In this document: in pieces, positions 1-64,000 of the stretch
Layout: every line of letters begins with the position of its first letter
Position numbering within the stretch: position 1 is the first letter of the stretch
Assembly (NCBI GenBank): GCA_016714085.1
Contig: JADJNW010000019.1
Coordinates: 11,248 to 75,247, forward strand
Direction of reading: 5' to 3'
Source of the DNA: Saprospiraceae bacterium
GTDB taxonomy: Bacteria; Bacteroidota; Bacteroidia; Chitinophagales; Saprospiraceae
DNA: 64,000 bases
Program-made: the position numbers and the translations under genes
Notes under the pieces: model-generated
Database searches by the model: none
What the model saw: only the letters and a program-made list of their open reading frames with translations
Told to the model about the DNA's origin: nothing

Positions 1-535
1 TTTGCGCTCCGGCCAAATAATCGCTCGAACTCCTTTGGATGCGGCGTTAGAATGCTGTTTTTAGGAATTTTTTTAAATAATGCTTGATTTTTTGCAATTA
101 AATTTAAAGCATCGGCATCAATGACTAAAGGGATCGGGCTTTTTTCTAATAACTCTTCCAGCGCTTCCATCGAAGTTTTCTTTTGATCCAGACCACAACC
201 CACGCCAATCGCCTTGTAAGTCGAGAGTTTTGGAATTTCCGAAAGGAAAAATTCATGACGATCCACGCTGACCATTGCTTCCGGAATACTCATTTGCAAA
301 ATCGGATAAGCACATTTGGGTCCATGAATCGTGACCAAGCCAACACCGCTGCGAAGACAGGCACGTGCTGCAAGGATTGCTGCGCCGACTTTACCATAAC
401 TGCCCATAATAAGCAAAGCATGACCAAAACTTCCTTTATGGTTGAATTTGTGTCGTTTATGTAAAATATTTTTTACAAATATTATATCAATATAATAAAA
501 AAGCGTTTTTGCTTTTGCAATAAAACTGATTCAAA
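1..535 (-). CDS. nnr: NAD(P)H-hydrate dehydratase (YjeF C-terminal carbohydrate-kinase-like) part of bifunctional Nnr; runs off the window start; joined to the epimerase part only through frameshifts
   Basis: My own minus-strand translation is open to base 1: ...HKRHKFNHKGSFGHALLIMGSYGKVGAAILAARACLRSGVGLVTIHGPKCAYPILQMSIPEAMVSVD...PLVIDADALNLIAKN...ILTPHPKEFERLFG. This is the typical ADP-dependent NAD(P)HX dehydratase pattern. It is absent from the ORF track because it lacks a start codon. Confidence 0.75.
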
Positions 536-577
536 CCAATACTTTGAAAAATCCAATCACCAACAATATCTTGATTT

Positions 578-1159
578 TCAGGAAAAAGAAAGCCAGCTTC
601 GGCATTTCAAAACAAAAGTGTAATGCGCATGAATACAAGCGCCATCGGTATGCTGGTCAGCGTACAAACCCGAAGGCATATCAATTGCCACGCGAATAAT
701 GTTTAGTTGATCCAAATGCTCGAATAATGCAGCCCAATAGCTTGTGGCAGCACGGTTTAAACCCGAACCAAAAATGGCGTCAATTGCAATAGCGCCTTGC
801 GGCAAATCAGGTGCGGGAGCGCCTTCTTCAATGGTGTGGACTTTCAATTCCGTTCTGCGCGGCAGCCTTTCCCAATTCACTTGAAAATCTTTTGATATAT
901 TATCATTTATTTTACAAAACCAAACCGTTACATCATAAAATCGCTGTTGTAAGAGTCGGGCTGAAGCCAACCCATCGCCACCGTTGTTGCCAGGGCCACA
1001 AAAAATATGAATTGGAATATCTTGATTTGGGAATTTATTTAAAAACCAATTAATAAAAGTTAAAGAAGCGCGTTCCATCAAATCGATAGATGCGATTGGT
1101 TCATGAGCGATGGTATAAGCATCAAGTTCCCGGATTTGATTGGCATTCAGGATTTTCAT
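578..1159 (-). CDS. nnr: NAD(P)H-hydrate epimerase (YjeF N-terminal) part of bifunctional Nnr
   Basis: ORF 578..1159 carries FCGPGNNGGDGLASARLL and AIDAIFGSGLNR. The linker 470-620 reads through in three frames (..TF / MPKLAFFF / ENQDIVGDWIFQSIGLNQFY / YYIDIIFVKNILHKRH), which implies about 3 indels at T/A runs. Confidence 0.8.
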   Translation of the reverse strand: MKILNANQIRELDAYTIAHEPIASIDLMERASLTFINWFLNKFPNQDIPIHIFCGPGNNGGDGLASARLLQQRFYDVTVWFCKINDNISKDFQVNWERLPRRTELKVHTIEEGAPAPDLPQGAIAIDAIFGSGLNRAATSYWAALFEHLDQLNIIRVAIDMPSGLYADQHTDGACIHAHYTFVLKCRSWLSFS

Positions 1160-1264
1160 TTCTTTTAGACTTTATACGATAGACAATGGACTTTAGATAA
1201 GTTTTTCTAAAATCCGACATCTAACATCTAAAAATAATGTATTTTCCGACAATACAAAAAGCAG

Positions 1265-2368
1265 ATGGAACTCAAAGAAATTTTCAAAGACCTAAAGGTC
1301 GTCGAACTCGCCAGTGTGCTTGCCGGGCCTGCGGTTGGGATGTTTTTCGCAGAATTAGGCGCTACGGTTATTAAAATTGAGAATAAAACCACTGGCGGCG
1401 ATGTCACGCGCTCCTGGAAAGTGCCAGAGGAAGATTCGGAAAGCGATTATTCTGCTTATTATTGCAGTGTAAATTGGCATAAAAAGATATATTTTTTTGA
1501 TTTACAAAAGGATGAAGATCAGGTATTTGTACATGATATAATAAAAAATGCAGATATTATAATCAGTAATTTCAAGCGCACCTCGGCAGAAAAAATGCGG
1601 ATGGATTATGATTTTTTGAAAACCTTGAATCCTGGTTTAATTTTTGGTCAAATCACGGGCTATGGCGAAAACGATGATACCCCAGCCTTTGATGTAGTAT
1701 TGCAGGCAGAAGCAGGCTTTTTATATATGACGGGCGAACCAGGGCGTAATCCAGTGAAAATGCCCGTAGCGTTGATTGATATTCTTGCCGCGCATCAGCT
1801 GAAAGAAGCGATTTTACTGGCTTTGCTCAAGCGACAAATGACAGGTGAGGGGAGTTACGTTTCGGTTTCCTTGTTTGAATCGGCGGTCGCATCGCTTGCA
1901 AATCAAGCAACCAATTGGCTCATGGCAGGACACATCCCGCAGCGCATGGGTACGCGGCATCCGAACATTGCACCTTATGGCGATATTTTTGAAACAAAAG
2001 ATAATGAACAAATAGTTATTGCAGTAGGTACGGATCGGCAGTTTGAAAACCTTTGTAAGGTATTGAACATCAAGCCTAATGAACAGTTTTTGACCAATGC
2101 CAAGCGAGTGAAAAACCGTGTGGATTTGATTGGATTTTTGCAGCTTGCTTTTCGTCAATTTGATCGCGATGAAATTTTGCAACGTTTCCGCGAAAGCGGC
2201 GTTCCGGCTGCTGCTATTCGCACGATGCCCGAAGTATTTGAGCACCCATTAGCAAAAAATATGATATTAGAAGAAATCATGCCGGCTTCGCCTTCGGCAA
2301 GCCTATGGCGACCGAAGGATGGACGACTAAGTAGAAGGGTTAAAACGCTTGTATTTACTGCCAAATAA
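1265..2368 (+). CDS. CoA-transferase family III protein (CaiB/BaiF-like)
   Basis: The N-terminus LKVVELASVLAGPAVGMFFAELGATVIKIENKTTGGDVTRSW and the later PVALIDILAAH are typical of family III CoA transferases. The 367-aa length fits. Confidence 0.8.
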   Translation: MELKEIFKDLKVVELASVLAGPAVGMFFAELGATVIKIENKTTGGDVTRSWKVPEEDSESDYSAYYCSVNWHKKIYFFDLQKDEDQVFVHDIIKNADIIISNFKRTSAEKMRMDYDFLKTLNPGLIFGQITGYGENDDTPAFDVVLQAEAGFLYMTGEPGRNPVKMPVALIDILAAHQLKEAILLALLKRQMTGEGSYVSVSLFESAVASLANQATNWLMAGHIPQRMGTRHPNIAPYGDIFETKDNEQIVIAVGTDRQFENLCKVLNIKPNEQFLTNAKRVKNRVDLIGFLQLAFRQFDRDEILQRFRESGVPAAAIRTMPEVFEHPLAKNMILEEIMPASPSASLWRPKDGRLSRRVKTLVFTAK

Positions 2369-2389
2369 TTGTATTTTTGAAAAAATTAC

Positions 2390-2500
2390 CCAAAAGCCCC
2401 AACCCCGGGGGCAAAAAAAAAAAAAAAAAGGGAAGAATGAGTGGGAGTGGGAAAAAAAATTCGGAAAAAAAAAAGGAAGGGGAGGGGAAAAAATCAAAAG
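2390..2500. repeat. Purine-rich low-complexity tract (A17, A8, A10 runs mixed with G runs), probably a technical artefact
   Basis: Read directly: ccccaaccccgggggc-A17-gggaagaatgagtgggagtggg-A8-ttcgg-A10-ggaaggggagggg-A6. The ORFs called across it translate to K/G/E homopolymers. Confidence 0.7.
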
Positions 2501-2730
2501 TCCTTACAGCTTTGGAGGGGTATGCTGGTTTCACAACCCTTTTGTACAAGTGCTTCATCGTCAATCAGATAAAGAAGATTGGCTTTGCCATTCTGAAGAT
2601 AAAGAAGAGACGAGCATCCAATTTGCAGGCTGTTCTTTGGCTTTGAAAGATATTTACAAAAGGGTTAGCTTTCCGCCAGAAACGACTTCAGGCGACGAAT
2701 CACTTTAACAACCGCGAAAAACAATCCCGA

Positions 2731-4866
2731 TTGAAAAGGCTTCTCTTTTTAATATTATTAATTTCCTTAAACCTTAAATTACTGCACGCCACCCATATTG
2801 TTGGCGGCGAGATGAATTATACTTGCCTTGGCAATGATAAATATGAAATTACGTTGACCATTTTTCGGGACTGCTTTTATGGCGACCCAAATGCCTGGTT
2901 TGACAACCCTGCTTCCATTGGTGTTTTTGATACAAATAATCAATTGTTGGGTCAGTTTCTCGTGCCTTTGGTGGGTAATGATACTTTGAATCCTGTACTT
3001 AGTGGCGAATGCTTTGTTGCGCCGCCCAGCGTGTGCGTGCATACGACGACTTATCGGGTGGAAGTGGAATTACCTTTTCGAACGGGTGGTTATCAATTGG
3101 CTTATCAACGTTGCTGCCGCAATCAAACACTTTTGAATATTGTCAATCCTTTGGCTTCTGGCGCGACTTATGGCGTGACCATTTCTGAAAGGGCTTTACT
3201 CGAATGCAATTCCAATCCAAAATTCCAATCCTGGCCACCGATTTACATCTGCGTAGGCGAACCGATTAACTTCGATCAATCCGCGATTGATGCAGATGGC
3301 GACTCGATTGTATATAAATTGTGTGAACCCTGGTTAGGTGCGAATCAACAAATACCGAGGCCGCAACCACCTAATCCGCCGCCGTATGAGCCAGTAGTTT
3401 GGCAGAGTCCGCCTTACGGTTTGAATAATATGCTGAATGCCGTTCCGAATGGAGCGCCTTTGCGCATTGATTTGAAAACGGGAATTTTGACTGGAACGCC
3501 GAATACAATTGGGCAGTTTGTAGTAGGCATTTGCATTGAGGAATATCGAGATGGTGAATTGATTTCGACTACCCGGAGGGATTTTCAGTACAATGTCGGC
3601 ATTTGTGGCAGACCTACTGCTGGTTTTTTCGCTCCAGAGGTGCAATGCGGCGATCTGGAAGTGAATTTTGCGAATGAAAGTGTCGAAACCAATAGTTTTC
3701 TCTGGCAATTTGGCGATGGAGCTACTTCCGATGAGCAAAGCCCAAGTTTTACTTTTGCAGATACAGGAACTTATCAGGTACGCTTAATCGTTGAACCCGG
3801 CACTGTTTGTGCTGATACTTTTGAACGCTCGATTCAATTATTGCCAGCTACTTTAAAACCCGATTTTTCTTTTGATTTTTTGGAATGTAATGATTCTTTA
3901 ACCTTATCAATCCTTGATGCTTCGAGCGATTCCGCCTCTGAAATCATCGATTGGGACTGGTTGGTACAACCTTTGAATCTCCGTTCTAATAATCAAAATC
4001 CCACTTTTGTCATTCACGAAAGTGGATTGTATGATGTCCGCTTGCGCCTGCGTGCTGCCAATGGCTGCGATGCAATGCTCAATAAACCTTTGGAAATCAA
4101 TTTAATAGAAGAAGATCTGCCCGATTCTTTGGTAGTGTGTAAAGGCGAAGAAATAGAATTAAATCCAAATTTTAATCCTGCTTATATTTATAATTGGTCA
4201 CCATCTAATAATTTAAACAATCCGAATGTGCCAAATCCGTTGGCAAAACCAGATTCTAACACGATTTATACGGCCATTATCACCGATTCAGAGGGATTCT
4301 GTCAAGTAAAGCGGCAAGTGCAAGTGCGCGTAGCTGAGGTCATTGATTCTCTTAATGCTTTTGCTGAACCAGATACAATCTTTGGGCGAGGTACATCACA
4401 ATTAAGCGCTACATTGTATAATAATCTGATTTACAATTGGAATCCTACTGAAAGTTTAAATAATTCTGATATTTACAATCCAATTGCCAGCCTAAATATT
4501 ACAACAACTTATCAAGTGACTACCCGCACTGCCGATGGTTGTTTGAAAAATGCTTTAGTTACAGTGGTTGTAATGAATGGGTTATGCGAAGAGCCTTTTA
4601 TTTTTATTCCAAATGCCTTTACCCCCAACGCTGATGGCGTAAATGACGTCTTTAGAGTTAGAGGTAATCATATTGAGGAGTTTTATTTAGCTATTTATAA
4701 TCGCTGGGGCCAGCGGGTTTTTGAATCGCGCGCGCCCGAAGATGCTTGGGATGGCACTTTTAATGGTGAGCAATTGCCGCCAGATGTCTATGGTTATTAC
4801 GTCGAGTTGCGCTGCTTCGATGAAAGCAGTTTTGTTAAAAAAGGCAATTTGACGCTAATTCGATGA
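2731..4866 (+). CDS. T9SS type-B sorting domain (gliding-motility-associated C-terminal domain) surface protein with a PKD-like domain
   Basis: It has a signal peptide (TTG start in the track) and a PKD-like FLWQFGDGATSDEQSPSFTFADTGTYQVRLIV. The C-terminus FIPNAFTPNADGVNDVFRVRG...YNRWGQRVFES...WDGTFNGEQLPPDVYGYYVEL...KKGNLTLIR is the type-B CTD signature. Confidence 0.85.
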   Translation: MKRLLFLILLISLNLKLLHATHIVGGEMNYTCLGNDKYEITLTIFRDCFYGDPNAWFDNPASIGVFDTNNQLLGQFLVPLVGNDTLNPVLSGECFVAPPSVCVHTTTYRVEVELPFRTGGYQLAYQRCCRNQTLLNIVNPLASGATYGVTISERALLECNSNPKFQSWPPIYICVGEPINFDQSAIDADGDSIVYKLCEPWLGANQQIPRPQPPNPPPYEPVVWQSPPYGLNNMLNAVPNGAPLRIDLKTGILTGTPNTIGQFVVGICIEEYRDGELISTTRRDFQYNVGICGRPTAGFFAPEVQCGDLEVNFANESVETNSFLWQFGDGATSDEQSPSFTFADTGTYQVRLIVEPGTVCADTFERSIQLLPATLKPDFSFDFLECNDSLTLSILDASSDSASEIIDWDWLVQPLNLRSNNQNPTFVIHESGLYDVRLRLRAANGCDAMLNKPLEINLIEEDLPDSLVVCKGEEIELNPNFNPAYIYNWSPSNNLNNPNVPNPLAKPDSNTIYTAIITDSEGFCQVKRQVQVRVAEVIDSLNAFAEPDTIFGRGTSQLSATLYNNLIYNWNPTESLNNSDIYNPIASLNITTTYQVTTRTADGCLKNALVTVVVMNGLCEEPFIFIPNAFTPNADGVNDVFRVRGNHIEEFYLAIYNRWGQRVFESRAPEDAWDGTFNGEQLPPDVYGYYVELRCFDESSFVKKGNLTLIR

Positions 4867-4932
4867 TTGGTAGTTGACCTTTTCATTAAAACGGATTTTA
4901 TTTGTAATCGTCATCATAATCCTTCAAGACCT

Positions 4933-6864
4933 ATGAAAAAACTTTACTCCTGTTTCATTTTTACACTGCTGTTTGCTCCAGCTATTTTTTTGGGACAAAA
5001 TGTTACCACGAAATGGGGTACGGTCTCCGACGATGAATGGAAATTGACGCAATGCAATTTTGATACTTCCGCTTCAGCAATTATTTTATTTGATATTGCT
5101 TATATCCATTTTAATGGTGGTTCAGCACAGATTGATCGGCATCGGCGCATCAAGATTTTGCGAACGGATGGCATCGAATATGCTAATTTGGTATTGCCTT
5201 ATGTTTATCAAAATGGTCGAGAGAATATTACAGATATAAAAGCGCAAACGATCAATCCTGGTGAAAATGGCAAGCCACAGGAAATTCCGGTCGAAAACAA
5301 ACAGGAATTCCAGACCAAAGTTGACGAATACTGGGCACAAGTGAATCTTGCTTTTCCCGCGGTGCGCCCCGGCAGTATTATTGAGTATCGGTATTCTTTT
5401 CATACGCAGAATATTTATTTTCTCAAGCCCTGGTTTTTCCAGAATGAATTGCCCACCGTTTACAGTGAAGTTAGTGTAGAAGTGCCGTCTTATTTATCTT
5501 ATAATATTTTAAAATTTGGCAAAATGCTCAAGCAAGTGCCAAATAAAGCGGATCAGAACAAATGGAGCTTAAACCAAATACCTGGTTATAAATCTGAAAA
5601 ATTTGTATTTCATCCTGAAGATTACGCCGAACAAATTCAATTTCAATTACTTAGCTATAATCGTGAAAACAATAAAAACTTATCAGGGGGCTATGAAACG
5701 GTGAATGTTTTGGAAAGTTGGGATAAGCTCGGCGAAGATGTGTTGACCGAATGCAACGCTTATTTAAATCGTGATAAAGGACTGCAAAGTATGCTAGAAA
5801 ATATTGTGCAACCTTCTGATAATGTAAAAGATAAAACTCGAAAAATTATACAATATGTTCATGAGCAATTTGCCTGGAATAATTATTGGAGCATCCGCCC
5901 TTCTCAATCTTTCAACTCATTTGAAAGCAGCAGAAAAGGCAGCACCGCCGAAATCAATTTGTTGCTGACGGGCTTGCTACGAGAAGCAGGCTTAGAAGCA
6001 GATCCGGTTTTGGTAAGTACTCGTTTTCATGGCAAAGTGGTCAAATCCTTTCCCTTGCTGAGTCAATTCAATAATCTGATTTGTCGGGTTGTGCTGGATG
6101 GGGAGACTTATTTTTTGGATGCCGCTCTGGATCAAGGCTTGCAACCAGCGCTTTTATTAGCAAAAGAAAACTTGAATTTCCATGGATTTTTATTGCGAAA
6201 AGGTCAATTTGACTGGATTGAAATAGAAACCAAAAATACCGCCAGACGAAGCACCGTTGTGACGATTGATTTAGGAAAAATGACTGGCGAATTGCGTTTC
6301 AAAAATGAAGGCTATGCAGCTGGAGACCTCCGTCGTTCCTGGCATCAAGCCAAAAACAAAGCACAAACACTGGCTGTAAAAGCGCCTGAAATGGGCGAGC
6401 AACAACTTAAATTAGACGAGGCAACGCCGAAAGCATTAGAAGAGCGCGAAGAGCCTTTTGAATTGAGCTATCAATTCCCGCTGGAGCTTGCTGATGAAGG
6501 TTTTGTCTACTTTAGTCCCTTGACTTGGAGCAATTTTTCCGAAATGCCCTTTAACGCTAAAGAGCGCTCCTTTCCGATCGAATTTGATTATCCGTATTCG
6601 GATAATATGTTGATTACGATTCATTTACCTGAAGGTTATCACCTTGAAAGCAAACCTGAGAACAAAAGCATTGCTTTGCGTTATGCGCAAGATGAAGGTA
6701 GATTTATCTATAATGTAACAGAAATCAATGGAAAACTTATTATTACAAGTAAAGTAGATATTCGACAACCGATTATGGCTGCGGAAGCTTATCCTTTTGT
6801 AAAAGCATTTTTTGAACAAATTCATGCAAAACTGAGCGAAGTGGTCGTTATTAAAAAGCGCTAA
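4933..6864 (+). CDS. DUF3857 / transglutaminase-like domain protein (secreted)
   Basis: The internal ATG at 4933 gives the signal peptide MKKLYSCFIFTLLFAPAIFLGQ. The central GSTAEINLLLTGLLREAGLEADPVLVSTR resembles the transglutaminase-like core seen in DUF3857/DUF3858 proteins. Confidence 0.6.
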   Translation: MKKLYSCFIFTLLFAPAIFLGQNVTTKWGTVSDDEWKLTQCNFDTSASAIILFDIAYIHFNGGSAQIDRHRRIKILRTDGIEYANLVLPYVYQNGRENITDIKAQTINPGENGKPQEIPVENKQEFQTKVDEYWAQVNLAFPAVRPGSIIEYRYSFHTQNIYFLKPWFFQNELPTVYSEVSVEVPSYLSYNILKFGKMLKQVPNKADQNKWSLNQIPGYKSEKFVFHPEDYAEQIQFQLLSYNRENNKNLSGGYETVNVLESWDKLGEDVLTECNAYLNRDKGLQSMLENIVQPSDNVKDKTRKIIQYVHEQFAWNNYWSIRPSQSFNSFESSRKGSTAEINLLLTGLLREAGLEADPVLVSTRFHGKVVKSFPLLSQFNNLICRVVLDGETYFLDAALDQGLQPALLLAKENLNFHGFLLRKGQFDWIEIETKNTARRSTVVTIDLGKMTGELRFKNEGYAAGDLRRSWHQAKNKAQTLAVKAPEMGEQQLKLDEATPKALEEREEPFELSYQFPLELADEGFVYFSPLTWSNFSEMPFNAKERSFPIEFDYPYSDNMLITIHLPEGYHLESKPENKSIALRYAQDEGRFIYNVTEINGKLIITSKVDIRQPIMAAEAYPFVKAFFEQIHAKLSEVVVIKKR

Positions 6865-6934
6865 AAAGCTTGTAAAATAAGGGCTTCATTTAGGCGTTTA
6901 TGTTATATCCTAAAAACCTTATTCAACCCGAAGT

Positions 6935-7543
6935 ATGCTATACCTGAAAAGATTTATTATCATAAATGCTTATTTGTTCCTGGCACTCGCCGGAAATGCT
7001 CAAGCACGCCTCGGTGTGAGCGGTGGCGGCGGCTTGGATGGTACGGTGAGCTTGCGCGCTGCCATTCCGCTTGAAATTTCGATCAATAAAACCCTTAGTA
7101 TTCAGTCAGGTATGGTGTTCCAGCAACGGCATAATGCACAACTCCTGCCAGGATTGGGGTATGAACATGATTACCGCCAGCCGACGATTGCTTATCTCGG
7201 TATTCCGGTTTTTCTGAAAGCACGGCTCGATTTACATTCCTTATGGGTATATGCTTTGGCGGGGCCGCAAATTGATTATGGGCTTTCTTTTTCAGCCAAT
7301 TATCTTGAAGATGGTTTTTATGGATACGAAAAATTGGATTTTGAAACATTTCAAGTAGCGCGACTCGACTTTGGAATGAATATTGGCGCAGGTTTTGAAA
7401 AAGAAATTAGTAATAATTGTAAAATTTTTGCAGAATTATTACTAACATTTAATTTCCATGATATTGATAAAAGCGCAAGCTACGAAGTATTCAACGAAAG
7501 CCGTATTTTTAATCTTGGATTTTTATTGCCTTTACATCGCTAA
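6935..7543 (+). CDS. Outer-membrane beta-barrel (porin-family) protein
   Basis: It has a signal peptide ending NAQA, alternating hydrophobic beta-strand periodicity, a C-terminal aromatic-rich strand (IFNLGFLLP) and a ~200-aa size. Confidence 0.55.
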   Translation: MLYLKRFIIINAYLFLALAGNAQARLGVSGGGGLDGTVSLRAAIPLEISINKTLSIQSGMVFQQRHNAQLLPGLGYEHDYRQPTIAYLGIPVFLKARLDLHSLWVYALAGPQIDYGLSFSANYLEDGFYGYEKLDFETFQVARLDFGMNIGAGFEKEISNNCKIFAELLLTFNFHDIDKSASYEVFNESRIFNLGFLLPLHR

Positions 7544-7631
7544 ATAGCATATCGTCTCATCTTGCCATGTAATTATATTGAAATTTTCAATAATTGCATT
7601 ATTTTCACTTTTCAACCAAAATGATTCACCA

Positions 7632-8444
7632 ATGGCACGTCTATCCTCGCTATTCTTATTATTGGTACTTCTTTATAGTTGTAAAGACGCAACCGATCCT
7701 TCCAAAAATAATACAACCGATCCTTTCGCAAATGCAAAATGGGTGGACTTGACTTACGCTTACGATGAGAATACGATTTATTGGCCCACCGCGGAGCGCT
7801 TTCATTTGGACACCGCTTTTGAAGGGATGACCGACAAGGGTTATTATTATTCGGCTTATCAATTTTGTATGGCGGAACACGGCGGCACACACCTGGATGC
7901 ACCGGTGCACTTTGCAGAAGGACAGCGGTCGGTCGATCAAATACCTGTAAATCAGTTGGTTGGAGCGGCGATTGTGATAGATGTCTCAGAACGCGCTTTG
8001 GCAAATCGGGATTATTTGGTGAGTGTTGCAGATTTTGAAGCTTGGGAAAAAGCAAATGGGCAATTGCCAGAGGATATTATTGTGCTATTGCGCACCGGTT
8101 ATGGGCGCTATTGGCCTGATCCTGAGCAATATATGGGTACAGCGGAGCGCGGCGATTCGGCTGTTGCAAAATTGCACTTTCCAGGGCTTGATCCTGTTGC
8201 AGCGCAATGGTTGGTGGACAATCGCAAGATCAAGGCAATTGGCTTAGATACGCCCAGCATTGATTATGGGCAATCCACACATTATGAAAGTCACCAGATT
8301 CTATTCAAAGCCAGCATTCCAGCATTTGAAAATGTCGCCAATTTAGATCAGTTGCCTATTACTGGCAGTCATGTGATTGCATTGCCCATGAAAATAAAAG
8401 GCGGTAGTGGTGGGCCGCTGCGGATTGTGGCGATGGTGGATTAG
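7632..8444 (+). CDS. Cyclase-family protein (kynurenine formamidase-like), lipoprotein
   Basis: The ATG at 7632 gives the lipoprotein signal MARLSSLFLLLVLLYSC. The motif EHGGTHLDAPVHF and the later IKAIGLDTPSID are characteristic of the putative-cyclase/arylformamidase family. Confidence 0.75.
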   Translation: MARLSSLFLLLVLLYSCKDATDPSKNNTTDPFANAKWVDLTYAYDENTIYWPTAERFHLDTAFEGMTDKGYYYSAYQFCMAEHGGTHLDAPVHFAEGQRSVDQIPVNQLVGAAIVIDVSERALANRDYLVSVADFEAWEKANGQLPEDIIVLLRTGYGRYWPDPEQYMGTAERGDSAVAKLHFPGLDPVAAQWLVDNRKIKAIGLDTPSIDYGQSTHYESHQILFKASIPAFENVANLDQLPITGSHVIALPMKIKGGSGGPLRIVAMVD

Positions 8445-8509
8445 GGCAGAGCATCACCCTGCCTCTTCCAATTCCATTTGCGCGGCTTCCCAGGCTTCCA
8501 TCGCTGCTT

Positions 8510-10369
8510 CTAAGTCTTGCTGTTTTTGGCGGTGCTGATCCATAACTTTTTGAAAATCAGGCTTTCATAAAAACCAGGTGCTGCCATGTTTACTTCAAGT
8601 TGCTGGATTTCTTCTTCCAGCCGTTCGACGGCGCGCTCAGCGTTTTGCACATTGCGTAGGAGGCGTTTGCGCTCTTCGAAAGAGATTTCGGATTTGCCAG
8701 TATCTGAAGTAGTAGTGGACTTGCCATTTTTACTGCTAAGTTCCACATCGCGCATATTGTCCAAAGCGCGTTTTTCAAGGAAAGCATTCACATCGCCGAT
8801 ATAATCAAATAGCTGTCGGTCGCGGAATTCGATGGTGCGATTGGTAAGCCCGGCCAGGAATTCCCGGTCGTGCGATACGACAATCATCGTTCCATCAAAA
8901 TCAAGCAACGCCTGTTTGAGAATATCTTTGGAAATAATATCGAGGTGGTTGGTCGGTTCATCTAAAACCAGCAGATTGAAAGGGCGCAAGAGCATACAAG
9001 CCAGCGCAAGGCGGGCACGCTCACCCCCGGAAAGCACAGAAACTTTCTTATCCGCATCCTCCCCACTGAATAGGAATGCGCCAAGAATATTGCGCAAACG
9101 GGTACGCATTTCGGGCGGTGACGCGGCTTCCATTGTTTCAAGAAGGGTCATTTTAGGATTAAGTACATCCGCCTGATTCTGAGCATAATAACCAATAGAC
9201 ACGTTGTGTCCCAATTTTAATTCGCCGCCGCTCAATGGGATTTGTCCGACAATCATTTTAGCAAGGGTGGTCTTGCCTTGACCATTTTGCCCTACAAACG
9301 CCACCCGATCACCTCGATCCAGTTTGATATGCACATCATTCAATACAACCTTTTCGCCATAATTTTTGCTGACGTGTTTGCCTTCCACTGCAATTTGCCC
9401 CGAACGCGGCGCTGGCGGAAATCGCAGATTCATGGCAGCAGTATCTTCTTCGTCAATTTCAATGCGCTCGATTTTATCCAATTGCTTTTGCATCGATTGC
9501 GCCATCGTCGTTTTGGTCGCTTTCGCCATGAACCGATTGATGGTGCGTTCTTTCTGCGCAATCATTTTCTGCTGATTGTTGTAAGATGCCAGTTGTTTTT
9601 CGCGGCGATCCTTGCGCATTTCCACATATTTGCTATAAGAAGCTTTGTAATCAAAGACTTTTCCCAACTCAATTTCGACGGTGCGTTTGGTCACATTATC
9701 CAAAAATTGTTTATCGTGCGAAATCAAGACTACCGCACCAGGATAATCTTCTAAAAATCCTTCCAACCAAATGATAGATTCAATATCAAGGTGGTTCGTC
9801 GGTTCATCCAAAAGCAGATAATTTGGGCGTTGCAAGAGCATTTTTGCTAATTCCACCCGCATTTGCCAGCCACCACTAAATTCGGATGTCTGTCTGTTGA
9901 AATCCTTTTGCGTAAAGCCAAGCCCTTTGAGTACACGCTCCGCCTGCGCCTCCATTTCTTCACCCCCCAAGAGGTGAAACTGATCGTTCAGGTGAGAATA
10001 GTCTTCCAGGAATTTGAAGTAACTCTCGCTTTCATAATCGGTGCGGTGTTCCAATTCCTCGTGCATCTCGGCGAGGCGCTTTTCCAGTTTGCGCAATTCA
10101 TCAAAGGCCGTAAGGGTTTCTTCCATCACGGTTTTGCCTTTGGGAATATTCATTTCCTGATGCAAAAAACCAAGGGTGCTGCTGGATGGGCGTGTCACGG
10201 AGCCCTCATCAGATGTGGCTTCTCCTGCGATGATCTTCAACAAAGTAGATTTTCCCGCGCCATTACGACCTACCAAACCCACTTTGTCGCGGTCGCCAAT
10301 TACTATATTGATACCGTCAAACAGAATTCTACCGCCGTATTGCAAAAATATATTGGATGCTGTAATCAT
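8510..10369 (-). CDS. ABC-F family ATPase (two ABC domains with a linker); the 3' end is frameshifted and the true stop is probably at 8454
   Basis: It has two Walker A motifs (GRNGAGKST, GQNGQGKTT), two LSGG signatures (FSGGWQMR, LSGGERAR) and no TM domain. Start is MITASNIFLQY (cat at 10367-10369). After ..APGFYE, a -1 shift at gaaag (~8555) restores KPDFQKVMDQHRQKQQDLEAAMEAWEAAQMELEEAG*. Confidence 0.85.
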   Translation of the reverse strand: MITASNIFLQYGGRILFDGINIVIGDRDKVGLVGRNGAGKSTLLKIIAGEATSDEGSVTRPSSSTLGFLHQEMNIPKGKTVMEETLTAFDELRKLEKRLAEMHEELEHRTDYESESYFKFLEDYSHLNDQFHLLGGEEMEAQAERVLKGLGFTQKDFNRQTSEFSGGWQMRVELAKMLLQRPNYLLLDEPTNHLDIESIIWLEGFLEDYPGAVVLISHDKQFLDNVTKRTVEIELGKVFDYKASYSKYVEMRKDRREKQLASYNNQQKMIAQKERTINRFMAKATKTTMAQSMQKQLDKIERIEIDEEDTAAMNLRFPPAPRSGQIAVEGKHVSKNYGEKVVLNDVHIKLDRGDRVAFVGQNGQGKTTLAKMIVGQIPLSGGELKLGHNVSIGYYAQNQADVLNPKMTLLETMEAASPPEMRTRLRNILGAFLFSGEDADKKVSVLSGGERARLALACMLLRPFNLLVLDEPTNHLDIISKDILKQALLDFDGTMIVVSHDREFLAGLTNRTIEFRDRQLFDYIGDVNAFLEKRALDNMRDVELSSKNGKSTTTSDTGKSEISFEERKRLLRNVQNAERAVERLEEEIQQLEVNMAAPGFYESLIFKKLWISTAKNSKT

Positions 10370-10679
10370 AATTGTTTTGTGAGTATAAAGGGACAACGGT
10401 AGAAGGACTTTATCATCTTTTATCCCTATACCATCTACCTCTACCAAAATTCGGGTGCAAAGATAATGGATTTTTGTTTTGGAAAATTGGAATACTGGAA
10501 TTTTGGCACAAGGGTTTTACGAAAATTAAGAGACAGAGGTTTCAATTATGGATGAACCGTAAATTGATAAATATAAAAGTCGTATCATCTCTTGGTTGCC
10601 AAATCATTAAGTCACCTTGTCTAAAAATCCTCCCATTCCCCCATCCCCCAATCACCCCATTTTTTTATCTTTGCAGGCT

Positions 10680-12986
10680 ATGCGGCTAAAAAGTTTAGAG
10701 ATCAAGGGTTTTAAAAGTTTTGCCAATGAAACGGTGATGCACTTTGGCGAAGATGTGATTGGTATTGTCGGGCCCAATGGCTCTGGCAAATCCAATGTGG
10801 TGGATGCCATCCGCTGGGTGCTCGGCGAGCAGAAAAGCAGTGAATTGCGCTTGGATACGATGACAAGCGTGATTTTTAATGGTACAAAAAAGCGCAAACC
10901 GGGCGGCTTGGCCTCGGTATCCCTGACTTTTGAAAATACAAAAAACCTACTGCCAACAGAATATAATACGGTGACGGTCACGCGAATGCTTTACCGTACC
11001 GGCGAAAGCGAGTATCGATTGAATGGCGTGCAGTGCCGCCTCAAGGATATTACGTCTTTACTAATGGATACGGGCATTGGCTCGGATTCTTATGCGATTA
11101 TTGCATTGGGGATGGTCGATGATATTCTGGCGGACAAAGATAATTCCCGTCGTCGAATGTTTGAGCAAGCGGCTGGGGTATCGAAATACAAAGCACGGAA
11201 GAAGGAAACCTTGAGTAAATTGGAAAGCACTTCTGCGGATTTGGAGCGGATTCAGGATTTGTTGTTTGAAATCGAAGGAAACCTTGCTACCCTTGAAAAA
11301 CAAGCCAAACGCACCAAACGCTATTTTGAAATTCGAGAGGAATACAAGCTTTTGAGTATTGACTTGGGTTTGATCAAAGTGGCGACCTTGCGCGAAAGCC
11401 AGCGCGAAGTGCAGGGGCAGTTGGAGAAAGAAGAACATAGCTATCGGCAATTAGAAATTGAGACCCGCGAGATAGAAGCGCATTTAGAAAAAGAACGCAA
11501 AAGCAATCTCGATACCGAAAAAACGCTTTCCGAGCGGCAGCGCGAGTTGAATCATCTGGTAGGACAGATTAAGAATACCGAAGCCGACAAGCGGATGCAG
11601 GAACAAAAGAAACAATTTGTTGAGCAAACCCGCGTGAAGCTTGCTGAGGAAATTAAATCTGCTGAAAGCCGCATTGAGCAGTTAAAATTAGAGATTGAGC
11701 GTTATCAGATTGAAGTTAAAACCGAGCAATCCCAAGAGCAAAACTTAATGGAATCGCTGCAAATAGCTGATAATCAACTCAAAGAAATTCGGGAAGGTCA
11801 TGGTACTTTGAAATCTGATCTCGATGCTATTATGAAGGATCAGCAAGCGATTGAACGCGAGGTTTTTGAATTGGAAAAACGCAAGGCAGTTAATAGCAAC
11901 CAGATTCAGAGCGCTTTGTTTGAATTGGAGCGTAGCGGTTTTGATACGGAACAACGCCGAGAGGAGGTCGCGCAATTGCAATTGAAAATTGACGCACTGG
12001 AAGCAGAAGAAATAACTAAGAAAGCAATATTGGAAGCTTTGGAAAAAGCAGAAGAACAGCGGCATGAGGAATTGCAACAAGCAGAAGCGGCCTTGGAGGA
12101 ATTGACCAAAAAAATCGCCAGGATCAATCGAGAGATGGACGCTCGCCGCAATGAATTCAAGCTTACCCAGAGCATGATCGAAAATCTAGAAGGCTTTCCT
12201 GAATCGATTCGTTTTTTGAGCGGGAATAAAGAATGGAAGGACACGCCATTATTATCGGATATTATTTACGTGAAAGAAGTATATCGCGTCGCGATTGAAA
12301 ATTATTTGGAGCCTTATCTCAGCTATTATGTGGTCAAAGATTTGAAAGAAGCACAGCGCGCTATTGAACTCTTGAGTAAAAGTCAAAAAGGCAAGGCGAA
12401 TTTTTTTGTGCTGGACGCCTTTCAGAATCACGCTTCGCCGATTACGCTCTTGCCTGATACGTTGCAGGCGGTTGATTTGGTGGAAACAGATTCGGCTTAT
12501 CGCAATTTATTTGGCTATCTCTTGGGCAATGTGTTGGTAACGGAGCGCGAAGATTTGGTGACACAGTTGCCAGAAGGTGATGTCGTTTTGCTTTCCAAAA
12601 GTGGACGCTTTATCCAGCGAAAATTCAGTATTTCCGGGGGTTCAGTGGGTTTGTTTGAAGGTAAAAAAATTGGTCGCAAAAAGAATTTGGAAATTCTTGA
12701 AAATCAGGTCAAAAAGTTGGAAAAAGAATCCAACAGCCTTTCTACCGAATTTTATAATGCCAAATCAAAAATCGAAACGCTCAAAGCGCAGCGTGTGCCT
12801 GCTCAGATACAAGATGCTCGTAATGAATTAAATAAAGTTACACAACAAAAAATTACATTTTATACCCGTCTGGAGAATTTTGAAACTTTCCTTCGAGACG
12901 CAGATAAAAAAGCGCGAAGAATTACAACGAACGATGCAGGAATTGCGCGAGTCGAATATATTGATCGAGCAGGATTTGGCTTCTAA
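10680..12986 (+). CDS. smc: Chromosome segregation protein SMC, N-terminal fragment (head plus coiled coil plus hinge)
   Basis: MRLKSLEIKGFKSFANETVMHFGEDVIGIVGPNGSGKSNVVDAIRWVLGEQ is followed by a long coiled coil and the hinge (GFPESIRFL...YVVKDLKEAQRAIELL). The frame is lost near 12880. Confidence 0.9.
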   Translation: MRLKSLEIKGFKSFANETVMHFGEDVIGIVGPNGSGKSNVVDAIRWVLGEQKSSELRLDTMTSVIFNGTKKRKPGGLASVSLTFENTKNLLPTEYNTVTVTRMLYRTGESEYRLNGVQCRLKDITSLLMDTGIGSDSYAIIALGMVDDILADKDNSRRRMFEQAAGVSKYKARKKETLSKLESTSADLERIQDLLFEIEGNLATLEKQAKRTKRYFEIREEYKLLSIDLGLIKVATLRESQREVQGQLEKEEHSYRQLEIETREIEAHLEKERKSNLDTEKTLSERQRELNHLVGQIKNTEADKRMQEQKKQFVEQTRVKLAEEIKSAESRIEQLKLEIERYQIEVKTEQSQEQNLMESLQIADNQLKEIREGHGTLKSDLDAIMKDQQAIEREVFELEKRKAVNSNQIQSALFELERSGFDTEQRREEVAQLQLKIDALEAEEITKKAILEALEKAEEQRHEELQQAEAALEELTKKIARINREMDARRNEFKLTQSMIENLEGFPESIRFLSGNKEWKDTPLLSDIIYVKEVYRVAIENYLEPYLSYYVVKDLKEAQRAIELLSKSQKGKANFFVLDAFQNHASPITLLPDTLQAVDLVETDSAYRNLFGYLLGNVLVTEREDLVTQLPEGDVVLLSKSGRFIQRKFSISGGSVGLFEGKKIGRKKNLEILENQVKKLEKESNSLSTEFYNAKSKIETLKAQRVPAQIQDARNELNKVTQQKITFYTRLENFETFLRDADKKARRITTNDAGIARVEYIDRAGFGF

Positions 12987-14229
12987 ACAAATATTAATGA
13001 TGGAAGCCAAGACCCATATTTCCAGCACGGACGAGACATTTCGGCAAATGGCAGAGCAGTTGAGCCAAGCTTCGGCGGTTTACAATGAGAAAAATATCGA
13101 GCATATTCGACAACAAAATAAAGTTTCGACTTTGCAAAGGGAATTATCCTATCGCGAAAAGCAAATTGAAGAATTGACCCAAGCGCTTGAAAATAATCAT
13201 AAAACCCTGGGTCAGAACGAACAAGAAGCCGAGCAAATCGCTGATTCTATTGTAGAAATGGAGCAAATGCTGGTTGAATCCTATGGTGAACGCAAGGAAC
13301 GAGAAGCGGCATTGAGCGAAGTAGAGCAATTTTATTTTAAAGCAAGGGGTGAAATCAACGAGCAGGAAAATAAGCTTCGGAATTTGTCCAAGCAAGTGCA
13401 GAATGCGCAGATGCTGATTAATAATCTCAAGGATAAACTGACCGATGTAAAATTTAAGGTCAACTCCATCAATCAGCGTATTCAGATTGAATTTAATATA
13501 GAATTGAGTGAAATAAAGGAACCTTCTTTCACAGAGCCGATGACTGAAGTAGAATTGGAAATGAAAGTGGAGCGCTTGAAAAATCGCCTGGATAATTATG
13601 GCGAAATCAATCCGATGGCGGTAGAGGCGTACGATGAAATCAAGCAGCGTTATGATGATATTTCGCAGCAACGCGACGATGTAGTAAAAGCCAAAGAATC
13701 TTTATTACAAACGATTAAAGAAATCGAAGAAACGGCGACCGCCCAATTCCTGGGCGCTTTCGAGCGGGCAAGGTTAAATTTTATTGAAGTATTTCGCAGT
13801 TTATTTACAGAAGATGATAATTGTGATTTAATTTTATTAACACCCGAAAATCCTTTAGAATCCAAGATTGAAATCGTTGCCAAACCAAAAGGCAAGCGCC
13901 CTCAGACGATCAATCAACTTTCTGGTGGCGAGAAAACGCTCACGGCTACGGCCTTATTATTTGCATTATACCTGCTGAAACCCGCGCCATTCTGCATTTT
14001 CGATGAGGTGGATGCCCCGCTGGACGATACGAATATTAATAAATTTAATAAAATTATAAAGAAATTCTCCAAAGATTCCCAATTTATTATCGTCACGCAT
14101 AATAAACTCACCATGGCAGCAGTAGATACGATTTACGGCGTGTACATGGCAGAGCAAGGCGTTTCAGGCGTTGCGCCGGTGGATTTTAGAGATTTTGAGC
14201 ATGTGGGGGCGTTTGAGATGCGGGGGTGA
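12880..14229 (+). CDS. smc: Chromosome segregation protein SMC, C-terminal fragment (coiled coil plus ABC signature and Walker B)
   Basis: QLSGGEKTLTATALLFALYLLKPAPFCIFDEVDAPLDDTNINKF..IIVTHNK matches the SMC C-terminal head. It overlaps the previous ORF by ~100 nt in another frame, so this is one gene with one indel. Confidence 0.9.
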   Translation: MKLSFETQIKKREELQRTMQELRESNILIEQDLASKQILMMEAKTHISSTDETFRQMAEQLSQASAVYNEKNIEHIRQQNKVSTLQRELSYREKQIEELTQALENNHKTLGQNEQEAEQIADSIVEMEQMLVESYGERKEREAALSEVEQFYFKARGEINEQENKLRNLSKQVQNAQMLINNLKDKLTDVKFKVNSINQRIQIEFNIELSEIKEPSFTEPMTEVELEMKVERLKNRLDNYGEINPMAVEAYDEIKQRYDDISQQRDDVVKAKESLLQTIKEIEETATAQFLGAFERARLNFIEVFRSLFTEDDNCDLILLTPENPLESKIEIVAKPKGKRPQTINQLSGGEKTLTATALLFALYLLKPAPFCIFDEVDAPLDDTNINKFNKIIKKFSKDSQFIIVTHNKLTMAAVDTIYGVYMAEQGVSGVAPVDFRDFEHVGAFEMRG

Positions 14230-14271
14230 ACATAAAACAGCATGAAAATAATCACAATAACATCTGCATTC

Positions 14272-14526
14272 TTAAATATAATATTTTATCCCTTCTACTA
14301 TCTTTAATAAATCGGCTTCTGCAAATTCATTTTTATAATATCGTACAAAGAGCGCTGCTATTAATGCTCGTTCGGAATATTCAGGATGCTGGTTTTGAAT
14401 GCTTTGCTTCACCGCTTGATAGACTGTATCAATCATATCCACACCCATCATGGCGCGTTCAGCCTCTGTTTTGGCAAGAATAATGTCCAGTTGTTTTTGT
14501 TGGGCGTCAAGGGTTGTATCAAGCAT
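14272..14526 (-). CDS. Hypothetical small protein (84 aa as called; possibly the C-terminal part of a ~125-aa protein)
   Basis: It is a clean ORF with normal composition but no motif I recognise. Upstream pieces in shifted frames are described in the findings. Confidence 0.4.
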   Translation of the reverse strand: MLDTTLDAQQKQLDIILAKTEAERAMMGVDMIDTVYQAVKQSIQNQHPEYSERALIAALFVRYYKNEFAEADLLKIVEGIKYYI

Positions 14527-14785
14527 TGGATATTAAATTAAAAGTATTTAAATTTAGTTCTTTACACCATTTCTTTATATAGTTTAGTAGGCAATATTTT
14601 GTTCCTCTAAAGCTTTACACACTTTTTCTAATAATTTTAGTATCATAACTGAAAGATAAATACATTTTGTGATTTTTCAACAACGGCTATTAGTTTTTCA
14701 CGCCGCCACAAACCCTAAATATTGCCGCGCATATAGCAGAATAAACACGATACACTTAATAAAAAAATTATATGCAATTATAACA

Positions 14786-15787
14786 TCATCCCATCGCCTT
14801 TTCCAATAAAGCTTTCGTCGCCCTAATTCCCGCATCTTCATCCAAATATTCACCAGGCACACCCATCATTTTCATAAAACCACCTTCGTATTCTATGCCG
14901 ATATAACCTTCAAAATTTTTATTTAGTCCTTTCTTTACAATTTTCATCATGCGATTAAAATCGGTATCGGTGCAGTTCCCAGCGGCATCAAAAGTATGGG
15001 TCTTGGCGCTGACGCCTTTGGCATAAGGCATGAGTTTTTTGACACCATCATATTTATCATATTCATGTAATACTTTTGCTTTCATAAAGGCTTCTAATGT
15101 AAGCTCTGTAATTTTTTCACGCTCGGTGAAGTTACCAAAATCAGGAAGCGTGCCGGCATAAGGGCTATCCACGGCTTTCATCAGTTTTACCAGCCAATCG
15201 GGATTAGTAGAAACACTAATATGATTTTCTATAATAATATTTATATCAGCTTTTGCGCCATATTCCAATAATTTGCTGTAGCCTTCTGCGCCTGCTTTCA
15301 GGATTTCATCTGGTGTGCCATCGCCTTCCATATTGATGCGAATAGCGTGACAACCCAAATACTTGGCGGCATCGATCCATTTATAATGATTTTCAACGGC
15401 TTGCATCCGCTTCGCGGCATCGCTTGCGCCCAAATCACCTTCCGCATCGACCATGATAAGCACATTGCGCACGCCCAAATCATCGCTGCGTTGCTTGAGT
15501 TCTTTTATATAAGATTGCTCTTTTACTTTACCTTCAAAGAAGCCGGAAACATATTCCACTGCGTTGATACCAAAATCATTCTTGGCTTTTGCCGGAAAAT
15601 CAAGATTTTTCAATTTGCCACCATATAAAGAACCTGCCAGCGAGAATTCCGCCAGCGAAATTTCAAATTTCGGTTTTTTATCTTCATAAGTCCAACTGGG
15701 TAAGGCACTTGCGGCGGTAAGCATACCTAATTGATACACAAATTGACGGCGATTGAGCGTGTTGATATTCGATTGCATGTTGATCAT
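14786..15787 (-). CDS. Sugar phosphate isomerase/epimerase (xylose-isomerase-like TIM barrel) with a Tat-type signal
   Basis: The N-terminus NRRQFVYQLGMLTAASA is twin-arginine-like. GCHAIRINMEG and IIIENH motifs are typical of the AP-endonuclease-2 / xylose isomerase-like TIM fold. Confidence 0.7.
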   Translation of the reverse strand: MINMQSNINTLNRRQFVYQLGMLTAASALPSWTYEDKKPKFEISLAEFSLAGSLYGGKLKNLDFPAKAKNDFGINAVEYVSGFFEGKVKEQSYIKELKQRSDDLGVRNVLIMVDAEGDLGASDAAKRMQAVENHYKWIDAAKYLGCHAIRINMEGDGTPDEILKAGAEGYSKLLEYGAKADINIIIENHISVSTNPDWLVKLMKAVDSPYAGTLPDFGNFTEREKITELTLEAFMKAKVLHEYDKYDGVKKLMPYAKGVSAKTHTFDAAGNCTDTDFNRMMKIVKKGLNKNFEGYIGIEYEGGFMKMMGVPGEYLDEDAGIRATKALLEKAMG

Positions 15788-15983
15788 ATTTAAAATTTCT
15801 ACATTACCAGATCAAGTTTCAAGGACTAAAATAGAAACTATTTTCGGATTTGCCAGTAAAATCAATTAGGATTGACTATGCTTTTGCAAAAGTGTCGGAT
15901 AAACCCGATTTTGCATCAAATTTTCTAATTATATGCGTTTCTGATGCTTTTCTCTTTATTTTAGTAGAAATAAAACCCAAACT

Positions 15984-17504
15984 ATGAACACTATACCTTG
16001 GTTAAAATTTTATATTTTATATGTCATATTTTTTAGCTTTTCTTTTAATTTATTTAGTCAACATGATATTGAATTGCAACAAAATTGGCAAGTTTATCAT
16101 GGAAAAGGTGAATATGATAAAGCTATTGAACAAGCAGCATTAATTTATCAATTAGGGGAAAACACAGAAAACAATGAATTGATGGCGCTTGCGCTGAATT
16201 GGGAAGGGCAGTCTTTGCTCAAAAAGACAAAAAGAGCCTTTTCTAATCGTAAGGAAGCGAAAAAATTGTTTCAGCAAAGCCTCGAATTGATTGCCAGCCT
16301 TGATAATAAAGATTTGCGATTAGATAATTTAAGAAGGCTTCGAGAAATCGCTGATTTAGAGAAGGATACAAATTCTTATGCTATTTATAATAAACAAATA
16401 AATGAAGTTGAAAATCTTATTATTACAAATGAATCCAATCGTATTTTATCAGAGCAAGTAAATAAATTAGGCGGAACACTTGAAATATTGGATAGCGAAA
16501 AATCACAATTACAAAATAAAGTGGCGAGCCTGAATGCCGCACAGATAAAAGCAGAATTATTAATTGCTGTGCAAAAAAATTATCTTGATTCGATGAAAAT
16601 GACGCGGATGCAAGATTCTTTTGAATTGGCTACCAGGGAGTTACGATTGAAAGAACAAACGACGCAATTAGCATTACAAGAAAATTATATCCAGTTACAA
16701 TCCAGTCAGCGCAACTTTTTTATTGCAATAGCTGCTATATTATTATTATTGGCAGTAGGCGCTTATTTTCGTTTTACGGAAGTAAAAAAATATAATATTG
16801 CATTAAATACCAAAAACGAAGCTTTGATCGCCGAGCAACAACGCTCTGAAAATTTATTATTAAATATTTTACCGGCAATGGTGGCCGATGAACTCAAGAA
16901 ACACGGCGTTACCAAGGCCAGGCGCTATGAGCAGGGGACGGTAATGTTCATCGATTTTAAAGAATTTAGTAAAATTGCTAAATTATTAAGTCCTGAACAA
17001 TTAGTAAAAGAATTGGATATTTATTTCAAAGCTTTTGATATAATTATCAATAAATATAAAATTGAAAAAATAAAAACGATTGGAGATGCTTATATGTGTG
17101 TAGGTGGCATTCCAGAGGTGGAAGGGAGCGAACCCAAGGATGTGGTGCTGGCTGCCCTGGAAATACAGGGTTTGATGGATCAATATAAAATAATTCGTGA
17201 AAAGGAAGGGCGACCTTATTTTGAGGCACGTATTGGCATTCATACAGGGCCACTCATTGCAGGAGTAGTAGGTTCTATGAAATTTGCTTATGATATTTGG
17301 GGTGACACCGTTAATATTGCTGCTCGCTTAGAATCAAACGGACAGCCCTGGCGTGTAAATATTTCGGAAACTACTTATGCTTTGGTCAAAAATGATTTTG
17401 AATTTGAAACGCGGGGTATCATACCTATTAAAAATAATAATGAAATTGGAATGTATTTTGTAAATTTTCCTTCTAATTATATAAAGACTAAAGCAATTGC
17501 TTAA
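15984..17504 (+). CDS. Class III adenylate/guanylate cyclase with an N-terminal TPR-like/coiled-coil sensor region and one TM helix
   Basis: The C-terminal catalytic domain carries TVMFIDFKEFSKI, IKTIGDAYMCVGG, RIGIHTGPLIAGVVG and YDIWGDTVNIAARLES. The TM helix is FFIAIAAILLLLAVGAYF. Confidence 0.85.
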   Translation: MNTIPWLKFYILYVIFFSFSFNLFSQHDIELQQNWQVYHGKGEYDKAIEQAALIYQLGENTENNELMALALNWEGQSLLKKTKRAFSNRKEAKKLFQQSLELIASLDNKDLRLDNLRRLREIADLEKDTNSYAIYNKQINEVENLIITNESNRILSEQVNKLGGTLEILDSEKSQLQNKVASLNAAQIKAELLIAVQKNYLDSMKMTRMQDSFELATRELRLKEQTTQLALQENYIQLQSSQRNFFIAIAAILLLLAVGAYFRFTEVKKYNIALNTKNEALIAEQQRSENLLLNILPAMVADELKKHGVTKARRYEQGTVMFIDFKEFSKIAKLLSPEQLVKELDIYFKAFDIIINKYKIEKIKTIGDAYMCVGGIPEVEGSEPKDVVLAALEIQGLMDQYKIIREKEGRPYFEARIGIHTGPLIAGVVGSMKFAYDIWGDTVNIAARLESNGQPWRVNISETTYALVKNDFEFETRGIIPIKNNNEIGMYFVNFPSNYIKTKAIA

Positions 17505-17514
17505 AGTATTATAT

Positions 17515-18216
17515 TTATTCCGTTAATTTTTTAATCGACCTTAACATCAATTTCCGAAATTCGACTTCTGAGCCTTCAGCCTGTACCGCGATTTGGGCTT
17601 TGTCAGTAGTGCAATTTGTGCCATAATTCACCAAATCCCCATTTACCCAGACTTTGATAGCATTGCCTACACATTCAATGGTCATAGAATTCCATTCACC
17701 AAGTGGTTTTTCTGAGCCATCGGTGAGGTTAATGATGCGCCGCTCTTTACCTTCCGTGATGCCCCAATTCTCCTTTGGCCCGCGCCGCTTTTCCATATCA
17801 GGCACAGTAATATCTTCCACAATGCACCAGAAATCACCGGCATTTTCGTGCATCATTTGTACTTCCAGCGATTTCGGAAACATTTTATACAATGCCCTCG
17901 GTGTAGAAGCGTGAACGAGAACGCCACAATTACCGGGCTTTCCGGCAAATCGATACTCAATTTCTAAGCGATAATTTTGATAAATTTTATCCGTGATAAG
18001 ATGCCCGCCGGGTGTGCCGAGGCTCACCAGCATTCCATTGCGCATGATAAAAGGATTAATGGCATTTGCGTTATTATCCATTTCGGGTACATCCACATGC
18101 CAACCACTTAAATCTTTACCATTGAAAAGACTTTGGGATTTGGAGGATAGCGAAGATGTTGATTTACAGGATAATAAAGTGGCAACAAGGATTATTAAAA
18201 TGGACAGATTTTTCAT
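17515..18216 (-). CDS. DUF1080 (3-keto-disaccharide hydrolase-like) lipoprotein
   Basis: It has the lipoprotein signal LLSC. FNGKDLSGWHV, the later NCGVLVH, and IKVWVNGDLVN...EGSEVEFRKLML match the DUF1080 jelly-roll pattern. Confidence 0.75.
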   Translation of the reverse strand: MKNLSILIILVATLLSCKSTSSLSSKSQSLFNGKDLSGWHVDVPEMDNNANAINPFIMRNGMLVSLGTPGGHLITDKIYQNYRLEIEYRFAGKPGNCGVLVHASTPRALYKMFPKSLEVQMMHENAGDFWCIVEDITVPDMEKRRGPKENWGITEGKERRIINLTDGSEKPLGEWNSMTIECVGNAIKVWVNGDLVNYGTNCTTDKAQIAVQAEGSEVEFRKLMLRSIKKLTE

Positions 18217-18301
18217 GATGTAGTATCTTTTTTATAATAACTCAAATCTATTTTACATTTATTACAATTCAAAAATAAATATCGGTTTAAAATTTGGGAT
18301 T

Positions 18302-19075
18302 TTATTTCATTCTATCAATTTTTTCTTTAATATGCTGATGAAACTCTGCAATAGCTTTACCATGCAAATTGGGATATAAATGTTTATCACGAAATTTGGA
18401 ATCACTGCGGTAGCGGGTTTCGTGTTCAATACGTGTTATTTTATTTGAATCTTTATAAAAGCGGATCCACTGAGTGCCTTGAGCAGCGCCTTTTTCGAGA
18501 TAACAAATTTTAATATAATGCTCCGTTTCATTTACTTCCATGATTTCATGCGAAACCGCAATATTTACTAATCCGCCTAGCAATCGCAGGTTCATAAATA
18601 ACATTTGCCCAGGTTTTAAACCATTAAAATCATTATCTAAATAAGTAAGCTGATGATCATATCGGGAATATTGACATCCAAAAGTGACCATTTTGCCACG
18701 CCAGGTATCTTTAGGCGAGATCGTTTTGTACATATTCCAGACAGATTCAAGGTCGGCTTCAACTAAAAATGTGCGGAAATGCTTTCTATACAAAGCGGAA
18801 TCCAGTTCATCATAACATAAAGAACGCAGTTTTATAAAATCTTGATGCTGACATAGTCCTTCATCTTGAAATAATTTTTTGATCTGCTTTTGAGAAATTT
18901 TATCAAAATCGACAATGCAATCGGTTTGAGCAAAGCTATAAATGCTTATTAAATTGATTATCAATAGAATCGGTATAAATATTTGTCGAGAGGTCAATTT
19001 ATAGTTCAATTTTAAAGAAGCCAGACGAATAGCGCAACAAGCCTTTGTTCTCAGCAGAGACAATTGAATTTGCAA
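18302..19075 (-). CDS. Hypothetical protein with an N-terminal TM/signal segment
   Basis: The ORF has a TTG start in the track, so the start is uncertain. There is a hydrophobic IFIPILLIINLISIYSFAQ segment but no recognisable catalytic motif. Confidence 0.45.
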   Translation of the reverse strand: MQIQLSLLRTKACCAIRLASLKLNYKLTSRQIFIPILLIINLISIYSFAQTDCIVDFDKISQKQIKKLFQDEGLCQHQDFIKLRSLCYDELDSALYRKHFRTFLVEADLESVWNMYKTISPKDTWRGKMVTFGCQYSRYDHQLTYLDNDFNGLKPGQMLFMNLRLLGGLVNIAVSHEIMEVNETEHYIKICYLEKGAAQGTQWIRFYKDSNKITRIEHETRYRSDSKFRDKHLYPNLHGKAIAEFHQHIKEKIDRMK

Positions 19076-19245
19076 TTTTTTTCAAAAAAAGGCAGTTTTT
19101 GCAACCTTTTCAAAAATCAACCGTCTATCAAATAGAATTTTTAAGAACATTCATCTAAAAATTGTGCAAATTGGTCGGTAAGTCAGCTATTTTAGAATAA
19201 AGTATGCTTATATTTATGTGACTTTTTGTGCTAAAACTTAGTCAG

Positions 19246-19488
19246 ATGAAAAAATCAACCACCCGAACTGTTTTGGTAACCCTGATCGCGGTAGCGAGCC
19301 TCGGCTCTTATGTGTTCTTGAACACGGCGGCAGGCGTTACGACTCCTTCGTCTGACGTACCATTTGAAATTCAGTCGAATGAGTTGAAGGAAGAAATCAA
19401 TGAGCATATCAAAGAAGTTAACCTTCCTGATGTAATGCTCTTGGAACAAATTATTAAAATTGGGAAGCGGTTTTTACCCGCTTCCTAA
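19246..19488 (+). CDS. Hypothetical small membrane/secreted protein
   Basis: The ATG at 19246 gives MKKSTTRTVLVTLIAVASLGSYVF (signal/TM). I recognise no homology. Confidence 0.35.
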   Translation: MKKSTTRTVLVTLIAVASLGSYVFLNTAAGVTTPSSDVPFEIQSNELKEEINEHIKEVNLPDVMLLEQIIKIGKRFLPAS

Positions 19489-20369
19489 CTCTTCTTCTGC
19501 CAATAGCGCAACAATCCTGCCACACTCATCCAACTCGGATTCGCATTTTCATATTGTTGTAATAATTCTTCATCGGTTACGCCATTTTCTTTTAATTCAT
19601 TTATTACATATTTTTGAAATAAAGGTGTAATATCTTTTATATCTGCTCCATTTTCAAAATAAGGTTTCATCCAGGACGCCCGATTGATAAGCCTTTGCTC
19701 AAGATCATCTAAATGTTGGTTTATATCATGGAATGCGCCATAATGTGTAAGGTATAATGTCTTAACATTTAATTTACGTATTAAATTAAGCGATTGTATC
19801 CAATCCTCGATGTGGATATCCGGCGGCGGACAAGGCGGAACGACGATGCCTTCGCCGATGCGCACGCCTGCCACGTCTCCACATAATAAGGCGCCGCCAA
19901 CCTGCCAGGCAATATGATGAATCGCGTGACCAGGTGTGTGCCAACCGATGATTTCAGCATTGCCGATATGAAATGCCTCGCCATGCGCTACAATCCTCAA
20001 TTTTTCTTCAGGAATGCCTTCGATCTTGCCCCAGAGATATTCCATTTTATCTTGATATATCATTTTCGCTGAATTCCAAAGCTTTTCGGGATTGTGCAAA
20101 TGCTTGTGCCCAAAAGGATGTACATAAATCGTTGCGCCTTCTTTTGCTAAAGCCCAGGCTGCACCGGCATGATCGAAATGAATATGCGTAAGAAAAACGT
20201 GTTGAATATCAGCAGGTTGATAACCTTTTTGCTCTAATTCTATTTTCAGACTTTCGTAAGTAGAGTAGGGGCCGGTTTCAAATAAGATTGGGCCTTCCGA
20301 AGTTTCTACCAAAAATGCTGCGATGGTATCGGCTTTTCCAAGAAATTGTAAATCAAGTATTTGTATCAT
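19485..20369 (-). CDS. MBL-fold metallo-hydrolase
   Basis: It carries the HxHxDH motif (THIHFDHAG) plus a downstream His (WHTPGH) and LTHYGAF. Confidence 0.85.
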   Translation of the reverse strand: MIQILDLQFLGKADTIAAFLVETSEGPILFETGPYSTYESLKIELEQKGYQPADIQHVFLTHIHFDHAGAAWALAKEGATIYVHPFGHKHLHNPEKLWNSAKMIYQDKMEYLWGKIEGIPEEKLRIVAHGEAFHIGNAEIIGWHTPGHAIHHIAWQVGGALLCGDVAGVRIGEGIVVPPCPPPDIHIEDWIQSLNLIRKLNVKTLYLTHYGAFHDINQHLDDLEQRLINRASWMKPYFENGADIKDITPLFQKYVINELKENGVTDEELLQQYENANPSWMSVAGLLRYWQKKS

Positions 20370-20539
20370 AAATAATTCTTATTTGCTATGCAGCAAATTT
20401 TATATATTTTATTGAAATAAATAATATTAAACAGGAATTTATATCAAATTTGAAATGAGAAGTTCGCAATTTAAAAATTTAAAATATTGAAAATCAGTAT
20501 ATTATTAAATAATTATTATATCATCAATTTTAAATGATA

Positions 20540-21946
20540 TTAATTGTCCATTCTGACTATTTTTGGTAAAAACGTGCCAATTGTCTCTACCAAATCGCTT
20601 TGGAATGCCATTACATGTTCGATATTTTTATAAGCAAAAGGCGCTTCATCCAGGCCGCCGCCAATCAAATCAACGCCGTGCGCTTGAAGGTATTTGTCCA
20701 TCTGTGATTGCGTGAAAGCTTCCTGCGCTTTGCGACGCGACATTTTACGCCCTGCTCCATGCGAAGCAGAATTCAATGAAATGGCTTTTCCTTTGCCACG
20801 TACGATAAAACCCGGAGCAGTCATCGATCCCGGAATAATGCCCAAAACGCCTGTCCTTGCCGGGGTAGCGCCTTTTCGGTGAACGATAACTTCCCGACCA
20901 TCTTCCAACAATTCCTTCCAGGCAAAATTATGATGGTTCTCCACTTTTGCAATTGGCTCTTGCCCAAGCGCTTGTGACAAACGCCGATGAATATGTCGAT
21001 GATTCGCAGACGCGTAATCTCCAGCCAGATTCATTGCCAGCCAATATTCTATTCCGTCCTCGTCATGTAATGATAACCATGCCAAATGCTTGGCTTCTTT
21101 AGGCAAAGGCGTTTTCTCCATGGCTACTTTCGTGAAATACTGTGCAATATTTGCACCCAAACCACGCGAACCCGAGTGTGATAAAATTCCCACATATTCA
21201 CCAATAGGTAAATGGAATTCATTATTCGGATCGATAATATTTACAAGCCCAAATTCTACAAAATGATTGCCCGAGCCGGAAGAGCCAATTTGTTCAACGG
21301 CCTTTTGTTTCAGCTTTTTCAAAATCGGAATTTCCCGAAATGCCAGACGTGTCAATACTTCGTCGTCGAAAGGTTTCTCAAAAGCAGCTTGCCCAAAACG
21401 GGTATTTTCTACCAGCAAATCCTTGAGTTTTGAACGATTTTGTTCCAGGAATTTTGGCTTTAAATCATACATTGTCAGGCACATACGACAACCAATGTCC
21501 ATACCAACTCCATACGGAATCACTGCATTTTCGGTAGCTAGAACCCCACCAATCGGCAATCCATAACCTTCGTGCGCATCCGGCATCAAAGCGCCAGCGA
21601 CGGTAACAGGCAGGCGCATGGCAGTATCCATCTGCGCGACTGCGCCCGGTTCGATGCCTTCGAGTCCATAAGATTGATAATTCAAAGACGTTTTTGATAA
21701 AGGAATTACTTGAGACGCTTTTTCTTTTTCATTTTTATGCAATAACAAACGACTTACGGGCGAAAATTTATCATCTTCTAAATATATTTCGGGATTTTTA
21801 AGAATATTTTTTAAAATTATGATGGCATCATCATAATTTTTTCGCTTATGATGCTGGTGCATAATGCTGATGGCAGTGCCGATCACCGGACCTTCAGGGT
21901 AGCCAATAGAAATCAAGTCTTTACCGCGTAGTTTGAGTTTTGCCAT
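20540..21946 (-). CDS. rtcB: RtcB-family RNA 3'-phosphate ligase with a ~100-aa N-terminal extension
   Basis: Motifs MPDAHEGYGLPIGGVLAT, GVGMDIGCRM, GSSGSGNHFVEF, GILSHSGSRGLG, ANHRHI, HHNFAW, HRKGATPA and APFAYK are present. Start is MAKLKLRGKD (cat 21944-21946). Confidence 0.9.
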   Translation of the reverse strand: MAKLKLRGKDLISIGYPEGPVIGTAISIMHQHHKRKNYDDAIIILKNILKNPEIYLEDDKFSPVSRLLLHKNEKEKASQVIPLSKTSLNYQSYGLEGIEPGAVAQMDTAMRLPVTVAGALMPDAHEGYGLPIGGVLATENAVIPYGVGMDIGCRMCLTMYDLKPKFLEQNRSKLKDLLVENTRFGQAAFEKPFDDEVLTRLAFREIPILKKLKQKAVEQIGSSGSGNHFVEFGLVNIIDPNNEFHLPIGEYVGILSHSGSRGLGANIAQYFTKVAMEKTPLPKEAKHLAWLSLHDEDGIEYWLAMNLAGDYASANHRHIHRRLSQALGQEPIAKVENHHNFAWKELLEDGREVIVHRKGATPARTGVLGIIPGSMTAPGFIVRGKGKAISLNSASHGAGRKMSRRKAQEAFTQSQMDKYLQAHGVDLIGGGLDEAPFAYKNIEHVMAFQSDLVETIGTFLPKIVRMDN

Positions 21947-22251
21947 TTTTGATTGGATTTTTGGAGTAAGGTCATTACAATCATGGGGAAAACAATAGAG
22001 ACCGTAAAATAATTCCCTTGATGTAATCCTTACACAGACCAAGCAAGGGCAGGGATTCCATTAAGAAATGCAACAGCTACAATACATTTCTACTTATTTC
22101 AAAACTATCGACATACCTTAAGCTCCAAGCAACAAGATACCAGTAACTAATTCTTACTTTCCAACCGCTTGCATCCGGCGCAGGAATAATTGGGCATCGC
22201 TCATTTCTACGGGTTGAATTTCGTAGGTTTCACCATCGGGCATTTTGAAAA

Positions 22252-25200
22252 TCAAATCTTTTCTTTCAGTCCGCCCAAGGCTTCCATAAACTGCTGATTA
22301 TTAGAGGTTACGCTGAGAATTCCCTGCTTATACCCAAAAAAGTACACCAACTCACTGGAAGTCTTGATATAAACATATAAGCGATCATCTTCATTTGTTG
22401 GCATGCGGCATTCGATGTAGCAAGTCATCATTTTGTGAAGCAATTCACCGTTGACACTCATAATGCCGATTTTCGGATCGGTGTTCAAAAAAGACTGATA
22501 TTCTGAATTCCATTTCATTTTGGCGCGGCTAAAAACAAAAGTATAAGGATTATATTTTTTTGGAATATCAAGATAACCGGAACTGATGCCTGTAATCGCT
22601 GTTTCTACCTCGGCATTGGCAGGGAATAGCTCCGTTGCAGCTTTTTTATAGAAATTTACATCCGCTAAATAAGGCACAACTCCGGCATCGAAACTCGACG
22701 TAATATCATTATACAAAATTTTAAGCAAATTCTCCGGCAACTGAAAAGTAACGCCCAACATAAATTCGGCATTGAGTGGCATTTCGGGTTCAGCGTTTTG
22801 CAAAGGATCGGCGACCAAAGAAGCGGTATCGCTTACCAATTCAGGGTTTTCGATGATAGGCGGGAATGCGGTTTTTGCAAATCCGGCTGCATCGATTTTT
22901 ACATATTTCAAACCAGAACCCAAATTAAATTTGCCTTCAGCCTCTAAAGTACCGTCATTATTTTTGAAAGTGAAAAGGTTGCCTTTGAGTTCATTCACCA
23001 AGACTTTCGAGGAGTCTCCAAAAATAAAATGATCTTTGTTTTCTAAATATTTGAACACGCCTTTAGCAGGAAAAATTTCTCGATCCTTGCGGAAATGCAA
23101 TGGCATCATCACTCTCGAATACATTCGGGCGGTTTCTTTGCTCAAGAACAATCCTGTCTCCAAAGGTTCTCCTTCTTCACTTTTGGGCGTGTTGTAACGG
23201 ATGGCTAAATCCTGTTTATCGCCTTCACTTTTGATAGTGAACCAATATTTGCCTGGAAGCTTGTCAGCATTTAACCGTGCAAAGCCATCAAAACTAAGGT
23301 TTTTGGTCTCTGCGCTGAGGCTAATCGTGCCATAAAATTCGGTTTTATGATCGATATAAAATCCGGCTTCTGATTTTACATCGCCGACAGCACGCGTGAC
23401 GGTGCGTTTTTCATTATAACTTCCTTTGCCAACGGGTTGACCTGTAATGTCTTGAAACTCAATTTCTTGCTGCTTATCAGCAATATTATATTCATAAAAT
23501 CCGCTCGCGCGATAAAAACGTCGCCCCAGAATATTGACCGTAGCACGGTTGATGACGTGGTTTTGATTGACTGTATCGCATACGATTTTTGCATTTTCCA
23601 AGGTGGTCATCACACCACCAGGCTGCACTTCTACATAACCACTATCGGGATAAATAAAAGCATCAGCTGCAACAATATGAGGCACACCACTTATTTTTAA
23701 TTCGCTGGTTTTTAGATCATAAGAAGCATTTTGTCCTTGAAATCGCAAGGAATCCTGATCGGGATGAATCGATAGGAAACTTCCCAATTTGCTGGCATCC
23801 GATTTAAAAGTAATGAGCTCATTTTTCATATCCCAACCAAACTCGTTCATCGAGGTTTCGTACTGATTGTAGGGTAGGGTAGTGACGAGGAATTCGTCGT
23901 TGGCTTTGAACGTACCTATTTCTGTATCAAAATCAACATCACCTTTTACATTGGAAGTGCGCAATGCGAGATTTTCTGCACCCGGAGCTTTAATTTTTAA
24001 ATCCGTCGTATCTGCTTTCGCAGAAAAAGCGCCAAAAGAAAAGAGTTCGGAAGTCATATTCGCTTTGTCCCAATCGAGTGTTCCATCTGCTTTCAAACCA
24101 CCTGGGGTAAGGATAAGCGTACCGCTCATGGTGTGATTTTCTTTGTTGAAAAGCTTGAATGGCGCGGTTTCCGAGCGAATATACATGCTATCTTGATAAG
24201 GCCGCCAATCGATGCTTACATCCACACCACGTACTTTGGGTGTTTGAATGCCTGATGTGCGGTCTTCTTCTAAATTGAATTGGTCGGCGCGGGCGGTCAT
24301 CTCATCGGGCTTAAAAAAGATACCTTTCGCATCAATCGAAGCACCGAGATATGTCAATTTTCCTTCGCCTACAAGCCCTGTATTGCTTAGGTTTACTTTC
24401 CCAATATAATTGCCTTTGCCTTTGTACACGGGGTAACCTTCTTTGGGCGTTTCGCTAATAAAACCGAGTGAAAAATCACCTTCTTGCAAGCGTAGGGTTT
24501 CTTTAAAATCCGGGAAGATATCTGCTGAATGCAATTCACCTTTAAATTGAATATCCTTTGCTGTAAACTTATCTAAATGGTTGAAACTGAATGGCAACAC
24601 CCGAAAGTAAAACGAATCTCTGGGGTATGTTTTTATGCTGTCTGCTTCAAGATCATAAAAAACAAAGGCATCTGCGTTGGTTTGCAGGGACGGAAAAATG
24701 GGAATATCATCTTGCCCCGATTTGTTGTTGGGCGCATCAATCAAAAGCGTACCCTTTAAGTGCTCCACACGTGAAGCGATAGAATATGCAATCGGCTGAT
24801 TATTAGCATCTAATGAATCGGTTGGAACGAAAAGATCAAAATATCGCACCGAATCTAAAGCGATTTGAAATTTATCATAATCAAAGTGAAAATCTTTTCC
24901 TTCCAACACACCAAAACCTGCAAAAATTTTCCCGTCAAAATCCATATTCCGATTGGGTTTCATCACAATTTGATCACCCGTGGGCAGCAGCGCGACTTTT
25001 TGTTTTTTGCTGAATTCTATATTTGGCACCCCGTTGATGAGCATAGAATTGTCGCGGAGGTTAATGGTGGCATTGGTGCTATCTGTTTTGGAGCGGATTT
25101 TTAAAAAATCATAATCCACTTTCTTTTGGTCGGCATCGGCATAATGAAAAACCTTGTCTTTCACTTCCACTATTTGCTTTTCACTATCATAATTAATGAA

Positions 25201-26244
25201 GCCTTGCGCGACTAAATCATACAATAATCGCTGAATATTATCCACCGTAAATTTCGCATTGATGCGCGTCGCCAGCAGGCTGGCAGGGATGTAGCGGGTT
25301 TGTTCGCGTTCCGCTGTTACCTTCATAATCGCGATTGGATTGATGGTGCCAATATTTTGAATGCGTTGGTATTCTCCTTGATTAAAATAATTGAGCGACT
25401 CAAAATGAACGTCTGTTTTAAAAGAGGGTTTGATGACTTTTTTGCCAATGACAATCGAATCGCCATCCAGATAAGCCTGAATATCTTCGGCGTCAATATT
25501 CAATTGATGCACGGAGCTAAAAAAAGGATTGCGATCGCTACCGCGTTCACCGCGAGTGAGTTGTACTTCGTTTTGATCAATTTTGTATCGAATGTTTACG
25601 GAAGGATGATAGATTGAATCTTTGCCAAAGTGCATGACCGTTTCTACCCTGTCAGCTACGATCAATTCACCTCGCCGGATGGTAAATAACTCAGCTGCTC
25701 CTCGGAACGCAATTTTTTTCTTTTCACTTTCTACCAATACCTTGGCCTTATTATCCTTGCTGCCGTAGCCATATACTGTAGAACCGTGCAAACGGAACCC
25801 TCCGGTAAATTTGATGCCTTTACCTAAATCATTGATTTCCAATAGCTGGTCATTCGATTCAAAGCGAGGATAAGAACTGGAAGTTTCATCACTGGCAAAG
25901 ATCAGTTTATCACTAAAAGAACCCGGAATAAGCTTGTTGCCAAAGAATAAAGGGTAATGAAGCTTGGCATCTTTTACTTCGTATAGCCCTTTTTTTGTTT
26001 GTAGTTCATACGCACCCAATTCCACATATACATCACTCATCTCAAAGCGCTCCCAAGTGACTTTGCCATTTTTACCGCGCCATATATCATCCACAGGAAA
26101 ATATTCGCCCGAAGTTTGATAGATAAAAATCGAATCTTTGCGATGACCAGCCATCAAATCAAGTTTCTCAAAAGAAAGCGAGACTTTTTTATCCTTGTAA
26201 TGCCATTGGTATTTGTCGGTCAGGACGTACCAATTTGTACCCAA
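22252..26244 (-). CDS. Large secreted protein of unknown function, main fragment (1330 aa)
   Basis: It is a long uninterrupted ORF, beta-rich, with no motif I recognise. It continues upstream into ORF 26220..26702 and downstream into a 29-codon tail ending at 22154, both through homopolymer frameshifts. Confidence 0.7.
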   Translation of the reverse strand: MGTNWYVLTDKYQWHYKDKKVSLSFEKLDLMAGHRKDSIFIYQTSGEYFPVDDIWRGKNGKVTWERFEMSDVYVELGAYELQTKKGLYEVKDAKLHYPLFFGNKLIPGSFSDKLIFASDETSSSYPRFESNDQLLEINDLGKGIKFTGGFRLHGSTVYGYGSKDNKAKVLVESEKKKIAFRGAAELFTIRRGELIVADRVETVMHFGKDSIYHPSVNIRYKIDQNEVQLTRGERGSDRNPFFSSVHQLNIDAEDIQAYLDGDSIVIGKKVIKPSFKTDVHFESLNYFNQGEYQRIQNIGTINPIAIMKVTAEREQTRYIPASLLATRINAKFTVDNIQRLLYDLVAQGFINYDSEKQIVEVKDKVFHYADADQKKVDYDFLKIRSKTDSTNATINLRDNSMLINGVPNIEFSKKQKVALLPTGDQIVMKPNRNMDFDGKIFAGFGVLEGKDFHFDYDKFQIALDSVRYFDLFVPTDSLDANNQPIAYSIASRVEHLKGTLLIDAPNNKSGQDDIPIFPSLQTNADAFVFYDLEADSIKTYPRDSFYFRVLPFSFNHLDKFTAKDIQFKGELHSADIFPDFKETLRLQEGDFSLGFISETPKEGYPVYKGKGNYIGKVNLSNTGLVGEGKLTYLGASIDAKGIFFKPDEMTARADQFNLEEDRTSGIQTPKVRGVDVSIDWRPYQDSMYIRSETAPFKLFNKENHTMSGTLILTPGGLKADGTLDWDKANMTSELFSFGAFSAKADTTDLKIKAPGAENLALRTSNVKGDVDFDTEIGTFKANDEFLVTTLPYNQYETSMNEFGWDMKNELITFKSDASKLGSFLSIHPDQDSLRFQGQNASYDLKTSELKISGVPHIVAADAFIYPDSGYVEVQPGGVMTTLENAKIVCDTVNQNHVINRATVNILGRRFYRASGFYEYNIADKQQEIEFQDITGQPVGKGSYNEKRTVTRAVGDVKSEAGFYIDHKTEFYGTISLSAETKNLSFDGFARLNADKLPGKYWFTIKSEGDKQDLAIRYNTPKSEEGEPLETGLFLSKETARMYSRVMMPLHFRKDREIFPAKGVFKYLENKDHFIFGDSSKVLVNELKGNLFTFKNNDGTLEAEGKFNLGSGLKYVKIDAAGFAKTAFPPIIENPELVSDTASLVADPLQNAEPEMPLNAEFMLGVTFQLPENLLKILYNDITSSFDAGVVPYLADVNFYKKAATELFPANAEVETAITGISSGYLDIPKKYNPYTFVFSRAKMKWNSEYQSFLNTDPKIGIMSVNGELLHKMMTCYIECRMPTNEDDRLYVYIKTSSELVYFFGYKQGILSVTSNNQQFMEALGGLKEKI

Positions 26245-26702
26245 ATCGGAACTGCGTATTTTTTTTTCTTCAAAAAATCTTTAGAAAAGCGAATGAAATC
26301 AAGGTAAGTCGCAAGCCTTTGGCTTTCAACATCAGCAAGCATGGTGTCAAGCATCAGATGCCAATCCTTGAAAGTTTGTTCGGGATTATCGGTTTTTTTG
26401 ACCGCCATCAAAGCATTCAGATAGTCCATAAAATAAGGGCTTGCACTCATCCGATATTGCAACATTGAATTGCTGGTCTTCAGAATTTGTTGAAATTCTG
26501 TATCGGAAAACATTCCTCCTTTGAAGTTTTTTTCAAACTCCTTGTAAATGTCTTCCATCGTTTGTTGCTTGCTGGTGGTCATGTAAGTACCTAACTGCGC
26601 CGTGAATTCAGATTTATCTTCTGAAAATTTTTCCAGGCGTTGCCCAAACGCATTAGAGTAAATACTAATAGTCAGGATTAGTAGGAAGTATAGCTTTCTC
26701 AT
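26220..26702 (-). CDS. N-terminal fragment (signal peptide plus ~140 aa) of the large secreted protein
   Basis: The signal peptide is MRKLYFLLILTISIYSNAFGQ. The ORF ends inside the T9/A6 runs at ~26255-26280, exactly where ORF 22252..26244 begins in another frame. Confidence 0.65.
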   Translation of the reverse strand: MRKLYFLLILTISIYSNAFGQRLEKFSEDKSEFTAQLGTYMTTSKQQTMEDIYKEFEKNFKGGMFSDTEFQQILKTSNSMLQYRMSASPYFMDYLNALMAVKKTDNPEQTFKDWHLMLDTMLADVESQRLATYLDFIRFSKDFLKKKKYAVPIWVQIGTS

Positions 26703-26850
26703 CCGCTTTAAAAATTTACTGTTGCATCATTGCACCATCCAAAGATCGCGTATCAAATTAGTTTTATAACAATACAACAAGTGATAGAGATTGCAATACA
26801 AACGTCAGAAAAGCAAATAGTAATGGATACCGAGGGTTATTTTAACAATT

Positions 26851-27657
26851 TCAGGCAAGCCCAGTCCCCTTTTCGATTTTTTCGTCGAGCGTAAAGCGAA
26901 AGTCTTCCATAAAAGTGAGCAGAATCGGAACGTCTTGTTTTAAAATGCCGGACACCAATAATATACCATTTACCCGCAATTTATCGTGCAGCGCTGCCAA
27001 GGAATCCAGAATCACATTGCGATTGATATTCGCCAGAATGATATCATAACCAGTATCTAATACATTATCAATTGTCCCATGTATTGCCTGTACATTATCT
27101 ACATTATTCACTTGCGTATTTTCGAGGGTATTTTGGTATGCTTCCACTTCAATATCCACGGCATCTACAATAGAAGCGCCCATTTTGGACGCCAAAATCG
27201 CCAGGATGCCTGTGCCACAGCCGTAATCAAGGACTTTCGCGCCTGAAAAAGGTTGCATCCGCATCATTTGGATCATCATATGAGTCGTTTCGTGATGCCC
27301 CGTGCCAAAGGCCATTTTAGGATTGATGATCAATTCGTATTTGAATCCTGGTTTTGGAGGATGAAAATCTGCGCGGACGTAACAAAAATTTTCCACTTCA
27401 ACGGGCTTGAAATTCGCTTCCCATTCAGCATTCCAATTGCGAGGGGCAATTTCTTCTTTGTCCCAAGAGAAGTCAAATCGATTTTGTAAAGCTTCTAATT
27501 CGGATTCGATTTTTGATATATCTTCTGATACCGGCAGATAAGCATCCAATCCTTCCTCCGTTTCTTCAAAAGCTTCAAAAGGCAATTCATTCAAGAAAGC
27601 CAATAGCAAATCGCTCTTGCGCGGATCAATAATAATACGATAACAGAGATAATTCAT
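26851..27657 (-). CDS. prmA: Ribosomal protein L11 methyltransferase
   Basis: FGTGHHETTHMMIQMM, VLDYGCGTGILAILASKMGA and DIILANI form the PrmA pattern. Start is MNYLCYRI (cat 27655-27657). Confidence 0.85.
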   Translation of the reverse strand: MNYLCYRIIIDPRKSDLLLAFLNELPFEAFEETEEGLDAYLPVSEDISKIESELEALQNRFDFSWDKEEIAPRNWNAEWEANFKPVEVENFCYVRADFHPPKPGFKYELIINPKMAFGTGHHETTHMMIQMMRMQPFSGAKVLDYGCGTGILAILASKMGASIVDAVDIEVEAYQNTLENTQVNNVDNVQAIHGTIDNVLDTGYDIILANINRNVILDSLAALHDKLRVNGILLVSGILKQDVPILLTFMEDFRFTLDEKIEKGTGLA

Positions 27658-27674
27658 TAGTCTGTTTTGAGAGA

Positions 27675-28205
27675 TCAATAACCATTTTCGCCGGATGCGT
27701 GTGCACCGTAGCGATGCTTGATGGTGGAGGGCGCTACACCAACATTGCTATCTATGTTAAAAGGGACACCTGCGGCATCAATGCCAATTTTTATCATTGC
27801 AAGGTGATGCACCGCGTGATCGTGCGCAAACATTAGCTCTCGTCCGATAGAGGACTGAAGCAAAGGCCTTTGCTCATAGCTTTGATTAGAAAAATCGCCA
27901 TAAACCTGCATCATATCTGCTTCCAACAATTGCATTATAGAATCGCTTACACGCTGGAAAGTTGCCTTTGCATACTGTGCATCCGATTCGATGGCAGGGT
28001 CACGGTCGCGGTTGGCGTAATCAATTACGCCAGATTTTGTACCTTTTAGTAAACAGAGATAAAAATCGAGAATATGTCTGAAATGTTGTCCCAATGTCGA
28101 ACCTTTAAAAATGTCTAAAGGCTTTGCATAAGTTTGATTATCAATGACTTCGAGTAATTTTGTAATTTGCTCTATAATCTGTCTGTTTCCTTCAATGCAA
28201 TTCAT
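27675..28205 (-). CDS. DinB-family protein
   Basis: The His triad is spaced as in the DinB four-helix bundle (GQHFRHILDFY ... HDHAVHHLAMI). The 176-aa size fits. Confidence 0.6.
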   Translation of the reverse strand: MNCIEGNRQIIEQITKLLEVIDNQTYAKPLDIFKGSTLGQHFRHILDFYLCLLKGTKSGVIDYANRDRDPAIESDAQYAKATFQRVSDSIMQLLEADMMQVYGDFSNQSYEQRPLLQSSIGRELMFAHDHAVHHLAMIKIGIDAAGVPFNIDSNVGVAPSTIKHRYGAHASGENGY

Positions 28206-28310
28206 GTTGATAATTTAAATGGATAAATTGCTGATTTTTTTAAAAAGACTTTGTAAAAAATTTAAAAATAAGGTTATTCGTAAATCTCTTTTTTGCTGGC
28301 TTTCAGGGTA

Positions 28311-28718
28311 TTAACTAATAAAGAAGCTACTGTCATACGTCCAACGCCACCTGGGACTGGCGTAATATAACTTGCTTTTGGGAGCAACATTTTTATAATC
28401 CACATCTCCGCACAAGTGAAAACCTTTAGGATTAGATGCATCTTCTACACGATTCATGCCTACATCCACAACAACTACTCCTTCCTTGACCATATCTGCG
28501 GTAATCAAATCGGCACGACCAATGGCTACAATCAAAATATCCGCCCGGCGGGTGTGTTCAGCAAGATTTTGGGTGCGGCTATGACAAATCGTCACCGTGG
28601 CATCTCCAGGATACGCTTTGCGCGAAAGCAAAATACTAATCGGTGTCCCAACAATATTGCTGCGGCCTACCACCACCACCTCTTTGCCCGCTGTTGGAAT
28701 GTCGTAACGGCGGAGCAT
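28311..28718 (-). CDS. folD: FolD, C-terminal fragment; a second frameshift near 28375 moves the true stop to ~28274
   Basis: [42 protein letters not shown] is present. After ..APK, a -1 shift restores [32 protein letters not shown]. Confidence 0.9.
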
Positions 28719-29157
28719 TTCGACAATACCAAAAAGGCGTAGCCGGCAAGTAAGCAGGTAATCCTTGCGCCATGCGACCGAAATTCACCGGATGAAACCC
28801 ATCTACATCTTTACGTGGATCAATGGCTAAAGTGATTTTCTCTTCGTTGATATGTTTTGGCAAAGGTAATTGCACGATAAAACCATCGATATCCTCATGT
28901 TCATTGAGTTCGTGAACAATTTCCAATAGTTCTGCCTCAGAAATGGAAGCTTCTTTTTTAATCAAAGTAGAACTAAATCCAATTTCTTCGCAAGATTTGA
29001 CTTTGTTGCGTACATACACTTGGCTGGCAGGGTCTTCTCCAACCAGCACTGCTGCGAGGTGTGGAATTTTCCCTCCGGCCGATCTAATTAGATCTACTTC
29101 CTTAGCCAATTCTACTTTTATATCTTTTGCGAGCTTTATGCCATCAAGAATGATCAT
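28636..29157 (-). CDS. folD: Bifunctional methylenetetrahydrofolate dehydrogenase/cyclohydrolase FolD, N-terminal fragment
   Basis: [14 protein letters not shown]...[30 protein letters not shown]...[14 protein letters not shown]...[13 protein letters not shown] are present. The frame is lost at the A-run at ~28735. Confidence 0.9.
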
Positions 29158-29345
29158 TCGGTATTTCTTTTATTCAAAGCGCAAATTTAAAAATAATGAC
29201 AGCATTCAAACTGTCTCAGGCAAAACAATTATCAAAAGACCTTACTTGAAAAGTAATTGATCTGCTATTTAAAATTAAATCTAAAATGCTATTTTTCCAT
29301 TGCTTAGCACAATCAGGCTGCAACAATTGTTAAAATTTCAATATT

Positions 29346-29636
29346 ATGCCAAAAAGATATAACAACTTTCATTTGTTTTTTCCTACATTTGCCATAGCTC
29401 AACACTTCATAATCGAAATTATCTCTGACGACCTCCAACAAGACATACGCCAAAAGGGTGATATTGGCGATACCCTGTTAATCCCAGTACTATCAAAGCA
29501 ACTACAATATTCACGAACCTCGCTTGGAAAATTAAAACATCCTGCTGCCGGAAATGCACTGCCGTTTCGCCTGAGTATGGTCAATTCCTACACCTCGTAC
29601 TTCGGCAAATTGCTTTCGGCTATCAAAAAAAATTAA
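29346..29636 (+). CDS. Doubtful ORF (96 aa) in the 500-bp region upstream of the giant adhesin gene
   Basis: There is only an open frame, with no signal peptide or motif. It is listed because it is the only ORF in an otherwise empty 0.5-kb spacer. Confidence 0.15.
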   Translation: MPKRYNNFHLFFPTFAIAQHFIIEIISDDLQQDIRQKGDIGDTLLIPVLSKQLQYSRTSLGKLKHPAAGNALPFRLSMVNSYTSYFGKLLSAIKKN

Positions 29637-29665
29637 TTAATTGAACCTTTAGTAAAAGGAGCACC

Positions 29666-32600
29666 ATGGCGATTACTCTACGTACCAAAGCGCTGCTTAT
29701 GGCGGCAGGTTTACTTACATCATTGGCTTTATCCGCACAAAATCACCCTATTACACAAGGGATGATTAGAACTTGTGGCGGTTTTTTTCTGGATAGTGGT
29801 GGCAATGACCAAGGCTATAATCCTGATGAAAATTATACCGCTACTATTTGTTCGGATGGTTCTACGGGCACGCACGTGCAACTCACTTTTTCGAGAGTGG
29901 AAGTCATTCCCGGCGATTCGCTTTGTTTTTATGATGGGAATAGCGCCGCGGCACCTCCCTTATCCTGTATTGCTGATTTCAGTTACGAAGGTCCTTTTAT
30001 TATTCAAGCTACAGCAGCCAACCCTTCAGGATGTATTACGGTTGTTTTTAAATCGAATGCTACAGATCAAGGAAGCGGCTGGAGTGCTGACATTAATTGC
30101 ATTCAATCTTGCCAGACCATTTTATCGGAAATAGTTTCTGCCACGCCAGCTATCGAGCCTGCGGACACTGGTTGGATTGACCTTTGCCCGAGCGATCGTG
30201 TAACCTTGTCGGCAAGAGGAATTTATCCTCAAAACGGAATTACCTATACCCATTCTGATTTAACTTCCGAATTTATGTGGGAATTTGGGGATGGTAGCAC
30301 AGCGGTTGGGCCAAATGTTTCCCATGAATATCGGGAATCGGGAGGCTATATCATTCAACTCATTATTACCGACGCACAAGGCTGTCGCAGCACCAATTTT
30401 ATCAATCAGCGCGTCAGGGTTGCGCCCAAGCCAACTTTCGCAGTAGGTGATAGCATTCCCTTGGAAATTTGCTCTGGCGATACAATTGCCTTGAATTCTA
30501 TAATTAATGAAATCAATCGCAATTATTCTTTATCGGTCATTTCTAATGAAGCCACTTTCCAGGCAGGAGCAATTCGTTCTGACTCCTTAGCATTGCCCGA
30601 TGGTACTGGTAATTCTCATGAAACCAGTGTGAAATTGCAAAATTTCTCTCCGGGGCAAGTGCTAGAAAACGCGGGTGATCTGGAAAGTATTTGTGTGAAT
30701 ATGGAGCATACCTGGCTACGTGATTTGGAAATCCGATTATTTTGCCCCAATGGTCAATCTATTATCTTGCACAATTTTGGTGGGCGCTCCGGTTCGGAGG
30801 TGTATCTGGGAGAGCCGGTAGATTTCGATGGTACTAACCCAACTCCTGGGCGAGGCTACGATTATTGTTGGACAAACGACGCTGCGAATACTTGGCTGGA
30901 ATATGCCAACGCGAATTCTCCAAGAATTTTACCGTCTGGCGATTATAGCCCTTACGAATCTTTTCAGAATTTGATAGGCTGCCCTTTGAATGGCGAGTGG
31001 ACAATAGAAGTGCTTGATTCCTGGGCAATTGACAATGGCTTTATTTTCTCATGGGGTATTAATTTTAATCCAAACTTATTCCCGGAACTAGAAAAATTCA
31101 AACCAAATATTGTCAGTGATACCTGGGAAAACAATCCTACTATTTTTGATTTTTCATCATCTGATATTAACGCCAGTCCGTTGAATGCCGGTAGCGCCAA
31201 TTATGTCTTTCAGGTGACCGATGATTTTGGTTGCGTTTTTGACACTTCCTTAAATATCAAAGTATTGCCGCCAACGCATCCGAATTGCCGCAATTGCAGC
31301 GAGAGCCTTCGCCCGGCGCAGGATACCATTATTTGCGAGGGTGAAACCGTAGCTTTCAATGTTGGTGCGGGACCTACTTCAGAGACTACAACCGTTACTT
31401 TTGAAAGCTTTCCACAATACAGTTTTGGGAATTCCAATCACCCGCCAAGCAATCCTTATAATGCGAATATTAATGTGAATAGCATTTTTCCGGCTACGAT
31501 TACCAATGTCAATCAGCAAATCTTATCGGTTTGTATGGATATTGAAACCGATTTTCTATCAGATTTAAGGATATTTCTGATTTCACCCTCAGGGCAAAGT
31601 CTGGAATTGACTACTGGCAACGGCGGAAGCACAGATTTCTATACGAATACTTGCTTTTCGCCCACCGCCACTACGCCAATCACTACTGGCACATCTCCTT
31701 TTACGGGAACTTACCGACCGGAAGGCAATTGGAATGTATTAAATGGCGCCACCGTAAACGGCAATTGGAGTTTGCGGATTACAGATGCCCTGGGTACTAC
31801 CGAAATGGGGATTTTAAAATCCTGGTCGATTACTTTTCAATCAACCAATACAACTCAATACACCTGGACGCCGGGAACAGGCCTATCCTGCACTAACTGC
31901 CCCAACCCGGTGGCTACGCCAAGCGCTACAACAAATTACGTCGTTCGGGTCAATGATAATTATAATTGCGGAGCAAGCGACACCGTAACCGTAAATGTCG
32001 TTCGAGATGCGCCTGCGCCTGTCGTTTCTTGTGGATTAAGTCCTGACAGTACTGCATTGGTGTTTGATTGGTCGGCGATACCCGGCGCTTCCAATTATGA
32101 AGTGAACGTCATCAAAAATGGTACAGCCTCGGGCTGGCAAGGGCCGGTGAACGGCTTGCAATATTCGCTCGATGATTTGATCAATAATGATACGGTTTCA
32201 TTGGAAGTGCGCCTTTATACTGGCGGTCAACCCATTAATTGCAATGTAGAAATCGGCACGGCAACTTGCGCTTACCTGGTTTGTGAATTGGATATTGATT
32301 CGCTCGGCTCTACGCCGGTGGATTGTTTTGGCAATAATACAGGTACTGCCTTTATTGCTGTTTCCGGCGGTATGGGCGGCAATTACCGATACCTTTGGAA
32401 CGATACACTTCGACAAATCGAACAAACCGCTATATTTTTAGAGGCTGGCACTTATCGTGTCGTCGTTCGAGATGAAATCAACTGCATCGCTTCCGCAGAT
32501 ATTACCGTTGAACAGCCGGATTCTATCTCAATCACTACCCAAGTGACCGATGCACTATGTGTTGACGATGCCAATGGGAGCATTGCAAGCACCGTAAACG

Positions 32601-34459
32601 GAGGTGTTGGCACCTACACTTACAGTTGGAGCAACGGCCAAACCAATGCAAACGCCAGCAACTTAACGGCTGGTGATTATACATTAAGCGTGACCGATGC
32701 CAACGGCTGTATGGCTCAAGCCCGAGCCAGTGTAGATGAACCCGATAATCCTGTGACTATAACCGTAGAACAAACTTTCAAGGGCTGTAGTGGGGAGCGC
32801 AATAACGAAGCAACGATCACCCCTGCCGGAGGAACGGGTGCTGGTTATACTTTCAATTGGAGCAATGGCCAAACCACTGCGATTGGAGTTGATTTGGATT
32901 CCATCAATTATGCGGTCACTGTTAGCGATGCCAATGGTTGTCAGGCAGTAGAAAGTATCAAATTGCAAGACTGGGCACCAATTGTTCCCAATATCATTAT
33001 GAGTGCGCCCCTTTGCAATGGTGATACCAATGGCGCTTTGGGTGTAAACATCGTCACAGGTGGGGCCGGCCAAAGCGAGACCGATTATACCTTTCAATGG
33101 AGCACCGGCCAAACCGGAAACGCCATTAGAGATTTGGCTGGAGGCATCACTTATACCGTCACCGTCACCGATATTCAAGGTTGCATTGGCCTTGCTTCGC
33201 GCTTGCTGGAGCAACCACCACAAGTTTCTTTTGAAATCAAAGTAACCGAGCCGCTCTGCTTTGGCTCCGATAATGGTTCAGCCACTGTCACCAACCTGGT
33301 TGGACAAGGCACAACTTTCTCGTATCGCTGGGATCAAAATGCCAAGAATCAAACGACCCAAACCGCCACTAATCTGATCGCTGGCAGCTACACGGTCACG
33401 GTGACCGATGCTAAAAATTGCAGAAGCACAGGTACAATCGCTATTACACAACCTTCCAGAATCGAAAGTCTCTTCGATGTAGTGAATAATAAGTGTTTTG
33501 GCGAAGACAAAGGCGTCATCACCTCCAATATCAAAGGCGGAACGCCCGGCTACACCTTTGCCTGGTCAAATAATGAAACCAATTCCAAGCTGAGCGATTT
33601 GGTCGCTGGTACTTACACCTTGACTGTGACCGATGCCAATAATTGCATTCATACTACAAGCGTTGCCGTGGACGAACCCGATCAACTGAGCGCTGAATTC
33701 AAGATAACCGACGCCACTTGCAATGGCGACCGCGACGGCCGCGTGAGCGTGACCCCCATTGGCGGCACAGGGCCTTATCAATACAGCCTGGACAACAAGA
33801 ATTTCAGCACAACCAGCACATTTATTGCTTTAAAAGCAAACGATTATAAAATCTACGTCAAAGACGCCAATGGCTGTACCTATTTGGATAGAGCTATTGT
33901 AGGCGAACCCGCCAAATTCATCGTCGATGCGGGCGATAACTCTTACACCATTCGCCTCGGCGACAGCCTTCAACTGACCGCCACTTCCCTCAACGGGCAA
34001 GGCTTTATTTCTTACGCCTGGTCTGCGCCTTTCGGCAATTCTTTAAGCTGTAGCGAATGCGAAACCGTTACCGCTGCTCCGCAAGACATGATTATTTATG
34101 AATTGTACGGAATAGACGAAAAAGGCTGCGAAGCAACCGATAGAGTAACCATCGTCGTACAAAAAATCCGCGAAGTGGCTGTACCCACCGGCTTTACGCC
34201 AAATGCCGACGGCAGCAATGATCTTCTCTTAGTCCACGGCTTGGACGGCACGCGCATCAAAATGTTCCGAGTCTATGATCGCTGGGGCGAATTGCTCTAT
34301 GACTTCGGCGGCTTTATGGTCAACGATAAAAACAGTGGCTGGGACGGCAATTTCCGAGGAAAGCCTATGAACAGCGGCGTCTATATCTGGTATCTCGAAG
34401 TAGAATATATCGACGGTATGACCGAAGCTTTAAAAGGACAAACCACTCTGATTCGTTAG
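29666..34459 (+). CDS. Giant T9SS type-B sorting domain adhesin-like protein (CUB-like, PKD, two proprotein-convertase P-domains, ~8 SprB-type repeats, type-B CTD)
   Basis: It has a signal peptide and a CUB-like CGGFFLDSGG..YTATICSD..LCFYDG..GWSADINC. A PKD motif (WEFGDGSTAVGPNVSHEY) follows, then two P-domain-like segments (CVNMEHTWLRDLEIRLFCPNGQS; CMDIETDFLSDLRIFLISPSGQS). Repeats have the form C.G..NG......GG...Y.Y.WSNGQT......L.AG.Y.VTVTDANGC. The C-terminus is VPTGFTPNADGSNDLLLVHG...VYDRWGELLY...GVYIWYLEVEY..G...LKGQTTLIR. Confidence 0.9.
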   Translation: MAITLRTKALLMAAGLLTSLALSAQNHPITQGMIRTCGGFFLDSGGNDQGYNPDENYTATICSDGSTGTHVQLTFSRVEVIPGDSLCFYDGNSAAAPPLSCIADFSYEGPFIIQATAANPSGCITVVFKSNATDQGSGWSADINCIQSCQTILSEIVSATPAIEPADTGWIDLCPSDRVTLSARGIYPQNGITYTHSDLTSEFMWEFGDGSTAVGPNVSHEYRESGGYIIQLIITDAQGCRSTNFINQRVRVAPKPTFAVGDSIPLEICSGDTIALNSIINEINRNYSLSVISNEATFQAGAIRSDSLALPDGTGNSHETSVKLQNFSPGQVLENAGDLESICVNMEHTWLRDLEIRLFCPNGQSIILHNFGGRSGSEVYLGEPVDFDGTNPTPGRGYDYCWTNDAANTWLEYANANSPRILPSGDYSPYESFQNLIGCPLNGEWTIEVLDSWAIDNGFIFSWGINFNPNLFPELEKFKPNIVSDTWENNPTIFDFSSSDINASPLNAGSANYVFQVTDDFGCVFDTSLNIKVLPPTHPNCRNCSESLRPAQDTIICEGETVAFNVGAGPTSETTTVTFESFPQYSFGNSNHPPSNPYNANINVNSIFPATITNVNQQILSVCMDIETDFLSDLRIFLISPSGQSLELTTGNGGSTDFYTNTCFSPTATTPITTGTSPFTGTYRPEGNWNVLNGATVNGNWSLRITDALGTTEMGILKSWSITFQSTNTTQYTWTPGTGLSCTNCPNPVATPSATTNYVVRVNDNYNCGASDTVTVNVVRDAPAPVVSCGLSPDSTALVFDWSAIPGASNYEVNVIKNGTASGWQGPVNGLQYSLDDLINNDTVSLEVRLYTGGQPINCNVEIGTATCAYLVCELDIDSLGSTPVDCFGNNTGTAFIAVSGGMGGNYRYLWNDTLRQIEQTAIFLEAGTYRVVVRDEINCIASADITVEQPDSISITTQVTDALCVDDANGSIASTVNGGVGTYTYSWSNGQTNANASNLTAGDYTLSVTDANGCMAQARASVDEPDNPVTITVEQTFKGCSGERNNEATITPAGGTGAGYTFNWSNGQTTAIGVDLDSINYAVTVSDANGCQAVESIKLQDWAPIVPNIIMSAPLCNGDTNGALGVNIVTGGAGQSETDYTFQWSTGQTGNAIRDLAGGITYTVTVTDIQGCIGLASRLLEQPPQVSFEIKVTEPLCFGSDNGSATVTNLVGQGTTFSYRWDQNAKNQTTQTATNLIAGSYTVTVTDAKNCRSTGTIAITQPSRIESLFDVVNNKCFGEDKGVITSNIKGGTPGYTFAWSNNETNSKLSDLVAGTYTLTVTDANNCIHTTSVAVDEPDQLSAEFKITDATCNGDRDGRVSVTPIGGTGPYQYSLDNKNFSTTSTFIALKANDYKIYVKDANGCTYLDRAIVGEPAKFIVDAGDNSYTIRLGDSLQLTATSLNGQGFISYAWSAPFGNSLSCSECETVTAAPQDMIIYELYGIDEKGCEATDRVTIVVQKIREVAVPTGFTPNADGSNDLLLVHGLDGTRIKMFRVYDRWGELLYDFGGFMVNDKNSGWDGNFRGKPMNSGVYIWYLEVEYIDGMTEALKGQTTLIR
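32270..33930 (+). repeat. Coding tandem array of ~8 SprB-type repeats (~75-80 aa each) inside the giant adhesin gene
   Basis: Repeat cores seen in the translation end ...RVVVRDEINC, ...TLSVTDANGC, ...AVTVSDANGC, ...TVTVTDIQGC, ...TVTVTDAKNC, ...TLTVTDANNC and ...KIYVKDANGC. Confidence 0.8.
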
Positions 34460-34531
34460 TTTTAGTATGTCTCAAAAACCAATTTCACCTGGGCGGGGCC
34501 TTCGGGCTTCGCCCCATTTAAAAAAAGAATC

Positions 34532-35587
34532 ATGAAAAATACCTATACACTTATTCTCATCTTCTTTTTCGTTGCAATTGCGCAATTGGCACAAGCACAA
34601 GACCCGCGCTTCTCGCAGTTCTACGCTTCTCCTTTGAATCTAAATCCCGCTATGACAGGCGTGTACGAAGGCCAATTCAGAGTAGTTGCCAATTACAGAG
34701 AACTATACAATAGCATTTTGGGCAGTGAGCCTTTCCGCACGATCTCTGCCAGCTTCGATATGCGGCATCAGGTCAATCGCGGCAATTACGTTGGCTTTGG
34801 TGTCAATCTGATGCGCGATGCAGCAGGTCTTTCCAATTTCAATCGCCAAACCGCAGCCGTGAGCGCTTCCGTTATGAAACAACTCAACGGCGGCCGCTAC
34901 CGCGCCAATGACCAATTTCTCATCGCCGGCGCGCAATTAGGTGTCGGACAACACGGTTTGAACTGGAGCAAGCTCTGGTTTACCAATCAATACGATCAGG
35001 AAAACGGCGCGATCAATTTTGATAATCCGAGCGGGGAAGGTTTTCTCAATAACAGCTCCGATATGTACATCGACTTCAACGCTGGCGTCCTCTGGTACGC
35101 CCTTTTCGACGAACGCCAGAGCATTTACGTCGGCGGCGCTTTGCATCATCTCAATTCGCCGAATATTTCTTTCCTCGACCAGGAAGATGAGCTTCCCTCC
35201 CGTTGGGTGGCGCATATGGGTGGCGAATTGCCTTTCGGCAAAGAACTGAGCATTCTTCCTGCCATCGCGGTGATGGGTCAAAACCAATCGCTAAGCACCA
35301 CAATGGGAGCAAACTTCCGCTTCACCAACCGCGAATGGCGCGAACTGGCGCTACGTGCAGGCGCTTGGGCACACGTTGTGAACCAACTCGAAAGCGGCTT
35401 TGCTTTAGACGCGATCACTGCCACCGCTATTTTGGAACTCGAAGCCTGGAATCTTAGCTTTAGCTATGATATTACCACTTCTACTTTGACCGCTGCTAAT
35501 AATGGTCGCGGCGCATTTGAAGTATCGCTGATTTACATGCACCCGGCGAAAGCCAGACGAAGCGATGTGAACTGCCCGAATTTCTAA
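34532..35587 (+). CDS. PorP/SprF-family type IX secretion system membrane protein
   Basis: After the signal peptide comes QDPRFSQFYASPLNLNPAMTG, the hallmark PorP/SprF N-terminus. The rest is a beta-barrel-like body ending FEVSLIY. It lies immediately downstream of a type-B CTD protein, the usual pairing. Confidence 0.9.
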   Translation: MKNTYTLILIFFFVAIAQLAQAQDPRFSQFYASPLNLNPAMTGVYEGQFRVVANYRELYNSILGSEPFRTISASFDMRHQVNRGNYVGFGVNLMRDAAGLSNFNRQTAAVSASVMKQLNGGRYRANDQFLIAGAQLGVGQHGLNWSKLWFTNQYDQENGAINFDNPSGEGFLNNSSDMYIDFNAGVLWYALFDERQSIYVGGALHHLNSPNISFLDQEDELPSRWVAHMGGELPFGKELSILPAIAVMGQNQSLSTTMGANFRFTNREWRELALRAGAWAHVVNQLESGFALDAITATAILELEAWNLSFSYDITTSTLTAANNGRGAFEVSLIYMHPAKARRSDVNCPNF

Positions 35588-35616
35588 AATGCCCCGTTAG
35601 GTCACGAAGGACTCCT

Positions 35617-35750
35617 TTGGAGGGCAGAATATCGGTAGAAATGAGGCCACCCTCCAATTGGCGTGCCGTTAGGTACGCAACCGTTTGGATATATGGCGTA
35701 CCTAACGGCACGCTAAATCAGGAGGGGTAACAATTTTCTACCGATATTTC
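35617..35750. repeat. Nested palindromic element (three concentric helices) between convergent genes; possible bidirectional terminator, REP/MITE-like repeat or structured RNA
   Basis: The inner arms form a perfect 18-bp inverted repeat: 35661-35678 gcgtgccgttaggtacgc with 35696-35713 gcgtacctaacggcacgc. The middle helix pairs ccctcc (35650-35655) with ggaggg (35721-35726). The outer arms form a 14-bp inverted repeat: 35628-35641 aatatcggtagaaa with 35735-35748 tttctaccgatatt. Confidence 0.7.
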
Positions 35751-35798
35751 GTCCTGCTGTTACGATTCGTATAAAAATTCGGGAGGACTCTTATTATA

Positions 35799-36575
35799 TT
35801 ATAAATTTTTCCCCTCACCTGCATCCCTGCTCCATGTTCTGGTATTCACCTCAAACCCCCAATCGCCCAATTCCTGCTCCCTGCCCCTGCAATAACCCAA
35901 TAGCAAATCGCGGACGGATTTTACGATATACTTCACGGTGTTTGGCGTTTTGGATGTCTGTCCGCGCTCGATACCAAGCGCCAAATTGCGGGTTTGGGTA
36001 GCATTTTCCTTGTCGCGGATTGCCTTTGCGGCGTCTTCCTGTCTCTTTTCGGCGTCTTCCAGTTTCGTTCGCAGCATTTCCATATCCAAATGATGGAGCA
36101 AACTATTCGCACCATCCTGGTCATGCTTTTGCAATATATTTTTCGCCAATTGAATCAAAAGATGAGGGCCGGTGGGAATAAGGATTCTGACTCCTTTTTT
36201 GGGTGTGGAGACTTCATAACCCCAGTTGCCGAGCATCCGTTCGCTGCCGCGGTAATGCCCCAGCAAAATATCCCTGACCGCAGTGACAAAATAGCGCACC
36301 GTACCTTCCAGATAGGCGCTTTGATTGCGATGCAGCCCAAGCAATAAGTTTCGCTCCTCGATAAGCTTTTCTTTTAGTCGATCCAAATCCTTGCATCGGG
36401 TGTTTTCGGCGCGGGCGATGTCCAGTTTGATTTGAAATAAGGCCATAAGCGCTGGTGGCAGGATGCTATTGGCGCCATCTTGTTGATGCTTTTTCCAAAC
36501 ATTAGTAGCTAAAGCCAATAAAAGATCGGGATTGTCAGGTACAATGACCGAGAAGGTTCGTGTTTTCATGTGCAA
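35799..36575 (-). CDS. Hypothetical protein built from two tandem ~125-aa homologous halves
   Basis: Half 1 is VIVPDNPDLLLALATNVWKKHQQDGANSIL...VRYFVTAVRDILLGHYRGSERMLGNWGYEV. Half 2 is ILIPTGPHLLIQLAKNILQKHDQDGANSLL...VKYIVKSVRDLLLGYCRGREQELGDWGFEV. I do not recognise the family. Confidence 0.6.
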   Translation of the reverse strand: MHMKTRTFSVIVPDNPDLLLALATNVWKKHQQDGANSILPPALMALFQIKLDIARAENTRCKDLDRLKEKLIEERNLLLGLHRNQSAYLEGTVRYFVTAVRDILLGHYRGSERMLGNWGYEVSTPKKGVRILIPTGPHLLIQLAKNILQKHDQDGANSLLHHLDMEMLRTKLEDAEKRQEDAAKAIRDKENATQTRNLALGIERGQTSKTPNTVKYIVKSVRDLLLGYCRGREQELGDWGFEVNTRTWSRDAGEGKNL

Positions 36576-36778
36576 TTTGCTTTTGTACGAAGAATTGGAA
36601 TAAGAAGGACTAAAAATAGCAAGTTTTTTATATAATTCGCATAAAATTACTCCTTTTTTGACTAAAATCTATGATTCAGCGATTTAAATATTCCAATCTA
36701 CGATAGAAATATATTAATTCTCAATTCTAATTTATCATATTTTGTTTAAAGCATATCAACTCAGGTCTTAAAAATTGT

Positions 36779-36841
36779 AATCCGTGATTTAAATATATCA
36801 ATCCGTAATTTAAAAAACTAAATCCATGTCTTATAATATTC
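36779..36841. repeat. Three tandem imperfect 21-bp repeats (iteron-like) inside a 620-bp AT-rich intergenic region
   Basis: The units are aatccgtgatttaaatatatc (36779-36799), aatccgtaatttaaaaaacta (36800-36820) and aatccatgtcttataatattc (36821-36841). Confidence 0.7.
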
Positions 36842-37196
36842 ATAATTTAACCACAAAACATACTTTTTGCACACCCAAAATTTAATTCTTTTATTCTGAA
36901 ATTTAATTATGTTAGATGTAGAATGATATATTTAAGACAGGAATTAAATATTTTAAGACAGGTATTTAAATATTTAAATTGAATATTATAAAAATTCAAT
37001 ACAAAAATGAATTTCATTTAAACTGACCTGGAATTTTTTAATAAAATTAAACTTATTTGATAGGATATGGAGTTGGCTTCGAGGATTAGCCTTTAGATTT
37101 TTTGGGGTAAATACTTTTCAATCGACTCGGTAGCTAAAAGTAGGGCATCGGGCCATTTTTTATGATCGAAACTTTTTACATTGCGGCAAAAAAAAT

Positions 37197-38357
37197 ATGC
37201 ATCTCAGTGACATCCTGACGCATCTCGGCGAAGATCGGGAGCAATATTTCAACGCCGTAGCACCGCCAATAGTGCAGTCCAGCAATTTTGCTTTCAAAAC
37301 GCTCGATGAATTTCGGCAGGCTTTTACGAACGAATTAGAAAATCATATTTACACGCGTGGCAACAATCCGACGGTGGCTATTCTACGCCAAAAACTTGCG
37401 GCTTTGGAAAGTGCAGAGGATGCGCTGGTGCTGGCGAGTGGCGCTGGCGCTGTAGCGAATGCGGTGATTGCGAATGTAAGCGCGGGCGATCATGTCGTGT
37501 GTGTGGATGCGCCTTATTCTTGGACGAAAATTTTATTGACCAAATTGCTACCGCGTTTTGGAGTGACGTACACTTTTGTGGATGGAAGGGATATTCAACA
37601 TATCGAAAATGCGATTCAATCCAATACAAAGCTCCTCTATCTGGAAAGCCCGAATTCGTTGACGTTTGAGTTGCAAGACTTAGAAGCTTGCGCCAATTTG
37701 GCAAAATCAAAAGGCATTATTACGTGCATCGACAATAGCTATTGCTCGCCTGTTTTTCAGCAGCCGATCAAGCATGGGATTGATATTGTAGTGCATTCGG
37801 GTACCAAGTATCTCAATGGCCATAGCGATGTAGTTGTGGGTGTCATTTGCAGCAGCAAAGAAATGATTCAGAAAATTTTTGATACGGAATTTATGACATT
37901 GGGCGGTATTATCTCTCCACATGATGCCTGGCTCGTGATGCGCGGGCTGCGTACCTTGGAATTGCGCGTGAAGCGTAGTTTTGAAAGCGCTTTTAAAATC
38001 GCTCAATATTTAGAAAGCCACCCGAAGGTAGAAAAAGTAGTAGATACCTGGCTTCCTTCCTTTCCTCAGCATGAATTGGCAAAGAAGCAAATGCTTGGGG
38101 CAGGTGGCTTGTTGTCGATTTATTTAAAAGCCGATTCTATTGAAAAAGTGGAAGCGTTTTTTCATCGTTTGCAAAGATTTTTGCTGGCGGTTTCCTGGGG
38201 CGGGCACGAGTCATTGGTGTTGCCTTCCGCCGGATTTTATAATATTCCCGGTCGCCCCGATTCTACTACTCCCTGGAATTTATTGCGTTTTTACATTGGA
38301 TTGGAAGACCCCGATTGGTTGATCGAAGATTTGGAGCAAGCTTTAGAAATTATATAA
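37197..38357 (+). CDS. PLP-dependent trans-sulfuration enzyme (cystathionine gamma-synthase / beta-lyase / methionine gamma-lyase family)
   Basis: YTRGNNPTV, LASGAGAV, DNSYCSPVFQQPIKHGIDIVVHSGTKYLNGHSDVV (PLP lysine in SGTKY) and WGGHESL are present. Subfamily assignment is not possible by eye. Confidence 0.85.
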   Translation: MHLSDILTHLGEDREQYFNAVAPPIVQSSNFAFKTLDEFRQAFTNELENHIYTRGNNPTVAILRQKLAALESAEDALVLASGAGAVANAVIANVSAGDHVVCVDAPYSWTKILLTKLLPRFGVTYTFVDGRDIQHIENAIQSNTKLLYLESPNSLTFELQDLEACANLAKSKGIITCIDNSYCSPVFQQPIKHGIDIVVHSGTKYLNGHSDVVVGVICSSKEMIQKIFDTEFMTLGGIISPHDAWLVMRGLRTLELRVKRSFESAFKIAQYLESHPKVEKVVDTWLPSFPQHELAKKQMLGAGGLLSIYLKADSIEKVEAFFHRLQRFLLAVSWGGHESLVLPSAGFYNIPGRPDSTTPWNLLRFYIGLEDPDWLIEDLEQALEII

Positions 38358-38465
38358 TTTGGAGGTTTGGAAGTTTGAAACTTGATGAAGCAAAGTAAGA
38401 CAGATATATGCTCGTCCCTCTTTCTACACGAATACGTCTCTATGCCTTTATTCCTTTGCGCCTCA

Positions 38466-39416
38466 TTAAAAGCGCTTTACAGATTCTATGATATACAATG
38501 GTCGTTGTTTTATTTCACTATAAATATTTGATAAATAAATCGACATAATGTAAAGATTTAAACAAGTCACTGCAAAAAAAACAGAAATCAATACGACTAG
38601 GAAAGTCCAGCCGGTAGAAGGTTCGCCAAGATTACCAAACAAGTCAATTCCGGTGAGTTTTACTTTTAATGCGTTTATAATAACGCCGATTAAAAAAATA
38701 AATGAAAAAATAAAAATCCATAATAATAAAGTACGCAAGAAGGAAGTGTAAGATGTAATTACTACAAGTGATGTGCGGAAACGCTCGGAAAATCGTTCTT
38801 CATTGGCGTTTTCAGAAGTATTAATTTCGATATAAGAAGTACTATAGCCCACCAGCGAATAAATGGCTTTCATGTAGCGAAGATTTTCGCGCAAACGCAG
38901 TAATGAATTGAGCGCCCGCCGTGATATCAGGCGTGTATCCAATGCTTTTTCATCGACTTGCAAGGCAGAATAACGCCGCATAATAATATAAAATAAGCGA
39001 TGTAATAATCGATAACGCAGCGACATTTTTCTTGCGCGTGCGCGAAGATAAACGATATCATATCCCTTTTGAGCTTGTTGAAATAAGTCGAGCAAAATTT
39101 GAGCTTGTTGATAAAAAGCGAGTTCAAAAATAATGGTATAATCACCATTGGCGCGGTCAAGCCCGGCTACGATAGCATGATTACGAAGGGTCGTAGCAGA
39201 AAGATTCAGTAAAAAGATATTTTGTTTTAAATCTGCTTCTAAAGGTGTAATATTCGTATCAAAATCTGCCTGGGTATGATTATTTACTAAAATAATTTCA
39301 TAATCCGCAAAGTTCGATTTGAGAATAGGGTAAAGGTTGTTCAATAAATCAGGTAAGACTTTAGCTTCATACGGATCGTTTATGACAATAACAACAGATA
39401 ATAAACTATTATACAT
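38466..39416 (-). CDS. GtrB-like family-2 glycosyltransferase homologue with two C-terminal TM helices and degenerate acidic motifs
   Basis: It is colinear with bactoprenol glucosyltransferase GtrB, including the C-terminal YSEIKQRPLYIIESVKRF. However, the VDDGS-type motif reads VNNHT and the DxD motif reads ELA (GDYTIIFELAF). Confidence 0.7.
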   Translation of the reverse strand: MYNSLLSVVIVINDPYEAKVLPDLLNNLYPILKSNFADYEIILVNNHTQADFDTNITPLEADLKQNIFLLNLSATTLRNHAIVAGLDRANGDYTIIFELAFYQQAQILLDLFQQAQKGYDIVYLRARARKMSLRYRLLHRLFYIIMRRYSALQVDEKALDTRLISRRALNSLLRLRENLRYMKAIYSLVGYSTSYIEINTSENANEERFSERFRTSLVVITSYTSFLRTLLLWIFIFSFIFLIGVIINALKVKLTGIDLFGNLGEPSTGWTFLVVLISVFFAVTCLNLYIMSIYLSNIYSEIKQRPLYIIESVKRF

Positions 39417-39690
39417 ATTTAATTGGGTTATTAGTTATCGGTTATTGGGGTATTTGGGAATATCAGGCAGAAAATTTAGGGCGAAAATGTGACTTATCGT
39501 ATTTTTTAACATCTAAATAAAAAAAACTTACGTAAAACTTTGTATTTGTAGTTGTTTTGTTAATAAATTGCAATTACATCTAAAGTACAGAGAAAGAACG
39601 ATTTTTGCGCACTTGGAGGTGAATAATTGAAAAACAGCACATAACACCAGACCCATAGACAAACACTAAACGAGCGGACAGCAGGTTGTT

Positions 39691-41769
39691 ATGCCAAAAG
39701 AATTCCCATTTTATCAGCAATTAGACGCCATGGATTGTGGCGCTACATGCCTTCGGATGATTGCCCGGCACTACGGCAGATACTACTCTTTGGAGCAGCT
39801 GCGCGAGATGACCTATATGGGCAAGCAGGGCGTTACTTTGTTGGGAATCAGCGATGCCGCGGAGCATATCGGTCTACAATCGTTGGCACTTAAAACTACT
39901 TATGATCGCTTGATTCGAGACATTCCCTTGCCTTGCATTGCGCATTGGAATGAAGAACATTTTGTGGTCGTTTATAAAGCTAATAAAAATAGTGTTTGGA
40001 TTGCGGATCCTGCAGAAGGTAAATTCAAGCTTTCAAAAAAAGAATTTCTTGAGAGTTGGGTGGATGAAGAAGATGACGGAGAAAAATTGGGCGTATTATT
40101 ACTCTTGGAACCTACGCCAGAATTCTACGAACACGATGGAGAACAAGTTGATAAAGCCGGATTTGGCTATATTCTTTCTTATTTTCGGAAATACCAAAGT
40201 TTGATTGGGCAGTTAGTGCTCGGATTAATCCTTGGGAGTGTTCTTCAACTCATATTTCCATTTCTGATCAAAGCCATCGTAGATGTAGGGATTAATACGC
40301 TTGATGTTTCCTTTATCACACTGGTATTGGTAGCTCAATTGGTCCTTTTTGCTACGCAGGTGGTAGTAGAATTCTTCCGAAGTTGGATATTGTTGCACGT
40401 TGGTGTACGCGTCAATATCAGTTTGATTTCCGATTTTTTGATAAAACTGACCAAATTACCCCTTCGATTTTTTGATAGCCGGATGACGGGAGACTTGATG
40501 CAGCGCATAGCTGACCATGAGCGCGTTCAGCGATTTTTCTCTTCTACAACACTTATTTCAGTTTTCTCTTTTTTCAATTTTCTAGCCTTTTCAGCGGTCT
40601 TACTGATTTGGAAACCAGTTGTTTTTATTGTGTTTTTCTTGGGCACCTTGCTCAATATTGCATGGATTCTGTTCTTCATGCGTCGAAGACGTGATTTGGA
40701 TTACAAGCGATTCGATCAGTCGGCTGAAAAAGGTCTGAGTTCATTGCGAATCGAGCAATTGCAGCGCTCCGGGGCAGTATTCATTAATGAAGCAAAAAAT
40801 GTGTTGATTACTTTTATCGTTGCGACAGCAGTGATAAATGTGGAAATGACCTTGGGGATGTTGGTGGCGATTCAGTATATCGTCGGGCAATTAAATTCTC
40901 CTTTGAATCAATTGGTTGAGTTTGTACGTTCCTTCCAGGAAGCCAGGATTAGCCTGGAACGAATGAATGAAATTCATATCAAAGAAGACGAAGAGACCCA
41001 TGCAGGCAAGATTACACTACTGCCAGAGTATGGTGATTTGATTGTGGAAAATCTGTCTTTTCAATACGAAGGCCCGCATTCGCCGATGGCTCTTCGAGAC
41101 ATCAATTTATACATTCCCCGCGGTCGTACCACCGCAATCGTAGGCAGCAGTGGAAGCGGGAAAACAACTTTGTTGAAATTATTGCTCAATTTTTATCAGC
41201 CTACAGATGGTGTGATTCGGGTTGGAGATGTGAATTTATCTAATATCGAAACCCGGATGTGGCGTAGCCAATGCGGGGTAGTAATGCAAGAAGGCTATAT
41301 TTTCAATGATACCATTGCACATAATATCGCACTTGGAGACGAAATTATTGATAAACAGAAATTATTAAAGGCTGTAAAAGTCGCTAATATCCAAAACTTT
41401 ATCGAAGCCTTGCCGCTTGGTTATAATACTAAAATTGGACAAGATGGTATTGGCGTAAGCCAGGGACAAAAGCAACGACTCTTGATCGCACGGGCGGTTT
41501 ACAAAAATCCTGAATATATCTTTTTTGATGAAGCAACTACATCGTTGGATGCGTATAATGAAATGTTGATTATGGAGAACCTGGAAGAATTTTTCCGGCA
41601 TCGTACAGTGGTTATTGTAGCGCATCGCTTGAGCACGGTTGTGAATGCAGATAATATCGTAGTATTGGAAGGTGGCGAAATCGTTGAACAAGGAACACAT
41701 GATGAACTTACCTATATTAGAGGAGCTTATTATCAATTGATTCGCAATCAGTTAGAATTGGGAGCGTAG
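39691..41769 (+). CDS. Peptidase C39 domain-containing ABC transporter (double-glycine leader peptide/bacteriocin exporter)
   Basis: The C39 catalytic context is YQQLDAMDCGATCLRMIARHYG and CIAHWNEEHFVVVY. A six-helix TMD follows, then an NBD with GSSGSGKTT, VSQGQKQRLLIARAV, IFFDEATTSLD and VIVAHRLST. Confidence 0.9.
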   Translation: MPKEFPFYQQLDAMDCGATCLRMIARHYGRYYSLEQLREMTYMGKQGVTLLGISDAAEHIGLQSLALKTTYDRLIRDIPLPCIAHWNEEHFVVVYKANKNSVWIADPAEGKFKLSKKEFLESWVDEEDDGEKLGVLLLLEPTPEFYEHDGEQVDKAGFGYILSYFRKYQSLIGQLVLGLILGSVLQLIFPFLIKAIVDVGINTLDVSFITLVLVAQLVLFATQVVVEFFRSWILLHVGVRVNISLISDFLIKLTKLPLRFFDSRMTGDLMQRIADHERVQRFFSSTTLISVFSFFNFLAFSAVLLIWKPVVFIVFFLGTLLNIAWILFFMRRRRDLDYKRFDQSAEKGLSSLRIEQLQRSGAVFINEAKNVLITFIVATAVINVEMTLGMLVAIQYIVGQLNSPLNQLVEFVRSFQEARISLERMNEIHIKEDEETHAGKITLLPEYGDLIVENLSFQYEGPHSPMALRDINLYIPRGRTTAIVGSSGSGKTTLLKLLLNFYQPTDGVIRVGDVNLSNIETRMWRSQCGVVMQEGYIFNDTIAHNIALGDEIIDKQKLLKAVKVANIQNFIEALPLGYNTKIGQDGIGVSQGQKQRLLIARAVYKNPEYIFFDEATTSLDAYNEMLIMENLEEFFRHRTVVIVAHRLSTVVNADNIVVLEGGEIVEQGTHDELTYIRGAYYQLIRNQLELGA

Positions 41770-41826
41770 GTTGGGATATTAGGATATTGAGCTTTCTATA
41801 AGCCTGTTATCTTTAAATTATTTTAA

Positions 41827-43125
41827 ATGCAACAACATATAGATGATATAGAAATCAGGAGTGAAGAAGTCCAGGAAATACTGGGTACTCCACCAAGTTG
41901 GCTGGTACGCTGGGGTACAACGGTTGCCTTGATTGCTTTTGTAGTGTTGGTTTGGGTGACTTTTTGGATAAAATATCCTGAGGTAGTAAGCGGAGAAATT
42001 AAAGTGACATCCACCGAGCCGCCGAGAAAAATATATGCTGAAAATCCTGCAACCATTGCGAGAGTTCTGGTTCGAAATGAACAGATCGTCGATAGTGGGG
42101 AAGCTTTGTTGTCATTCAGGAGCACTGCCAATGTAGATGATGTGATGTCTTTTGAAACGATATTGGATCAGGTAAAAGAACTCAACGATTCGGAGCTACT
42201 AGAATTTCAGCCACCTACCAATTTATTATTAGGCGATATTCAAAACCAGATTTACGATTTTCTTCAAAAACAAGAGGAATACAAACAAGCTACCTCCAGT
42301 CGTTCGAGTAGAGTAAATACAAGGGATAAGGAGCGTGAAATCGCTAAGCTAGAAAAGGAAATTAGAGACAATAATCAACAACAGCAACACCTTCAGGATC
42401 AAATTGAATCCTTGAGTATTCAAGCCGCTAAACAGCAACAGCAATATCAAGAACGGAAAATTACTTTGAAACAATTGCGCGATACACAGGATGCCCTGCG
42501 TGACTTGGAGCGTACACGACAAGGTATTGTCTCGGATACCAAAAGTAAGCAGTTTGATATTCGAATGCTTGAAAATGAAATAAAAGGTGATCGGGTTAGC
42601 GCTCGATCGAGTAGTGGCGTTGCGTCGGAGGCTTTAAAATCGCAGTTTATCAAGATGCAAGAAACGGTGCAAGCTTGGAAAAAACAATATTTGGTCGTAG
42701 CGCCGATCAAAGGAATGGTGGCTTTTACTAATAACAAAGTGAATATCAGCGAACAACAGTTTATTTTAAAAGATGTAGAATTAATGTCGGTTGTGCCTAC
42801 GGAATCTACGGAAACCATCGGCAATATGTTTTTAAGTCTTGATGGATCCGGCAAAGTTGATACAGGTCAACAAGTAGTGGTAAAACTTAAAAGTTACCCA
42901 TTTTACGAATATGGAGCGGTGATGGGGCGCGTGAAGTGGAAAGGTAAAATCCCTACGGATGATGATAAAATCCCGGTACAAATTGATTTCCCAAAAGGTT
43001 TATTAACTACGCGTGATAAGCTGATCGAACCAGCCCAGGAAATGAACGGCACAGCCGAGATTATTACCTCCGACAAGCGTTTGATTGACAAGATTTTCGA
43101 AAATATGCGTAAGATTGCCAATTGA
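41827..43125 (+). CDS. HlyD-family secretion (membrane fusion) protein, partner of the C39 ABC exporter
   Basis: It has an N-terminal TM (TTVALIAFVVLVWVTFW), a long Q/E-rich coiled coil and a C-terminal beta domain (GQQVVVKLKSYPFYEYGAVMGRV...GTAEIIT). It sits directly downstream of the exporter. Confidence 0.8.
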   Translation: MQQHIDDIEIRSEEVQEILGTPPSWLVRWGTTVALIAFVVLVWVTFWIKYPEVVSGEIKVTSTEPPRKIYAENPATIARVLVRNEQIVDSGEALLSFRSTANVDDVMSFETILDQVKELNDSELLEFQPPTNLLLGDIQNQIYDFLQKQEEYKQATSSRSSRVNTRDKEREIAKLEKEIRDNNQQQQHLQDQIESLSIQAAKQQQQYQERKITLKQLRDTQDALRDLERTRQGIVSDTKSKQFDIRMLENEIKGDRVSARSSSGVASEALKSQFIKMQETVQAWKKQYLVVAPIKGMVAFTNNKVNISEQQFILKDVELMSVVPTESTETIGNMFLSLDGSGKVDTGQQVVVKLKSYPFYEYGAVMGRVKWKGKIPTDDDKIPVQIDFPKGLLTTRDKLIEPAQEMNGTAEIITSDKRLIDKIFENMRKIAN

Positions 43126-43170
43126 AGTTTGGAAGTTTTATGCTTTTTAAACCTTAAACTTCCAAACTTC
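43124..43170. terminator. Perfect 15-bp stem hairpin between convergent hlyD-like and lpdA genes (no clear U-tract)
   Basis: Arm gaagtttggaagttt (43124-43138) pairs with aaacttccaaacttc (43156-43170) across a 17-nt loop. The left arm overlaps the HlyD stop codon. Confidence 0.5.
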
Positions 43171-43180
43171 CAAACCTCAC

Positions 43181-44578
43181 CTAAATATGAATCACTTCGC
43201 CGTAAGCTGCTGCTGCTGCTTCCATAATTGCTTCGCTCATGGTAGGGTGCGGGTGTACGGATTTAATGATTTCGTGTCCTGTTGTTTCTAATTTTCGAGT
43301 GGCCACAACTTCAGCTATCAACTCTGTTACGTTTAAACCGATCATGTGCGCTCCAAGAAACTCGCCGTATTTCGCATCGAAAATAAGCTTTACAAAACCT
43401 ACTTTTGCACCGGCAGCGCTGGCTTTGCCAGATGCTGAATAAGGAAACTTACCGACTTTGACTTCATAACCTGCTTCTTTGGCTGCTTTCTCTGTATACC
43501 CGACCGAAGCAATTTCCGGGCTGCAATAAGTACAAGACGGAATATTGTTGTAATCGATTGGCTCAGGATTCAACCCTGCGATTTTTTCAACGCAAGTAAT
43601 GCCCTCTGCGCTGGCTACGTGGGCAAGCGCAGGCCCTGGAATTACATCTCCAATCGCATAAATGCCTGGCACATTGGTACGATAAAATTCATCTACGTTA
43701 ATGACGCCTCGATCCGTAGTGATACCTAACTCTTCCAGCCCAATGTTTTCAGTGTTTGGGGTAACGCCCGCAGCGGAAAGTACTACATCACACTTAATTT
43801 CTTCGGTCTTACCATCTTTGCGACTTTTCACCAACACTTTGCATTCACGACCGCTGGTATCAACCGATTCCACCGAAGTATTCGCCAACACTCGAATGCC
43901 ACTTTTGGTATAAATCTTGGTTAATTCTTTAGAAATCTCTTCGTCTTCGCGAGGCACCAGCCCTTGCTCCAAAAATTCTACGATCGTTACTTCTGTACCA
44001 ATCGAATGATAGAAATAAGCAAACTCCACGCCAATAGCGCCCGCGCCAACCACAACCATTGATTTTGGTTGCTTCTCTAAAGACATTGCTTTGCGGTACT
44101 CGATGATTTTCTTTCCATCGATTTTCAAATTAGGCAACTCCTTTGCCCGGCCACCAGTAGCAATGATGATATGCGAAGCAGTATATTCTTTCTTATTGCC
44201 ATCAGCATCGGTTACTTCTACTTTTTTTCCGCGCATCAATTTACCTGTACCGTTGATAACATCAATTTTGTTTTTACGCATCAAAAAACTGATACCCTTG
44301 CTCATACCATCTGCCACTCCACGACTGCGGGCAATCATTCCATCAAAATCAACTTTAGCACTGCCTACTTTGATCCCATAATCCTCGGCGTGGCTAATAT
44401 ATTCAAACACTTGGGCGCTTTTCAATAAAGCTTTGGTAGGAATGCAACCCCAATTGAGACAGATACCTCCAAGTGATTCCCGTTCTATAACTGCCGTTTT
44501 TAAACCTAACTGGGAGCCTCGAATAGCGGCGACGTATCCGCCGGGGCCACTTCCTATTACAATCAAATCGTAATTCAT
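43181..44578 (-). CDS. lpdA: Dihydrolipoyl dehydrogenase (E3 component)
   Basis: DLIVIGSGPGGYVAAIRGSQLG, the redox-active GGICLNWGCIPTKAL, VVVGAGAIGVEFA and the C-terminal HPHPTMSEA are present. Confidence 0.95.
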   Translation of the reverse strand: MNYDLIVIGSGPGGYVAAIRGSQLGLKTAVIERESLGGICLNWGCIPTKALLKSAQVFEYISHAEDYGIKVGSAKVDFDGMIARSRGVADGMSKGISFLMRKNKIDVINGTGKLMRGKKVEVTDADGNKKEYTASHIIIATGGRAKELPNLKIDGKKIIEYRKAMSLEKQPKSMVVVGAGAIGVEFAYFYHSIGTEVTIVEFLEQGLVPREDEEISKELTKIYTKSGIRVLANTSVESVDTSGRECKVLVKSRKDGKTEEIKCDVVLSAAGVTPNTENIGLEELGITTDRGVINVDEFYRTNVPGIYAIGDVIPGPALAHVASAEGITCVEKIAGLNPEPIDYNNIPSCTYCSPEIASVGYTEKAAKEAGYEVKVGKFPYSASGKASAAGAKVGFVKLIFDAKYGEFLGAHMIGLNVTELIAEVVATRKLETTGHEIIKSVHPHPTMSEAIMEAAAAAYGEVIHI

Positions 44579-44655
44579 AAATTAGTGAAGTTTTAAGTTG
44601 ATTGAATCCTTTTCCTCGAACACTTTCCACACAATCCTGGTTTTACAAAACGGCG

Positions 44656-44663
44656 CAAATATA
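44656..44663 (-). promoter_or_regulatory. Candidate Bacteroidota -7 promoter box (TATATTTG, consensus TAnnTTTG) for lpdA
   Basis: The minus strand reads ccctatatttgcgcc about 80 nt upstream of the lpdA ATG and downstream of the terminator at 44685-44721. Confidence 0.4.
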
Positions 44664-44684
44664 GGGAATTCAGGTACTTCTTCC

Positions 44685-44721
44685 AAAATAAAAAACTCCG
44701 CTACAATTTTCTGTAGCAGAG
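44685..44721 (-). terminator. Rho-independent terminator (minus strand) with no ORF directly upstream of it
   Basis: The minus-strand RNA reads cucugcuaca-gaaaau-uguagcggag followed by UUUUUUAUUUU. The stem is 10 bp with one G.U pair. The nearest upstream stop codon (45122) is ~400 nt away. Confidence 0.65.
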
Positions 44722-45121
44722 CTTGCCTAACTTACTGATACTAATTTATCTTTATAAAGCATACACTTTATTCCACACGAGGGCGGAAGTTGAATCTTCC
44801 TTATAGTCAAGCCTGTTTGGATTGCCCCAGCGACATGAAAGGAAAAGCACCATCTGGAAAATTAACCGATATGTTGTACCCTATTATCATCTATTTTATC
44901 ACTTAGGCGATTGTAAAGGTATAAATTCTGCGCTAACCGAGCAAGCAATTTTGATAAAAAATCGACAGGAGAAAGTACAAAGTTAATTATCAATTTTTTG
45001 ATTAAAATGTTGATTTATAATAAATTATGATTTAAATGTTTAATTAAACTAAAACTGGTAAATTGATTGTTTTGCCTGAAAATATAGCACTTAGAAGAAA
45101 AAATCATATAGCTAAAAAAAT

Positions 45122-45634
45122 TTAGGGTGCGTCCGAAAGTATAAGCACAAGGGTGGCATTATCGTCGCCCAAAATGCGATCGATTCGTACAAAAAAACCT
45201 TGCTGAATCTCTACACTTTCTGCTAATTTGATGTTTTCTACCTGATTTTCAATTTCTTGTGCCCAACCGGAGAAGACCTGGTAATCAGGGCCAAAACTTC
45301 CGAGCATTCGCATTAAATTAATGGCTTGCGCAATCCAATAAGGTGGTTCATCGGTTGGTGGCGCTCCTGGCAATAAGAATTGAAATTCCTGCCGGATTTG
45401 ATCGCAACCGTTTTGAATCAAGGTCAACTCGACACCATTGCTGAACTTTACTTGTTCTAAGCCTTCATTTTTATTCAATTTAAAAGCATGAGCATTAATA
45501 CCATTTTGATCTGCCTGGAAACTTGCCTCGGGCTTGCCGTATTTGCAACCCTCCGCTTGTGCAGAACTATCCGCCCGACGACAGGCGAACGTTAAGAAAA
45601 TAATAAAAACCAGCATTGTAATCTTATAAGGCAT
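45122..45634 (-). CDS. Hypothetical lipoprotein
   Basis: It has a lipobox-like LTFAC after a hydrophobic N-terminus. No other motif is recognised. Confidence 0.5.
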   Translation of the reverse strand: MPYKITMLVFIIFLTFACRRADSSAQAEGCKYGKPEASFQADQNGINAHAFKLNKNEGLEQVKFSNGVELTLIQNGCDQIRQEFQFLLPGAPPTDEPPYWIAQAINLMRMLGSFGPDYQVFSGWAQEIENQVENIKLAESVEIQQGFFVRIDRILGDDNATLVLILSDAP

Positions 45635-45753
45635 TGCTTTGTAATGTTTTATGATATTATCAAAATTTAAAACCTGAACAAAATGCAGGTTATATCAGTT
45701 AATCTTGATGCTTTACTGATGCTCTAAAATTCAAAAAAATTAAAAATTATTGT

Positions 45754-46449
45754 ATGATTTCATCAAAATATGCTTCCAATGGCAAATTGAATGGAAACGG
45801 CGCTGCTAAACTGTTGAATGGCCTTGTGAAGCATCTTCCTGAACCCGACTATGAAACCCCTTTAAAACCAGATGCTTTCGAACTTTCGGATGAAGAAAAA
45901 GTCGCCCTGATTGAAGATCATTTCCATGAAATTATGGATATTCTTGGGTTGGATTTGACGGACGACTCTTTAAAAGGCACGCCTCGACGAGTAGCCAAAA
46001 TGTTTGTGAAAGAAATTTTTTATGGATTAAATCCTGAAAATAAGCCAGATATATCGCTTTTTGAAAATAAATATCAGTATCGCCAAATGCTGATTGAGAA
46101 GAATATTACTGTAAAATCTTTCTGCGAGCATCATTTTCTACCCATTGTCGGCAAGGCGCATATTGCTTATGTTTCTACGGGAAAAGTCATTGGTTTATCC
46201 AAACTTAATCGCATTGTGGACTATTTTGCGCGCCGCCCGCAAGTACAGGAGCGCCTCACGGTTCAAATCGCGCAGGAACTCAAGCAAATCCTTCATACGG
46301 AAGATGTTGCGGTTTATATCGAAGCAGATCACCAGTGCGTGAAAATGCGCGGAGTAGAACATGATCATAGCTCAACAATTACAACCGATTATAGCGGCAA
46401 GTTTTTAAATGAAAATACCAGAGCTGAGTTTTTACACTCGATTCGATGA
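45754..46449 (+). CDS. folE: GTP cyclohydrolase I (type 1)
   Basis: GTPRRVAKMF, FCEHHFLPIVGKAHIAYV, GLSKLNRIVDYFARRPQVQERLT and HQCVKMRGV are present. Confidence 0.95.
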   Translation: MISSKYASNGKLNGNGAAKLLNGLVKHLPEPDYETPLKPDAFELSDEEKVALIEDHFHEIMDILGLDLTDDSLKGTPRRVAKMFVKEIFYGLNPENKPDISLFENKYQYRQMLIEKNITVKSFCEHHFLPIVGKAHIAYVSTGKVIGLSKLNRIVDYFARRPQVQERLTVQIAQELKQILHTEDVAVYIEADHQCVKMRGVEHDHSSTITTDYSGKFLNENTRAEFLHSIR

Positions 46450-46458
46450 TATGTAAAA

Positions 46459-49008
46459 TTAGAAGAATATTCTATCTAAGTCGGCTTCAAAATGCTCTTG
46501 TAATATTTCAAATAAAAAAACGGAGAGCGATTGTCGGCCGAGTTCACGGTTGATTTTTAGCACATGATCTCTGATAAAAGGGGGTTCATAAATTCGGCGC
46601 GGCGGCTGCGCGGTATAAAATTCACGACGATGGATGTCTTCGGGCGTAAAAAAACCGTGTTTTTCTATTTGAATAACATACAAATGGTCGAATTGATCAG
46701 AAAGCTTCCAGCGATGGATACCTTTCTCGGTTTCAAGAAATAATTGAACGCCCATGCCCAATAAGGTAAACTCAAGGCCATAAAGTTTGTCATCAGGTTT
46801 TTCACCTTGGTTTTGCCAGTTTGGCTTTTCGAGATCACAATCCAATTTAATGTATTCTTTTCGGGGATCAACAGTGGTAATGTAATTGTTCTGCTCATCA
46901 TAGCTGCCAAATTCTATCGGCTCATTATAAAAAGCTTCTCTAAACCACACGGATTGGGCAGAATATCGAAATCCTTTCTCCTGAAAAATATCGAGGTAAA
47001 AACGTACAATCTGCTCAAGATGAGTGCCATAAATAGCAAAAAAACAAACATTCGATTCTGGTATCAGCCCTCCGGCAAGTCGAAGTTTAACCGTTTTTAG
47101 CTTTGCCGACCAATTCTCCATCTGATCATATAATTTTGCTTGCACCGGCGCAAGCCCCAAACTGCTCATGCTTAATGCGTTTTCAATAGCTTCGATCTCT
47201 TCCTGCAGTTCCTGCGTATGCGCCTTTATTTGTAGAAAGTCGCTGTATCGATTGGCAAAAGTGGGATTATTCCAAAAATTTTTATTATGTTTTTTTTCAG
47301 ATTCCAAGTGTTCCAATTCACTAAGAAATTGATGGTAGGAATTTCCATCCTGTAGCGTAGTAATATGGCGGCGAAGATTGGCGGCATGATTGGCTTGGGT
47401 CATTTTCTCCAATTCCTCCAGCATTAGATCCAAAGCCAAAGGGTCATCCTCGATATTTATTTGCAATTCTTGATCAGAAACATCCACTTGTACCGAAAGC
47501 TGGTCGGTCGTGTCATAAGCATTCAGCGCTTTAGCCAAAGGCACTGCCAATTGTTCGCGGATAACCCTTTGCAAAAAACGCGCTCCGTATCGCGGGTGGT
47601 AACCTTTCCCCCCCAAGTAATCGAGCACTGCATCCTTTATTTGTAAATCCATCCGGCGGTAGCGAATACCTTCTCTTTGCTTTAAGAATGCTAATTCGCG
47701 TTCGACTACAAAACGGATCGTAAAATTATCGAGTGGCTCAAAAGCAATCACTTCATCAATTCGATTAAATAATTCCGGGCGGAAATGCTTTTGAACGGCA
47801 TTCAAAAAATGCTCGGTCACATCTTTAGCACTTGTTTCATTATTCCAACCGACTCGACTATTTTGCAATGCGCTTGCGCCAATATTGGAAGTCATAATAA
47901 TAATCGTACTACAAAAATTAACCAATTTTCCCTGATTATCGGTCAGGCGCCCTTCACTTAAAATTTGCAGCAGTAAATCGTAAAAACTTGGATGTGCTTT
48001 TTCAATTTCATCAAAAAGCAATACGCAGAAAGGCTCGCGGCGAACCGCGGAAGTCAATAAACCATCTGCAAAATAATCCGAACCGATCAATCGCATAGCG
48101 GTAAAAGGATCAGAAAATTCACTCATATCAAAACGAATCATCCGTTGGCGATTGCCAAACATAAATTGGGCCAGCACTTTAGCCAATTCGGTTTTGCCTA
48201 CTCCTGTTGGCCCCACAAACAGGAAAGAAGCGATGGGCTTGCCGGCTCGTGTGAGCGCCGCTTTGACCGATGCCAGCACATTTACCACACCATCAACCGC
48301 TTTATCCTGCCCGAAAACATTGGAATGAAATTCATTTCTGACTTTTAAAATATTCATTTGCACCGCAGGATCGACGATGAACACAGGCATTCCTGTTTCT
48401 GCGCAGAAATATTCGATGATCTCCGAACGACTGATCTCCGGACTATTACTGGGTGCGTTTTTTTTATTCAACAGCATACTTTCCAGAAAGCGGATGGGTC
48501 GGCCGGGCATCCCGGCATAAGGCACAAAGCGACTATGTAAACGGATTACCTCTTGAATAGCATCCTCGCTGATTTGAAGATGGCGTCCTTCGGCAATGTC
48601 GCGTACTTTTTGTAAAATAATACTTTCTAATTGTTTTTGCGGAGGTTGCTGAAGGCGAATAATCTGGAAAAAGGAAAGAAAATTGGAGCTTTTCAATTCT
48701 ATTCTGGCGAGTTCTTCTTCGGTACACTCAGAAATAATCACAATTTCACCCTGAGCAATATAATTGCGCATAAAGTCAGCAAGACTCACGCTATTACCGG
48801 CGTATTGGCCTACTTCAAACAGTTCCATCAGATTGCGAATAAAAAGAATATGCTCGCTTCCTTTCAACTCATTACAAAAAAGCGCCATATTATTTTCCCA
48901 AGCGCCGGTGTCGCCTGTCAATTCTTTGATGAGGGTAGAAGCGGTGGTCTCCCAGATTTGCCCTTTAACACGCAATTTCTTTTGCTGATGCGCCAATTCC
49001 CAAACCAA
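46459..49008 (-). CDS. Clp/Hsp100-family double-AAA+ ATPase, main fragment: D1 (degenerate Walker B), D2, and a C-terminal release-factor-like domain lacking GGQ
   Basis: D1 remnants include HILFIRNLMELFEVGQ, AQGEIVIISECTEEE and PGRPIRFLE. D2 carries FGQDKAV, FLFVGPTGVGKTELAK, VLLFDEIEKAH, IIMTSNIGA, FRPELFNRIDEVIAFEPL and GARFLQRVI. The C-terminal 320 aa carry RF-like blocks (see findings). Confidence 0.8.
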   Translation of the reverse strand: MVWELAHQQKKLRVKGQIWETTASTLIKELTGDTGAWENNMALFCNELKGSEHILFIRNLMELFEVGQYAGNSVSLADFMRNYIAQGEIVIISECTEEELARIELKSSNFLSFFQIIRLQQPPQKQLESIILQKVRDIAEGRHLQISEDAIQEVIRLHSRFVPYAGMPGRPIRFLESMLLNKKNAPSNSPEISRSEIIEYFCAETGMPVFIVDPAVQMNILKVRNEFHSNVFGQDKAVDGVVNVLASVKAALTRAGKPIASFLFVGPTGVGKTELAKVLAQFMFGNRQRMIRFDMSEFSDPFTAMRLIGSDYFADGLLTSAVRREPFCVLLFDEIEKAHPSFYDLLLQILSEGRLTDNQGKLVNFCSTIIIMTSNIGASALQNSRVGWNNETSAKDVTEHFLNAVQKHFRPELFNRIDEVIAFEPLDNFTIRFVVERELAFLKQREGIRYRRMDLQIKDAVLDYLGGKGYHPRYGARFLQRVIREQLAVPLAKALNAYDTTDQLSVQVDVSDQELQINIEDDPLALDLMLEELEKMTQANHAANLRRHITTLQDGNSYHQFLSELEHLESEKKHNKNFWNNPTFANRYSDFLQIKAHTQELQEEIEAIENALSMSSLGLAPVQAKLYDQMENWSAKLKTVKLRLAGGLIPESNVCFFAIYGTHLEQIVRFYLDIFQEKGFRYSAQSVWFREAFYNEPIEFGSYDEQNNYITTVDPRKEYIKLDCDLEKPNWQNQGEKPDDKLYGLEFTLLGMGVQLFLETEKGIHRWKLSDQFDHLYVIQIEKHGFFTPEDIHRREFYTAQPPRRIYEPPFIRDHVLKINRELGRQSLSVFLFEILQEHFEADLDRIFF

Positions 49009-49715
49009 AGCGGTTTTTCCGACACCCGACGCCCGACTAATAATATGCTGCGATTGAATTGATTTTTCAATGCTTTTGCTAATTGCTCCAGCGGAGATTC
49101 CATGCCATAAGCCAACGATTTATGAATATCAAGCAGTTGAGCGGCTTTTGGAAGCAGTGGATTGGCACTAGTGCTTTCCATTTCTTCGATCTCAGCAGGA
49201 AAAAGGGCACGAAGCTCGATTTCATCGCTCCACAACTCTATTACATCATACCAAATAGTAGTGATAATTTGTTGAATCGCGCTCAGGCGCTTTTTTCGAG
49301 TAAACTCGATGCGAATAATTTCTTGAAATTGCTTGGGAATATCCGTTTTAGAAGCAGCAAAGGTCTCAAGGCCAAGCGCTGGCACAATCCCTTTTACACC
49401 TTCATTACTTTCGGTATAAAAAAAATCAAAAGAAAGAGCAAATGCAGGATAGCTAAACCCATCTTTTGCTGCGGGAAAATTTACTTCTAAAGTATCAGAA
49501 TAATATTCGGAATGGCGAAATTCATCGAGCAGTTGACGAAATTTCCCTTTGTCAAACACTTGTCGCTGAACGATTTCAGCATATTTTCCAGCCAAAATTT
49601 CAAAGCCTTGCCCAATGCGCACCACCTCTTTGTCCGCCATTGGAATAAAAAAGTGCGTATTAGCTTGAAAATTAATCTTAAACGCGTAAAAAGGAATTGT
49701 AATTTTATAAGCCAT
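48918..49715 (-). CDS. N-terminal fragment (unrecognised ~230-aa domain plus the start of D1 Walker A) of the Clp/Hsp100-like ATPase
   Basis: The ORF ends ..NRSILLVGRRVSEKPLWFG. Restoring one base at ~49030 gives ILLVG.SGVGKTALVWELAHQQ, which continues into ORF 46459..49008. The start is uncertain (ATG 49715 or 49640; the track uses TTG 49745). Confidence 0.7.
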   Translation of the reverse strand: MAYKITIPFYAFKINFQANTHFFIPMADKEVVRIGQGFEILAGKYAEIVQRQVFDKGKFRQLLDEFRHSEYYSDTLEVNFPAAKDGFSYPAFALSFDFFYTESNEGVKGIVPALGLETFAASKTDIPKQFQEIIRIEFTRKKRLSAIQQIITTIWYDVIELWSDEIELRALFPAEIEEMESTSANPLLPKAAQLLDIHKSLAYGMESPLEQLAKALKNQFNRSILLVGRRVSEKPLWFGNWRISKRNCVLKGKSGRPPLLPSSKN

Positions 49716-49809
49716 CCCGTAGCTCGATGTTTGGTAAAGAGCCAATAAATGTAGGAAAATTTTGATAAATAATGCCGGATGACTTTTTCGCTTTTGCGAT
49801 TAGGATGCT

Positions 49810-50331
49810 TTAATGCCCTATAATATTAGAAAATTCTTGCATTAATGCTTTTGCGACATTCTCATTGCTTTCTTTGATTTGATAAACCACACCCGCTTGA
49901 AGGTAATACATTTCTCTCGCTGCCAGTTTTTCAGCAATAAAGGTGTATAAAGTTTCATCATTCAAATTTTGTAATAAAGGACGATGGGCGCGTTCTGATT
50001 GAAGTCTTTCCACAAGAATATCGACGGGTGTTTGCAGATAAATCGTAATGCCATATTGATTCATCCAATTCATATTATCAAAAAAACAAGGCGTACCACC
50101 GCCGGTAGCAATAACTGCATCTTCATGCTTGAGAATTTTATGTAAAGCATTTTGTTCTATTGCACGAAAAGCTGCTTCTCCATTTTGCTCAAAAATTTGA
50201 GGAATGGTGCGTCCTTCTTGCTGCTCGATTTCATTATCCAAATCAATAAAGGGTATGTTGCAAAGGTGCGCCAGCCTTTTACCTACGTGACTCTTGCCGC
50301 TGCCCATAAAGCCAATTAAGAAAATTCGCAT
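49810..50331 (-). CDS. aroK: Shikimate kinase
   Basis: MRIFLIGFMGSGKSHVGKRLA (Walker A), IDLDNEIE, ATGGG and a ~170-aa size all fit. Confidence 0.9.
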   Translation of the reverse strand: MRIFLIGFMGSGKSHVGKRLAHLCNIPFIDLDNEIEQQEGRTIPQIFEQNGEAAFRAIEQNALHKILKHEDAVIATGGGTPCFFDNMNWMNQYGITIYLQTPVDILVERLQSERAHRPLLQNLNDETLYTFIAEKLAAREMYYLQAGVVYQIKESNENVAKALMQEFSNIIGH

Positions 50332-50457
50332 ATTGGTCGAGAAAGTTTTTGAGGCAACAATCATCTGTTTATTTTGGTTTTAAAAGGAATAAACTACTTT
50401 TACGGTTGAAAATTAAGATTGTTAAAGAAAAATGCTTAAAGTAATAAAAAAACTTGG

Positions 50458-50934
50458 GTGCTTTACATGGGATTAGCTCTGTACGCTTGCCAGAGTACCC
50501 CAAATGGAAATGAAAAAACATTAGAAGAAATTCCGGTGCAAAGTAATGCTGCTGAGATTATTCGCAACCCGGTATCTGCCAGCGAGCCTTTAGATACGGG
50601 GAAAGTTGCCAGAATTGATTTTGCTGAGGAAACTTATGATTTTGGAACCGCGAAAGAAGGAGACATTGTCATCCATGATTTTCAATTTACGAATACAGGC
50701 CAAACGCCTTTAATTATTACCGATGCTCGTTCCAGTTGCGGCTGCACAGTGCCGGAATGGCCCGAAGAACCAATCGCACCGGGAAAAAGCGCTGTAATTA
50801 GTGTAAAATTTGATACAACAGAAAAAGAAGGGCTTCAAGTTAAACGTATTCTCATAACTGCTAATACGTATCCTTCTGAATCAAAGATATATTTGAGAGG
50901 AACGGTCTTGTCAAAAGAAGAATCCAATCAATAA
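50458..50934 (+). CDS. DUF1573 domain protein (lipoprotein; true start probably ATG 50432 with an indel in an A7 run)
   Basis: FDFGTAKEGDIVIHDFQFTNTGQTPLIITDARSSCGCTVPEWPEEPIAPGKSAVISVKFDT is the DUF1573 signature. Upstream, MLKVIKK.. joins ..LYMGLALYAC (lipobox) after a 1-nt correction. Confidence 0.8.
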   Translation: MLYMGLALYACQSTPNGNEKTLEEIPVQSNAAEIIRNPVSASEPLDTGKVARIDFAEETYDFGTAKEGDIVIHDFQFTNTGQTPLIITDARSSCGCTVPEWPEEPIAPGKSAVISVKFDTTEKEGLQVKRILITANTYPSESKIYLRGTVLSKEESNQ

Positions 50935-51039
50935 ATGTTTAATCATTTTACAATCGAAAAACCTGTTACAATATGTTATTATTAAGTACTTTATTATTAC
51001 AAGCAGGAGGCGCTGGCACAATCAACTTTTTGTTTTTGG

Positions 51040-51354
51040 GTGCTATGCTGCTTATTTTTTTGGCTATTTTTGATACGCCCACAAGCAAAACGTCAGCGTG
51101 AGCAGAAAACTTTTCAGGATAATCTGGAGAGAGGCGATGAAATTGTAACCTCCAGCGGCATCCTTGGTAAGATTACAAAGATAGAGGACGATATTATTAC
51201 CATTGAAATTGGCAACAAAGCGCATTTGCGAATTACTCGAAACTCCATTTCTAAAGAAATGACGCAGGCAATCTATGCTAAAACGGCTAAAAATACCAAG
51301 TCAAATAATAAAGATACGAAACAAGAAGATCAAGATTCTGCTGAGGGAGGATAG
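51040..51354 (+). CDS. yajC: Preprotein translocase subunit YajC (N-terminus frameshifted; probable true start ATG 50973)
   Basis: LIRPQAKRQREQKTFQDNLERGDEIVTSSGILGKITKIEDDIITIEI matches YajC. The TM segment MLLLSTLLLLQAGGAGTINFLFLGAMLLIF lies upstream in another frame across a T7 run (~51055). Confidence 0.8.
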   Translation: MLCCLFFWLFLIRPQAKRQREQKTFQDNLERGDEIVTSSGILGKITKIEDDIITIEIGNKAHLRITRNSISKEMTQAIYAKTAKNTKSNNKDTKQEDQDSAEGG

Positions 51355-52252
51355 AACAACCTTGTTGATTTGCATCGGTCTTGCTTTGGTTTTTTGGATA
51401 TTGACCAAACTCTCCAAAACTTATACTTACGACAAGGAAGTGGCGCTCAGATTCAGCGTGCCGGAGGGAAGGTCTTTTATCGAGCAGCCCCCATCTACTT
51501 TGACCGCTAAGCTGGAGGGCAGGGGTTGGGAATTGATGTTTGACTACGTGGTCGGGCCTGAAATTATCTTGTCTTATAATCTGGAATCCCAGGATTTACT
51601 TAGTCTTTCTCAAGATCAATTGCGGAGCGATGTGCGTCGAAAGCTTGCCTTTGGCAATATTAAAGTTGCAGAATTAAACGCTGGAAACATCAATTTGTCA
51701 TTGGAAGAGAAAGCAACAAAACGAGTGCCGATTAAGGTGCGAGACTCGTTGGTATTTTCATCGGGCTATCATTTGAGAGCTATCAAAATCAAGCCGGATA
51801 GTGTGACACTCACCGGCTCGATTTCTTTATTAGACAGTATTTCCCAGTGGAAAACGGATTCTTTTTTTATCTCTGATATTAAGAATAATTTAAATAGAAC
51901 TGTCTCTTTGGCAAAACCATCAGGGGCGTTGCAATTGAATGTAAAATCAGCAGCGGTAGATATTCAGGTAGAGCAAATCACCGAAAAATCAATGTTTATT
52001 CCACTCACCGTGCGCAACGCACCCGACAGCCTCAAATACTTTCCGGAAAGCGTGAAAGTAACGTGTGTAGTAGGTTTGAGTGATTATAATAAAATAAAGA
52101 ACGAAGATTTTAGTGCAGAAATAGACCTTGCCAACGTATCGCTTAGCGAAGGCAAAAATACAATACCCATTAGGATGGTAAAGCAATCGCCACAAGCTAT
52201 TACCGTGCAGTTTACACCGAAGTCCGCAGAGTTTTTTCTTTTTAAAAAATAA
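51275..52252 (+). CDS. YbbR-like domain-containing protein
   Basis: It has an N-terminal TM (LLICIGLALVFWILTKLSK) followed by repeated ~80-aa beta modules, as in YbbR/CdaR-like proteins. The start overlaps the yajC 3' end and is uncertain. Confidence 0.55.
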   Translation: MLKRLKIPSQIIKIRNKKIKILLREDRTTLLICIGLALVFWILTKLSKTYTYDKEVALRFSVPEGRSFIEQPPSTLTAKLEGRGWELMFDYVVGPEIILSYNLESQDLLSLSQDQLRSDVRRKLAFGNIKVAELNAGNINLSLEEKATKRVPIKVRDSLVFSSGYHLRAIKIKPDSVTLTGSISLLDSISQWKTDSFFISDIKNNLNRTVSLAKPSGALQLNVKSAAVDIQVEQITEKSMFIPLTVRNAPDSLKYFPESVKVTCVVGLSDYNKIKNEDFSAEIDLANVSLSEGKNTIPIRMVKQSPQAITVQFTPKSAEFFLFKK

Positions 52253-52364
52253 AATACCATTTTGATAATCAGTTACTTGGAGCGTTGGTCGTGGTATGCC
52301 AATTTACATTAAGCATTTTAATTCTTATTTTTGAACCAAATTTAATTCGCAAATAAAATTTGAG

Positions 52365-53177
52365 ATGAAAAAGACATTCTTGTTATTGCTGGTATGTAGT
52401 ATTGGTTTTGGTGGTCTCTATTCACAAGATGCTGCACCGTTTAAATTCAAAGAACAAAAGGGCATTGCTATTAAAGAGGATGTGTTGGCTATATTATTTG
52501 ATAAAAACTGGACAAGTTTCAAGCAATACACTGTAAATACAGGTAAAGCGCAGCCGCAAAAAAGTAATTTCTTTGCTATAAGAATCAATGCAGATAGCAG
52601 TTTTCAAATATCGGGCACAAATTATCGGCAAAATGGTCGTTGGGTTGCCAATGGGAAATCACTGCAATTACAAGTGACAGAAGATGTTAAATCCTCTAAC
52701 CCAGAGGCAGAAGCTATTGGCGGCACATATTCCATTTATAAAATTACGGGCGATGAATTGCTGCTCGTGAAAGAAATGCAGCAGGGCAATACGGAGCATT
52801 GGGTTTGTTATTTTAAAGGAACGAAACCAGCTGATATTGGCTCTATTCCTATGGCTAGTGCCTCTGCAAGAACAGTGGAAGTAGATAAACTAAAAATAGA
52901 AAAAGAGAATTTGATGAAAGAGATCAGCATGGAATTTTTCTTGCGTGGCGAGAAAAAGATACCGGATTTGGAAAAAATGGGCAATAATGAACTGATATCC
53001 ATGCGAAATTCGCTTGTCCGAGGAAAATACAGCAGAGAACAAGTACTTATTGATGAGATAAAAGTGGAACTATTTATGCGAAAACTCACGCCACCAGCCG
53101 ATCTGGAACAAATGAAATACGGACAACTCAAGAAATTGAAAAAGCAAATTTTATCAGGAAAATATAAAGCAAATTGA
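52365..53177 (+). CDS. Hypothetical secreted protein with two ~40-aa C-terminal repeats
   Basis: It has a signal peptide. The C-terminal repeats are LMKEISMEFFLRGEKKIPDLEKMGNNELISMRNSLVRGKY and LIDEIKVELFMRKLTPPADLEQMKYGQLKKLKKQILSGKY. Confidence 0.5.
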   Translation: MKKTFLLLLVCSIGFGGLYSQDAAPFKFKEQKGIAIKEDVLAILFDKNWTSFKQYTVNTGKAQPQKSNFFAIRINADSSFQISGTNYRQNGRWVANGKSLQLQVTEDVKSSNPEAEAIGGTYSIYKITGDELLLVKEMQQGNTEHWVCYFKGTKPADIGSIPMASASARTVEVDKLKIEKENLMKEISMEFFLRGEKKIPDLEKMGNNELISMRNSLVRGKYSREQVLIDEIKVELFMRKLTPPADLEQMKYGQLKKLKKQILSGKYKAN

Positions 53178-54919
53178 TTTCACAAAAGAGCGTTCAGGAG
53201 GTTCTTGACACTGCAAAGGTCGAGGATATTATTGGCGACTACGTACAGCTGCGGCGACGAGGCGCTAATCTGATCGGTCTTTGTCCTTTTCACAATGAAA
53301 AAACGCCTTCTTTTTCGGTTTCTCCGACCAAAAATATCTACAAATGCTTCGGCTGCGGGCGTGGCGGCAACGCGGTGCAATTCTTGATGGAGCAAGAAAA
53401 TATTACTTTCCCGGAGGCGATTCGCAATCTGGCCCAGCGGTACAAGATTGAATTGGAGGAAACAGAAACTTCCCAAGAAGCTATTCAGGAGCGACAATAC
53501 GCTGATAGTCTTTATATTATAAATGAATATGCTCAATTATTTTATCAGGATCAATTATTTAATACCGACCGAGGCAAAAGCGTAGGTTTGAGTTATTTCA
53601 AGCAGAGGGGTTTTCGGGAAGAAACGATCAAAAAATTTGGTTTGGGTTATGCTTCGGAGCGGCGGGATGCCTTTACTTTGAAGGCGATCAATGATGGTTA
53701 TAATATCGAATTGCTACGCAAATTGGGTTTGGTCACGCAGTATGATAATGATTTCTTCCGGGATCGGGTGATGTTTACCATCCATAATGTTTCCGGGAAG
53801 CCAGTAGCTTTTGCCGGACGTATTTTGCAAAAAGATGCCAAAGCGCCTAAATATATCAATTCTCCTGAAACCGATATTTACAATAAAAGTAAGACACTCT
53901 ATGGTTTATACTTTGCGAAAAAAACAATACGACAAGAAGACGAGTGTATTCTGGTAGAAGGCTATACCGATGTCATTTCTTTGCATCAGGCAGGCATTGA
54001 GAATGTGGTTGCGTCGTCGGGTACTTCGCTCACCGAAGGACAAATTCAACTCATTAAGCGACATACGCCTAATATAAAAATATTATATGATGGTGATTTT
54101 GCTGGAATTAAAGCGGCATTGCGAGGATTGGATATGGTGTTGGAACAGGATTTAAACGTCAAAATAGTGCTGTTGCCGGAAGGCGAAGACCCCGATTCTT
54201 ATCTGGAAAAAGTAGGCGAAACTGCATTCCGAACTTATATTGCCGAGCAAGCACAAGATTTTATTACCTTCAAAACCAGTCTGTTATTAAAAGATGCCGG
54301 AAATGATCCGGTGAAAAAAGCTGCTCTGGTGAAAGACATTGTAGCTACGATTGGGAAAATTCCTGACCCGGTCAAGCGCGCATTTTATATCCAGGAATGT
54401 GCTAAGATGATGGGCATTGGCGAACAAATTCTGGTCGGTGAAACGAATAAAGTTTTGGTACAGACCCTTAAAAAACAGCAGCAAAGACGCGAAGCTGCGC
54501 CTGTAGCGCGTGAGGATAAAGAGGAATGGATAAGCGAGGGTGGGGTAGAAGTGCCTGTGCCACAGCCCAAACCTCAAGAAAATCAATATATTGGAGATGA
54601 ATTTCAGGAAAAAGATATTGTACGTATTTTGATTGCCGGGGGCGATACGATTTTTGATCCGGAAGACCAGGAAACCGTGGCGGAGTATATTATTAGAAAT
54701 ATTGAAGATGTGTTAGAAGAATTTGATAATAAATTATATCAAAAAATAGCCAAAATTACATTGAATCAATTATTAGATAAATTGCCCGTTAATCCACAGT
54801 TTTTTGTCCAACATCCTGATGCAGAGATTAGTAAACTTGCAATTGATTTATTATCTTTCCCGTACGAATTCAGTGAAAATTGGGAGAAGCGCTGGGAGAT
54901 TTTTTTTATTACAAAATAA
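53174..54919 (+). CDS. dnaG: DNA primase DnaG (main fragment)
   Basis: The zinc ribbon is GLCPFHNEKTPSFSVSPTKNIYKCFGCGRGGNAVQF. The TOPRIM domain carries ILVEGYTDVISLHQAGIENVVASSGTSLT and LYDGDFAGIKAALR. The frame is lost in a T8 run at ~54900. Confidence 0.95.
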   Translation: MISQKSVQEVLDTAKVEDIIGDYVQLRRRGANLIGLCPFHNEKTPSFSVSPTKNIYKCFGCGRGGNAVQFLMEQENITFPEAIRNLAQRYKIELEETETSQEAIQERQYADSLYIINEYAQLFYQDQLFNTDRGKSVGLSYFKQRGFREETIKKFGLGYASERRDAFTLKAINDGYNIELLRKLGLVTQYDNDFFRDRVMFTIHNVSGKPVAFAGRILQKDAKAPKYINSPETDIYNKSKTLYGLYFAKKTIRQEDECILVEGYTDVISLHQAGIENVVASSGTSLTEGQIQLIKRHTPNIKILYDGDFAGIKAALRGLDMVLEQDLNVKIVLLPEGEDPDSYLEKVGETAFRTYIAEQAQDFITFKTSLLLKDAGNDPVKKAALVKDIVATIGKIPDPVKRAFYIQECAKMMGIGEQILVGETNKVLVQTLKKQQQRREAAPVAREDKEEWISEGGVEVPVPQPKPQENQYIGDEFQEKDIVRILIAGGDTIFDPEDQETVAEYIIRNIEDVLEEFDNKLYQKIAKITLNQLLDKLPVNPQFFVQHPDAEISKLAIDLLSFPYEFSENWEKRWEIFFITK

Positions 54920-55136
54920 ACCGGAAGAAAATTTTTCAGAAGATAGCGTCCAATCCTTACGCCGATTTAAATTGCGCAAGATCATGCGGATGTGCGATAA
55001 AAATTTGCAAAAAATACAATCGCTTATCCAACCTGAGGAAGCCGAACAATTGATGACGCACATGAAAGTGCAACAAAAGTTGACGACCATGCGCAATGAA
55101 TTAGCGGAACAATTGGGGACGGTTGTGTTGAAATAA
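54804..55136 (+). CDS. dnaG: DnaG C-terminal fragment (frame-shifted continuation from ~54905)
   Basis: After ..NWEKRWEIF the +1 frame continues LQNKPEENFSEDSVQSLRRFKLRKIMRMCDKNLQKIQ...ELAEQLGTVVLK*. Only the part downstream of ~54905 is likely to be translated. Confidence 0.7.
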   Translation: MSNILMQRLVNLQLIYYLSRTNSVKIGRSAGRFFLLQNKPEENFSEDSVQSLRRFKLRKIMRMCDKNLQKIQSLIQPEEAEQLMTHMKVQQKLTTMRNELAEQLGTVVLK

Positions 55137-55148
55137 AATAGTTCTTTA

Positions 55149-55349
55149 TTACTTATCTCGCTCAAAATATAAATAAAAATAAACCGCACTGCCAAAATCC
55201 GTGGCATCGGTCGAAACCAAACGCCAGCCTTCATTGGCATATTCATCCAATTTCGCCTGTATATCAGCTCCGGAAGATTTTATGATATGTTCTTTATCCA
55301 ATGTAAGCTTGCTATAATAAATAAGCGATTCCAGTTTATATTCTTTCAT
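55149..55349 (-). CDS. DUF4177 domain-containing small protein
   Basis: It is 66 aa. YKLESL...AKLDEYANEGWRLVS..........YFYLYFERDK fits the DUF4177 pattern (Y.. ... GWELV). Confidence 0.55.
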   Translation of the reverse strand: MKEYKLESLIYYSKLTLDKEHIIKSSGADIQAKLDEYANEGWRLVSTDATDFGSAVYFYLYFERDK

Positions 55350-55447
55350 TAGAAAATAATATTTAATAAATTGATCATATTATATTATCAAAGGCAGGCT
55401 ACAGGGCGTTCCTTACTCGTTTCAAATATATTCCTTTTTTGAAAATA

Positions 55448-56559
55448 TTATCGAATAGTAAATGTTAAATCAATAAAATCTTTTTCTTTAGCTTGATTGG
55501 GATGTTCTTGATATTGCTCATCAAAAGCTCGGGAAAGATTATTTCCTGCCAAGTCCTCTATATCCATACGGACGCGAATTGTGTATTTGCCTGATTGCCA
55601 GGGAGTTTTGGGAGTGAATTGCCAAATATATTCTTGATCGCTTATTTGAACTTTGCCATAAATTAAGTTTCCAGCGTTATCCAGCACATTAATTCCATTA
55701 TGTAACATCGCAAAATCCATCGGTTCTTGAAATTCCATCATTAAAGATTCATAACTATTAGGTTTTGGTGCTACGATTCGCCAGGTATCTGGTTGAGGTT
55801 TTATATTATCGGCTGCGCCAGCTTCAAAATTTTTATGATAATCTTTTGCAATGATAAACCATTAGTTCCCAGCCATTTATTTTGAATAATTAATTGATAT
55901 TTTTTCCGGCATCGAGCGGGTACCTTTTTCTTGATTGGGGATAAGCATCGTTTTGATACGACCCGGATCGAACCAAACGGTCAGGCGCGTTTGATCTTTA
56001 TTCCAAAGTTCTTGCTCCAGTTCCAAAAATGGCGCTTGTAATTTTTTACCATTTTCATCCAAAAGTTGAATGTACTGATATGCCTCGCCGAAGCGCATAG
56101 TCCGATCAAAGCAGATATAGAATTTCAATTGATTAGCAGGCCATTGCTCGGAGGAAGGATAAATCGCAGTGACCTTTGGAGGAACTTGTTCTGTTCGAAC
56201 GGGAATATTAATTTCATTTACTTGATGAATTTCTTTAATATTAATCTCCACCCAATATGTTTTTCCTTCGACAAAGGGAAATCGCGGTGTAAAATAAAGC
56301 AAACCCTTATCAATGCTCAGTTTTCCAAGCATTGGAAGTGCATTTTGATTTGGTTTTTCGCTGTAAATTTTGAAAAATGTTGCGATGAATAACCTTGCTT
56401 GTAAAGTGTTTCCAACAAAGATGCTTCCAGATTTTGAAATAATAAAGAACCAAAATGAGGATTTGTTTCATCGGTGACAAGCTGAATATTTGCCGATGAT
56501 TGAGCGTGTATCGTCCAAGATAAAAGGCATAAAAAGCAGATTAGCAACATTTTGTGCAT
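55448..56559 (-). CDS. Secreted protein with Ig-like/beta-sandwich regions, split into three ORFs (56317..56559, 55877..56332, 55448..55741) by two frameshifts
   Basis: The signal peptide is MHKMLLICFLCLLSWTIHAQ. The pieces join as ..FTAKNQ/..LGKLSIDKGLLYFTPRFPF.. and ..NQEKGT/PLDAGKKYQLIIQNKWLGTNGLSLQKDYHKNFEAG..PQPDTWRIVAPKPNSYESLMMEFQEP.. when single-base shifts are allowed. Confidence 0.6.
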
Positions 56560-56617
56560 AATAAAAAAATTAAAACTGGCTCTCGGAATTTTTCCAAAAG
56601 CCAGTTTTTAGGAGCAA

Positions 56618-57637
56618 TTATAACCATTGGGTAGGATAAGCTACTAAATTGAGCATACCATTAGGCATTCTTTGAAGCAACATTACATGCTCAGCGTTGT
56701 AATTATCAATATGCATAATACCGACTTTCGATAGCACATCATGTTGTAATCCTACCGCGTATTCCCCGTTTTTCAAAGGCTCGGTCAAACCCTTTTCCTG
56801 CTTGGGAATATTGTCAGGATTCACGCGGATCAAGGCTTTGGAAGAATTGGACATCAATAAATATTCTTTGCCATTCTTCTGATAAGTTATGATATCAACC
56901 GGCATATTACCGGAGCCAAATTCTGCAAGGGTTTTGTTCTTGACATGGCTGCCAGGCTTGATGTCGCTTACAGGAATGCTGACGAATGGCGTGCAAGTGT
57001 AAGATGCCAGCAGATATTTTTTGCCATTGATTTGATATGGGAATAAGGTTCGAATCGGGGACTCGGTTTCCCATTTGCCGTGGGCTACGTGCCAAACTTC
57101 CATTGTGGCGTAATGCGCGGTCTTTCCGAAAGGAAAATCCAAAACCCGAAGAACAGAGGCAAACTCCTCATTGCTCAAGCCTGCGATATACAATTTGCCG
57201 TCATCATAAGCAATATCCGTGATAGCGTCGGTGCGCTCGTCGCTCTTGCGCCAATTTTGTTTGCCTTCATTAATTACATTTGGAACTTCTGTGACAGAAT
57301 GGCGGATATCGTTCAAATCTACTTCGCTTATTTTACCATCAGATGTAACTTTTAGTAAAATATTTGCATAGGTTATATCATTCGGTAACTTCCAGAATCC
57401 CAATTGATTAGCATCTGCGCGTGATGCAGCGATGTAAATATTTTGAGAAATTTTATTTACTGCTATATCATGTATAATAACGCCTTGTCGATCAGTACCG
57501 AGTAGATTAGCGAGTTTACCTTCTATATCAGCCAATTCAAATGCTTCTTTGGATGCATTGACGGTGCGATCATTCAAATCAAGTGCGAATAATTTGCCTG
57601 CTTTGGAATCACCAACAAACAAGATGCCTTCCACCAA
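56618..57637 (-). CDS. Hypothetical secreted protein (beta-propeller-like composition); the signal-peptide exon lies in another frame up to 57785
   Basis: Upstream, MRKLLTHFSFLTIFLLLAFTLSANELDYKTLTKDFVQGKAAVQSISVMSFG (ATG 57785) joins VEGILFVGDSKAGKLFAL after a 1-nt shift at ~57640. Confidence 0.55.
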   Translation of the reverse strand: MVEGILFVGDSKAGKLFALDLNDRTVNASKEAFELADIEGKLANLLGTDRQGVIIHDIAVNKISQNIYIAASRADANQLGFWKLPNDITYANILLKVTSDGKISEVDLNDIRHSVTEVPNVINEGKQNWRKSDERTDAITDIAYDDGKLYIAGLSNEEFASVLRVLDFPFGKTAHYATMEVWHVAHGKWETESPIRTLFPYQINGKKYLLASYTCTPFVSIPVSDIKPGSHVKNKTLAEFGSGNMPVDIITYQKNGKEYLLMSNSSKALIRVNPDNIPKQEKGLTEPLKNGEYAVGLQHDVLSKVGIMHIDNYNAEHVMLLQRMPNGMLNLVAYPTQWL

Positions 57638-57873
57638 AAGACATTACACTGATGGATTGCACGGCGGCCTTGCCTTGCACAAAATCTTTAGTAAGCGTTT
57701 TGTAATCTAATTCGTTTGCGGAAAGCGTGAATGCAAGTAAAAGGAAGATAGTAAGGAACGAGAAATGGGTTAGCAACTTTCTCATGATGGTCGGGTTTTT
57801 GTGAAAAAATTGATTTCGACCATTAAATTAGAAAAGCTAAACCACTTCTCAAAAAGAATAACAAATCCTTAAC

Positions 57874-58959
57874 CTATGCGTTACGATTGATGCAATTTAA
57901 ATCTTCAAATGCCTGTTTAAGACGAGCTACAAATGTTTTCTCGCCTTCGCGCAGCCAGGTGCGTGGATCGTAGTACTTTTTATTGGGTTTGTCAGCGCCT
58001 TCCGGGTTGCCCAATTGTGCTTGCAAATAGCCTTTATTTTTCTCATAATAACCGCGAACGCCATCCCAGAATGCCCATTGCATATCGGTGTCAATATTCA
58101 TTTTTACCGCACCGTACTCAATCGCTTCGCGGATTTCGCTTTGTGCAGAACCAGAGCCACCATGAAAAACAAAGTTAATCGGGGTAGCGCCATTTAAGCT
58201 GTGCTTTTGGCGAATATAATCCTGCGAATTTTTCAGGATAATCGGCTTGAGCTCTACATTTCCAGGCTTGTAAACGCCGTGAACATTGCCAAAAGCTGCT
58301 GCAATCGTGAAACGATCACTCACTTGCTTCAAATGCGTATAAGCATAATCCACCTCTTCAGGCTGTGTGTAAAGACGCGCATTATCTATGCCCGTATTAT
58401 CGACACCATCTTCCTCACCGCCGGTCACGCCCAATTCAATTTCAAGCGTCATACCCAGTTTACTCATTCTTTCAAAGAAATGAACACAGGTTTCGATATT
58501 CTCTTCCAGCGGTTCTTCCGACAGATCAAGCATATGCGAGCTGTACAATGGATAACCATTCTTTTTATAAAAATCTTCACCAAAATCAAGCAATCCTTCT
58601 ACCCAGGGTAGAATATTCTTGGCGCAGTGATCGGTGTGCAAAATAACCGTTACACCATAAGCCTTCGCTACTTGATGTACGTGCATGGCTCCAGAAACGC
58701 CGCCCAAAATAGAAGCTTGTTGATCTTTATTGGACAAACCCTTGCCAGCAAAAAATGCCGAGCCGCCATGGGAAAACTGAATAATAACGGGTGAATTCAC
58801 TTCTCGTGCAGTTTCCAACACCGCATTCACAGAGTTGGTACCGATCACATTGACCGCCGGAAGCGCAAAGTTGTGCTCATTGGCATAATTGAATAATTCG
58901 GTTACTTCGTCGCCATGTAGAACGCCCGGACGAAAACGGGTGGATATGCTTGTTGACAT
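57874..58959 (-). CDS. fba: Class II fructose-bisphosphate aldolase
   Basis: FALPAVNVIGTNSVNAVLETA, PVIIQFSHGG, HTDHC, EIELGVTGGEEDGV, GNVHGVYKPGNV, FVFHGGSG and KMNIDTD are present. Confidence 0.95.
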   Translation of the reverse strand: MSTSISTRFRPGVLHGDEVTELFNYANEHNFALPAVNVIGTNSVNAVLETAREVNSPVIIQFSHGGSAFFAGKGLSNKDQQASILGGVSGAMHVHQVAKAYGVTVILHTDHCAKNILPWVEGLLDFGEDFYKKNGYPLYSSHMLDLSEEPLEENIETCVHFFERMSKLGMTLEIELGVTGGEEDGVDNTGIDNARLYTQPEEVDYAYTHLKQVSDRFTIAAAFGNVHGVYKPGNVELKPIILKNSQDYIRQKHSLNGATPINFVFHGGSGSAQSEIREAIEYGAVKMNIDTDMQWAFWDGVRGYYEKNKGYLQAQLGNPEGADKPNKKYYDPRTWLREGEKTFVARLKQAFEDLNCINRNA

Positions 58960-59039
58960 ATTGGGTAAAAGATTTAAGATTCAATGGCGCAAAAGTACCA
59001 AAATTGGGTGAACACTAAATATAAAAGAGACAATATTAA

Positions 59040-59999
59040 TCAGTTAGCATCTGCCATTTCTTCCACTTCTTTTGCAGCGAGGTAGCGCTCGGCATCCAAT
59101 GCCGCCATACAGCCCGTGCCTGCTGCGGTTACTGCCTGCCGATAGACATTATCCTGAGCATCACCACTAGCAAATACACCTTCGATATTAGTGCGGGTTG
59201 TACCGGGAATGGTCTTGATATAACCAGCCTCATCCATATCCAGCCAGCCTTTGAATACATCGGTATTTGGCTTATGTCCAATCGCTACGAAAAAGCCTTG
59301 TGCTGGCAGGGTTTTCTCTTCCCCAGTTTCGCTGTTTTTGATCCGAACGCCTTCTACAAATTCTTCTCCCAGAATTTCAGTTGCCTCGGTGTTCCAATGC
59401 ACTTCAAGGTTAGAGGCTCTAAAGACACGCTCTTGCATGATTTTAGAAGCCCGCATTTCATCTCGACGCACCAGTAAATGCACTTTTTTAACCAATTTAG
59501 ATAGATAAGTCGCTTCTTCTGCCGCTGTATCGCCACCGCCAATCACCACCACTTCTTTTCCTCTATAGAAAAAACCATCACATACCGCACAAGCCGAAAC
59601 CCCTTTGCCTTCACGCGCCATCTGTGCCTCACGAGGCAGCCCAAGCCATTTAGCGCTCGCACCTGTTGAAATAATTACTGTATCGGCATGAATTTCCTTT
59701 CCAGCGTCTGTCCATACTTTATGAATCGGGCCGGAAAAGTCAACTTTATTGATTAATTCATAGCGAACTTCTGTACCAAAACGCTCCGCTTGTTTGCGAA
59801 AGTCCTCCATCATATCTGGCCCAGTTATACCTTCAGGATAGCCAGGATAATTTTCAACCTCCGTAGTCGTAGTGAGCTGACCGCCAGGCTGTTCGCCTGT
59901 GTACAAAACAGGATTCATATTTGCTCTGGCTGCGTAAATTGCTGCGGTATAACCCGCTGGTCCTGAGCCGATAATAAGGCATTTGATATGTTCTTTCAT
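59040..59999 (-). CDS. trxB: Thioredoxin-disulfide reductase
   Basis: IIGSGPAGYTAAIYAARA, the redox CAVCDG, VIGGGDTAAEEATYL and GVFASGD are present. Confidence 0.95.
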   Translation of the reverse strand: MKEHIKCLIIGSGPAGYTAAIYAARANMNPVLYTGEQPGGQLTTTTEVENYPGYPEGITGPDMMEDFRKQAERFGTEVRYELINKVDFSGPIHKVWTDAGKEIHADTVIISTGASAKWLGLPREAQMAREGKGVSACAVCDGFFYRGKEVVVIGGGDTAAEEATYLSKLVKKVHLLVRRDEMRASKIMQERVFRASNLEVHWNTEATEILGEEFVEGVRIKNSETGEEKTLPAQGFFVAIGHKPNTDVFKGWLDMDEAGYIKTIPGTTRTNIEGVFASGDAQDNVYRQAVTAAGTGCMAALDAERYLAAKEVEEMADAN

Positions 60000-60250
60000 A
60001 AAACTTTGTTTGAAAGCAAGTTTTGTCTTGCCGCTAAAATTCTGGCAAAAATAATAATTCCTGAATGGGAAAATATGTAATTTTTGTTACACAATTAGGA
60101 AACGTTTTGACTTCGAGAAGGGTTGAATATAAAAACTTCGTCGGGCGGACAGTTTTGTTTGCCGATAATTCGACTAAATTCGTCCTCAGTTGTTGAAATA
60201 TTGAAGGGCTTTTATTACCTTTTACAAAATTTTCATAAAAAATTCTGAAA

Positions 60251-61789
60251 ATGTTAGATTTTATTGCTTCTTTATATGCGCAGTTTTATGCACTTAGCGT
60301 GCTTGCACTGATAGGTTGGACTTATTTCTCTGATCAGGGAAAACGCGCTCAGAATTTCCAAAGATTACTTGCTATTGCTTTTAGCACTTATTTTTTGAGT
60401 GTTATCTCCGCAGATGCCCATTTTGGCTTTAAGCTGGGTGTGTTATTCCGCGATTTGATCGTGATGGGTGCGCTTGGATTTTTATTTAAAGCTTTTTTGC
60501 ACAAACGAGCAGTATTCATTGTGGGTTCAATTTTATTGGCTGCTGGCTTCTCCTGGTTTTATTTTGCAAAAGTAAAAACGACTTTTGCAGAAAAGGTCAG
60601 TGTTATCAAAGGTTTGAGCTTGGATAAAAATGGAGAATTATTAATTGAAATAAAGGAAAAATCAACTTTAAACAAATTACAAAAAACGCTTCAACAATAT
60701 AATTTGAGTGCTGAACGTGCATTCTGTCCTGAAAAAGAAGATGCTACGAATTTGGATAATTATTATGTAATAAATATTCCGGCAAAATTTGAAGGCGATA
60801 TTACAAAAATCGAACAAGCGCTTTATAAATCGGGCATTGTAGCATGGGTGGAAGAAAACGAAGTGGTCAATGTTGCACCCATAGAAAGCACAAAACTGCC
60901 CCCGATTAATAATAAATTTGGTATCAATGATCCCAGCTTAGATCAGTTGTGGGGCTTTGAAGCAATGAATGTAGATCAATTATATAATTATTTGAGCGCC
61001 AATAAAATAAAGCCAAAACGTAAAGCTTTAATCGCCATTCTTGATACGGGCGTGGATGGAAACCACGAGGATTTGAAAGGCAATTTTAAATCTACTAAAA
61101 GCCAGTATGACAATGACCCCGTTGGGCACGGAACACATTGCGCGGGCATTGCAGGAGCAGTGAGCAACAACGGTATCGGTGTAGCTTCCTTTTCGACCGA
61201 TAATGCTTATATTCAATTAACAAGTATAAAAGTTCTTAATTCGTATGGATCTGGTACACAGCAAAGTATCATTAAAGGCATGATCGAAGCAGCGGATAAA
61301 AGCGCGGATGTGCTTTCGATGTCTTTGGGCGGTTTTTCAGATCGCTTTAAAATAAAAGCTTATGCCGACGCTGTGAAGTATGTAGAGAAAGCTGGAGGCA
61401 TTGTGGTGGCTGCGGCCGGTAATTCCAATCGGAACGCCAAAGATTATTCGCCTGTGAACACGCCTGGCGTGATTGGTGCGAGCGCTATTGATCAGGATTT
61501 AAATAAGGCTGTTTTCTCTAATACGGTCAACGATATTCAAATGGGCGTAGCTGCGCCGGGCGTGGCTATTTATTCTTCGATTCCGAATAATAAGTATAAT
61601 GCTTATAATGGTACTTCGATGGCAACGCCTTATGTAGCAGGATTGGTGGGCTTGCTGAAAAGTTTGAACCCAAAATTAACAGCAAAAGAAGCCTATGATA
61701 TTTTAAATAAAACGGGCAAGAATACAAAAGCAACAAATCTTACCGGAAAGTTAATACAACCGGCTGAGGCAGTGAAAATTATGCAATAG
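60251..61789 (+). CDS. S8-family (subtilisin-like) serine peptidase with an N-terminal multi-TM region
   Basis: The catalytic triad contexts are AILDTGVD, HGTHCAGIAGA and GTSMATPYVAGLVGLL. About 4 hydrophobic helices occupy the first 100 aa. Confidence 0.9.
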   Translation: MLDFIASLYAQFYALSVLALIGWTYFSDQGKRAQNFQRLLAIAFSTYFLSVISADAHFGFKLGVLFRDLIVMGALGFLFKAFLHKRAVFIVGSILLAAGFSWFYFAKVKTTFAEKVSVIKGLSLDKNGELLIEIKEKSTLNKLQKTLQQYNLSAERAFCPEKEDATNLDNYYVINIPAKFEGDITKIEQALYKSGIVAWVEENEVVNVAPIESTKLPPINNKFGINDPSLDQLWGFEAMNVDQLYNYLSANKIKPKRKALIAILDTGVDGNHEDLKGNFKSTKSQYDNDPVGHGTHCAGIAGAVSNNGIGVASFSTDNAYIQLTSIKVLNSYGSGTQQSIIKGMIEAADKSADVLSMSLGGFSDRFKIKAYADAVKYVEKAGGIVVAAAGNSNRNAKDYSPVNTPGVIGASAIDQDLNKAVFSNTVNDIQMGVAAPGVAIYSSIPNNKYNAYNGTSMATPYVAGLVGLLKSLNPKLTAKEAYDILNKTGKNTKATNLTGKLIQPAEAVKIMQ

Positions 61790-61793
61790 AATT

Positions 61794-61845
61794 AATTACA
61801 GGTTTCAGGTTGAAAGTTCCAACTTCCAACTTGAAACCTGTAATT
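61794..61845 (+). terminator. Long hairpin (19-bp stem, one G.U pair on the plus-strand RNA) between the convergent S8 peptidase and ychF genes
   Basis: aattacaggtttcaggttg (61794-61812) pairs with caacttgaaacctgtaatt (61827-61845). The loop is aaagttccaacttc. Confidence 0.55.
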
Positions 61846-61863
61846 ATAAAACTTTCAAACGTT

Positions 61864-62961
61864 TTAAACATTAAATCGAAAGTGCATTACATCTCCATCA
61901 TTCACCACGTACTCTTTGCCTTCTACGCTCATTTTGCCTGCTTCTTTCACTGCAGCTTCTGAGCCATATTTTGTAAAATCTTCATATTTAATAACTTCCG
62001 CACGAATAAATCCTTTCTCAAAATCGGTATGAATCACGCCTGCTGCTTGCGGCGCTTTGTCGCCTCGATGGATCGTCCAGGCGCGCACTTCTTTTTCACC
62101 GGCAGTGAAATAAGTAATCAGATTCAGTAAATCGTAACAAGCGCGAATCACTTTATTGACGCCCGCTTCTGCCAAGCCCATTGCTTCTAAGTATTCGGCG
62201 CGTTCTTCTTTGCTTTCGAGTTCTGCAATCTCCGATTCTATTTGAGCGCTAATGAGAATAATTTCTGCATTTTCGGATGCAACTGCTTTTTTAAATGCCT
62301 CTGAATGTTCATTGCCATTTATTACAGAACCCTCATCCACATTGCAAACATAAAGGATGGGCTTGCCTGTCAATAAAAATAATTCCTCAAAAAATTCTTT
62401 TTCATCGTCGCGGAGTTCAAAGCTACGAGCTGGTTTTTCACTTTCGAGGTGTTTGAGTAGGCGCTCAGAAGTGTCAAGATTGCGCACGTCCTCTTTGCTG
62501 CCGCTTTTTGCGGAGCGGCGGAGTTTGTCGAGTCGTTTTTCCAGCGTTTCCATATCCTTGAGAATCAACTCCATATCGATGATTTCCTTGTCGCGCACAG
62601 GGTCAACGCTGCCATCTACATGTACTACGTTATCATCTACAAAACAACGCACTACGTGTACAATAGCGTCCACTTCACGTATGTTCGCAAGGAATTGATT
62701 ACCAAGTCCTTCTCCTTTGCTTGCTCCTTTTATTAAACCCGCAATATCCACAATTTCAACCGTTGTGGGCAATACTTTTTGCGGATTGACCAATTCGGCA
62801 AGTTTATCCAAACGCGCATCTGGCACAGTGATGACGCCGAGATTCGGTTCTTTGGTAGCGAATGGATAGTTGGCGGCCAATGCTTTAGCCGAAGTGAGCG
62901 CATTAAATAGTGTAGATTTTCCGACATTGGGCAAACCCACGATGCCTGCTTTGAGTCCCAT
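61864..62961 (-). CDS. ychF: Redox-regulated ATPase YchF
   Basis: [43 protein letters not shown] and the C-terminal TGS-like FIRAEV..Y.DF are present. Start is cat 62959-62961. Confidence 0.95.
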
Positions 62962-63104
62962 ATTTTTCTCTTGGAATGCTGGAGTAATAAGAGCGTAGAG
63001 TATTGCATACCCCAAAAATCCATTACTCCAAATTAAAAAAACGCCGCAAAGATAGACTTTTTTGAGACATTAGATGTTAGACAATAGACTTTAGACGATA
63101 GAAT

Positions 63105-64000
<896 letters not shown>

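Follow-up and report, generated by a model that had tools for sequence, protein, structure and literature searches.

A Clp-type AAA+ ATPase fused to a release-factor-like module without the GGQ domain in Saprospiraceae

The window analysed here is a 64,000-nucleotide stretch of DNA from a Saprospiraceae bacterium. Two open reading frames on its minus strand, 48918..49745 and 46459..49008, raise the question of whether a Clp/Hsp100-type unfoldase has been joined to part of a peptide-release factor (RF) and, if so, what such a protein might do. The original prediction had merged the two frames into one protein of about 1085 residues by restoring a single base, and this reading holds. The frames are two parts of one 1085-aa gene running from 49715 to 46459, read in frame 0 as far as ...SILLVG and in frame 2 from SGVGKTALVW... 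onwards. We place the start codon at ATG 49715, and hence the length at 1085 aa, because the homologues begin MAY.. at their N-termini. The features of the gene are collected in Table 1.

Table 1. Features of the fusion gene, in positions of the window.
Feature	Position	Strand	Basis or remark
Whole gene, 1085-aa Clp-type ATPase with RF-like tail	46459..49715	minus	ATG 49715, stop 46459-46461, 1-nt deletion inside
N-terminal domain, residues 1-215, alpha/beta, family-specific	49071..49715	minus	AlphaFold (AF2), Pfam, Foldseek
D1 AAA+ module, about residues 216-455	48352..49070	minus	NCBIfam ClpA model, alignment with E. coli ClpA/ClpB
D1 Walker A	49012-49034	minus	
Frameshift site	49030..49031	minus	2-nt remnant CG of a Pro/Ala codon in D1 Walker A, G-[P/A]-S-G-V-G-K-T
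D1 Walker-B position, ILFIRN	48832-48849	minus	
D2 AAA+ module and D2-small domain	47500..48351	minus	Pfam AAA_2, ClpB_D2-small
D2 Walker A, GPTGVGKT	48190-48213	minus	
D2 Walker B, LLFDE	48007-48021	minus	
V-G-W tripeptide at the ClpA IGL ClpP-docking-loop position	47845..47853	minus	Alignment with E. coli ClpA/ClpB
D2-small domain	47500-47721	minus	PF10431
RF-like module, helical part, module residues 1-128: RF domain 1 and long helix into domain 2	47065..47448	minus	AF2, hhalign
RF-like module, beta-rich part, module residues 129-329: RF 2/4 superdomain equivalent	46462..47064	minus	AF2, Foldseek, hhalign
22-residue linker KHGFFTPEDIHRREFYTAQPPR replacing the ~110-aa GGQ domain 3 of RFs	46597..46662	minus	AF2, hhalign

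At the break, the remnant CG sits between GGG (49032-49034) and TCG (49027-49029). Every relative aligned across this site has one extra base, giving G-P-S or G-A-S (Pro in 79 and Ala in 37 of the 148 family sequences), and in the relatives the gene is a single intact reading frame. Elsewhere in the window, smc is frameshifted too: it is read as two overlapping reading frames, and the stretch they share contains an A6 run. Given the extra base in the relatives and the second frameshift in the window, the 1-nt deletion is probably an assembly error, a view that the sequence comparison strongly supports. It is improbable that the window copy is a genuine pseudogene, with a real deletion in the D1 Walker A and no full-length protein. 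The deletion is present in the assembled sequence, and a 265-aa protein from a Saprospiraceae metagenome-assembled genome (P0006), 100% identical to the upstream reading frame over the part compared, carries an annotation of its own as a hypothetical protein. Against this, the deletion is the sole lesion across 3.26 kb, both halves remain uninterrupted and match the relatives colinearly from residue 1 to 1085, and the smc broken at its A6 overlap is an essential gene. Such breaks occur at only one of 80 loci (L021), where the contig naming appears to resemble that of a long-read assembly.

The gene product is a class-I (two-ring) Clp/Hsp100-type AAA+ ATPase that belongs to a distinct subfamily. 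It has tandem D1 and D2 modules and the ClpB_D2-small domain (PF10431), but Walker A and B are not both kept in each ring and Clp_N is missing. The NCBIfam ClpA model spans residues 214-741 (E 1.5e-100), D2 is also covered by the ClpB model (E 1.2e-101), and the scores lie far below cut-off for the ClpA equivalogs TIGR02639 (337.5 bits vs 993) and NF008263 (242.7 vs 1350). D2 is canonical, as had been proposed, and all of its motifs are present. The region holds FVGPTGVGKTELAK, VLLFDEIEKAH, FRPELFNRID and NSRVGWNNE, and matches Pfam AAA_2 (1.6e-50) and ClpB_D2-small (1.2e-11, above cut-off, residues 676-749 of a 1095-aa reconstruction); the Walker B D-E is invariant (148/148). The claim of a Clp D1 ring needs amending: NCBIfam and alignment bear out an AAA+ D1, but not a normal Clp one. 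Across the family of 148, D1 keeps a GxSGxGK[TS] Walker A and has an invariant Trp at the pore-loop position, while its Walker B is degenerate, with R (106/148) and N (123/148) in place of D-E. D2 is probably the sole motor, since D1 is without a Walker B. In the alignment with E. coli ClpA and ClpB, the ~90-residue insertion that forms the ClpB-type coiled-coil M-domain is absent (columns ~470-595).

The same alignment pairs the VGW of NSRVGWNNE with the ClpA IGL tripeptide, in agreement with the position first assigned to it; E. coli ClpB has F-G-E there. Family members carry I (106), V (18) or L (9), then G (112) or S (25), then W (77), F (36) or L (20), and Trp is unusual at this site. The conserved tripeptide alone suggests that ClpP may dock through this [ILV]-G-[WFL] loop, and the six 38-kDa tails extending beyond D2-small might obstruct it.

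The N-terminal region, earlier described as about 230 residues without a recognised motif, is indeed without one but is shorter, at about 215 residues. No Pfam family matches residues 1-233 at E<=1, and Foldseek returns nothing significant (best E 0.07 in the PDB and 0.016 in BFVD). The AF2 model (pLDDT 88.5, pTM 0.71) is alpha/beta rather than all-helical as in Clp_N, the double Clp repeat that Pfam likewise does not find at this N-terminus. The N-domain is novel and has no detectable relatives by these searches.

The C-terminal module of 329 aa is a descendant of a class-I release factor, with RF2 the closest. Structure prediction and a fold search had been proposed as a check on this region, and both favour the RF assignment: the AF2 model is confident (pLDDT 97, pTM 0.90), and Foldseek ranks 1-48 against the PDB are all class-I RFs (RF2, RF1, mtRF1, mtRF1a and PrfH; best E 5.3e-7, with most at probability 1.00). 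The TM-scores, 0.25-0.43, are low, which is to be expected of a multi-domain target from which one domain is missing. The predicted colinearity with class-I RFs is also recovered by hhalign, in which the 148-sequence family profile aligns to E. coli RF1 and RF2 over 243 columns (93.4% probability, E 2.5e-7), to RF2 alone at 87.5% and to RF1 alone at 21.6%. The helical part comprises helices 3-34, 36-54, 62-96 and 105-128, contains an RF2-type FW motif (NFWNNP paired with RF2 DVWNEP) and has a weak NCBIfam prfB match (model positions 3-105). The beta-rich part has a variable insertion in domain 2 at about module residues 170-220, and hhalign pairs CFFAIYG with CYLDIQAG, GMGVQLFLETEKGIHR with GDYAYGWLRTETGVHR, and RRIYEPPFIRDH with NRTYNFPQGRVTDH. 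Residues G141, Y151, G224, E241, G243, R285 and D294, which vary little or not at all in the family, lie in RF core motifs. Four of the five RF-matching blocks originally listed are reproduced by hhalign; the fifth, which matched ILQEHFEADL to IIQEHQADQL, is about 10 residues out of register in the profile alignment and probably coincidental.

Sequence-level evidence for this ancestry is weak when the window protein is taken by itself. The profile search for Pfam PCRF (PF03462) suggested by the original prediction gave no match at E<=1 for the window protein, Pfam RF-1 (PF00472) did not match it either, and phmmer and hmmsearch against PDB sequences gave no significant RF match (RF1 at E 0.83 in the HMM search). 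Together with TM-scores below 0.45, these results would fit a C-terminal region unrelated to release factors that resembles them by chance or convergence. We consider this scarcely credible, since all 48 top fold matches are RFs, the profile alignment is colinear, and the FW, hhh-G, E-x-G-x-H-R and R-x-Y...D-H motifs follow one another in the same order in module and RF. PCRF is, moreover, the Pfam family that matches the largest number of members, although only two of 29 and at sub-threshold level (best E 0.0016).

The module has lost the catalytic domain and the decoding motifs of release factors. As had been foreseen, there is no GGQ domain: 22 residues stand at the domain 3 site, and 'GGQ' strings in family members occur only in the E-x-G-x-Q-W strand, as in P0139. 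The linker carries the family motif P-x-x-I-H-R-x-x-F, and hhalign pairs its TPEDIHRREFY with RF2 NPADLRIDVYR, which we take to be the start of domain 3; this pairing suggests that the linker is a vestige of a domain 3 deletion. Two further sites are shortened and differ among family members, namely the SPF/PxT site, where WKLSDQFDH is set against RF2 LVRKSPFDSGGRRH, and the GGxEA alpha5 tip, where IYG--THLEQ is set against QAGSGGTEAQ. Judging from these alignments, the module cannot read stop codons in the RF1/RF2 manner, because neither loop is kept. The description of the module as RF domains 1, 2 and 4 is thus right as to fold, but its designation as the decoding part does not extend to the decoding motifs.

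Saprospiraceae and Lewinellaceae conserve the fusion as a single gene. Relatives occur in 313 species genomes, the best 80 of which are Saprospiraceae/Lewinellaceae or unclassified Bacteroidota. In most of these 80 loci, single-frame tblastn matches cover residues 1 to about 1081-1085, and the shorter ones mostly stop at contig edges. Two cultured isolates, Flavilitoribacter nigricans DSM 23189 and Phaeodactylibacter xiamenensis KD52, carry the fusion as a single reading frame, and 75 representatives of 50%-identity clusters are full-length (1029-1141 aa). The module evolves fast, at 20-35% identity vs 47-59% for D1. In the survey of orthologues and neighbourhoods in Bacteroidota, the orthologues confirmed the fusion and the neighbourhoods were uninformative. 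The neighbours (aroK, DUF429, S8 peptidase, folE and a short-chain dehydrogenase) reflect housekeeping synteny within one family, and neither the conserved neighbour clusters nor the Pfam-annotated locus L085 contain a recognisable rtcB-type gene. A sister subfamily in Planctomycetota and Myxococcota (P0058, P0061 and P0080; about 760-820 aa) shares a related N-terminal region, a Walker-B-less D1 (e.g., VLHFGSLLELMEVG) and a canonical D2, and is 35-38% identical to the fusion over about 520-710 residues, with an F-G-[FL] loop. Its members stop shortly past D2-small without the RF-like module, which is therefore specific to the Saprospiraceae-type proteins.

Our best overall explanation, held tentatively, is a Clp ATPase whose RF2-derived tail, with its GGQ domain deleted, docks the motor to the ribosome. 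D1 would bind ATP without hydrolysing it, D2 would be the only threading motor, and the [ILV]-G-[WFL] loop would possibly dock ClpP. The RF-derived module would serve as a non-catalytic docking device that sets the hexamer at the ribosomal factor-binding/A-site region, neither reading stop codons nor releasing peptide; from there the motor would be able to act on a ribosome-bound protein or stalled complex by extraction, unfolding or degradation. Ribosome targeting by the module is plausible from its ancestry. Several observations count against it: the decoding loops, which provide most of the specific A-site contacts of RFs, are not conserved; the conserved residues belong mainly to the fold core, which would allow re-use of the module for another purpose; and genes for ribosome components, ClpP, ClpS or rescue factors are absent from the neighbourhoods examined.

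These same features, together with the loss of the GGQ domain, the fast evolution of the module and the existence of a sister subfamily that works without it, would also fit a module exapted for a non-ribosomal role. It could then act as a protein-protein interaction, substrate- or adaptor-binding, or auto-regulatory or oligomerisation domain, comparable to M-domain or N-domain control of ClpC and ClpB, with only the RF fold surviving. We regard this as possible but doubtful. RF domain 1 and the 2/4 superdomain are retained jointly and colinearly, as ribosome docking but not a mere scaffold would need; the family-specific surface-type motifs LRR, FW, PxxIHRxxF and RR suggest a maintained ligand site; and, to our knowledge, all known descendants of the RF fold act on ribosomes.

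The literature searched contains no description of a Clp-RF fusion, and database labels of the relatives are generic (ClpA or "AAA family ATPase"). The original prediction that no such protein had been characterised therefore stands within that literature, where a Clp unfoldase with a GGQ-less RF2-like tail is an undescribed fusion. Compared with ClpA and ClpC, the protein shares the two AAA+ modules, D2-small, canonical D2 Walker A/B, sensor and Arg-finger motifs, and a hydrophobic-Gly-aromatic tripeptide at the IGL/VGF position; like ClpA, it is without a ClpB-type M-domain. It differs in its 215-aa novel N-domain in place of Clp_N, in R-N for the Walker B D-E of D1, in its pore loops (G-W-Q rather than K-Y-R in D1, and five residues shorter in D2) and in the added 329-aa tail. 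With RF2 (PrfB), its best fold and profile match, it shares the domain 1 helices with the FW motif and the domain 2/4 beta-superdomain with its ordered motifs. RF2, however, is a free factor rather than the tail of an AAA+ hexamer subunit, and the module has an extra N-terminal helix and the variable domain 2 insertion, retains a 22-aa vestige of domain 3, and has shortened, non-conserved SPF and alpha5-tip loops.

PrfH is an RF homologue that rescues damaged ribosomes together with RtcB. Like the module, it is a specialised class-I RF paralogue with an altered codon-recognition domain, and the fold search returned it as well (9mor_A). In PrfH the GGQ domain is present and domain 1 is missing (PMC6514570). 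The module is the reverse, with domain 1 kept and GGQ lost. Among archaeal and eukaryotic systems, Dom34 occupies the ribosomal A site, with ABCE1 as its partner ATPase. It is a paralogue of release factors that has no hydrolase activity, and the release-factor-like Vms1 interacts with the AAA+ ATPase Cdc48 (PMC6514570). The likeness of the fusion to Pelota/Dom34-ABCE1 and Vms1-Cdc48 is one of functional analogy only. Pelota/Dom34 and Vms1 have the aeRF1 fold, unrelated to the bacterial-type RF body of the fusion. The fusion may tether an unfolding machine to ribosomes, and it is conceivable, though we think it rather unlikely, that it is a bacterial counterpart of these systems assembled from bacterial parts, a catalytically dead RF2-derived A-site/factor-site probe and a possibly ClpP-coupled AAA+ motor. 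If so, it would recognise vacant or stalled ribosomes and spend ATP on stripping, unfolding or degrading a ribosome-bound protein, the nascent chain or the ribosome itself. Saprospiraceae/Lewinellaceae would then have a pathway of ribosome quality control or ribosome turnover that was not known before. In the Dom34 and Vms1 systems the ATPase is a separate polypeptide (ABCE1, an ABC protein, or Cdc48, bound via a VIM motif), whereas here the RF body is covalently joined to the Clp ATPase.

The C-terminal 329 residues of the Clp-RF protein, which follow its N-terminal domain and its D1 and D2 AAA+ rings, are predicted to fold as a class-I peptide-release factor (RF). An AlphaFold2 model of this module, calculated from an 85-sequence alignment, has a pLDDT of 97.0 and a pTM of 0.90. 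In a Foldseek search of the PDB, ranks 1-48 are occupied exclusively by class-I RFs (RF2, RF1, mtRF1, mtRF1a, and PrfH), with E-values from 5.3e-7 and a probability of 1.00 for most, as anticipated by the original prediction of an RF-like C-terminal fold. The TM-scores, 0.25-0.43 and highest for compact or pre-accommodated forms of RF2 (5mdy_7 and 2ihr), are those expected for a multi-domain protein lacking one domain.

Profile-profile comparison used hhalign and an RF profile made from E. coli RF1 and RF2 only; prfA and prfB were sought in the window and the related loci to enrich it, and none was found. A 29-sequence family profile matched RF1 and RF2 together at 73.6% probability (E 2.9e-5), and a 148-sequence profile at 93.4% (E 2.5e-7, 243 columns). 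The larger profile gave a probability of 87.5% (E 3.6e-6) against RF2 alone and 21.6% (E 1e-3) against RF1 alone. The alignment pairs NFWNNP of the module with DVWNEP of RF2, CFFAIYG with CYLDIQAG/AFLEVRAG, GMGVQLFLETEKGIHR with GDYAYGWLRTETGVHR, and RRIYEPPFIRDH with NRTYNFPQGRVTDH. The last of five blocks originally proposed to be colinear with E. coli RF1/RF2 is offset in this alignment, and its resemblance is probably coincidental. Sequence-to-profile searching is too weak for the module. The 329 residues from the window have no PCRF or RF-1 match in Pfam and reach NCBIfam prfB only at E 0.14, while in a member-by-member Pfam scan PCRF was matched in 2 of 29 sequences (best E 0.0016), more than any other Pfam family. 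Against PDB sequences, phmmer with the window protein found nothing, and the family HMM reached Thermus RF1, in a colinear position, at E 0.83 only.

The GGQ domain (RF domain 3, approximately 110 residues) is absent from the module and a linker of 22 residues stands in its place, in agreement with the approximately 20 residues first estimated. The conserved motif of this linker is paired by hhalign with RF2 NPADLRIDVYR, which we take to be the start of domain 3. The linker thus reads, from its sequence, as a scar of domain-3 deletion, and beyond its likeness to RF2 the motif might have a separate function. The string GGQ does occur in four homologues; in P0139, which was checked by eye, it belongs to an E-x-G-x-Q-W strand and was rejected as a GGQ domain. 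Both the SPF/PxT loop and the GGxEA tip of helix alpha5 are shortened and variable. Relative to RFs, the module has an additional helix at its N terminus, and its domain 2 has gained a variable insertion of 10-80 residues. With domain 3 lost and the SPF/PxT loop and the GGxEA tip shortened and variable, the module is an RF2-derived body that has neither the hydrolase nor the known stop-codon readers.

The module is found as part of a much longer protein. A word-indexed protein search with the module alone returned one relative, P0001, which is 69% identical and whose contig, from a second Saprospiraceae MAG, is syntenic; P0001 is cut by the contig end and continues upstream into D2-small. Exhaustive phmmer searching returned 150 proteins, of which 75 are full-length (1029-1141 aa) and carry the module at approximately residues 755-1090. 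Matches shorter than 1000 aa begin anywhere within the full-length protein and are therefore fragments; none is a stand-alone module, and that possibility was rejected. At 80 related loci the protein is recovered by tblastn as one single-frame segment, spanning residue 1 to approximately 1081-1085 in most, and the shorter segments mostly stop at contig edges. L021 is the only one of these loci with several frame changes, and its contig naming suggests a long-read assembly. We regard it as practically certain that the proteins of this conserved family join a Clp ATPase to an RF-derived, GGQ-less module.

In the window itself the gene is interrupted. Both minus-strand ORFs attributed to it appear in the ORF listing, and six-frame translation shows frame 0 stopping at ...NRSILLVG and another frame carrying on with SGVGKTALVWELAHQQ... 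The split motif is a Walker A sequence, G-x-S-G-V-G-K-T, with one base missing. In DNA alignments all of the nearest relatives have one extra base at this position, reading GGG-CCA-TCG (G-P-S) or GGT-GCT-TCC (G-A-S), and the residue of the broken codon is Pro in 79/148 and Ala in 37/148 family members. The single-base restoration originally proposed is therefore justified. We place the start at ATG 49715, giving 1085 aa, since homologues begin MAYK/MAFx...PF. Coordinates are collected in the table.

Features of the window discussed in the text (positions in the window)
Feature	Position	Strand	Remarks
Secreted protein	2731..4866	+	large; CHU_C type IX secretion signal domain, PKD domains
Two-cassette ABC protein	8510..10447	-	ABC_tran_Xtn linker (ABC-F type)
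smc, split	10617..14229	+	two overlapping ORFs, different frames
smc ORF 1	10617..12986	+	SMC_N head and hinge
smc ORF 2	12880..14229	+	SMC_N C-terminal head
A6 run	~12904-12909		inside smc ORF overlap
1330-aa ORF	22252..26244	-	no Pfam family at E<=1e-5
PrmA-type methyltransferase	26851..27678	-	acts on ribosomal protein L11
Secreted protein	29666..34459	+	1597 aa; CHU_C, SprB repeats, proprotein-convertase P-domain, PKD domains
Clp-RF gene	46459..49715	-	N-domain, D1, D2, RF-like module
Clp-RF downstream ORF	46459..49008	-	849 aa
Linker replacing GGQ domain	46597..46662	-	family motif P-x-x-I-H-R-x-x-F, then R-R
Clp-RF upstream ORF	48918..49745	-	275 aa
Codon remnant 'CG'	49030-49031	-	D1 Walker A
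N-terminal domain	49071..49715	-	215 aa; confident model, no Pfam hit, no significant fold match

The essential gene smc carries a second frameshift in the window, a sign that the assembly contains indel errors. Since the Clp-RF lesion is single, colinearity is otherwise intact, and an essential gene is also frameshifted, the lesion is likely to be an assembly indel. The window copy may otherwise be a very recent pseudogene; the compared part of P0006, a separate hypothetical protein from a Saprospiraceae MAG, matches the upstream ORF with 100% identity. Programmed frameshifting is unlikely and was rejected, because the relatives have no shift and no slippery heptamer is present at the site.

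The ATPase portion belongs with the Clp proteins but departs from them in several respects. Pfam matches AAA_2 (1.6e-50) and ClpB_D2-small (1.2e-11), with D1 matched by generic P-loop families alone. The NCBIfam ClpA model spans residues 214-741 at E 1.5e-100, with a score far under the equivalog cut-off. Motifs were tallied over 148 full-length family members and compared with E. coli ClpA and ClpB. D1 retains Walker A, while the D-E of Walker B is replaced by R-N (ILFIRN versus ILFIDE; R in 106/148, N in 123/148), and an invariant Trp occupies the pore-loop position (G-W-Q versus K-Y-R). Alignment with the two E. coli proteins reveals no M-domain. In D2, Walker A and D-E are invariant, and the pore loop is five residues shorter with a partly conserved Y/F. 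These motifs suggest that D1 is a ring that binds ATP without hydrolyzing it and that D2 would be the motor. The loop following D2 sensor-1 reads [I/V/L]-G-[W/F/L] in the family and V-G-W in the window, versus I-G-L in ClpA and F-G-E in ClpB, and could possibly dock on ClpP. Pfam matches nothing in the first 215 residues. Their model is an alpha/beta domain with a pLDDT of 88.5 and a pTM of 0.71, and fold searches returned nothing significant (best E 0.07 in the PDB, 0.016 in BFVD), so this domain may be of a new type that binds substrates or adaptors.

One genome per species was scanned with a D1 alignment as query, and 313 genomes contained a relative. The best 80 of these are Saprospiraceae, Lewinellaceae, Phaeodactylibacter, Lewinella, or unclassified Bacteroidota/Bacteroidia MAGs; the isolates Flavilitoribacter nigricans DSM 23189 and Phaeodactylibacter xiamenensis KD52 are among them. 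Across the 80 loci, aroK and a DUF429 gene cluster upstream on the same strand as the Clp-RF gene, with a secreted S8 peptidase, a short-chain dehydrogenase, and folE downstream. In many of loci L006-L084 the DUF429-like gene (200 aa) separates aroK from the Clp-RF gene, sharing its strand, and in 20 it is immediately upstream of the latter. The S8 peptidase, which has a signal peptide, follows on the same strand in 30 loci, often after a gap of a few bases. Neither gene is found in the window. One distant representative, with a module identity of only 24%, has the same synteny. The shared synteny is vertical inheritance within one lineage and involves housekeeping genes only. Linked ClpP, ClpS, ribosomal, or rescue genes are absent from the 80 loci and from the distant member, so context gives no functional clue.

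Elsewhere in the window, two translation-related genes (the PrmA-type and ABC-F type genes) are separated from the Clp-RF gene by 20-40 kb and are not part of the relatives' conserved neighbor clusters (<=10 kb). The two secreted CHU_C proteins are typical Bacteroidota T9SS cargo, and a long ORF without a Pfam family also appears in the table.

Planctomycetota and Myxococcota contain a sister subfamily of approximately 760-820 aa (P0058, P0061, and P0080) with a Walker-B-less D1, a canonical D2, and an F-G-[FL] loop. Some members also share part of the N-terminal region with the Clp-RF protein. These proteins finish shortly after D2-small, which confines the RF-like tail to the Saprospiraceae-type proteins. 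The sister subfamily itself seems to be uncharacterized.

RFs are held on the ribosome by domain 1, at the stalk/GTPase-associated region, and by superdomain 2/4, at the decoding center. The RF-derived tail would keep both of these parts and could serve as a docking device without catalytic function, bringing to ribosomes an unfoldase driven by D2 and possibly coupled to ClpP. We consider it possible, if short of probable, that the tail docks on ribosomes; the ribosome link is a good hypothesis rather than a finding. That the RF fold was exapted for a non-ribosomal role is somewhat unlikely, and the remaining weight is spread among other options. We know of no other Clp machine tied covalently to the translational A site; with a module that still docks on ribosomes, this one would to our knowledge be the first. 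Such a module, welded to an AAA+ unfoldase, would be a new kind of ribosome link and would offer a tractable bacterial model of ATP-driven ribosome quality control. Were docking wrong, the family would be a clean case in which a core translation factor had a domain excised and was exapted, and still a Clp subfamily defined by a novel N-domain and a D1 that is dead for hydrolysis. Experiments are feasible in the two cultured hosts.

The domain architecture is real, conserved, and previously undescribed, and is a variant of the Clp unfoldases. Public annotations name the family 'AAA family ATPase' or 'ClpA/ClpC' and assign no domain to the tail. The protein putatively works as Clp/Hsp100 class-I ATPases do, but it lacks Clp_N and the D1 Walker B and falls below the equivalog cut-offs. 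Likewise, the tail has the fold of RF1/RF2 but is not a release factor, since it fails the defining features (the GGQ domain, PxT/SPF, and the Pfam PCRF threshold). A 2019 survey of RF evolution describes no bacterial RF derivative without the hydrolase domain and never mentions Clp (PMC6514570), and we found no description of the fusion in the further literature searched. The bacterial derivatives surveyed (RF1, RF2, ArfB/ICT1, C12orf65, PrfH, and MRPS35) all keep the hydrolase domain, from which MRPS35 has lost the catalytic Gln (PMC6514570). The Clp-RF tail is their inverse and a new kind of RF descendant, with domain 1 and the codon-recognition body kept and the hydrolase removed; PrfH is truncated the other way round. 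In function, the closest analogies are Pelota/Dom34 with ABCE1 and Vms1 with Cdc48, in which the aeRF1 fold is unrelated to that of the module and the ATPases are separate proteins (PMC6514570).
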